Assembly: GCA_951406725.2 (NCBI GenBank)
Contig: OX597825.1
Span: 42,718,001-42,782,000 of the forward strand
Direction of reading: 5' to 3'
Origin: Octopus vulgaris
Lineage: Eukaryota
Length of the DNA: 64,000 nt
Of this stretch, positions 1 to 64,000 are shown piece after piece. How positions within the stretch are numbered: the first letter of the stretch is position 1; every line of letters starts with the position of its first letter. The notes below the pieces were generated by a model. The model had not been told where the DNA came from, ran no database searches, and saw only the letters and a program-made list of their open reading frames with translations. The translations under genes and the position numbers were made by a program.

Positions 1-2211
1 TTGTGACACTAGTCCTAGAGTGATAGCCTCCCTCACCATTGGCTGCAGAGGTGGTGTGTTGAGTTCTATTCCAGTATGAGCACAGAAAGTGGGCATGTCT
101 TGTACGCAGTAAAAATAGTAACCTAAACTGCACAGGCTGAGGAAGGGAACTGGAGAGGGAGCAATAACAGTAGAAAGTCCACAGGTAGGGATTTGAGGGA
201 AAAGGATAGGCACATGCATCTGCCCGGGTAACCTTGAAGAAGGAAAGAAGAGAGTGTGAAAGAGAGAGAAGAGAGCAGAGCATCTAAAAGGGGTAGGATA
301 ATGGTGGGGTCAGAAGTATGATGAGAAAATAATTGATAAATTATCAATTTTACATAATAGATGACATCAAGCTTTTTAAGGAAATTTCCTTGAAAAAACA
401 AAGATTCATTTTGTCAGCCTTGTTTTCATTTGATCATAGTATTCATGGTTCTTTTCTTATAAGGCAGTGTTTTATAGACAGATGCTTTTTATATTGATAA
501 GTCTTCTTAATCACTTTTTATGACACATGATACAAGGTACTTATTCTAAAACTGAGATAATGTTAGTTTCTGTTTTATAAAATAGTCTTAACCAGTTCTC
601 ATGTATCTTTCTACCAGGTTAACTTATCTTTCTCAGTTATTCCTATTCAATATTTGTTTTAAGCTGAAAGACCAATGCATTGAAATTGATTCAGACTTTT
701 ATCCTTCCGTGGTAGATAAAATAAGCATTTTATCTACTATTGAGGTTGATATAATTAATAATACATTCTCAAATATTTAAGACCTTGTATCCAACTTAGA
801 TAATATATTTTTTCTACTAATTATAATGGCTTTTTGTACTAGATAACTACAAATTATATTCATTAAAATAAAGTTTCCAATCTGTTTAATGTATAATTTC
901 TAATAATATTTCTAAGTAATTTTAAAATTAGATTATTATTGCTTGAAATTGATATCCGGAAGTTAGAATAGATGCAAGCTAAATAAAAATAGTTACTAAT
1001 GTTGTTGTTGTTATTGCTATTGTGTTTCTTTTAATTTTGTTTCTCTCATATATGTCTGACAGTTAATAAATAATCAAATTTATTAATCAAGCAGTAATTT
1101 TACAATATAAGTAAATAATTAACCTCACGATTTTGATATATGAGACAATACACTAATGATGTTTGTAAGAGTTTCAGTGATAATACTAAGAATATTGTAA
1201 GAATATTGGCGAGTAGCGTAGGCTAAGATTTGCCATTATTTGTGTTTGTACCAAATCCTGCTATTATCTCCAAACCATATAGACAACAAAGAAGTTGGAA
1301 ATCTGGTATTGTTTTGTAAAGGACAAGAAAAAATTGTTGAAAATAATTAGCACAATTCAGTAGTATTTCTGTAACTCCCATTTTGACATTGCCAAAACTT
1401 CTAGTTTTCCTTTATTTGTTAATGGGCATTGTTGTGCCACTATAAGAGACCAATATTTTGCCTTAATTCCACATGATGAAATCTGATTTTTATTACTTCA
1501 AATTGTTGAAACAACTAATGCGTGTTGCCTCAAATCAATCTTCAGAATCAGACAGCTCAAGAGTCTCCTTTAACCACTTTGATTGCAAGTCATTTAATAT
1601 CCTAATCACTAAGGTTGTATTAGTTTAGATTTTCTTTTAATTTTCAGACTAAAAACTTTTGAATATAGTGAATCAGTCTGCAGCTGCCTGATAATTTTTT
1701 CAATTTGCAATAAATGGCCCTTAATACTATTTGTACTCAACCTGTTTTGGTTATATATCTTTTTCAATAATACAAATATCTCTCTTTATTAAACAATCTG
1801 GCAAAACTTCCCTTAATAATCAGAAATCATACTATCTATAATTAGTCAAGATGGGAAATGGAACCTCTATTTCAAACTTAGCCCTTATAAAGATCTTTTG
1901 ATATTGAGTTAATACATTAACTGAGAATATTTCAAAGGTCATGAGCACTGACTCCCTTTCCTTCTGAGTCAACCTGGTGCAAAGAGGTTACTTAGAAAGT
2001 CTTACACCTTGCTAACTAGCATACAAATTCATATGAATATAAATCACTGGTTTTTCTAGCATTCAGTTTTTCATTGCATATCAAAACTAGAGTGCAAATA
2101 AAATAGTAGAGTTCTAGGCTGATACAAAATATAAATCATGACATATGTAAAAGAGAAGTTCAGTCATGATGCCCCTCACTGTTTGCAAATGCATTATTTC
2201 ATTGTATTGTA

Positions 2212-3156
2212 AAACATTTTTAAAATGAGCATCATAGAAGTGTATCATTTTATAAATGTTGTTTTCTTATGGATTTATTTGTCATACATTGTGAAACCAG
2301 GTGATAGAGTGGTAAAGATGCTGGTCTCTCAGCTAAATATTAGAATGTATATATCACTGCAGGCATACCATATTTTCAAGTGTATATATAAATCTTGCTA
2401 CATCTTAACTGAATTGGCTATGATTCTGTCTTTTGAATAAGAAAGGTGAGATATAGTAGGTAATTAAGTAAACATAACTCTATAAGAACTATACATGATT
2501 GATATTCAACTTCAGTTTTACTGCATCTTGCAAAATGCATAATGTATAATTGATTTTTGCCATTAATTAGATATAAAACAATCAACAGGCATAACCAATC
2601 ATTAATCTATCAGCAATCTGAAGACTATACACTACTCATGAAAACTTTCCAGCCAAAAGTATTTTGACTGTTTGAGCATAAACATCAGCAGTCTCACATT
2701 AATCTGTATGATATTGTTGAATTTAGGACCTTTAGGTTCTCATGCTGGTAGCCACGTGTTTATGTTTCTTGAGATATGAGTATGATTTCTATACTCTTCT
2801 ATTTTTGTGGGGACAAAGTACATAAGTATTATACTGATGTATTTTTCTATTCAAATTGATTTGTGATGTGTTGTATAGTATTTTGCTAAGGACCCTTGTT
2901 TTAAAATCATGGTGATCTTACAAGAAAGAATTGTACTTGCACAGCCAATATAACAGCTGAAATTCTGAGGTTGATTTGTTTGACTAAAACCCCTCATGGC
3001 AGTGCGCAGGCCTGGCTGCAGCCAAATGACTGAAACAAGACTGTATATATATATATAAACATTTTTAAAATGAGCATCATAGAAGTGTATCATTTTATAA
3101 ATTTTGCTTTCTTATGGATTTATTTGTCATACATTGTGAAACCAGGTGACAGAGTG
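2212..3156 (+). repeat. ~100-bp local direct duplication (2212-2310 copied at 3057-3156)
   Basis: aaacatttttaaaatgagcatcatagaagtgtatc...gtgaaaccaggtga(t/c)agagtg occurs twice with a few substitutions; the second copy abuts the HHR element at 3155. Confidence 0.85.
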
Positions 3157-3820
3157 TCTTGCCTGCCTATGTTCTGGTGTTCGCTGAATTTTCTCTGGAG
3201 AACATTCTTTCTTTGTAGTTAGATCGTATGTGATCTACTTCTAGCATATGGCTGTCCACATAGTGGTTTTTTAGCCCTAAATATACACATGTATTGGAAT
3301 TTTCTCTGAATTTTCAGATTTTTATATGCTAGGCTACTGGTTTTAAATTGATATTAATTAAATTAATATTCAATTTATCTCCCTCATTATTTAAATGTTA
3401 AAATAATTATGTTTTCTAATAGGCAGCATTAACTGCAGTAAATTATTTACTGCAGAATTGTTTCTGGAATTTAGTGTGCCAGAACTCAGACATTTGAAAC
3501 TAACCCCAAGGTAATCTGTAGAACTAAGCACGTGTCTGGTCTTATACAGTAAACTAGTGGTTAGTTTTACAAATTATATTGTTTTTGGAACGATCGTGCT
3601 GATGAATCTACGGACGAAGGATTACGTAAGTAATTTATTTGGTAATAGACAAAACCGGTATATGATTAATTCTTGATTTTTGTATAATTTTCATCTGTCT
3701 TGCCCGCCTATGTTCTGGTGTTCGCTGAATTTTCTCTGGAGAACATTCTTTCTTTGTAGTTAGATTGTATGTAATCTACTTCTAGCATATGGCTGTCCAC
3801 ATAGTGGTTTTTTAGCCCTA
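3155..3820 (+). mobile_element. Non-coding HHR-bearing retroelement (Penelope pLTR/retrozyme-like), ~1.2 monomers of 541 bp
   Basis: Direct terminal repeat 3155-3279 = 3696-3820 (period 541); internal HHR; alignable by eye to 29572-30118; ends in TA-rich repeat. Confidence 0.75.
3593..3666 (+). ncRNA. Type I hammerhead ribozyme motif, degenerate (GAAA>AAAA)
   Basis: Stem I atcgtg/tatgat, CTGATGA, stem II (a)tcta/taga(c), aAAA, palindromic stem III accggt, cleavage triplet GTA. Confidence 0.7.
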
Positions 3821-5134
3821 CATATATACATGTATATATATATATATATATGTACACTCATAAAAATATGTATATACATAAATGTGTTTGAGTGTGTGTG
3901 TGTGTGTGTGTATAAATGCAATCCAGGGATATAAGAGTGGGAAGTAGTGAGTGGCAGGTGTAGAGAACAAAAAGTGAACTGTATATGATAAAAAATAAAA
4001 AATTTTTGTCATCAAGAATTTCACACTTTTTCTCATGTCAAAGTTGCAAGGAAATTCAATAATCTGATAGTTTCTATATAGCTTACAGTTAGCAACAAGA
4101 ACTGCTAAAAATGCGAATAAAAATCCAAATTGAGGGAGTGGAACAGTTAAAATGCCTGCAGCATAGCTCTCTTTGCTATTAGCTGGCTGAAGATCATGAT
4201 GTTATTGTTATACAATGCGCTATGCTTAATGTAGCTAATCATCAGGCTGAGATTATGTTAATGAAATGAAGGTGACATTGATGCCCAGAATTTTAAAGTC
4301 AGCCATACCATAGTGGTGAGTTTAACTGAATAGAAAAGCCAGCAGGAAAAAAATAAAAAAGAAACAAGAAGTAGATTAAGAGAAACAATGAGCAATAAAG
4401 CAAAGGGTAAGACTGAAATGGTGTGATTTATAGTAGCATACAAGACACCAGTACACTGATGTAAACTCTGTCATCTCTTGAATGGAAGTTTATGACTACA
4501 ATACTTTCCCCTTGATAGCAATCCTCTTTTTTCTTACCTCTTTCCTTCTTTTTATCCTTTTCTTCCAACTCCTCAACTCTAAGTCACACCCACTCTTGCA
4601 TAGTGCTCAATGGTTCTCCTAACCTACTTCTTGATTTTTGTTTTTTCTTTATTTTTTACCAATGGATTTTCTATTCAGTTGAACTCAGCACTAAGATGTG
4701 ACTGACAGAAATTCCAAGCAACAATGTAATATTCACTTCATTAAGGCAGTCTCAGCCTGATTAGCTACATTGAGCATAGCCCATTGCATAGCAATTACAT
4801 TACAAGCTACTAACATATGTTGCATGCATTTTACCTGCCCTTTCCCTCATTTTGGATTTATATATATATACAAAAAACATCTGTGAAGTGATTATTTTTT
4901 TAATAAAAAATCACGACAATGTAGTCTTAGTCAAAACAAATTGCTTGTCTTTAGGCTTTTCAACTACACAAGTGGTTTACGTATGTTATATTGATAAAGG
5001 TCTTACTATAGAGCTGTTTCTATTGCATGATCCAAGATTCAAATTTTACTCTGCTTACATGCAGACCACATGTGTATAATTCAGAAATATGTAAGCATAT
5101 ATGTATATTTATATTGCATATAAATTTGTGTGTG

Positions 5135-5177
<43 letters not shown>

Positions 5178-6114
5178 ATAATAATAACAAGAATGGAGAA
5201 AATCGTATTTTTGATTGCTTCTTTTGTGTCAGCATATTTAGATACAGAAAAAGGTATATGTAGTAAATGCATTTGGGATTTTAAAAGATAGGAAAATTAA
5301 CTATGATATAAAGTGGTCCATACTGGTTAATTTTAAATGTGATCTTTGCTTTGAGGAAATGTATTACATAATTACTTCTAAATTAGTATTATTGAATTGT
5401 AGAAATAATTTTACATTAAAATGTTCTCATAAATATAGAAAAGCTTTTAAATATTTCTACAGTAAATAATCCATGAAATGCTTTTTCCATAATCTAATAT
5501 GTATAAGTTTTCTTTAAAACCATTTTAAAACAAATTTAATTGACAGATAACTAATGGTCGTGATGTAGAATTTCTATATTTCTAATTGTTATGATGTAGA
5601 ATTTGTGTTATTTTTTATTCTTTCATTATCTACTGAAATTGTCTAAAGTTAAATACTAAATTGGCTTTTCTTAGAATATTGAGTTTCTTCTTAACATTTT
5701 CTTTGTATGAGTTTGTCTATTAGAGATATTTTCTTAGTACACTTTCAGTTTTGCCCATTTTGACTTGCCTTGACGATGTTGTTAGCATATATTTTTGGAT
5801 ATATTTATTAGAGTGGTATTTTATACCTTTTTCTGTATCTAAATATGCTAGTACAATAGAAATTAATTTTCGTAATGTATGGTGTAATGTCTCCATTCTT
5901 GTTCATGTTGTTAGTTAATCCAGATTTTTTAAAATTTTTCTTAGCAATCTTTGGATCTACTTGTCATACATGAAAAATTAGTTTGAACGTTAATTTTCCT
6001 TGAATTTATTGGTATCTGATTGTTTGATAAAGTTAACCAAATTTATTTATCACTGAGTGCTTTATAGATATCTGCATGGATTTATTAGTTGCTTTTACTT
6101 CTTACATACACACA

Positions 6115-6730
6115 CATCATCCTCATCATCATCTTTTAACGTCTGTTGCCCATGCTGGCATGGGTTGGACAGTTTGACCAGGGCTGGTAAGCTGAAGGGC
6201 TGCACCAGACTCCAGTTTGATTTGGCATGGTTTCTATGGCTGGATGCTCTTCCTAATGCCCACCACTCTGAGAGTGTAATGAGTGCTTTTACATGCCACC
6301 AGCACGGGTGCTAGTTGCATGACACCAGTATCCACCACGACTATAATTTCACTTGATGTGATGGGTCCTCTTCTCAAGCAAGGCGTATTGCATAAGATCT
6401 TGGTCATTTGTCATTGCTTCTGTGAGGTCCAGTGCTTGAAAGGTGCTTTTTACATGCCGCTGGCACCAGCCACATTACCGCAATGAGGTCCGGCGCTCAA
6501 CAGGTGCTTTTTATATGCCACCAGCATAGCTACCAAGTATGAAACACCAGCATCAGCCACACCACATCGTCTCCGTGAGTCACAATGCTCAAAAGGTGCT
6601 TTTTATGTGCCACCAGCATGAATGCCAATTATGTGAGACTGGCATTGGCCACAACTACGATTTCATTTAGCTTGATGGGCTTTCTCAAGCACAGCATATT
6701 GCCAGAGGTCTGTGAGGCTCAATGTTCGAA
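6115..6730 (-). mobile_element. 3' UTR/tail fragment of RTE-associated repeat with (GAT)n tail
   Basis: Repeated ggtgcttttta(c/t)(a/g)tgcca units match 22290-22680 and, on the opposite strand, 56220-56410 (3' part of RTE copies); (cat)n tract at 6115-6133. Confidence 0.6.
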
Positions 6731-6847
6731 GACCAGTATATATGTATTTATAATCTATGCTTCTATACATATACAGTTGTGTGTAAATATATTTAAATTT
6801 GTATACATATATATTTGTGTGTGTATGTGTGTGCATACATATCAATA

Positions 6848-9800
6848 TCTATAAATCTGAAATGCGAAAAGTTTGTTTGTCTGGTTTTGGAATTGAAAGC
6901 TCATTCTTTTAATAAAAAAAGGCCAGGTTTTTGGGCCTGTTAACTGCCACATGTATACTGTTGAGTGGCAGAAAAGAGGGTTGCCACACGCGCACATTTT
7001 GCTTTGGTTGGTCAACAAAATAGACCCAACAGTTCTTGATGATCTCATTGCAGCAGAAATTCCGGACCCAACTGTTGACCGTCAGCTGTACGACATTGTG
7101 AAGGCACACATGGTTCACGGTCCGTGCGGTCCTGGTTTTCAAAAGTTCTCCTCATGCCACAAAGACCACGTGTGCACTAAACGGTACCCAAAGAGGTTCG
7201 TGGACGAGACCCAGACCGGCCGCGACGGATACCCACTGTACAGAAGAAGGCACCCTGACAATGGTGGATTCACTATAACGTTACGGGGTCATCAAGTGGA
7301 TAATAGGTGGGTAGTGCCGTACTGTCCATTTCTGATGAAAACTTTTAACGCTCACATAAATGTGGAGTTCTGTCATTCAGTCAAGTCTATAAAGTATATA
7401 TGTAAATATGTTAACAAGGGTTCTGACGCTGCCATGTTTGGCCTTCAAAAGGACAATAGCATGGACGAGGTGTCACAGTACATGGCAGGTCGGTACATAA
7501 GCAGTGGTGAAGCTTTTTGGCGGATATTCGGGTTTCCACTTCACCAAAGGCACCCCGCCATCATACAACTAGCGGTTCATTTGGAAAATGGCCAACGAAC
7601 TTACTTTACTGAACAGACTGCAGCTGATTTGGCGGCAAATCCAAAACAAACAACTTTGACCGGTTTCTTTAGGCTTTGCCAACTTGACACATTTGCTAAA
7701 ACACTTTTATACCCTCAGGTCCCGTCCTACTACGTGTGGTCAAACAACAATTGGGTGCGTAGGAAGTCGGGTCAGGATGTTGAAGGACATCCTGGTGTCA
7801 AGTTTAACAGTTGTTTAGGAAGAGTCTACACTGTACCTCCAAACCAACATGACTGTTTTCACCTGCGCCTTCTCCTCCATGAGGTTTTAGGCCCACAAAG
7901 TTTTCAAGACATCAGAACTGTTGATGGTGTATTATGTGATACTTTCCGTGAAGCATGTTTTCGGCGTCGACTTTTGTAGGATGATTCACAATGGGGCGCC
8001 ACTATGGCAGAAGGTGTTTCATTAAAATCTCCTAAAAAAATCAGATCGCTTTTCGCTATTCTATTACTATGGTGTGACTTGGCTAATCCCGCCTCTTTAT
8101 GGCTTACCTACAAAGATGATATGTCTGAAGATTTCCTGCGTCACGCTCAATCGCTACATCCATCAATGGAGGTCGGGTACACTGACCTCATTTACAACAG
8201 GGCGCTGCTTGAAATCGAAGATACTGTACTCGATATGGGCGGTAGTGCCTTGCCGGTCTATGGCCTACCTTCAACAAACCGGGAAGGCACAAACACTCTG
8301 TCTTCACATTTGCTGCGTGAGACATGTTTTAATGTTGACGAGCTTGCCGAGTACATAGCCGACAATGAGCCAAAGCTCATTCCAGAACAGAAGTTCGCTT
8401 ACAACTCCGTTGTTAATTCAGTCCGGGCCAAAGCTGGGGACATTTTTTCCTGGACGCTCCTGGGAGCACTGGGAAAACTTTGGCAACAAATTAATATTGG
8501 CTGAGATTAGGCGAACACAAGGCATTGCCCTAGCTGTGGCATCATCTGGAATTGCGGCTACTTTGTTGTCAGGCGGCAGGACAGCTCACTCCACTTTCAA
8601 ACTCCCACTTGACTTAGCGAAGACTGAGACACCAACTTGCAACATCAGTAACAGCTCCGATCAGGCAGAAGTCTTCAGACGATGCAAGCTTATCGTTTGG
8701 GATGAATGCACGATGGCCCACAGAGGTGCTCTTGAGGCACTAGATAGATCTCTCAGAGACATCAAACACTCTTCAGCTCCCATGGGAGGCATAACACTTC
8801 TTCTTTCAGGGGACTTCCGACAAACACTTCCCGTTATTCCCAAAGGGACTAGAGCTGATGCAGTAAGTGCGTGTCTTAAGTCATCCACATTGTGGCCACT
8901 GGTGAAGACTCTCAAACTTCACACCAATATGCGTGCTCATATGCGACGTGATATCACATCAGCAGCATTTTCTCACACCCTCCTTGCACTTGGCGAAGGC
9001 AAAATACCAGGGGATGAAAATGGTAATATTGCCATCAATTCCATTTGTACCATTGTTAACACGCCTTCTGATCTCAGAGATGCAGTCTTCCCAGATCTAC
9101 AAGCTAATTATCAGAATATGGATTGGATTGGCCAAAGGGCTATTCTGGCCCCGAGGAATAAAACTGTTCACCATATTAATGATGAAATGCTAAAACGCAT
9201 TCCTGGGGATGTCTATGTATATAAGTCTATTGATACAACTCCTGACCCAGACGACGTCATCAATTATCCAATAGAGGTACTCAATTCCTTTGAGCCCCCG
9301 GACTACCACCACACATTCTCAAACTTAAAGTTGGTGCCCCTATAATGCTCATTAGAAATTTGGTTATCCCAAAACAATGTAATGGCACACGTTTGATCGT
9401 TAAGTCCTTATCTCCCAATCTGATTGAGGCCACCATTATCACAGGGTGCGGTCGGTCGAGGCAACGTTGTGCTCATACCTAGGATGCTTCTTTTCCCATC
9501 AGGAGCAGACCTACCTTTCATATTTCGGAGGTCCCAGTTCCCAGTAAGGCCATGTTTCGCAATGTCAATTAACAAAGCGCAGGGTCAAACACTGTCTGTG
9601 GCAGGAATACATTTGGGAGAGCCATGTTTCTCTCATGGTCAGCTTTATGTTGGCTGCTCGCGTGTCGGCAGCAACAGTGATGCTTTCGCATTCGTTCCAC
9701 AACGAAAAACAAAAAACATTGTGTACAAGGAGGTTCTATAGGATTACTACGTTTCATCATTTTCAAACACGTTAGTATTTCACTTACATACGACTCTTTT

Positions 9801-10580
9801 ATGATGGCATTTACATTTCTAGGCGTTTCATAACATTAATTCACACTTAACCAACACCTGTCCTTCGCACAACTCTATTTCTATCCATTCATCATCAAAC
9901 CACCAGCCTCATCTTCTATATCCAACGTACATGACACATCTACCCGCTACATCTACACTCTCATTGCTAAAGTTTACATAAGCGACAACACGATCGCAAC
10001 ATACACTTTCGAAACTAATCAACAGATCATTTTATACAACAACAAATTTAATCAAAACGCCCATCAATGAAAACATCTCCACCACTGTATTGTGATTCAC
10101 CTAATCAACACCATTACAGTCTTGCCGGTCTGACATATGGTGAGTAGATGCTATTATTCTATATTTTATAAATTACACATATTTACTTACCCATGCTTCA
10201 TTCCTCTCTTGCCTACATATGAAATCCACTCTCTTTTAACACAGCATCAAGTTTTGTAACAGCACATCCGCTGCCGTTCGTGCAAAACGAAGAGACCCTA
10301 TTCACCTGCGAACGTTTTACATCGACTTCCACGAATATCAAATTCTTACAATTATGAGAACAATAACATGGCTCTTTTCAAGGCAACCTCACATTCAATT
10401 CTTACACCATTCTACGACGGGGTAGGAACACCTTTACACGGCTTTCTATACACTTACAAATACATTCATTCGCCGTGAACTTATATCAATATTTGCCTGA
10501 ATAATCATCATAATTCAGTGCAATTATTAACAGTACTTTCAAGCAATTCAGCCCCGAGCAACGCCGGGCAATTCTGCTAG
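6848..10580 (+). mobile_element. Helitron, internally deleted, with both termini
   Basis: A|TCTATAAAT 5' end at 6848; subterminal hairpin cccgagcaacgccggg and CTAG|T at 10577-10581; Rep/Helicase coding inside. Confidence 0.9.
6895..9741 (+). pseudogene. Helitron RepHel (HUH Rep + PIF1-like SF1 helicase), disrupted
   Basis: HUH motif YTVEWQKRGLPHAHIL, KYICKY tyrosine motif, Walker A LDAPGSTGKT, Walker B IVWDE, GDFRQTLPV, FAMSINKAQGQT, HGQLYVGCSRV. In-frame stop at 7977-7979, several frameshifts, Rep motif 1 missing. Confidence 0.92.
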
Positions 10581-18073
<7,493 letters not shown>

Positions 18074-18075
<2 letters not shown>

Positions 18076-18801
18076 GTGTGCATTACGTGGTCGGTTGAGC
18101 TGAAATTATGCACAACCATGTTCAAAGTGCTGACGACTTTGCGTGGCAACTATTTTTTTCCTCAAATGAAAGGCGTGACCTCTAGGACAAAATTCCTCAT
18201 CTTATAAAATGTGGCCCGAGTAGACCCGAATGAAATCGGGTTATATTAACCAAAATATGATAAGGGGTCTAAATGTGGGCTGGAAGGGGATTAAAATTTA
18301 CAGGAGCGGGTGTTTTTACATCAAGTTCAAAATTTTACGCCAGCCGTTAAACTGCCACTACATTGCTGTCCGTCGTTAAGAAATGCCAGCCATGGTGACT
18401 CTACTATCCTCAGATTCTATCCCTTCAAACTTTGGTTTCCAATATTTTTTATTTTTATTCAGCTCGAAGGTTCGTCTGTTCCTTTTAAATGTTAGTGTTT
18501 TGCTGTCTGCCTTGAAGTAGACCTTTCCGTTTTCACTGCCTGATATTTCAAAATATTTCATTTCTCAACTTACTCAAGATTTTTTCTTGTTTATAAATCG
18601 GAGATAGACAGATAAAGAAAGATAGAGAGTAAGAGAAAGCGAGGGAGAGTCCGAGAGAAAGGAAGAGTAAGAGAGTGGGAAAGTGAGAGAGAAAGGAGAG
18701 AGAAACAAAAAGGAGAATGTGGTGATAAAAAGCAGAAAGGGAGCAACAGAAAGTAACAACCACACTCTTACCCTCGCGTAGAGCGGGTCACCTTAAGCTA
18801 G
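18074..18801 (+). mobile_element. Non-autonomous Helitron-like element
   Basis: 3' hairpin acc-ctcgc-gtaga-gcgggt then CTAG|T at 18798-18802; 5' end merges into (TA)n. Confidence 0.55.
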
Positions 18802-19549
18802 TTATATACATATTTCTATTTACATATGCACACACACACACACACACTCACACATACATACACGCACACACATATGCTGTATCTCGATTAATTTATATGA
18901 AGTTAAAATCTGAATGTTGACTTCTAAATTTGTGATTTAGTTATTTCTTCCATTCTTTTATAATTTGCTATTCTTTACTGTTTATGCATGTAAACTTATG
19001 GAAATAAAACATGCCATATTTTCAATTGCCAATTTTCGCAAACTTGCCAAACTAATTCATATTTTTTAGTAAGCCATTAAAATTTAACAATGTTTCTTTT
19101 AGACTTCTTGATATATCTCAAATAATTGTAACTATGGAAACGTGAATGTGCTGACGGTGAAAATTGTTTCCATAAGGATTTCATTATCTTTTCACCTGTC
19201 AGCAGTAAAATTTCTTTTTGATGATGAAGTTATTTGTTACTTGAGAAGAATTTCAGAATTATTGTGTGCTGTATTTTAGGACGCAATAACAATGTTGAAC
19301 TGAATATTTTATGCTATCCTAGTCTCATGAAGAAGCAAAATGTTTAAACTATATATCATGTGATGATTATAGTATCAGACATTTATATTTCTAGGCTGTA
19401 CAATATATTCTACATCACCATAGCTTACCCCATGTTTGTAAACAATAACCACTTCTTTAGGGAAAGCCTGACATTTTTCCCACTTAGTAATTAATTATAT
19501 TATCTCCCGATTACATATGAGTGGTAACACACACACACACGTATATATA

Positions 19550-19697
19550 TTCTTTATTTGTGAATTAAGGCTGCCATTGGTTTCATGTTAAGAAAAGTAG
19601 GAAATATCCTAGTGTCTTAACAATTTTAAAACACTAGAATCTTTTCGTACTTTTCTCAACATGAAACCAATAGTAGCCTTAATTCACAAATAAAGAA
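19550..19697. repeat. Imperfect ~150-bp fold-back palindrome
   Basis: ttctttatttgtgaattaaggct...agccttaattcacaaataaagaa arms. Confidence 0.85.
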
Positions 19698-19919
19698 ATT
19701 ATAGATTCACCAATGTGGTGTTGAGCACTCATTCCATCATTCGACATTTACATATATATATATATATTTATATGTATAGTAGATGAGTTCAGCAAAAATT
19801 TAGATTCAGATGAATACGGTACGTAAGTTGAGGCACCAGAATTTAGTACGGTATTATCCATACAATTTCAAAGTAATGTGATTAAAATCAAAATAAGCAG
19901 CAAGGATATCCAGAGGAAA

Positions 19920-20006
19920 CGCAGTACGATTGTTTCATGCAATTCCATTTAATTGAACAATGCAATCATTACATCAATTTAAAATGTAGAGCAATCCTCA
20001 GCTGCA
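19920..20006 (-). ncRNA. Type I hammerhead ribozyme motif
   Basis: Minus strand: stem I tgcag/ctgcg, CTGAGGA, stem II (t)tgc/gca(t), GAAA, stem III acaatcgt (one change from the palindrome acgatcgt), GTA. Confidence 0.7.
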
Positions 20007-21933
20007 CCAAGACATAGAATTTAATTAAATTAGAACAGATGGACACATTAGTATAATTATACCTAAAACTTCCAAGAAGTTAAGGAGGTAGACAAAGAAC
20101 ATGCTGTCTCCACTCCAGCATAGAAGTTACTAAGTTATCAAGAAGATATATATTGTTACAGACTCTGCCTTTAACTGAGTTTTTATGAGGTCAGTTTTAA
20201 TTTATAGACTAGTTTATCAAATCCTTGTACATCTGAGGCTGAGAGAACAAAGGGCAGTATCTGAATAACCCTAAACTTTAACTGTATACAATATAGCAGC
20301 ATTGTTTAAAGTATTTAACTATAGAACAACATGATAAGACTTCCCCTGTTTCATTATCAATGGCCTGCTAGTGAGTGACCCCCTCAATTGTCAGCTAACA
20401 TCTTCTTTTAAGTTTTCATTTACCAAACCTCATGATATTGCTTCTGATAAATCTTGATTTTTATGACTATACCAACTATGATTTTTGTCTTCTCCCTCCC
20501 CCTCTCTCTCCTTCTCTAAGCTGAGAGATTTCACATTGATAAATAACATTCCGCTTTATGCAGTTTTTCCGAACTTATATACACTTTTACATCTACAATT
20601 GCTTCTTATTGAGTCATTTTTCATATTTCAGTCCCCTTTCTCTGCACCTTTATTTTTGCTGTTCGAATGCATGTTTTGGATGCTACGTGAGTCATTTTTG
20701 TTGATTGCTCCTCATCCCACCTCGTTTCATTTTATGTTTTTGTCTATTCTAGTTTCTGAATTTTCCATTTACTAAGTACTAGCATCTACATTTATGTTCT
20801 GTTTTCTATAGTAATTATCATTCATCCCTCTATTTATTTTCTCCCAATTTACTATATTTTCACCTGTGCTATTCCAGTTTTATTTCATTCAGTTTTTTGT
20901 TATTTAGTTTATGCATATAATATTCTAGGTTATGTAAGGTTGTGTATGCTAATTATACCTTGTGTCTGTTAAATATGTTGTAGTACCTACTTGACCAAAG
21001 AAAATGTCTATTTAATGCAGCAAAGAATTGAAGAAACCCTCCTGAAAAACACCAAATAATCCAGGATAATATCTGAAACAACTACTTGGACAGGCTTGTG
21101 AACATGAGCAAACAAAAAAGATCTATAATATAGAATAATGTTATTATAAATGTATATGAACATAATGGATTGTAATATATTATCTAAAATATAGTTTGAA
21201 CAAAAGAAATGATAGAGTTGAATTGATGAGAGTAATGAAAAGAGGGATTGTCAGTAAATAGAATACAAGAACTGTGAACATATAGTACACCTCTTTAAGA
21301 AAACAGTGCCTAGCGGCACAGCAAGAGGCAGTTAAGCATAGTTAATTACACTGCTCTTAATGTGAACTTTGTCCTCTTTGGCATCTTCGTATATTGTCCT
21401 GAAACTGATAATGTCAAAAGGAACATTTGTTTTTTATCATTTACACGTTTGTCTAATCATTAGGGAAACACATGGGATGAGAAGGGGTTCTGAATCCCTC
21501 AGTCAAATCTAATGTATTCTTTCATGATATTTTCTTTCTTCTTTCTTCCTTTTGGTCCTTTGGGATGACCTACAAGCAACAACCAATGTCATTCTCTTTT
21601 CTTCTCCTTTTCTCATTTGTCCCTATATATCTCTCTTTAATAAGTTGTGATGTTTCACAAGCACCACCCAAAAATCTAATGGAGCTTTCTGATTAGTGTA
21701 AATGGTAAAAGTCTTTGAATGCTAGCAAAAACCCATTAATGTCAAATGCCTGATGAAGCATATGCATGGAATAGTGACACACACAAGATCCATAGATATT
21801 ATAAATAATATTTACTGACATCCTATGGTTATAAGAATATCCTAACAAATGAAGATGTGGTATGCAGAAACATATCACAATACATTAATAAAGTACAAAA
21901 ATTTCTATCAACAAGTCATTTTCATTATTACTA

Positions 21934-22135
21934 TATGTATGTATGTATGTATGTATGTATATGCATCCATGCATGTATGTATGTATGTATGTATGTATGT
22001 ATGTATGTATGTATGTATGTATGTATGTACGGATGTATGTATGCATGCATGTATGTATGCATGTATGCATGCATGTATGTATGTATGCATGTATGTATGC
22101 ATGTATGTATGTAAGTATGTATGTACTTACATATG
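21934..22135. repeat. (TATG)n/(CATG) tetranucleotide microsatellite
   Basis: Direct reading. Confidence 0.95.
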
Positions 22136-22289
22136 TATATGGAAAACAAAAATAATCAGCTACATTGTTAAAACATTAAAGACTGCAACATCTACATTGG
22201 GAATAATAAGTGAGAACAGAGAGAAAATTAAGCCAAGTTCTCCAAAGGTTACTCTGCTAATTGATGGAAACTTTTTTCCTTTGATCTAA

Positions 22290-23640
22290 GCTGGGAAACT
22301 GCACCAGGTTCCGGTCTGATTTGTCATGGTTTCTACGGTTGGATATTGTATACTCCAAGAGTGTAGTGGGTGCTTTTTACGTGCCACTGGCATGGGTACT
22401 AGTTACATCACAACAGCATCGGCTATGACTATGATTTCATTTGGCTTCACATGTCTTCTCAAGCATGTTATATCACAAAAGGTTTTGGACACTTGTCACA
22501 GCCTCCATTAGGCCCAATGTTCAAATGGTGTTTCTTACATGCAACCAGCATGGGTGCCAGTTATGCCACACTGGCTTCGGCCATGACCATGATTTCACTT
22601 GGCTTGATGGGTCTTCTCAAGCATGACATATCACCAAAGGTCTTGGTTTCTTGTCATTGCCTCCATGACGCCCAACATTCAAAGATCATGTTCCACCACC
22701 TTGTTCCATGTCTTCCTGGATCTACTTCTTCCACAGGTTCCCTCCACCATTAGAATTCAACACTTCTTTACACAGCTGTCCTTGTCCATATGCATTACAT
22801 GACCATATCAGTGCAGTTGTCTCTCTTGCAAACAACATCTGATGCCTCTTCATTTCTTGCTTCATTTCTTTCAAGCCTATGCATGTCCTTGGCAGTCACA
22901 GCCCATGTTTAACTGCCATGTGTAGCATGGCTGTTCACACACCAGCATCATACAATCTGCCTTTCACTCTGAGAGAGACAGGCACTTTGTTACCAATAGA
23001 AGTTGGAACTCTAAACTTTGCCCAGCCTATTCTTATTCTAGCAGCTTATGCTCTCGAAGTGTCCACCCTTGCTACTGACTTTGTCACCTAGGTAACAGAA
23101 GCTATCAACAGCTTCTAGTTTCCCCTCCTGGCATTTGATGGAGTCTATTTTCTGTACATTTGTAGTGTTTATTGTACCTGTGCACCTTCCACACACAAAA
23201 ACAAGTTTCTCTGTTAAACTTCTTCTAATATTGCTGCACCTCTTACGTGTCTATAGCTTACACTGGATATATTTTATAGAGTTTCTACCTATGTCTTTTC
23301 TGCAGATCAAGCATGGCCAACTACCTGAAGGGATTTGTGATTTGTCTGCTCTCCTACTTACCAACTATTTGGTTTTTGCTAGATTAACTCTAAGGCCCTT
23401 TGATTCTAGACCTTGCTTTTACATCAGAAATTTCTTTTCTAATTCTGGTAGTGATTCAGCTATAAGAACAAGGTCACCAACACAGAGGAGCTCTCTGGGG
23501 CAGCCCATCTTAAATTTCTCTGTTATTGTCTGGAAGACTATGATGAACAGGAGGGGGCTGAGGACTGATCCCTGATGAACCCCCCACTTATACCCTAAAT
23601 TCATCACTGTACTCATTGCTAACCTCTACTTTACTAACAG
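22290..23640 (-). mobile_element. RTE-clade LINE 3' fragment, decayed
   Basis: GVHQGSVLSPLLFIIV and ELLCVGDL (decayed YADD); homologous to 54990-56410. Confidence 0.85.
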
Positions 23641-23869
23641 AATTAATTTGTTATTATTGCTCTGTACTCAACTGACACATTTTTTCTGAAGCATATTCAT
23701 ATTGAGTTATTAGTGTAGTTATGCCTAATCAAAAGGAAATTTTACTCTACAACAAACCAACAACCAAAGTGCTAATGACTTCATTAGAAGAATGAAATAG
23801 CACAAATATCACTTTGATAAAAGGAAGTTAGACATCAACAAAATATCTTCAATTCCTATGCAAACTCTC

Positions 23870-24640
23870 CACACAACCCCTTACTTGATAACTTTGAAAA
23901 GGTACTGGTTAGAAATATAAAATTTAAGAATTATACTTTTGAATTACAGATGGAACTTTCAGCTCAAATAATTGATACAAGAAACTCACATGTCTACTTG
24001 GACAAAGCTGGAATCTTTACCATCTTGATACCATTACTTGTAAATGGTTCATCTTAAAGGAATTACAAAAACAAAAAAAAAGGAAAATTACTAAGGAAGA
24101 ACTAAAGAAAATAAATAAAAATGTTTGTCAAATATTTAGAAATCTTACCATTTTCATCCCAAATGCTCCTGGTTCTAGTTAAAAAAACACTAACCTCCTT
24201 GAATTCTACCTAGAGTGCAATATTAAGATCTAATTTCCCTATATTGGAGGATTCTACAAGGATGACTGCCTTATTGTGGAAGGTTATATTTCATCACAGT
24301 TGGAACATATCCATAAAAACCTTAGAAGATTATTTAAGAAATATGATTCCTTGCTCACTTTTGAAACTAATATAAAAATTGTCAACTTCCTAGATGTAAC
24401 TTTAGAAATTCCATCAAGTTTACATTACCCTTACCATAAGCCCAAGGAAAAGTGAACTGTGTCCACTCAGAACCCAATAATCTTAGATCGATGACCAAAT
24501 GGACAGTGAAAAGTGTGTCTATTTGGGTTTCTAAGTTATCACCAAATAATCAAATTTTTGACAACATAGTGGGCTATTACAATGAGGCTCTCAACAGAAG
24601 TGGCTATAATGGAAAGATAACATATATATCAAACTAAAGG
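23870..24640 (+). mobile_element. Highly decayed Penelope-like RT remnant
   Basis: Translatable patches GGFYKDD, VNFLDVTL, YPYHKP, YNEALNRSGY resemble PLE RT/thumb motifs. Confidence 0.55.
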
Positions 24641-25037
24641 CTCCTAAATAACACTAGAATTGCACATTGTGAAAGTGTGGACAAAGCAACAAGTAAATTT
24701 TTGGCACCTAAAGACACAAAACCATTTTATAGGAACTTAGTCAGCTTTAAAACTCAAGATTTCAGTCTACTACAAATTCTATTCGTAATAACATTACCAA
24801 CATTTCCATTACCTACACTTCAAATTTAACCACATTGCCAACATGCTACCCAAATGCACACTAGTTATCTCTGTTTTATTTTCTACATTTTTATTGCATC
24901 CAAACCCCCACTCAAATGGAATATTCTTTGAATCCACATTACAAGTTCAGCTGCAATCTTCCATTTCTTGTTTTATTGTTTCTTTGGCTTAATTAAGAAT
25001 ATTATCACTACTGCCAGCAACCTCACTTTTCTAAGCA

Positions 25038-25072
<35 letters not shown>

Positions 25073-25394
25073 CACATATTTCATATAAACATATATATTC
25101 ATGCACACACACACACAAACACACACACACACTCTCTCTCTCTCCTCTTTCACTGTATAATATTATATTATACATATATTATATAATTATATATATTATT
25201 GTATTAAACTCTCAGATTTTCTCAAATTTTGAAGGTAAAGAACACTTTTGGCAAAATACTACTTTAATTTCTGTTTGGTATTTTGTGAATAGTTTTCAAG
25301 TGCTACAAATTCCCACTGATCAATCTTTAACTGCTGAAATGTTTTCAACTCGATGCCACAATAAAATAATGATATTATGTGTATTTTATTGAGG

Positions 25395-25680
25395 AAAGGT
25401 AAGGTTGGCCTCAGTTACATTTGAAACCAAAGCGTAAAGTGAGAAGAAATACTGCTAAGCATTGTGTTTAACATGCTAACGATTCTACCAACTTGATGCC
25501 TCACTGAATTCAAATAAATTTTTCTATTATAGGCACAAGGCCTAAGATTTTGTGGGAAGGGGCTAGTCAGTCATATAAACCCCAGTGCTTAAAATGTATT
25601 TATTTTATTGGTTTTCAAGGGATGAAATGCAAAGTCGCCCGTGACAGAATTCAGAGTGTAAAGATGGATGAAAGGTTGTT
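25395..25680 (-). mobile_element. Decayed SINE copies of the family seen at 36096-36530
   Basis: ttctattataggcacaaggcct is the reverse complement of that family's 3' end; similar internal segments. Confidence 0.5.
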
Positions 25681-27475
25681 ACTATATTCTAATAGTAATA
25701 CATATTTGAATACCCACTTAACAACAGCAACACACTGTTACCTTCAGCTGTAATGCCACAAAGCTAACCATGAAGACAGAAACAATAAGCAAAGTATTAG
25801 AACTGATCAGTCAATCAATATGGATAAGGAAAGCACATCTCCATGCTAGGTTTGAGGTAGAATATTCAGAAAGTAATGTTCAATATCTATCACCCTTTCA
25901 AGAAAATCTTTACAGAAAATTAAACCTGTAACTTCAACATATTCAAATAAACTAAATTACTTAGTAGCTACTGTCATTATAAGAGAAACTCAATCCAGAT
26001 CTAGAAGTCCAAAAATATTGAATAAATTGTAAGTTGCAAGTCAAAAGATACAAAGTTCTACTCTAAATGAAAAACAAAATCTTATATTAAAAAGATGAAA
26101 CAAATATTACAAAAGTATTCAAAAAGAGGAAGAAATCCAAGATGTGAAACACAAAAAGCACCAGCAACAAACAACAGTTTCTAGTAAAGACATACCATGA
26201 AAAAATGCAAAGACTGCTTTACAACTTATATTTATTTCAGCTGCATGATTGTTGATAGTCATGAATCATGCAACAGAAATAAATATAACTTCCTTGCTAT
26301 GTCTATACATACTTAGAGGTTCCCTTTTGATTCATAAATAACATAGTAAATTTCTGAGATTATATCAATCATGTTATGTCAAACTGAAAAACTTTAATAA
26401 CACTGCAAGATAAAATGATAATAAAAACAGGCCTTAGTTCTATAAAAGAAGTAATTTCTTAAGTAATATTACACTGCATTTTTTTCTAACAAGACTGTTG
26501 AATCAACTCAACAATGGTTATAGCACACTATAAACTATCTCCTCTATATGGTTGACTTGAAATATATAAAAGACAAGACACTGCTAGAGAATTTATTGAA
26601 CACTATTCATGAATTCAATGCTGGTGGCGAATATTCTGATAGCTAGTCTAAGATGGGGCAAATTAATTAAAACACAAAATATTAGGTTAAACTGTGAAAT
26701 CAAAGAACCCATTATGCAAATTCTTCAGAATAGAGGAAACTGATAAAATATAGCATACATAAATTAAAGAAATATTTACAAAAGAGTCTTTACTCTTTAA
26801 TTGATTTTCTTGGCCTGCTACCATGCTGGAGCACTATCATTAACAATTTTAGTTGATAAAGTAAACAAATATTAAAAACCAAACTAAATGCTGGAAATAT
26901 AATTAAGGATATTCATATGTTAAGTGTACAGGATGATGAAGCTGAAACTTATTCAGAGTATCAAAGCATTTAAGTAACTTAAGTACACATGACAGTCAAT
27001 TCATTTGCAATCCCCAGCTGCCAGTGGACTGGCAGTAAGTGGACTGGAACAATGTGAAATGAAGTGCTTTGTAAAAGCGTCTTCACAATTAAAGATTTAA
27101 ATACATCAGTAAACTAAACATAAATTACTGTACAAATGTAATATATTAAAAGTTAACTGAATAGTTTAAACAGACAAGACATTCCAACAGATGGCATGGT
27201 TGCATTATGTCTACATTGTGGTAGATATTGATACAAATAGTGAATATTATATAAAACAAGTGTTGTGAATCTTTAAAGTACTTAAAATAATTAACTCAAT
27301 AAATGGTCATTGAAAAAAAAACTTTCTCTCTATAAGGTGTATAATAAAAGTGAAGTACTTTTATGTGGAAGAAAATACTTCAAAAACCAAAAGTTTTGTA
27401 CAACCCACATTACAAAAGCAGTGATGCGACAACTACTCTTCCTGCTCAGAGTTGATAAATCTTGTGTATATAGAT

Positions 27476-27885
27476 GCACATGTGGCTGTGTGGTAAGAAG
27501 CTTACTTCCCAAACACATGGTTCTGTGTTCAGTCTCACTACATGGCACCTTGGGCGAGTGTCTTCTACTATAGCTTCAAGTCAACCAAAGCATTGTCAGT
27601 GGATTTAGTAGACAGTAACTGAAAGAAGCCCATTGTGTGTGTGTATATATATATATATATATGTGTGTATGTGTGTGTTTGTGTCAGTGTTTGTCTCCCC
27701 ACATCACGTGACAACCGATGTTGGTGTGTTTACATCCTTGTAACTTAGTGGTTCAGCAAAAGATACCAATAAGATAAGTACTAGGCTTACAAAGAATAAT
27801 TCCTGGGGTCAGTTTCTTCAACTAAAAACCATTAAGGCAGTGTTTCAGCATGGCCGCAGTCAAATAAATGATTGATAAAAAAAGA
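27476..27885 (+). mobile_element. tRNA-derived SINE with internal (TG/TA)n and LINE-like 3' tail
   Basis: A-box tggctgtgtggt, decayed B-box gttcagtc, tail cagcatggccgcagtcaaa; partial copies at 57158-57380 and 61076-61230. Confidence 0.8.
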
Positions 27886-27920
27886 ATTCATATATATATA
27901 TATATATATATATAAATATA

Positions 27921-28226
27921 TCACGTGATCACGTGACCGACCAGACCATCAGATGTTGTTACACATCGCTGGTCACAATGCATTCGCATTGTTTTAGCCT
28001 TCAAATGAGGCCACCCCGTTGGCTAAGCGAGCAGGCCAACAGAAGAAAGAGTGGGAAAAAGAGTGGTGAAAGAGTACAGCAGGGATCACCACCCACTGCC
28101 GGAGCCTCGTGGACCTTTTGGGTGTTTTCGCTCAATAAACACTCACAATGCCCGGTCTGGGAGTCGATACCGCGATCCTGCGACCGCGAGTCCGCTGCCC
28201 TAACCACTAGGCCATTGCGCTTCCAC
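27921..28226 (-). mobile_element. tRNA-derived SINE (second family)
   Basis: Minus strand A-box tggcctagtgg and B-box ggtatcgactcc; tail (cacgtgat)2; TA repeats on both sides. Confidence 0.8.
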
Positions 28227-28250
28227 ATATATATATATATATATATATAT

Positions 28251-29200
<950 letters not shown>

Positions 29201-29283
29201 ATTTATATGTATATATATATATTTATATGTATATATATATATTTATATGTATATATATATATTTATATGTATAAATATATATT

Positions 29284-29321
<38 letters not shown>

Positions 29322-29495
29322 TATATATATGTATATATTGGCAGGGCTGGCCTGCTAGGTAGCCGGCCAGAATGCTAGAAATAGATCATAAACGATCAAA
29401 CTACAAGGGAAATTCTCTAGAGGAAGAATTCAGCGAACACCAGAACCAAATTTGGCGGGCAGGACATATGAAAAATTAAATAAAAAACAGACTTA

Positions 29496-29571
29496 AATGC
29501 ATACCTCGGTTTCGGTCTTAACAAAAGAACTACTTGCACAATTCAAGTGTCCGTGACTTCTTCAGTACATT
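29496..29571 (-). ncRNA. Type I hammerhead ribozyme motif (inverted copy)
   Basis: Reverse complement of 29779-29854. Confidence 0.8.
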
Positions 29572-29778
29572 TTTAAATATTTAAATAAATACGTTCCCTA
29601 GCAGTAAGCTTTACCCGCAGTGAATTATTCACTGCAGCCCTTCGCTTCAGGAGTCTCTTAGCGCGCCGGAACCAAGACATTTGAAATTTTATTCCCGATG
29701 TAATCAGTAAGACTAAGCACGTGTCTGTCTTGACACAGAGAGCTGGGGTTAGTCTTGCGGTTTGCATCTCGAGGACCG

Positions 29779-29854
29779 AATGTACTGAAGAAGTCACGGA
29801 CACTTGAATTGTGCAAGTAGTTCTTTTGTTAAGACCGAAACCGAGGTATGCATT
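29779..29854 (+). ncRNA. Type I hammerhead ribozyme motif
   Basis: Stem I aatgta/tgcatt, CTGAAGA, stem II (a)gtc/gac(c), GAAA, stem III acc-ga-ggt, GTA. Confidence 0.8.
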
Positions 29855-30143
29855 TAAGTCTGTTTTTTATTTAATTTTTCATATGTCCTGCCCGCCAAAT
29901 TTGGTTCTGGTGTTCGCTGAATTCTTCCTCTAGAGAATTTCCCTTGTAGTTTGATCGTTTATGATCTATTTCTAGCATTCTGGCCGGCTACCTAGCAGGC
30001 CAGCCCTGCCAATATACACATATATTTGAATTTTCTCTGACTCCTCAGATTTTTTGAATGCTGGACTACTGGTTTTAAATTGATATTAAAATTAATATTA
30101 ATTTATCTCCCTCAATTTTTATATATTTATATATATATATATT

Positions 30144-30180
<37 letters not shown>

Positions 30181-30189
30181 ATTTATATA

Positions 30190-30937
30190 CTTTGATACTT
30201 TGATACTTTGATAGGTTTCGGCCATTATTGGCCCAGGCCATGTCTAACTTAATAGCACCACCTGGTGAAGTCTTTCAAGTCAGAATTTGGGCACTATGGC
30301 CCACTCAAGTAGAGAGTTATTGTTTACAGAGACATATCCGGGTGTAGGGGGTTTATCCGGGATTTCTTGAAGGAATCTGTCCAAAGACTTCTTGAACCCT
30401 ATAGGGTCAGTTTCTGTTTTAATGTGTTTTGGTGTAATGTTAAAGAGAGCGGGGCCAATTGAGGTGAAATAATTGTGCCGTATTGTTGTTATGAGATGAG
30501 AGTGTGATTTTTGTCTTGGACGGATGGCACGGGGCCCAAGCCTTGGATATTCCTTAAAGGTGATGCCAACATCATTTGGGCAATGCTGATGGAATATTTT
30601 CCACATCATGCAGATGATGTAGCGCTCACGACGACGTTGGAGAGAATAGAGTTTTAGCTTTTCTAGTCGACCCCAATAGTCGAGGCCTGTCATGCCATCT
30701 ATCTTTTTTGTGATTGCCCTTTGAGGTGCTTCAACTTTTATGATACCTTGTATTGTGTGGGGAGACCACAGTGGACAACAGTATTCAAGGTGGGGTCGGG
30801 CAAAAGTGGAGAAGAGAAGGATAATGGTGTGGATATCTCTCGACGGGAAAGTTCTGAGAATGGATATCTCTCGACTGGAAAGTTCTGAGAATGATATCTC
30901 TCGACTGGAAAGTTCTGAGAATGATATCTCTCGACTG
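30190..30937 (-). mobile_element. 3' fragment of a second CR1/L2-group LINE with (ATCAAAGT)n tail
   Basis: LEYCCPLWSP...YWGRLEKLKLYSLQRRRERY...FKKSLDRFL..IPDKP is homologous to the C-terminus of the 12691 LINE; TA flanks. Confidence 0.85.
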
Positions 30938-30970
30938 ATATTTATATATATATATATTTATATATATATA

Positions 30971-31021
<51 letters not shown>

Positions 31022-31151
31022 ATATATATTATATATATATATATTTATAATATATATTATATTATATTATATACATTATATTATATATATATATAATATA
31101 TAATATATATATATATATTATATTATAAAATTTATAATATATATTAATAAT

Positions 31152-31230
31152 CCTATCAGGTGGTGCTATTAAGTTAGACATGGCCTGGACCAATCTTTGG
31201 TCGTAACATATCTAAGTTTATCTAAGTTTA
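31152..31230 (+). mobile_element. Very short 3' stub of a LINE related to 30190-30937
   Basis: caggtggtgctattaagttagacatggcctgg matches the reverse complement of 30233-30264; tail (atctaagttt)2. Confidence 0.7.
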
Positions 31231-31244
31231 TATATATATATATT

Positions 31245-31382
<138 letters not shown>

Positions 31383-31389
31383 ATTTATA

Positions 31390-31470
<81 letters not shown>

Positions 31471-31483
31471 TTATATATATATA

Positions 31484-31656
<173 letters not shown>

Positions 31657-31687
31657 TTATATATATATTTGTATTTATATATATATT

Positions 31688-31724
<37 letters not shown>

Positions 31725-31735
31725 TTATATATATA

Positions 31736-31965
31736 TGATTTTGATTGATTTTGATCTTTCCAGTTTCAGCTAATGAGCTGTGGCCATGCTGGGGCACCGC
31801 CATTTGGTTTGCTATATGATTTTACCTCACGGATGCTTTTTAGTAAACGCCATCTGATGCATGAGAGAGTTCGATGCAGCTGCCCTCATCTGCACCTCCT
31901 GCCGTGAAGTTGATTCATCCGGGACACCTGACAGGAAGAGATCCAGTCCTACTTTAAAGACATCT
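31736..31965 (-). mobile_element. 3' stub of the 12691-15289 LINE family
   Basis: Reverse complement similar to 15062-15289, including the tail. Confidence 0.85.
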
Positions 31966-33009
31966 TTCTCTAACAAAATCATAAATAGATAGCAATAAAT
32001 AAATCATTAATAAATGATATCCTTATAGGATAGCACGTCTCTAAAGCTTTTGGTCAGGAGATTGCTTTCACTTGCATCAACCACTCTCATTTTCTAGATG
32101 GAGATATTATTTTGCTGAAATTCAGAGTGGCCAACAAAAGAAGTAGCCTGATTACTGAACTATTGTGTAAATTACAGAAATAAATTTACTCTTATGATAA
32201 AGTTCCACCCTTTCCTTTGCAAGTGTTACTGTGTTATTTTGACTGCTTGTAACTGTTGACCAGGGCGTAAATTTATTTCTATATCTACTCTATACTATAA
32301 AATCTAGGCTACTTTTCCATGCATCACTCAATATTTGGTTGCATGTGGATATGAAATGTAAGTATTTACCCAGAAATATGGGGCTTTTATCAACCTCAGA
32401 TGGCTTTTAAATGCCTTTTTCTCCCTATAGTGTCCATTATATTTTCCTGTATGATATCTCTCCGTTCTTGCAACTCCAATTTTGATAATTCTAATGTTTT
32501 ATAGATGAATTCAATTTATCAGTTTTTTTACTCCTCATATTTCATTTCAAAATGTTTCTGCTTTTTGTTTCCCTGTAAATGTTTTGTTTTATTTTATGTG
32601 GCTTGTATTATTTCAGGAAACCTCTCTTTTTCTCTAGGATTCAGCTGCATGGTTAATATTTCTTTTGTGTTTTCAAATTCAATTTTATTTTAAAATTTAA
32701 ACATCTGTGTAAATCTGAGTCTTTTGGTCTTGCTCTCTTTGGTATCTCACTTATTCTAACTGCATCCATTTTCTTGCGATTTATATCCTTCTGATTAATA
32801 TTTTTCAAATGATGTGTGTTGTAAGTTTTCAAGAATTCTTCCTGCTACTCTTGGTGCTACACACTGTAAATTGTATCATTTTCTTTCAATTATTTGTTTT
32901 GTTATTTCTAATGCATTGAGAGTTTGTTTGATTAAGGTTCCACCTGTAATACCATATGGCATGTTAGCATGGACCTCCTACTTCAGATATACAAATAAAC
33001 TTTAACTCT

Positions 33010-33570
33010 TTTGTATGTGTTGTCTGTGCAAAATCAGCAACATAAAATGGCAAGATAGGATATCAAATGTCAAAATCTTAGAAAAGTATGATATCTTCAG
33101 TAGGTGAATAAGACAAGTTGTTTGAATGCAAGATGATTACATTCCAAAGATTCTGTTGTGTGGTCATCTAGCAGAGGGATTCTGTGGTAAAGGAAGGCCC
33201 ATCCTTAGGTGTACGGATAAGTTGAAATGATCACTAAAATCCTTACAACTTAGTTTAACTTCCTGTGTAAGTTATTGCCAAGCTGAGTCTGAGTAGTGTA
33301 AAATGTGTCCTGTTGCATCTAAACAACCTAATTTGAAGAAGCAGAACTATAAAATGATTATATCCTGCAACCAACCAACACAGCTGTCCAATCCCAGGGA
33401 AAACCAAAATCATCATCATCCCTGTTGTGACATCAAAGCAAAATCTACACCTGGACTCAAATTACATTCATATGTCTATTACAAATACATGCAGCTTCTA
33501 TCAATTTTAATTCCATCTTCTTTTTTTTAATACTTTCCTTTGAACACTCATTCATCAGAATTGATAGGAG
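33010..33570 (+). mobile_element. Old RTE-type LINE 3' remnant
   Basis: Patches IKWQDRISNVKILEK and MQDDYIPKILLCGHLAEG...GRP. Confidence 0.5.
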
Positions 33571-33589
33571 TGGCCATCATTACAGTATC

Positions 33590-33793
33590 AAGCTATCAAA
33601 ATCTTTAGCGTGCCTGACAAAATGTTTTGTGGCATTTTTTCTGACTAGTTGCAATTTCAGTTCAAGTCCCACCAAGTTCGCTTTTTGTCCACAAAGGGTT
33701 GATGAAATTAGTACAAGTTGAGTTCTGAAGTTGATATAACCAGTTATACCCATACCCATCCAAATTTCAAACCTTGTTTCCTTGGTAAAAAAG

Positions 33794-33873
<80 letters not shown>
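33590..33873 (+). mobile_element. Decayed SINE ending in long (TTA)n
   Basis: Similar to 36096-36320; (tta)n at 33795-33873. Confidence 0.55.
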
Positions 33874-33876
<3 letters not shown>

Positions 33877-34239
33877 ACATTTGATAGTTTCAAATTTCTT
33901 CTGCATCACATGATACAACTTTGTGTTGCTGGTGTGTGTGCAGCATTTTGTGGGTTTTTTTTTAATGCTGTAGGGGGTGTGCAAACTCTTCCCAGTATTG
34001 TATTGCATTAGTTTATCTTGGTATGGAGCCTCGCAGTAGTCGTTCATTGTATTAGTGTTTGTACACTGGGCTATAAATGTAACACAAGTTATGTTCTGTT
34101 GGATTTCCAGCTTATAGAGTACACAGGGTGGTGTTTGTTTATTTTATTGGATATTTACCGTATAGAGTATGTCTTGTGTATGTGGATCATTTTCTTCTCT
34201 CTCTTCTTATCCTTATTCTTATTATTCAGTTTGACTCAG

Positions 34240-36027
34240 GTTTGGTGTTTTGCCTGGTAGAATTTATGTTTGTAGCAGGTTACTACCTGTAACCTTAGAT
34301 AACCGCAAGCTTTCAATAATCTTTCAAGTTTTTAAAACCCTCCTGATAATCTTTCCTGCTCCTAAAAGTCAAGCTTTCTGGAGAAGCTCTACAAGATATT
34401 CCATTCCAACCTCCTTCAACCATATGCCTATATCATTATTCATAGTTTCTAATGCACCAATTATTACAGGCACAACCTTTACAATTTTGATATTCCAAAT
34501 TCTCACAGATTCAAATTTTAAGGGATTGCATTTAAAAAAATTTTCTTCTTTCTTTACAATCCTGGTATCAAACAGACATGATGGGTAAATTAGTAAGGAA
34601 TTTCACTTTGTTTATTATTGTTAAATCTAGTTTATTATTTTCTAGCTTCCTATTAGTTTAAATTGAGAAATTCCATAATATCTTGCATTTCTCCAACTGA
34701 AACACTCTTTCAACACTATGTTCGTACCAAGTACTTCCAGCTTCAAATTGCCATTTCTGACAAAACTTCCAGTGCAAAACTTTTACAATCTGTGGTCATT
34801 GTTTCATCTCAAATTTCACACATCTACATTTTGCTGACACCCCATACACTTATTTTTCTCAACTTGCTGTTTCTTTCTTCAATTGCCCTTTTTTCAACCA
34901 AGCCCAGGCTTTTGTTCCACATATGTCTTCAGTGGCTTTCCAAAACTAATAGTGCAAAAAAAAAACAAACTCTTCAGCCAGTAATCTGAATCAGATCCTT
35001 TCCAATATGCTACTTATTTAAATTTCAATCTCACTGAATACAGAACAATTCTAATGTGCTTTTGTCTCGGTACAGTGTTACTAGTTGTCTCTCCACCTGC
35101 TTCTCAATCATTGTTGGAATTTTATTTTGCCTATTTCCTTTCTATTTAGTTTATTTGAATATTTACTTTGTAACATTTTTCCTTGCCATCATTTTATCAT
35201 AGCAGTTCCAGTTTTTGCCTTTTTGTAGTTCCAGTTTTAGCTTGGATATTAATTCCTTTACAGAGTTTATTGTTTCTTCTTTTTCTTCATATTTGTCAGA
35301 TATTATGACCTCTTTCAGGTATTTTTTGGCTTCCTTGAAAACTGGAAACAGTTTTTTGTTTTGCTCATGCTTTGTAGCAATTACCACCGGTTAGGTATTT
35401 TTGTAGTTTTATGGGGAGTATTTTATAGTAATTTTCTAGTTGTATAAGGCTTCTATCTCCTTCAATTCATTGTATACATAACCTTTCAATGTCAGATTTT
35501 GGGTGGTGCATTCTAAATTCGTCATTCTTTTTCCTGTTCCCCTATCTAATTTGGCTAGTTCTTTTAGTGTCCAATTAAGAATACTGTAATTGTGACTTAT
35601 AACTGGACAGCTAGAGTATTGATACCTATTATCTTATTTTTCACTTTGAGTACTGTTCTAAGTATTAATCTAACTTGTCTATAATATTTCTTCCTCATAT
35701 TCTCTTTGATTTTTGTGTTGTACTGTATCTACTTCATTGATTTCTAAGTATTTGTATGTCTGGGTTTGGTTTAGTACTCTTATTTCATTTTCTTCATCTA
35801 GTGTGATATTGTTATTCTTAACTAGCTTTCCTCTTTTCAAGGTTGCTTTGACACATTTTCCAAAGCTGAATTTCATGTTTAATCCTTTGGTAAATCCAAT
35901 GTTTCTCAGTTTTATCATTTGCAGCATACAGCTTGATATCCTACACATACAAGAGATGGTTGATTGTTTTTTCACGTTGTATCCACATCCATTTTTGTTT
36001 AGCATATCAGTTGAAGGTGTCAGTGTC
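34240..36027 (-). mobile_element. R4/Dong-clade LINE remnants (REL-domain end ~34300-34630; RT ~35390-36027)
   Basis: Patches VPVIIGALET, LLQKA.LLGAGKIIRRVL, MKFSFGKC.KATLKRGK and TYKYLEI. Confidence 0.55.
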
Positions 36028-36052
36028 AGGCCTTGTGCCTATTGTAGAAAGG

Positions 36053-36091
<39 letters not shown>

Positions 36092-36095
36092 TTAT

Positions 36096-36530
36096 AAGGC
36101 AGTGAGCTAGCAAATTGTTAGCATGTTGGGCAAAATGCTTAGCAGTATTTTGTCTGTTTTCACATTCTGAGTTCAAGTTCTGACGAAGTTGACTTTGTCT
36201 TTCATCCTTTCAGAATTGATAAATTAAGTATCAGTCAAGTACTAGGGTCGATCTGATCGACTTAACCCTTCCCCACAAATTTCAGGCTTTGTGTCTATAG
36301 TTGAAATGATTATTATTATTTTATAATTTAAGTCAGTGCTCTGGCAGAATAATTAGCACACCAAGCAAAATCTGAGTGACATTTCATCCATCTTTACATT
36401 CTAAATTCAAATTCTAATGTGACCAACTTTGTCTTTCATATTTTCAGGATCGATAAAAGAAGTACAAGTTGAGTACTGAGATCATTGTAATCAACTTATC
36501 TCCTCCCCTGAAACTGCTGGCTTTGTGCCG
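36096..36530 (+). mobile_element. Two tandem SINE copies with (ATT)n tails, preceded by a 3' stub at 36028-36090
   Basis: Shared ttctgagttcaa...gactttgtctttcat...gataaa..aagtac core and ggc(c/t)ttgtg.ctat.gt.gaaa.gattattatt end. Confidence 0.65.
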
Positions 36531-36619
36531 TGCTCCAACACATAGATCTTTTATAGTTGGGTTGTGTAATTATACCTCAGCTCCTGCCTATAGGCTCAGA
36601 GGCACAACACCATACTTAG

Positions 36620-38870
36620 CACATGAAATGTTCCAGCCACTGCATCTATTTTTGACACCCTAATATAGTTGGTATATCTAAGATCTCAGGTATTGCATCC
36701 AGGTTCTTTAAAATTGTTCCAGGTACACTGGTAACAAAAGGGACAATTTTGACTATTACTTGATGTGTTTTCCTTTCTTGGCTGACCAAAGTCTGGTATT
36801 TGTCTACCTTCACTCTCATGGAACAGCTACGTCTACCATGACACATTCATGTGTGTCTTTGTGCACAATTGTGACGTCAGGGCAATAATACTCCACACAT
36901 CTGTTTGTGAAGATGGTTATGTCCCATATGATCTTCACTCACTCATTCTTAACCAAGGCTTGTGGAATGTGGTCATACCACTTATCTGTGCATGGAAGAT
37001 CATATTTCTTGCAAAGTCCCTATACACCCTAAGAGTGACCTTGTATTGTTGAGGTTTGACTCTTTTTGTACTACTTGTGAGCAGCCACTGATAATGTGAC
37101 ATACACTTTCAATCTTTTGCCCACACTTTCTGCACAATGGTAACTCTGATGTTTGGTTGATATAGTACTCAACAGAATTTGTTCTCAAGGCCTGCTCTTG
37201 AGAAGCAAAGATTATCCCTTCAGTCTTTTTCTTCAGACACCCATTCCACAACCATCTCCATGACTCCAGTCTAGCAGCCAGTTTCTGTGTCTCTTGTGAA
37301 AACTCTCCCTGCAATGATGCTTCTTCCAATAATGCTACCTTCTCTTCATACACCCTTTTATTAAAATCAGCCAGAGATTCTATCTCTGTTACCACCTTCT
37401 CATTCAGTGCTGCCTCCAGTATCTAAGTGCAACAAGACTGTAAACACTCATGCACTCAGATCTTACATATTCCTCCACACCATCAAACATCTTCCACCTG
37501 GGAATGAAAGCACTTGTTCATGGTCATTATCCTTCTTGTTCTTCAATCTAAGCCAGTCAATCCCTTCTCCCATTCCACAATGCCTTCCTAACACCTTACA
37601 AGCCACACTGCCCAGGCAGTATTGGCTTCAGTCAAGCTACTGCCATTCAGATTAGATCTACAATCCGAATGTACCCTTCTCTTATCATCTTTCTTTTTGC
37701 GTTGAGATATTGTTTTAGCTGGTGTATTCCCAAATACTTATACCCACCACAGTCCACTATCTTTATAGATGCTCTATCAGGGAGTTCAATACCATTGCTG
37801 TTCCTACCTCTCTAGGCATTCTAATATTTTGAGTGAAAATTCTGCCAGTTTAGATAAGGGAATCTAGTTGGTCTTTACTAGTGGCATAGAGTTTAAGGTT
37901 TCTCATATAAAGAAGGTGAATGATGGGCCTAACTTGATCTTTGGTGAGTTTGTCACTCATGTTTGATTTTCACAACACCTAAGCCAGTGGTATCATGATA
38001 ATGATGAACAGCAATATGGATACAGCATTGCCCTAAAATATGCCCCTACTTATTTCTACTTCCCCTAGTCCTTGTTCTCCCACTGTTAAAACAGTTATCC
38101 TCCTACTCATGCTTAACAATTGATACATTGTTTAGTCTAGCATCAAATATATTTATACTCTTCAGGATCAATGAGTGTGGAACCGTATTGTATACCTTGC
38201 TTTAGTCTACACAAGTCACAGATAGGTCTAATGGCAATTATTCAGAGTTGCTTTATCGATTAATAGCTAATCTTTCCATAGAGGTGCTTATAAATCTTAT
38301 TTATGATGCCAGTCAGCATTTCCACATCATAGGCATGCAAGCAATACGTCTAAAATTACATACTTCAGGAACCTTTTGTGGATCCTTCATCACCAGAACT
38401 GTTGTAACCTTAACCATCCAGTCTGGCACATTACCATGGTTGAGATAATCTTGAAGATGTTGTTGCACCAATCCATGTAAGCCTTTCAGCTTTTTGAATC
38501 AGAACTCCTGAACAAAGTCTAGTCCAGCAGCTTTCTTTTTAGCCATCTTCCTTGTCACCTCTTTCACATCTTCTAAAGAGATGACTACTTCTCTTGCATG
38601 GATGTCTCACTCAGTTCTCTTTCTACCACTGGCAACCAAGACACACCTTACAGTGTTTGATCCTTTCTGACCAAACTTTTCTCCAGAATCGAGTTGATTC
38701 TTCTGGGTTGAATATTTCAGTTTGATTATGACTCTTGCCATCCAGTTGACTGCAAAGCAACTTCTGTCTGGTGTTGAAAAGTTGTTGCCCTGAAATTCGA
38801 GAATGTATTTATCATGCCTTTTGATCTTGGCTCCCACTACTCTAATCTTGTGTTTCAGTATATCACTAAC
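36620..38870 (-). mobile_element. R4/Dong-clade (REL endonuclease) LINE, decayed
   Basis: KTEGIIFASQEQALRT...CRKCGQKIESVCHIISGC zinc knuckle; decayed RT motifs (GIF*G..SILLFII, HLLYMRNLKLY). Confidence 0.8.
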
Positions 38871-39259
38871 ATAACAATTTCCCTAATTATTATTGTTATT
38901 GTTATTTGTGATGAACCTATGTCATGTCAGCTCACAGATAAATTTTGTGGAAAGATTTACTTTACTGTTGGGGAATTTTTGTTAAAACTTTGAATAAGGG
39001 CCCCTGCATCATGGTGAGAAAATCAGGATTAATTTGTGCTCAAGAGAGCATATTATTTTGTAAAATTTTATTTGCACTCATTGGTTTGTTTCTTTGTTGG
39101 AATTCAGGTATCAGTAATGCTTTCTATCAGATTAAGTGATGAGGTATCAAGAAAAAATTACTCATACTACTACCAACTTCATTAGAGAATATTCCGCCTT
39201 CCCTTCATCCTAATACGACATCCACACAGTGTGTAAGAAGCTATATGAAGCAGTGCAGG

Positions 39260-39500
39260 CACAGAACAACAGCAACAACAACAGTGACATCAATGGTAAC
39301 AAGCAACATTTTTAGCAACAAGAACATCAACACAAGCAAAAATGGCACCTATTGCAACAACAGCAATAACAATAACATCAGCAACATCAATAACAGGAAC
39401 AACGACAACAGCAACAACTACAGTAACATAACAACAACAGCACCGTCTGCAACAATAATAGCTGTGACAGTAGCAACAATGATAGCAGCAGTGACAATAC
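39260..39500. repeat. Degenerate (AAC/AGC)n trinucleotide low-complexity tract
   Basis: Direct reading. Confidence 0.8.
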
Positions 39501-39999
39501 ATAGTCTTTTATTAGAACCACGTTATCCTTATATTAAAACCACTTTATTGGGGAGAACCACCTTATCCTGAAGACATATGAATTTGTCTAAATTTTATGA
39601 CTATTTTTCTGATATATTTTTCTTCAATTCTCAATTTATAAATCATTTTTCTTGCTGAAATCGTTTTAGTATTACTATGTACATATACTAATATTATTAA
39701 TTAGTTTTATTTAGCCTTAATTCATTTATAATATTTATACTATTTTACTTTACCATTGACTTGTAATATTTCAGAAATTTTATTAATTTTGAAAAGTCAA
39801 AGCCCTCTTTCACTCAGCATTAAATGTTTATTTGACGAGTAACCAATGTATTATTAGTACACAATTTATAAATATTCATAAACCATTGTTGCCTTCTATC
39901 TGATAAGTTATGTGAACCTTCCACTAAGTGTATATTTATGTCTAAGTTTTCAGTATATTTCTTTCTTTATGTCAATTAAAAACCTTTATTTCTTTCAGA

Positions 40000-41090
40000 T
40001 ATCCCATGGCAAATAAAATGTTAACACAAGAAATGCTAAGGTATACAGTTCATAAATGTCAAGTTTCTAAACATTGGAAAATCTCTTTTTCAACAAAGTT
40101 TGGATGGATTTAAACTAAAAACCTTTGGTGGAAATATTTCAGCTTTGTCATAAATATGAAAAACATAAGCATTCTAAACATTCAAACACTATAAGAACAC
40201 TGCAATTCATCTAACAGGTTCAAAGCATCCTGGAAAAATCATTGAGAGGCAATACCAAAGAAATTCAGGTGCTGGAATGGGCACTCAGAACTGTGGTACA
40301 TAAGTACATTTGATACAAGTGGTATGTACAGCAGAGAGGCCAATTCATGTCTTTAAAGACACAGGAAAACCGTTTGATCTGTGCTAAGTTGTTACTTACC
40401 TAAGTTAAAACCCTTGCAAACATGGAATACTTTGATTATTCTCTGATGAAGAAACTTTTCTTACAGGAGAAATGGCAAATGTTTATATGCAGATCCTTCT
40501 TTTATCCAAACAGCATTCTACACTAAATTTCCAGCAACTGTCATCATTTTAGAAATGGTGGGTAACAAAGGTCCTGTCATGTCACCCCACATCTCTCCAC
40601 ATGGTCTTAAAATTAATGCTGCTGGATAATTCGAGGTGATAAAGACAGTTGCTAAGCCCTAGATGGAGGCAGTATAAAGTAGAAGGCTATATATGTTTCA
40701 GCAAGACTTGAATAGTTATCAGGCAATCTTTACGATTATATCATATAACACCAAATATGTGGTCTCCAAACTTGCCAGATTTAAATCACATGGAATACCA
40801 TGTTTGGAGCGTTGTTGAAATTGAGACTAATCAACATCTTCACAATAACCTTGTTTTACTGAAGGTCTCCAGAAAATATCTAAAATTAATAAGAATCATT
40901 TAGTGCAAGCATTTCACAATTCTGGCTCCACATTGAAGCATTGAAGCTGAAGGCAGATTCATATGAGAGTTTTATAGAACTTATTGAGAACATTTGCACA
41001 AATCATTACTAAAGTATTCTTTCCGTCTTACTAGATTAGAGCTGTTTTAAATTATCAAATATATCCTCAAATACCTGTCACATCCTGACT
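40000..41090 (+). mobile_element. Decayed Tc1/mariner-superfamily (maT-like) transposon
   Basis: Patches FSDEETF, YMFQQD and WSPNLPDLNHMEYHVW (cf. WPPNSPDLNPMDY.VW). Confidence 0.6.
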
Positions 41091-41421
41091 GATTAATGTA
41101 ATTTTTAAATATATTAAAGGCTGTTTTATGCATGTGTGCATGTATGTATGTATGGAGAAGGTAACTCAGGTAACTAGGATAACTCTGACATAAAACCTGC
41201 AGCTCAGTGGTTACCGATGATATTGACTTGTTCTTCTTTTCGGATTATGGCTGCTGTTGCTTAGTGAGTGGGATTGACTCAGTGCACAGCCTTTCCTCAC
41301 TTTAAATAAAATCTTCTTGCACAGGCATTGCACGATAACAACGTTGATTAAGCTTCGTGCAATGGCCATACTCGATAACGAGGGGGCAGCCACCATGTAT
41401 GTATGTATGTATGTATGTATG

Positions 41422-41467
<46 letters not shown>

Positions 41468-41494
41468 ATGCAAATGACCATTCTGAAATATAAC

Positions 41495-42846
<1,352 letters not shown>

Positions 42847-42849
42847 TAT

Positions 42850-43065
42850 TTGTTGTGCAAGATTTTTTTTTTTTTTATGTGAAGTCGTGTGTTGAAACAG
42901 ATATTGTTATATTTCGGAATAGTCATATTGCCAGTTTAGCCAATAAAAACACACGCACTATAAATAAATATCACTGAAGCAAAATACACCAAATATATAG
43001 TGCATGTGTTTTTATTGGCTAAACTGGCAATATGACCATTCCGAAATATAACAATATATATATAT

Positions 43066-43131
<66 letters not shown>

Positions 43132-43378
43132 ATTAGGGCTTAGTAAAATAAATTACTTTGCCACATACTGAACTTAGTAGAAATAGCAGCCAAAAAAAAA
43201 AATTTTCTTAGCATTTCTATTACTTAAAGAAAATTTCATATTGCCAGTTTAGCCAATAAAAACACACGCACTATAAATAAATATCACTGAAGCAAAATAC
43301 ACCAAATATATAGTGCATGTGTTTTTATTGGCTAAACTGGCAATATGACCATTCCGAAATATAACAATATATATATAT

Positions 43379-43440
<62 letters not shown>

Positions 43441-43546
43441 ATTAGGGCTTAGTAAAATAAATTACTTTGCCACATACTGAACTTAGTAGAAATAGCAGCC
43501 AAAAAAAAAAATTTTCTTAGCATTTCTATTACTTAAAAGAAAATTT
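42850..43546. repeat. Fold-back element (arms 42901-42962 / ~42996-43057) with HHR 3' half, plus ~313-bp tandem duplication (42924-43236 / 43237-43546)
   Basis: Arms and duplication read directly; GAAA-cagatattg-TT at 42894-42908 fits HHR stem III plus a cleavage triplet. Confidence 0.7.
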
Positions 43547-43625
43547 CTCTCAGATAATGTTTACTCCAGACAGCCCACGAAGGTTTGGAGGTAAATACAG
43601 AAAATTATCACAAGTACATAGATCG

Positions 43626-43688
43626 TTTGAGTACGTCAACGTTTCAAGATTAGCCAAATAAAATCAGCATTTCTATCGTCAGCTCAAA
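43626..43688 (-). ncRNA. Type I hammerhead ribozyme motif (inverted copy)
   Basis: Reverse complement of 44068-44130. Confidence 0.8.
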
Positions 43689-44067
43689 ATTTCTTAATTT
43701 GGATTTGGAAACACTAAAAGAAGGAACTTTACCTATCAGCGAACTTATCGCTTCAGATGAACCACTCCAACTAAACAGTGTCAACAAATTCAAAATGCGC
43801 AGGCGTAAATTTCTTCAATTAATTAATTAATTTTACCCTCAATTGTTGATATAATTAATTTCTCTCGGTCATACTGCCTCGGTTCTCGCGGTTAAAATAT
43901 AGTGTTTGCTAGATAGACCACGTGGGTGGAAGGAGATTGAAGAAATTTACGCCTGCGCATTTTGAATTTGTTGACACTGTTTAGTTGGAGTGGTTCATCT
44001 GAAGCGATAAGTTCGCTGATAGGTAAAGTTCCTTCTTTTTAGTGTTTCCAAATCCAAATTAAGAAAT

Positions 44068-44130
44068 TTTGAGCTGACGATAGAAATGCTGATTTTATTT
44101 GGCTAATCTTGAAACGTTGACGTACTCAAA
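44068..44130 (+). ncRNA. Type I hammerhead ribozyme motif
   Basis: Stem I tttgag/ctcaaa, CTGACGA, stem II (t)aga/tct(t), GAAA, stem III acgt-tg-acgt, GTA. Confidence 0.82.
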
Positions 44131-44397
44131 CGATCTATGTACTTGTGATAATTTTCTGTATTTACCTCCAAACCTTCGTGGGCTGTCTGGATTAAACATT
44201 ATCTGAGAGAAATTTTCTTTAAGTAGTAGAAATGCTAAGAAAATTCTTTTTTTTTGGGCTGCTATTTCTACTAAGTTTAATTTATTTTACTAAGCCCTAA
44301 TTATATAATGTAAAATTTTGAATTCGCCTTAAATGGTCCTTTTACATACTGAACACTTGGTGAAATTGATTAATTAATTAATTTTACCCTCAATTGT

Positions 44398-46190
<1,793 letters not shown>

Positions 46191-47718
46191 CGGTAAAATT
46201 ACTACCTGCTTTCATAGCAAGTCGCTGCAGGTAGTTTATCCCATCCCATTCTGAAAGAAGGCAAATAAGTAACGGGGGTGGAGAGAAAAAGAGACAACTA
46301 ACAGTGGATAATTCTAGAACTCCCAGAATAAAAACGTAAAACACCTGAAATACTTTTCCTCTATTCATTATTAAATGTCTTGCCTTCTTCTTCATTGCAA
46401 AAAGTTAAGATCGAGCGTACTTCAGTCTAATCATTTCGTTTCTCTGTATCTATCACTTAATTCCGTTTCTCTACGGTTAAGGGAGTGAAAGTGCGTAGCT
46501 CAGTGGTTAGAGATATTCGACCCACGATCGTAAAGTCATGAGTACGCTTCCCTATGGCGCACTGTTAATGATATACATGTATGTGGAGGACTAAACCACT
46601 TGCGAGTTAATTTTATTCTAGTATGGTAATGAAAAGTGAAAGTGACATATAATGTTTACTGTGTCTATGTATCTATGTATCAACTTTTCTTTGGATTTAT
46701 GTATCTATTGTCTCTCACTTTCTCTCTTTCTTTTTCACTTCCCCTGTGTCCCTCCTTTCTCCTGCTTTTAATTTAACAATGTGTGTATGTATCTATGTAT
46801 CTACTTTTCTTGCGATGTTATAAACATTTAAAAACACAAAACGAATGTCATCACCACTCACTGTGTCTTTCACTCACTCTCTTTCTCTCTCTGAAAACAT
46901 TAATAACACAAAAGGAACGCCGTCACCACTTACTGTCTCTTTCACTCTCTCTTTCTCTCTCACTCTCTCTCTCTCTGTCCTCCTCTCTCTCGCTTTGTCA
47001 CTCACTTCTTTGAAGTAAGTGTGACACACATGACAGGTACGTACAAAAAGAACAAATTGGCATATTAATATTATTGATGATATAAATATATATATATGCC
47101 TCTGTGAGTACGTATGTATGTGTGTATGTATGTAGATAGTTACATGTATATATACATATGTGAATATATGACACGTTAACAAAATATTTGGACTTGATAA
47201 TCACTATCAGCCTCACTTCTACATTCCTTGTGGAGTGAAACCAACCAGTATATCACGCTACAGGTTAGCGTGTGGAGTTTGAGCCGCAATATCTGTATAT
47301 ATAGAAAAGGCAGGATGTGTGTGTGTGTGTGTGTGTACGTGAATGTAATTTATGCACGTCCAAAAGTTAGCACGTATGTCGCTCTAATTTTAGAAGGACA
47401 TTCATCACGACTCTAGCTGTATTTTCGTCAAATTATTTCCCCCAAGGCACCAGTGAATAGCAGTAAAAATAGATTTTCAACCCATAACTTAATAATTTTC
47501 ACGGCGGAGAAATCACCATTGTTTACAAACATGAGTTAAGTCCCCTTCCAGCAAGGCGTAAGGTTTTGTGAAGAGATTCGTTTTTGTTTCATCGAGGAAA
47601 AAAGTGTTTTGACGATATACGGGTAACATACACACACACACACACACACACATGAACATGTATGCGTACAAATAACATGTATGCAATAGGTTTACGAATG
47701 TGTGTATGTGTGTGTTGC

Positions 47719-47756
<38 letters not shown>

Positions 47757-47851
47757 TTATATAAATAAGGACAAAATCTTTATTCAAAATACCGATCTTA
47801 TCAGGTGGCCAGCATGGGAATAAAAACCTCAGAGGTAATAATTATTATTAA

Positions 47852-48102
47852 AATTATAATTAAAGGTATCTAAGAGATACCACCATGCTAGAAATAGCAG
47901 CCGAAACTTGACTCTAAAACCACATCAAATGTTCATACAGCACCACAAGAGAAGACAAAGAGATAATTTTTTGCTAGTTTATTTTGTCTCTTTGTCTTCT
48001 TTCCTGGAGCTGTATGAACATTTAATGTGGTTTTAGAGTCAAGTTTCGGCTGTTATTTCTAGCATGGTGGTAACTCTTAGATACCCTACCTTAATTATAA
48101 TT
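47852..48102. repeat. Imperfect ~250-bp fold-back palindrome
   Basis: aattataattaa..ggtatctaagag..ccaccatgctagaaatagcagccgaaacttgactctaaaaccacat and its reverse complement; shares the ggctg(c/t)tatttcta motif with the HHR units. Confidence 0.8.
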
Positions 48103-48164
48103 ATATATGTATATACACATATATACATATATATACATATACATGTATGTATGTATGTATGTAT

Positions 48165-48839
48165 GTATGTATACTTAAGACTTAGTTGTGATCTGAACAA
48201 AACCGCTTCTCTCACAGAGTATTGGGAGCCCTTTTGGGCGTTCTATTTTCCTTGCAGGAAAGATTCCCAACACATAGGCAAAAGGGTGGTTAGATGATGG
48301 GGATGGCGTTTTCAAACGGGGTGGCATGTGCAACCTTATCACCTCTGCCGATCAAACTCGCAACCCATGCGCTCCCGCCGTGACACTGATTCTGCAGAAC
48401 TGGTTTGGGTGTGAATACCAACTTTAAAGTATAAATATAGATATTTTTGAATCAGCAATGTCGTGTTCGGTTAAGTCTTATTTGGGGTGAAAAATCAATA
48501 AACTGATTCCTTATAGGATTTCCCACTAAAATTGGCTACACCCCATTTTCAATCATAATGTTTACTAATTTTGATGTATTTTGTTCAAACTTGATGCCAG
48601 TATTACTTAGGATTCATGGGATCTTTGAATGCGTTAAGTTCCACAAAAAGGAAAAAAAAAAAAAAATAATTGATGAGTGGGAAAAAATGGATAAACCGAT
48701 TCCTTGTGGGATTTCCCAATCAAATTGTCTGCAACACTTTTTCAGCCAAAAATTTAACGTCGATGTTACTTAGTTCGGTTTGAAATAAAGAGCTTGATTA
48801 GCTTAATAATCCAAACGTAATCCCGGGCTATACAGCTAG
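48165..48839 (+). mobile_element. Probable non-autonomous Helitron
   Basis: Ends ...cccgggctatacagCTAG|T; 5' end obscured by microsatellite. Confidence 0.45.
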
Positions 48840-49049
48840 TATAGTTATAAGTAGAAAACATAATTAATTATTTTTAAGCCTTATATGATATCCGCACTTT
48901 TCCATAAACTAATTTGCTTGCATCCTCTGTGTCATGGCAACAAAAAATACTGAGGAAGTATGTCCAGTTAGCTTACTGAAACACTTGTATATTATATATG
49001 CTTTTAAAATGGCAATTACGTTTACCCATTTACCTCCTTTTACTATATA

Positions 49050-51425
49050 CTAGCAGAATTGCCCGGCGTTGCTCGGGGCTGAATTGCTTGAAAGTACTGT
49101 TAATGATTGCACTGAATTATGATGATTATTCAGGCAAATATTGATATAAGTTTACGGCGAATGAATGTATATGTAAGTGTATAGAAAGCCGTGTAAAGGG
49201 GTTCCTACCCCCTCGTAGAATGGTGTAAGAATTGTATGCGAGGTTGCCTTGAAAAGAGTCATGTTATTGTTCTCATAATTGTAAGAATTTGATAGCCGTG
49301 GAAGTCGATGTAAAACGTTCGCAGGTGAATAGGGTCTCTTCGTTTTCCACGAACGGCAGCGGATGTGCTGTTACAAAACTTGATGCTGTGTTAAAAGAGA
49401 GTGGGTTTCATATGTAGGCAAGAGGGGAATGAAGCATGGGTAAGTAAATATGGGTAAATTATAAAATATAGAACAATAGCATCTACTCACCATATGTCAG
49501 ACCGGCAAGACTGTAGTGGTGCTGATTAGATGAATCACAACACATTGGTGGAGATGTTTTCATTGATGGGCGTTATGATTAAATTTGTTGTTGTATAAAA
49601 TGATCTGTTGCTTAGTTTCCAAAGTGTATGTTGCGATCGTGTTGTCGCTTATGTAAACTTTAACAGTGAGAGTGTAGATGTAGGTGGTAGATGTGTCATG
49701 TACGTTGGATATAGAAGATGGGGCTGGTGGCTTGATGATGAATGGATAGAAATAGAGTTGAGCGAAGGACAGGTGTTGGTTAAGTGTGAATTAATGTCAT
49801 GAAACGCCTAAAAATGTAAATGCCATCATAAAAGAGAGTCGTATGTAAGTGAAATACTAACGTGTTCAAAAATGATGAAACGTAGTAATCCTATAAAACC
49901 TCCTTGTTCACAATGTTTTTTGTTTTTCGTTGTGGAACGAATGCGAAAGCATCACTGTTGCTGCCGACACGCGAGCAGCCAGCATAAAGCTGACCATGAG
50001 AGGAACATGGCTCTCCCAAATGTATTCCCGCCACAGACAGTGTTTGACCCTGCGCTTTGTTAATTGACATTGCGAAACATGGCCTTACTGGGAACTGGGA
50101 CCTCCGAAATATGAAAGGTAGGACTGGTCCTGATGGGAAAAGATGCATCCTAGGTATGAGCACAACGTTGCCTCGACCGCACCCTGTGATAATGGTGGCC
50201 TCAATCAGATTGGGAGATAAGGACTTAACGATCAAACGTGTGCCATTGCATTGTTTTGGGGGAACCAAATTTCTAATGAGCATTATAGGGGCACCAACTT
50301 TAAGTTTGAGAATGTGTGATGGTAGTCCGGGGTGCTCGGGAACACTGCATCTCTGAGATCAGAAGGCGTTTTAACAATGGTACAAATGGAATCGATGGCA
50401 ATATTACCATTTTCATCCCCTGGTATTTTGCCTTCGCCAAGTGCAAGGAGGGTGTGAGAAAATGCTGCTGATGTGATATCACGTCGCATATGAGCAAGCA
50501 TATTGGTGTGAAGTTTGAGAGTCTTCACCAGTGGCCACAATGTGGATGACTTAAGACACGCACTTACTGCATCAGCTCTCGTCCCTTTGGGAATAACGGG
50601 AAGTGTTTGTCGGAAGTCCCCTGAAAGAAGAAGTGTTATGCCTCCCATGGGAGCTGAAGAGTGTTTGATGTCTCTGAGAGATCTATCTAGTGCCTCAAGA
50701 GCACGTCTGTGGGCCATCGTGCATTCATCCCAAACGATAAGCTTGCATCGTCTGAAGACTTCTGCCTGATCGGAGCTGTTACTGCTGTTGCAAGTTGGTG
50801 TCTCAGTCTTCGCTAAGTCAAGCGGAAGCTTGAAAGTGGAGTGAGCTGTCCTGCCGCCTGGCAACAAAGTAGCCGCAATTCTAGATGATGCCACAGCTAG
50901 GGCAATGCTTTGTGTTCGCCTAATCTCAGCCAATATTAATTTGTTGACAAAAGTTTTCCCAGTGCCCCTAGGAGCGTCCAGGAAAAAAATCTTCCCAAAG
51001 GCATTTTAAGAAAAATGCTTCCGTAAAGACGGTGAAAATATTGTCAATGTCCCCAAACAGGGACACAATTCAATTTTTAAACAATAACCTCCGAAAGGGG
51101 GAGGGTTACCGTTTACAATTATTTAACAAATGCAACACAACAACGTTTCCCTGGCGAGGAACCAACAAACGTGATTACAATAGTCAAACAGTAATAATAA
51201 TAACAACAAACCTTTTTAATTTATCCCCATTTATGTGAAACCACTTATTCAAGTTCAAGTCATTGATGCAATTTTATACGAATTGTTAACACACACACAT
51301 AATAAGGTTGAAAAATTGAATATTAATTTGATTAATATGAATTGAAAACCAGTGGCGTAGCATATAAGACCATAGCGGATCTTCCTCTAGCAAAAACGAT
51401 GACCACTATTAATGGCTCATCTCTG

Positions 51426-51510
<85 letters not shown>

Positions 51511-52147
51511 CACACTCACACACACACACACGCGCACACACACAAACACACACACACCTTAGCATACAATTTTCTTTCAACAATTGACACTGTCATATAT
51601 GTATATGTTTGCGTGTCTATGTGTGTAAAGAGAAAGTGGGAGTAATAGGCGGAGTGAAGCCTTTGAAATGAGAGAGGGAAATCGTAAAATATTGAGTTTT
51701 CTCGAATTATTGCTTACTTGGGGGTCAAATTGAAAGAAATTTATATGCGATGACCGAATGGAATGTACTTGAAAAAATCATAGGTAAACTCTAATTGAAG
51801 AAATTGTGTGAGGAGTAAATCGTTATGTATTTATTTGTTTCTGTTTGCTCTGTATTTTTTTTTAGTAGTGGTTTAAGGTACACTTGCAAAGAGAAAGTAG
51901 GAGTAATTATGGTAATAGCATGAGTGAAGCAGTTGAAATTAGAGAGGGAAATCGTAAAATATTTACTTTTCTCGAATTTTTGCTTAATTGGGGGTCAAAT
52001 AGAAAAAACTTTACATGCCATGACCCAATGGAATCTACTTGTAAAAATCGTAGGTAAATTCCAATTGAAAAAAATTCTATATTGTACAATTATATAAAAA
52101 ACGAACGGTTTGGGAGGAAGAGAAAATCTGCCTTTTATCATAAGAGA
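49050..52147 (-). mobile_element. Chimeric Helitron: 3' 1.9 kb matches the 6848-10580 family, joined to a different 5' portion
   Basis: CTAG|T 3' end at 49050 with the same hairpin; homology to 8440-10580 over 49050-50990; A|TCTCTTATGATAAAAGG 5' end at 52147. Confidence 0.75.
49891..50990 (-). pseudogene. Helitron PIF1-like helicase fragment with ~200-bp internal deletion
   Basis: Near-identical peptides to 8440-9741 (IVWDE, GDFRQ, FAMSINKAQGQT). Confidence 0.9.
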
Positions 52148-52296
52148 TATAGTCAAAGAAGAGGCCACAGAACGTGTGATGAAACAACTCTGACGAATAA
52201 ATAGTAATAATAATAAATCTAAAGTGAAGATCAAATAAATAATGCATATGTTTAACTAGCAAAAGCTAACCATCCCCAAGTACAAGAATATAAATA

Positions 52297-52338
<42 letters not shown>

Positions 52339-53016
52339 ATCACATATACAATCACATATATAATCCTGTCAATAGTCTATTATATGTCCATTAATATATT
52401 TCTGTTAAGAGAACTGCTGATAAATTTGTGATATATACTTTGTGCGCCACTGGGTCAATCTTTAAGAAACCTCAGAATCATATATCTCTTCAAGAAACTT
52501 ACATTATTATTTTTGTCTTCAGTCTGTTTTTTTATCCTTTTCTTTCATTGACATTTCTCCTATATTTATTATCTTTAGTGCTTTATGTTTTATACTTATT
52601 GTTAGTGAACTTTTCTATGTTTTATACAGAAGGCACACCAATGTTGTATTAATCTGAGTTTGATTTATAAGAATTATCAATTTCTGAAAAATGATGAGAG
52701 ATTTTTCCTATATTTAATATGAGTTTTATTAGTGGCATCATTTCAATATATTTTACTTTTATGATTGTATCGATACTTATATGAATTTATAATAATTGTC
52801 AATAGAAGAAAAAAAAACACTCGTAAATTAAAGGATAAATTTAAAGAAAATAATATTTTCTCTTTTGAAAGTTCATAATTATATCGTTTTCAATTAGTTT
52901 TCATTCGTTTTAAAATAATTACTCATAGTTATTATCAAAAAAATCATATATATTGATAAACACATGTACATATATATATGTTTAAATATATGAATATGCA
53001 TACAACCCCCTCTTTT

Positions 53017-53053
<37 letters not shown>

Positions 53054-53095
53054 AGATATATATATATATATATCAGATATATATATACATATATC

Positions 53096-53226
<131 letters not shown>

Positions 53227-53324
53227 TATTCTTAAGGTGTGTTATGAGAATTTATAGAACAAGTATCCTATAGAAACTCAACAAACTCTTAAAGATGGAG
53301 AAAAGATGTTAAAAATTTTATGTT

Positions 53325-56300
53325 GAAAACTACTCCATCACTGTTACCCTCCCAGAAGATTTTATACCTATGTGCCTTACCTGTGAGGACCCTGGCTGAA
53401 GCTCTTCTTCCTCTTACCTCTTGTATGCAACTTACATCAACACGTCTCCGTTCAAGCATCTCTACAATCTCCCTAGACCTACTTTTCGGTGTGCCTACAT
53501 TCACAGTGCCATCTCTAAAAACTGGAAAAGGAATGTGGGGAGGCATGGGATGGGAGATGTTATTCAATGTCTGAAAAGAAGAAGGTTTTCGTGTTCTTTT
53601 GGGTTGTTAAGGTCATAGAGGTAGTGATGCATGCTACCTATTAATCTGCAACACTAACTTCAGGAAGCCAGACAGCCACCTGATAACCTATCAATCAGGT
53701 GACTCTGCTAGCCAGATTGATTTCATCCTCACCAGACGGCGGGATGCAAGGTTGCTTTTAAATACAAAGACCCTCCACGGTGAAGAATGTACCCCCAGCA
53801 TAGACTAGTCATTAATGACTTTAGACTCGACGCCAGAAAGATGCAAAGAAGCAAACCAATCTAGAAAAAAGGATTTGGAAGTTAAAGAACCCTTCACATG
53901 GTTAGAGATTTAGTGGGAAATTTGATGAGAGAAAGGAGAAGCTACAGACTTCGGACATAGTGGGTAAGTGGAAATACCTACGGGACAGCTTACTGAGTAC
54001 AACAGACCAAATCTGCGACTGGTGCAAAGTCCCTACCATACCTAGAGTAACGTGGTGGTGGAATAATACGGTAGACAAGGTCATTAGTGCAAAGAAACAG
54101 GCCTGGAAGAGCCGGGGTATCAAGGAACCGTACCAGATAGCCAGAAGGAAGGCTGGGCGACAGGTATACATAACCAAGGGAGAAGGAGAAAAGAAGTTTG
54201 TCAGTGCTCAGCGACGTGAGGACCAAACTCCTGAAGTACTTCGGATTGCAAGACAGTGTGTGAGAGAAAATTGTGATGTCACAGGAGTGAAATGTGTCGC
54301 ATGGACGATGGTACACTTACTTTTAGTGATTCTGAAAAGAAAAAGGCTTGGAGAAGCCATTATGAAAGGCTGCTGAATGTGGAGAATGTGGATAATGAAT
54401 GGGAGTAGGAGAGCCTGCCAGTACAAGGACCAGATATCCGAATAAACAGCACCTTGGTAGATAAAGTAATTAAGAGTATGAAGCTAGGAAAAGCCCCGTG
54501 CCCATCAGAAATCACTGCTGAGATGCTTAAAATATCTGCTGATGTGGGTTATGGTCTAGTCACCCGTATTGTAAACCAGGTAGTTCACGGAGTCATACGC
54601 AATGGTTGACGTAGCAGCACCATAGTCGACTGCTACAAGGGTAAAGGTGATGCTTTAGATAGAAATAACTACGGGGGTATCAAACTGGTGGATCAGGTGA
54701 TGAAGGTTACAGAGAGGGTCATATTCCAACTAATTAGAGAGAGAGAGTCCGCTTAGATGAGATGCAGTTCGGTTTTGTACCAGGTAGAAGCACCATTGAT
54801 TGTATATTCCCGGTACGGCAACTGCAGGAGAAATACCTAGCCAAAGATAAACCCCTAGCTTTTGTTGACTTGGAGAAAGCCTTTGACAGAGTCCCCCCCG
54901 ATCCCTTATCTGGTGGGCGATGCGGAAACTGGGGATTAATGAGTGGTTAATAAGAGTTTTACAGGCTCCGTACAGGGATGCCATTTGTAAGGTAAGCGTT
55001 GGCAATGAGTATAATGAAGAACTCCGGGTAGAAGTAGGGGCTCACCAAGGTTCTACCCTCAGCCCACTCTTATTCATCATAGTCCTCCAGGCAATTAGAG
55101 AGGAATTCAAGACAGGTTGACCCTGGGAGCTCCTCTATGCTGGTGACCTTGCTCTCATAGCGGAATCACTACCAAAACTAGAGAATAAATTTCAGGTGTG
55201 GAAGAAAGGTTTAGAATCGAAGGGCCTTAGAGTCAATGTTGCAAAAACCAAAGTCCTAGTAAGTAGGTAGGCGAACATATCACAAACCCTTTCAGGTAGA
55301 TGGCCCTGCTCGATTTGTAGAAAAGGCGTAGGTAGAAAGTCCATAAGATGTACCCAGTGTAAGCTATGGACGCGTAAGTGGTACCGCAACATCAAAGGAA
55401 GATTAACCATGAAGATAGCTTTTGTGTGCGGCAGATGTGCGGGGTCAATAAACACCACAGATGCTCAGAAAACTGATTCCATCACATGCCAGGGGAAGAA
55501 ACTAGAAGTAGTTGATAGCTTCCGCTACTTAGGTAACCAAGTCTGTAGTAGGGGTGGATACTCGGAGAGCGTTGCCACTAGAATAAGAATGGCCTGGACA
55601 AAGTTCAGAAAGCTCCTACCTCTACTGGTGACAAAGGCCCTCTCGCTGAGTGAAAGGTAGATTGTATGATGCGTGGGTGCGAACTGCCTTACTACACAGC
55701 AGTGAAACATGAGCCATGACTGCTGAAGACATGCGTAGGCTGTGAAGAAATGAAGTTAGTATGATCCGCTGGATGTGTAATGTCAGTGTGCACACATGAC
55801 AGAGTGTAAGCGCCCTGAGAGAAATGTTGGACATAAGAAGCATCGAATGTGGTGTGCAAGAGAGACCACTGCACTGGTATGGTCATGTGCTAAGGATGGA
55901 TGGGGAGAGCTGTGTGAAGAAGTGTCACTCCCTAACAGTGGAAAGAACTCATGGAAGAGGGAGATCCAGGAAGACATGGGATGGGGTGGTGAAGCAATGG
56001 TGAAAGGCTGAGACCTCTGGAGATATGCTGTGATTGAGATGACCCGGCAAGTAAAGTGAGATCGCAGCCTTAGCCTACGGTAATGCCGCATAACTAGTTC
56101 ATTTAAAAAGTACCTTTGAATCGTCGGGTGACATGCCGTGCTTGATGAGACCTATTGAGTAAATTAAAAGATCAAAATCAAATCAAATTACAATCAAATG
56201 AAAATTGTAATTGTGGCCGATGCCAGTGCCACCTGACTGGCTCCCGTGCTGGTGGCACGCAATAAGCACCATTCATGCGTGGGTCGTTGCCATGGCTGCC

Positions 56301-56412
56301 TGACTGGGTCTCCGTGTCAGTGGTACGTAAAAAGCACCATTCGAACGTGGTCGATGCCGGTGCCGCCTAACTGGCTCCCATGCCAGTGGCACGTAAACAG
56401 CACCCACTACAC
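53325..56412 (+). mobile_element. RTE-clade LINE, near full-length, decayed, with inverted 5' segment (53325-53620)
   Basis: Minus-strand APE N-terminus (TVNVGT..IQEVR..DGV); plus-strand APE C-terminus (ICNTNFRK, QIDFIL), QFGFVPGRST, FVDLEKAFDRV, HQGSTLSPLLF, LLYAGDL and a Cys-rich finger; 3' UTR repeats. Confidence 0.88.
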
Positions 56413-57130
56413 GATGTGTCCAGGGGGTTTATCCTTAATTTCCGCTAAGGTGTATTTTGTAAAATGTGTGCTTGAGAAATAATCTTGCTCCTGGTATTTA
56501 CATAGTTTTTGGAGGGCCTTAAGTTTTTCAAAATGATATAGTTTTTCGAGCTAGCATATGGAACATCTTTTTGATGTAGGGCCAGATGTAAGCCCTATAC
56601 TAACGGCAGCGGAAGGTGCGGTCTATGCAACATGGAGAGATGGCTTATCTGGAAAAGCAGCTTAGACCCTACTACATGTCTAAATACAAGGACAGAGCTT
56701 TTCGGATCATGCCCACATGTGACTAAATTTCTGTTACGTTTTTGGTCCCCTAAAGAAAACAGATAGAACATGCTTTCTATGTTATGTCCCAAGAAGAATT
56801 TATATATTTTTATATATTTTTATATATTTTTTATATATTTTTTATGTATTTTTATAAAATTTTTATGACGAAAAATGCGAGCGATGTATAAGTACGCAGG
56901 CAAGCAGAGTTATAACAGAGTAATTTCCCTTTATTTAACGATATTTTTTCATAACGTTTTCAAATAGCCAGATAACCGAAGAGATGGTGTTGTGGATTTC
57001 CACTTGGGCATCTGAAACTCAGAGTTTTATCTTGACTACCGAGTAATGTAACATATTGTATAGATAAATTTCCTCTATTTACATAATATTGAGGTCTCTT
57101 TCTTTCTTTTGTTATCTTACCGTTTTATCA
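56413..57130 (+). mobile_element. Penelope-like element 3' fragment (GIY-YIG C-terminus + pLTR with HHR)
   Basis: 56587-56766 reads CKPYTNGSGRCGLCNMERWLIWKSSLDPTTCLNTRTELFGSCPH...*, matching the PLE endonuclease tail C-x2-C-x2-E...LN-x-R-x-E...C-x-H; HHR ~200 bp downstream; ends in (TA)n. Confidence 0.8.
56970..57032 (+). ncRNA. Type I hammerhead ribozyme motif, variant or degenerate core (CCGAAGA)
   Basis: Stem I agataa/ttatct, CCGAAGA, stem II gatg/catc plus an extra T, GAAA, stem III actc-a-gagt, GTT. Confidence 0.65.
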
Positions 57131-57157
57131 ATATATATATATATATATATATATATG

Positions 57158-57380
57158 TTTGTGTATATGTTTGTGTGTCTGTGTTTGTCTCCCCAACATC
57201 GCTTGACAACTGATGATGACGTGTTTACGTATCCGTAACTTATCGGTTAGGCAAAAGAAACCGATAGAGTAGGTACTAGGCTTACAAACAATAAGTCCTG
57301 GGATCGATTTTCTCAACTAAAGGTGGTGCTCCTGCATGGCCGCAGTCAAATGACTGAAACAAGTAAGAGAGTAAAAGAGT
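57158..57380 (+). mobile_element. 3' half of the 27476 SINE family
   Basis: Matches 27675-27870. Confidence 0.8.
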
Positions 57381-60300
57381 GCCAATGGTATCGCAGGTGC
57401 TGGGGGCAGGTCTGGAAAGCTAGAAACCTCTAGTTCGTGACCACACATTGACGGCGAATCTTAGATGGTTGTTCTCCAATGAATAGCCATGGCATTAGAG
57501 TTCGGCAGCTGGACTCGTGATTGGGCTGGCATCTTTATGATTTCCACATCCCACCCTTTAATGGGGAGCCCCTAGAAAAGGTGAGGTGATTATCTGATAC
57601 GGCAACGTGATCTTGCCAGCATACCGCCGCTGGAGGACCTCCCACTCAGCGGTCAGAACTCTATTTCTACTTATCCATCATCGACTACTAAATCTTTTGT
57701 TTCACAACCTCTCGGGGCCTGGAACATCCGCACTTTCGGGGCCTGGAACATCCGCACACTCCAGGGCAAGAGTGACATTAATCGTCCCGAATGACGTACA
57801 GTCCTCGTCTGCTAAGAACTTGCCTGCATCAACATCAACGTGAGAGCCTTAAGCGAGACTAGGCTACCCAGAGAAGGCAGCATCAGAGAAGCTGGCTCCA
57901 AATACACCTAATGAACTAGGCATCCATGGAGTTGGCTTACCATCAAAACGAAATTTGTGAACCAACACAGACTCATCCCAACTACTGTCCGTGAGCACCT
58001 GATGACTGTTCGGATCCCGCTCATTCGGGACAGATTCTTTACACTGATCTCTACGTACACCCCTACACTCTCATCTATAGACGACGTCTAACCTTCATTC
58101 TACAACCTGCTGGACCTCACCATCCAGACAATCCATGCGCATGATAAACTCGTCGTGTTGGGGTACTTTAACGACAGAGTCGTCAGTGACCATTGTCTGT
58201 GGAATGGCATTCTTGGTTATCACGGCATCGGGAAATGCAATGCCAATGGCCAGCTCCAGCTGGGCCTTTGCATCGAGCACGAACCCGTCATCACCAACTC
58301 CCTATCCGACAAACATGACCAGGAAACACCCACGGTCTAAACATTGGCACACCCTCGACTACGTTCTGACAAGATCTAGGGACAGACGAGATGTACAAAT
58401 CACCCTGTCCATGTCGGTGCAGATGGCTGCTAGACGGATCACTGCCTTCTTATTTCTCTTCGTGACATCAAGATCCGCCGCCCATCAAAGTGGATCTCAG
58501 CAAATAACCCTTGCCGACACTTCGACTGCGCCAAACTTCGGATCTCACGGATATCCCAAGACTTCAGGGAATCCATTGAGAGACACCTGATAGACCTCCC
58601 AGAGCAAACCTCGATTGAGGATCGCTGGACCAGCTTTCGTGTTGCAATGATCACTGCCGCTAAGGAAACTATAGGCTTTGCCCGGAAGAAGAACCAAGAC
58701 CGGTTTGACGAGAATGAGGAAACCGTCTCCCGTCTTATCGAAACCAAACTCTGGACGCGCATCACCCTCGAGAATCATGCCACTGCGGAGAACAAACGAA
58801 AACACCAGCAAGCATCAGCGGAATGCCAGCGAGGAATTAGAATAGACCAGAACATCTGGTGGCAGAGAAAAGCAAAGGAGATGCAAAACTATATGGACCA
58901 ACGAGACTTGCGCTGCTTTTATGCCGCAACAAAGGAGATCATCAGCCCCACAAGGTCACCAATGGGTAGCCTGAAGAGCGCAGCTGGCTCTACAATAACC
59001 AAAATCCAGGGAATTCTCGAAAGCTGGAAGTCCCATTTCGAGAACCTACTTAACGACCACTCACGCACTCCTGACGATCTCCTCCAAATCACCCCACAGC
59101 TTCCCATCTGCCGTTGGATGTCCCTGCCGCCCTCACCCCAAGGTATTCGAGCCAATGAAGCCTGGAAACGCTCCGGGACAAGATAACATCCCGTTTGAGT
59201 TTTTCACCACGGAGGTCCTGTGGTGAGAAATCATCTGATGCTCCTTATCCTCAAGATCTGGGAAAGCAAGACCCTCCCGAACGACTTCCGCGATGCAACT
59301 ATCATCACTATCTACAAGAAGGTAGACCGAGAGGATTGCAATAACTATAGGGGCATCTCACTCCTGAGTACTTCAAGCAAGATCTTCGCCTGTATCTACT
59401 CAATCGCCTCCTCATCCTCGCGGAAGACATCCTCCCTGAGTCCCAGTGTGGCTTTCGACCCTCCCGAGGCACAATCGACATGACCTTTTGTGCCCGTCAA
59501 CTTCAGGAGGAGTGTCAAGAACAAAAACAGCTTGCAATGTTCATCTTCTGGGATCTAAAGAATCCCTTTGACAAGGTCCCCCGTCCTGCAATATGGGCTG
59601 TCCTTTCTCGGTTTGGATGTCCGGAGGACTTCATTGCCCTAGTCCGCTTCCTTCACGTTGGCATGGTGGGTAGGTATACCATCAAGATGCCCTCACAACT
59701 CCGCTTCCCATCACTGGTCCCCTTAAGCAAGATTGCATCTTGGCACCAACCAGTTTCTCTTTGTACATTGCCATGTTCAACAAATCTCACCAGACTCGCC
59801 TTCCTATCGCTTGGATAGTGGGCTGTTCAATCTCGCACGTCTCTGCGCAAAGGGGAACACTTCCGCCATCTCAGTATATATATATGAATATACCAGACTG
59901 ACTCAAAAGTTATTTTAGATTTTCATTGATGACTTTTGCAACTTGTATCTCTATGTTACATCATTAATTTGATATCACTTGTTGTCCAATCATAGTTGAA
60001 TTGTTTAATCTTGTTATTCATATATAACATATAAACATCACTTGTTTATTCTTTATTTTATAACTTTGATAATGGGATGTCAAAAAATTCCACTTAGAGC
60101 CATTTTACGCTATCTGTGGGGGAAAAAGGACTGAGTGCAAGGGCAACAGCAAAAGATGACAATGGCACACCGAGCCGGACCGCAGATGCCTTACAAAGGA
60201 CGGCTGATCTTTAAAACGCAACTTACGAACGCTTCAGGATGCAGATAAACACATTAAAGACCAAGACATTGATCCAACCAGCACCAGGCCAGAAGACTCC

Positions 60301-61070
60301 ACCCACGAACATTAGCATCAACGGCAAAGCTCGAGAAGGTGAACGCATTTCATACTTGCGGAGTATCTTTTCAAAGACCCCCACGTGTGAAAAGGACATG
60401 GAGAACGGGATCAGAGCAGCTTGCTCTGCCTTCGGTAGATTCAGCGAACGTGTATTCTTCAATTATGCGCTGACCACCATTGTCCTGTCGACTTTTCATA
60501 ATGCTCGTGAGATTTGGACGCTGTGCTGCCGTGACTTCAAGCGCCTTGTATGCTTCCAGCAATCCAAGCTACAACAGATCCTCATTATTCTATGGTAAGA
60601 TCACATTACCAACAACGAGGTTCTTCGCTGCGCGTCACTACCAAGGGTCGGAGCCACCACTCTTCGCTATCGTCTTTGCTGGGCAGGTCACATCCAGCAC
60701 ATGGAGCCCTTTCATCTCCAAAGAACTTGCAATTGGTGAACTTTCAATCAGAACAAGATCCAGAGGGAATTTCGTTTTAAAGACCAGCTCAAACGGACCC
60801 TAGCTCAAACTAACATCCTCATGGGAACAGATTGCTAGGACAGCTGGAGGACTGCTATCCACAATGAAGCCAGCTCCTTCAAGCACAACAGGCAACAGAA
60901 TGAGGAGGTAAAACATTCTAAACCCATACCAGCCCTCCTGTGCAAATTCTGGCCACGACTCTTTCCCCAGCGACTTGGACTCCAAACTCTCATTCGGCAC
61001 AGACATCTGACGAGGAGACTGGGTAGAAACTGACGAACACAATGCTCGGATACGAGCTGGAGCCAACATA
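57381..61070 (+). mobile_element. RTE (BovB-like) LINE, near full-length, decayed, interrupted at its RT catalytic motif
   Basis: FGAWNIRT, ALSETRL, HWHTLDYVL, NYRGISLLS, QCGFR, RQLQEEC, FWDLKNPFDKV; DDN resumes at 60155; C-terminal RLCWAGH. Confidence 0.85.
59872..60157 (+). repeat. ~285-bp near-identical copy of 62573-62857 inserted in the RTE
   Basis: Direct comparison shows only a couple of differences. Confidence 0.92.
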
Positions 61071-61075
61071 TTTCC

Positions 61076-61230
61076 GATGGGCTTCTTTCAGTTTCTGTCA
61101 ACCAAATCCACTCACAAGGCTTGGGTTGGCCTTAGGCCATAGTAGAAGACACTTGCCCAAGGTGCCACACAGCGGGACTGAACCTAGAATCTTATGGTTG
61201 GGAAGCGAGCTTCTTACTACACAGTCGCAC
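61076..61230 (-). mobile_element. 5' (tRNA-derived) half of the 27476 SINE family
   Basis: Reverse complement matches 27480-27632. Confidence 0.8.
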
Positions 61231-62589
61231 GTCCTAATATTTAGGAAGAAGGCAGGGTGAATCATAATAAACTGAGTGACCTAGTTCTTATGATCAGATA
61301 GTTGAGGAAGTGGCGAGCTGTAAACAAATTTATCAGTGAAGCCTTATTGCAATGAAGAAAGACATCTAATATTCAGAATTAAATTTCTAAATATAATAGG
61401 TGAGTGGCAAGAGTGTGTTGCATGGTTAATTGGTCATCCTTGATTGTGCAGTTGCAATGTTATATATTTATTATGTTGATGACAATTGTTGTGTTGTCTA
61501 GCTGGCTGTGTATATTATAAATGAAGCAAACTCATGAAATTTTAACTTTTAACGTATTTATTGACGGAAATGATATACTGTGTTGGATATCTAGAAAGGA
61601 AAGATGCAGATACCATAACTCCCAACTGGGAGGAGAGGGCCCTGCTGTGTCTTGTTGTAGTCTAGCTGTAGGCATCGTGTGTGAGTGCCTGAAATTGTCA
61701 CTTGCTCAAGGTGGTCTGTCCAAGCGCTCTGCCTAAGTATCTGAGATGGTTGGGTGTGTTCCTCAATTGGTCTGCCTAGTGAGTTAGATGCCAAACTGTC
61801 TAAGTAAGGTAAAAAGTGGGGAGAATTTTAAATCATCTGAGAAGTCATATCACACCATAACTTCATGCTGACTGGTCTATTTATAGATCAATCAGTTGGA
61901 ACTGTTGTGGCTTACGCATGATTTTCGCTGTTAGGGTTCGAATCTGTACAAGTGCTTATGAATATAACTTAGATTTTGAGGTCTAAGGAAACATCTAAAC
62001 TGTCAGTCATTGTCAGGTTAATGTCAATAAAAATACTGAGTCCTAAGGAACAAAAGGTTGGAAATAAACAGTTTTCCAAAGGAATTTAGGGCCTGGCTAT
62101 CATAATTCAGTGATCTTGCATTTTCCGCATATATATCAATGTTATGGTTGAGGAATTTTAAATTTAGATGGTTTAACATAATTTCTTTTCTTCCTGTCCG
62201 AATTTACAAAATACTTCTTAGTGGAAATGAAGGATAAACCACTGGACACACCACAGACTATTCCAGTTTTGGCTTATGTAATTTTTTATATTCAAAAGAC
62301 ATTGGGTATATTTACGGTGAAGTTAATTATCTCTCTTGAGTTTCTAACTATCTCGTTTTAAATGAGCATGATCATTCAAATGCTGATTGCATCAAACACA
62401 GTTACTAAACCGTTTTGTTGCTTGTGTAATTTTGATAAATTGCAAAATAAATTAACCTTTATGCGAGGAGACCTGGTCTTTTCATAAAGTTTTTTGTGGC
62501 TTTTATTGTGAAAACATTTTCACTAACTTAATTGATTGGAGTGGGATACTATGTGTCGAAAATCATACCCCACAGTATATATATATGAA

Positions 62590-63785
62590 TATACCAGACT
62601 GACTCAAAAGTTCTTTTAGATTTTCATTGATGACTTTTGCAACTTGTATCTCTATGTTACATCATTAATTTGATATCACTTGTTGTCCAATCATAGTTGA
62701 ATTGTTTAATCTTGTTATTCATATATAACATATAAACATCACTTGTTTATTCTTTATTTTATAACTTTGATAATGGGATGTCAAAAAATTCCACTTAGAG
62801 CCATTTTACGCTATCTGTGGGGAAAAAAGGACTGAGTGCAAGGGCAACAGCAAAAGATACTAATGATGTGAAAGGACCAGGAAGTGTCATTGAATGTGTG
62901 ACACAGAACTGGTCCAGACGTTTCAAGGAAGGTGATTACCAGCTTCAAAGACAAACCAAGGAGACATTTTTTTGTAGAAAATGAGGCCTTGCTTCAATTG
63001 GCTGAACAAACATTTATACATTATTGGAAGAACTTGGTGCTTCACAAAATTCCATCACTTGGCACCTTCAAAAGCTCAGTTTGGTGAACATATGCTGTTG
63101 AGAAGCCACTCATCAACTGAGCAATGGGCAAGCTCAACAACGTGTAAACATTTGCAAACAACTACTGGTAAATCCTCAAGGTGTTCGGTTTTGGCATCAA
63201 ATTGTATCTGGGTACCTATTTTTGTTATCCTAATAAGAAAACTCAGTGGCAGTGTTCATGCAAGGCTTCAGAACCTGTTGTCAGAGAAGAGTAGTTTAAA
63301 CAGAAAATCATGTATGTTTGTTGGCATTTCGATGGAGTGTTAGACTTAGAGCTTCCCTCAGATGGTCATGCTGTGAACACTAGCATTTATGTGAAAGTCC
63401 ACTACCCAGTATTAGTCAACTAAAGGTGTGCACTCTTACAGCATGACAATGCCCCAGCTCACACTGCTAAGCGAACACTTACTTGAGGGTCTGGAAGTGC
63501 TGCCTCACTTTGCCTTCAATCCAAACCTTGCACTATCAGATTACCACCTATTCGGAGCTATGGCTCATTTCCTACATGGATGGAAGTTCAACTATGTGAA
63601 TGAGATTGAAAGCGAAATTGTTCGTGTCTGAACCAGACAAATGGTATAAGTGATAAATTGAGCTTCTGCCACAATGGTAGCAATAGACAATTGAACATGA
63701 TGGGATATATTTTGATGAACAAACATCTTACATGTGTAGTTTGAACTATTAAAGCTTCAAGTGAAAACTTTGACTTAACCTTTAT
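62590..63785 (+). mobile_element. Mariner transposon relic
   Basis: NWSRRFKEG (HTH), HDNAPAH, PHFAFNPNLALSDYHLF; TIRs decayed; TA flanks. Confidence 0.75.
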
Positions 63786-63792
63786 ATATTCA

Positions 63793-63898
<106 letters not shown>

Positions 63899-64000
63899 TG
63901 TGTGTGCGCGCGCGTGTATACTTATATACATACATATATATATATACGCACTCACACACACACATACATTAACATATATATTCATACAGATGTATACACA

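What the first reader, a model, noticed from the sequence alone, without database searches (positions are those of the whole stretch)
29334..30118. Circularly permuted monomer relative to the 3155-3820 copy, suggesting a circular or tandem RNA template
Seen: 3155-3820 reads block A (tgtcttgcc...ctccctca), then block B (tttaaatg...HHR), then partial A. The plus strand 29572-30118 reads B then A, and it ends (ctccctcaatt) where the other copy runs on into B. It is one full unit with a different start point, plus an inverted arm ending at the 5' edge of HHR stem I. Inference: reverse transcription around a circular RNA or across a tandem multimer, as in the retrozyme model.
Basis: partly seen in the sequence, partly recalled or inferred. 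Interest (0 to 1): 0.7.

Follow-up and report, generated by a model that had tools for sequence, protein, structure and literature searches.

The report
Penelope-type hammerhead retroelement, two fixed ends
Two differently phased copies of a 0.55-kb non-coding repeat with a hammerhead-ribozyme motif share fixed end points with related repeats nearby, likely because a Penelope-type reverse transcriptase starts copying at two set sites on a longer-than-unit RNA that is probably linear, though a circular RNA is not excluded.

Summary
Copy 1 (3155-3835) is A-B-A' with a 541-bp period. Copy 2's plus strand (29569-30121) is one 546-bp unit plus 7 nt, and 29334-29571 is a perfect inverted arm. The phase is not free: copies stop at two shared 3' sites about 100 nt apart (End1, End2), beside (TA)n or (TG)n. 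Three more elements in the window have the same two-end, inverted-arm layout; two of them carry their own type I hammerhead. Partial tandem, inverted 5'-truncated copy, one-sided tail and microsatellite target are the published Penelope-like (PLE) insertion pattern, and two internal RT start sites are shown in vitro for one PLE. So this is likely a non-autonomous PLE (solo non-LTR retrozyme), likely in an octopod. Circle versus linear RNA stays open. All four long copies are 1.01-1.26 units, which fits a circle. But a neighbour's arm ends exactly at the ribozyme cut, and two long copies stop 7 and 35 nt short of it, which fits linear cut RNA. Known kind; interest lies in junctions that make the PLE ribozyme's role testable.

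The parts
29569..30121 (+). Copy 2 main body: one 546-nt unit (B, hammerhead, A, tail) plus 7-nt terminal overlap; 3' end = End2
29334..29571 (-). Copy 2 inverted arm, identical to 29779-30016; 3' end (sense) = End1, outer edge uncertain to 29325; 5' end 70 nt upstream of the cut
29569..29571 (.). 3-nt microhomology shared by arm and main body at the inversion junction
29778..29855 (+). Type I hammerhead motif, intact core, 7-bp stem I, A-C apposition then 3-bp stem II base, 3-bp stem III with 2-nt loop; predicted cut after 29848
29495..29572 (-). Second copy of the hammerhead, inside the inverted arm
30010..30025 (+). End1 site (AT/AC-rich motif after CCCT); weak predicted hairpin, not better than shuffles
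30026..30121 (+). Tail between End1 and End2 (96-105 nt), with a 13-bp AU hairpin at 30076-30105 (z -3.85)
29097..29333 (.). (TA)n-rich array, left flank of copy 2 and right flank of family 2
30122..30189 (.). (TA)n-rich array, right flank of copy 2
3155..3835 (+). Copy 1: 5'-truncated A plus tail (3155-3392), B, hammerhead, A' ending at End1 (3820-3835); 1.23-1.26 units; 5' end 35 nt downstream of where the upstream cut would be
3592..3667 (+). Copy 1 hammerhead; stems covary with copy 2; A at position G12 (3651), so likely inactive; palindromic stem III region; predicted cut after 3660
3057..3156 (+). 100-bp copy of 2212-2311 (97%) between a (TA)n run and the 5' end of copy 1; 2-nt overlap with the element
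51298..51367 (-). Copy 3: tail fragment ending at End2 (3392 equivalent), next to (TG)n
28247..29098 (+). Family 2 (control): 492-nt unit; arm 28247-28484(-) runs from End2 to exactly the hammerhead cut; main body 28482-29098 starts 7 nt after the cut and ends at End1; hammerhead 28868-28974, cut after 28966; tail 106 nt
43433..44404 (+). Family 3 (control): 551-nt unit; arm 43433-43819(-) ends at End1 and starts 188 nt upstream of the cut; main body 43818-44404 is one unit plus 36 nt and ends at End2; hammerheads 44068-44130(+) and 43688-43626(-); tail 95 nt
47760..48106 (.). Two inverted arms without body, one ending at End1 and one running about 85-90 nt further to End2; no hammerhead found

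Best explanation
This is a 541-546-bp non-coding repeat with a type I hammerhead motif and two shared 3' ends, likely a non-autonomous Penelope-like element (PLE) copied in trans by a PLE reverse transcriptase-endonuclease that likely primes on both nicked strands of a (TA)n target, at two set sites of a probably linear, longer-than-unit RNA. Shown: the unit, its tandem junction in copy 1, the two ends about 100 nt apart, the microsatellite flanks, the perfect inverted arm, the 3-nt microhomology, and the same layout in three more elements. Inferred steps: (1) a head-to-tail donor elsewhere is transcribed through the junction, and its short-stem-III hammerheads cut only part of the time. (2) The protein binds the End1-End2 tail region. 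(3) In copy 2 one target strand primed at End2 and was extended through A, the uncut hammerhead and B, stopping at the tail of the upstream unit (a second bound protein, the tail hairpin, or a transcription start there). (4) The other strand primed at End1 and gave the 238-nt arm. (5) The two cDNA ends joined by microhomology. Copy 1 was primed at End1 and ran almost to an RNA 5' end made by the upstream hammerhead cut. The apparent circular permutation is then End1 versus End2 priming plus different 5' stops. I put about 0.88 on the PLE two-site priming part and about 0.52 on the whole statement including a continuous linear template.
For: Shared ends: copy 1 and the arm lose identity at the same register (30016 maps to 3285); copy 2 main body and copy 3 end at 3392-3393. 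End1 and End2 fall in the same alignment columns across families 1, 2, 3 and the 47.8-kb element. CC(C/T)T lies in the last 22 nt of 10 of 11 ends against 7 of 46 other (TA)n edges (motif chosen after seeing the ends, ends not independent). Hammerhead descriptor: 7 hits against a mean of 0.05 in 40 shuffles; between copies 1 and 2 all 7 stem I pairs hold, with 2 two-sided and 3 one-sided changes, and 3 of 3 stem II pairs change on both sides. Linear cut RNA: the family 2 arm ends exactly on the first base after the cut (28484 pairs with 28967; chance 0.002, or 0.006 over three arms). Both End1-primed long copies stop 7 and 35 nt short of the upstream cut (chance 0.001-0.004, window chosen after the fact). 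0 of 4 long copies hold two same-strand hammerheads. Literature: partial tandems, inverted 5'-truncated copy, one-sided tail and microsatellite bias (PMC8557442, passages); both strands cleaved and extended, two internal RT starts bounding the tail, uncut RNA the main substrate (PMC11167929, main text); opposite-strand hammerhead pairs 100-700 bp apart near PLEs (PMC4209133). No Pfam match in 13 of 13 element frames tested.
Against: All 4 long copies are 1.01, 1.07, 1.23-1.26 and 1.25 units (arithmetic coordinates), which one lap of a circle with poor strand displacement explains in one step; the linear model needs two different stop causes. Two of the three A/A' differences in copy 1 are C/T at CpG and family 2's repeats are identical over 125 nt, so both repeats may have been copied from one template segment, as on a circle. 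No donor with two hammerheads and no autonomous PLE was found in the window. The tail is 95-106 nt against the published 30-40. Rfam finds no hammerhead, the copy 2 hammerhead fold lies 4.1 kcal/mol above the minimum-energy fold, stem II lacks the usual G-C base pair, and cleavage is untested. PMC11167929 found no RNA-seq reads ending at its element's cut site. Sample: five insertions in one window.
Confidence: 0.52

Rival explanations
1. Same PLE machinery and same two start sites, but the long copies were made on a hammerhead-cut, religated monomer circle (the retrozyme model). The RT makes one lap and stalls soon after meeting its own cDNA; arms that stop at the cut come from coexisting linear monomers.
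For: 4 of 4 long copies are just over one unit (1.01-1.26). Both End2-primed main bodies stop 7 and 36 nt past one lap (chance 0.001-0.005). Every crossing of the cut site is seamless, with arm and main body identical there. The exact stop at the family 2 cut suggests the ribozyme does cut, which would make intact sites more likely to be religated. Circles are shown for coral, mussel and axolotl retrozymes (PMC7229834, passages and Discussion) and were proposed for PLEs (PMC4209133).
Against: It does not explain why the End1-primed long copies both stop just before the cut on the second pass while End2-primed ones overshoot by only 7-36 nt. No copy in the window has the two hammerheads needed to release a monomer. 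Short stem III suggests dimer-dependent, partial cleavage. Uncut RNA is the main substrate in vitro for the one PLE tested.
Confidence: 0.27
2. Only unit-length linear RNAs are used. Transcription starts in the upstream tail, giving a 7-36-nt terminal redundancy. Copies primed at End2 are simply full-length. Copies primed at End1 switch, by that redundancy, onto the End2 of a hammerhead-cut 3' fragment and rebuild the upstream repeat up to the cut.
For: Explains all five 5' ends with two RNA species: unit plus 7 and plus 36 nt for End2 copies, and stops at or near the cut for End1 copies and the family 2 arm. Needs no two-hammerhead donor. Transcription starts in the pseudo-LTR in Penelope and Chlamys-3 (PMC8557442, passage).
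Against: No transcription start was mapped. The overlaps differ (7 versus 36 nt) and the 7-nt one is A/T-only. Such a strand transfer was not described for PLEs in the texts I read. Two cases per class.
Confidence: 0.12
3. The copies are DNA-level fragments of a longer tandem array, and the arm is a later fold-back or replication template-switch duplication, with no RNA step setting the ends.
For: (TA)n-flanked DNA is unstable here: a 309-bp tandem duplication overlaps family 3 and a 100-bp local copy sits at copy 1's 5' end.
Against: Ends recur at two homologous sites in four unrelated or diverged sequences, and one arm ends exactly at a predicted RNA cut site. DNA rearrangement would not respect these positions.
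Confidence: 0.06
4. The perfect inverted arm is an assembly or library fold-back artefact next to long (TA)n runs.
For: 238 of 238 identity; microsatellite flanks; PMC8557442 notes such structures trouble assemblies.
Against: The arm ends at End1, a site used independently by copy 1. Arms in families 2 and 3 and at 47.8 kb differ from their partners by substitutions and indels, as expected of real aged DNA.
Confidence: 0.03

Closest known systems
Endonuclease-positive Penelope-like elements (Penelope/Poseidon, Neptune, Nematis, Hydra) and their non-autonomous derivatives
   Same: Partial tandem forming a pseudo-LTR, inverted 5'-truncated copy, tail at one end only, type I hammerhead in the repeat, AT-rich or microsatellite targets, two RT start sites bounding the tail (PMC8557442 passages; PMC11167929 main text).
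   Different: No RT or GIY-YIG frame; unit only 0.49-0.55 kb; tail 95-106 nt instead of 30-40; hammerheads keep a short stem III and have long stem II inserts; the autonomous partner was not identified.
Metazoan non-LTR retrozymes (coral, mussel, axolotl, Xenopus)
   Same: Non-coding, GC under 45%, type I hammerhead with weak or palindromic stem III, head-to-tail junction, proposed PLE mobilisation (PMC7229834; bioRxiv 10.64898/2026.07.22.740005).
   Different: Copies here are dispersed 1.0-1.26-mers with one hammerhead per strand, not dimers or multimers; unit longer than the typical 150-300 nt though inside the 51-972 range of the preprint; inverted arms and two fixed ends were not described for retrozymes in the parts I read; circular RNA untested.
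L1 twin-priming inversions (recalled, no call)
   Same: Inverted 5' segment joined to the main body by 2-3-nt microhomology, explained by priming on both target strands.
   Different: Here the arm duplicates sequence also present in the main body, and both primings use fixed sites rather than a poly(A) end and a chance internal site.
Naiad PLEs
   Same: (TA)n targets, tandem and inverted insertions, present in cephalopods (PMC8557442 passages).
   Different: Naiads lack canonical hammerheads and are described as old remnants in cephalopods, so they are unlikely drivers of a copy with a 238-of-238 arm.

Membership tests
Non-autonomous PLE derivative | Partial tandem forming a pseudo-LTR | tested here: met
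   Copy 1 A-B-A', period 541; family 2 period 492
Non-autonomous PLE derivative | Inverted 5'-truncated copy next to the 5' end | tested here: met
   Copy 2, families 2 and 3, 47.8-kb element
Non-autonomous PLE derivative | Tail present at one end only, between two fixed 3' ends | tested here: met
   End1/End2 in four elements
Non-autonomous PLE derivative | Tail length in the published 30-40-bp range | tested here: inconclusive
   95-106 nt here; the published figure is given as 'often', for other clades, so not treated as defining
Non-autonomous PLE derivative | Type I hammerhead in the terminal repeat | tested here: met
   Rfam models do not detect it
Non-autonomous PLE derivative | Insertion into AT-rich or microsatellite DNA | tested here: met
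   All listed 3' ends abut (TA)n or (TG)n
Non-autonomous PLE derivative | Terminal sequence shared with an autonomous PLE of the same genome | not testable with these tools
   No eukaryotic genome or Repbase collection on hand; no PLE frame recognised among 10 other window frames scanned
Autonomous EN+ PLE | ORF with telomerase-like RT and GIY-YIG endonuclease | tested here: not met
   Longest stop-free frame inside copy 2 is 97 aa; 0 of 13 element frames match Pfam
Active non-LTR retrozyme | Two or more consecutive units each with a complete hammerhead | tested here: not met
   0 of 4 long copies in the window; arrays elsewhere in the genome could not be checked
Active non-LTR retrozyme | Non-coding, GC below 45%, type I hammerhead | tested here: met
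   GC 0.32 and 0.39
Active non-LTR retrozyme | Self-cleavage as monomer or dimer | not testable with these tools
   Indirect only: family 2 arm ends at the predicted cut; copy 1 has A at G12
Active non-LTR retrozyme | Accumulation of monomer circular RNA | not testable with these tools
   No RNA data

The most novel reading that the evidence does not exclude
These short cephalopod elements record the PLE transposition cycle in their junctions: the hammerhead cuts in vivo and sets where cDNA ends, so it fixes the 5' border of the rebuilt pseudo-LTR, and one-lap copies such as 29569-30121 are direct footprints of reverse transcription round a ribozyme-made RNA circle (or of a retrovirus-like strand transfer), with both target strands primed at two conserved sites 100 nt apart. 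Thousands of such junctions would settle what the PLE hammerhead is for.
Probability: 0.3. Interest if true: 0.68.

Novelty: new member of a known kind. Interest (0 to 1): 0.42.

Why it matters
The role of the hammerhead in endonuclease-positive PLEs is called unclear (PMC8557442, passage), the one in vitro study found cleavage dispensable and no reads ending at the cut (PMC11167929), and circular templates for PLE-driven insertion are proposed rather than shown in the texts I read. Units of 0.5 kb are short enough that RT often copies more than one unit, so every insertion reports where copying started and stopped relative to the cut. With at least four hammerhead families in 64 kb, a whole-genome end map would test circle, linear multimer and strand transfer directly. 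The element itself is of a known kind.

Tried and rejected
Rfam: 0 hits at gathering score in 64,000 bases; none of the 18 and 14 weak hits over the two copies is a hammerhead, so the ribozyme call rests on my descriptor, written after seeing the first motifs (it allows a mismatch at the base of stem II and A at G12), and on covariation. A second, differently bounded descriptor recovered only 3 of the 7 hits and no new one. tRNA origin: ARAGORN 0 genes. ORF remnants: 13 of the 56 frames listed for the four elements were scanned, 0 matched Pfam. Prokaryotic relatives: a 20-nt motif hit 20 loci, all Nostoc-type cyanobacteria, with at most 28-30 nt of similarity, rejected as chance. AC-loop hairpin at End1, by analogy with the anole element: predicted but no better than shuffles (z 0.4 and 0.5), so not counted. 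Folding units as circles gave z -3.4 to -4.6 against 30 shuffles, but local hairpins would give this for linear RNA too, so not counted for a circle. 'Arm ends at stem I edge' as a rule: rejected, 1 of 3 arms. Target-site duplications could not be defined inside the microsatellites. A profile search of the window for more tails did not run; two motif searches stood in. Viral and metagenome contig collections stayed unchecked.

Full report
1. Setting. The window is AT-rich animal DNA with long (TA)n arrays, Helitron and LINE remnants. The best named hits of its LINE frame are from the octopod Argonauta hians (56-59% identity, next named hit 41%), so the host is likely an octopod. This is an inference from one repeat protein.

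2. The observation. Copy 1 has a 140-nt direct repeat, 3155-3294 and 3696-3835, period 541. Copy 2's plus strand matches copy 1 as B then A (E 6e-42 and 5e-49; 77% and 85% identity). Its start (29569-29575) maps to 3386-3393 and its end (30115-30121) to 3387-3393. It is one 546-nt unit plus a 7-nt overlap. The arm 29334-29571 is the exact reverse complement of 29779-30016 and shares 3 nt with the start of the main body. A read-through transcript is predicted to fold into a duplex of about 238 bp that buries the hammerhead. The description is confirmed.

3. The hammerhead. Rfam does not detect it. A type I descriptor found 7 motifs in the window against a mean of 0.05 (maximum 1) in 40 shuffles: three in family 1, one at 28868-28974, two at 43626-43688 and 44068-44130, one at 19918-20008. 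The descriptor was written after seeing the first motifs. Between copies 1 and 2, all 7 stem I pairs hold with 2 two-sided and 3 one-sided changes, and 3 of 3 stem II pairs change on both sides. Against activity: stem II starts with an A-C apposition rather than the usual G-C, stem III is 3 bp, the hammerhead fold lies 3.8-4.1 kcal/mol above the minimum-energy fold, and copy 1 has A at G12, the general base (established knowledge). Of five hammerhead regions folded, only family 2's beats shuffles (z -3.5). Short, palindromic stem III is the dimer-dependent type described for animal hammerheads (PMC4209133, parts 1-2 of 4 read).

4. The phase is not free. Copy 1 and the arm both end at one site, End1, 168-177 nt after the cut: the arm loses identity at 30016, which maps to 3285, and copy 1's A' departs at 3280-3286 equivalents. 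The edge is uncertain by about 10 nt because the motif resembles the target. Copy 2's main body and the fragment at 51298-51367 both end at End2, 3392-3393 equivalent. The 96-105 nt between the sites hold a strong AU hairpin (z -3.2 and -3.9; -3.1 in family 3).

5. Internal controls. Family 2 (28247-29098): unit 492; the main body ends at End1, the arm at End2, 106 nt further. The arm's 5' end is exactly the first base after the predicted cut (28484 pairs with 28967), and the main body starts 7 nt after the cut, joined by a 3-nt microhomology. Family 3 (43433-44404): unit 551; arm at End1, main body one unit plus 36 nt ending at End2, tail 95 nt. At 47760-48106 two arms without a body end at End1 and End2. 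Family 3's 3' part is related to family 1 (z 4.5 and 7.9, 0 of 200 shuffles); family 2 versus family 1 did not pass z 3, but End1 and End2 fall in common columns when the tails are aligned. CC(C/T)T lies in the last 22 nt of 10 of 11 ends, against 7 of 46 other (TA)n edges and 300 of 2042 windows inside the units. The motif was chosen after seeing the ends, several ends are homologous, and the miss is the old element at 19770.

6. Comparison with print. PMC8557442 (passages) describes PLE insertions as partial tandems, often with an inverted 5'-truncated copy, a 30-40-bp tail at one end and microsatellite bias, calls the hammerhead's function unclear, and says cephalopod Naiads are old remnants without canonical hammerheads. 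PMC11167929 (parts 1-2 of 4) shows a PLE protein cleaving and extending both strands of AT-rich DNA, starting at two internal RNA sites that bound the tail, with uncut RNA the main substrate and no RNA-seq reads ending at the cut. PMC4209133 reports opposite-strand hammerhead pairs 100-700 bp apart and proposes circles as templates for more-than-unit copies. PMC7229834 (passages and Discussion) and PMC7761336 (passages) show or review circular RNA from tandem animal retrozymes. The preprint 10.64898/2026.07.22.740005 (parts 1-3 of 5) ties retrozymes to PLE pseudo-LTRs, defines active ones by two hammerhead-bearing units, and found cleavage in 1 of 9 dimers tested. No supplement was seen (paper reading closed).

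7. Mechanism. Most likely a PLE protein acts in trans, nicks (TA)n on both strands and primes at End2 on one side and End1 on the other; the cDNAs join by microhomology. The template must continue across the unit junction and the cut site. Every crossing is seamless, and arm and body agree there, which favours covalently continuous RNA over sloppy end-to-end jumps. For linear RNA: the exact stop at the family 2 cut (chance 0.002-0.006), both End1-primed long copies stopping 7 and 35 nt short of the upstream cut (0.001-0.004), and 0 of 4 long copies crossing the cut twice. For a circle: 4 of 4 long copies are 1.01-1.26 units, both End2-primed bodies stop 7 and 36 nt past one lap (0.001-0.005), and the repeated segments look identical at birth (family 2, 125 of 125; copy 1, 3 differences in 125 nt, two at CpG, similar to the 3 in 100 of the flanking duplication). 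These probabilities assume uniform 5' ends and use windows chosen after the fact. A third model, unit-length RNA with a short terminal redundancy and strand transfer onto a cut fragment, fits all five 5' ends but lacks any mapped start site. I give 0.52, 0.27 and 0.12, with 0.06 for DNA-level rearrangement and 0.03 for an artefact.

8. Membership and verdict. It is not an autonomous PLE (no ORF) and, within the window, not an active retrozyme (no two-hammerhead array). It meets every testable structural feature of a non-autonomous PLE derivative, with a longer tail; homology to a driver could not be tested. Nine searches listed no paper on such cephalopod families, but Repbase and subscription papers were out of reach. 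Interest 0.42, mainly because the junctions make an open question about PLE hammerheads testable at genome scale.

Noticed in passing
28247-29098: Second hammerhead family directly beside copy 2, sharing the (TA)n array; its inverted arm ends exactly at the predicted cut. The most informative junction in the window.
   Followed up: yes
43433-44404: Third hammerhead family, one unit plus 36 nt with inverted arm. Arm and body are near-identical over the inner 240 nt but differ at several sites and by a 15-nt indel in the outer 150 nt, which may mean two template variants or later conversion.
   Followed up: partly
19918-20008 (-): Fourth hammerhead motif, ending in (TA)n about 155 nt after the cut, without the CC(C/T)T end motif; no partner copy found.
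   Followed up: partly
47760-48106: Two inverted arms, End1 and End2, with no body and no hammerhead.
   Followed up: partly
4117-4397 and 4601-4863: Old inverted pair (72%) next to copy 1; both arms carry the family 1 End2-like motif (one search hits at 4128 and 4843); no hammerhead found.
   Followed up: partly
3057-3156 and 2212-2311: 100-bp local sequence copied to the 5' junction of copy 1, inside the (TA)n target; looks like a templated insertion made during integration.
   Followed up: partly
19544-19703, 42901-43057, 26223-26291: Further imperfect palindromes, two of them at (TA)n arrays; relation to the hammerhead families not shown.
   Followed up: no
42923-43547: 309-bp tandem duplication that copies the outer end of the family 3 arm and part of the 42.9-kb palindrome.
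   Followed up: partly
3529-3534, 29718-29723, 43919-43924: CACGTG occurs in block B of both family 1 copies and of family 3, not family 2; possible internal promoter element, untested.
   Followed up: no
29334-30016: Any read-through transcript is predicted to form a 238-bp perfect duplex, a likely substrate for small-RNA silencing or A-to-I editing (recalled as extensive in cephalopods).
   Followed up: no
6897-10586 and 49044-50988: Helitron (Rep and PIF1 helicase domains) and a 96-97% identical partial inverted copy.
   Followed up: partly
12690-15287: LINE with endonuclease and RT frames between two very long (TA)n arrays; best named hits from Argonauta hians.
   Followed up: partly
20380-20389 and 57661-57670: Single hits to the End2 motif and to the shared upstream motif outside the known elements; may be chance or old fragments.
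   Followed up: no
56213-56404: 67-bp tandem unit also matching near 6592 and 22524; resembles an octopus SINE recalled from memory, not checked.
   Followed up: no
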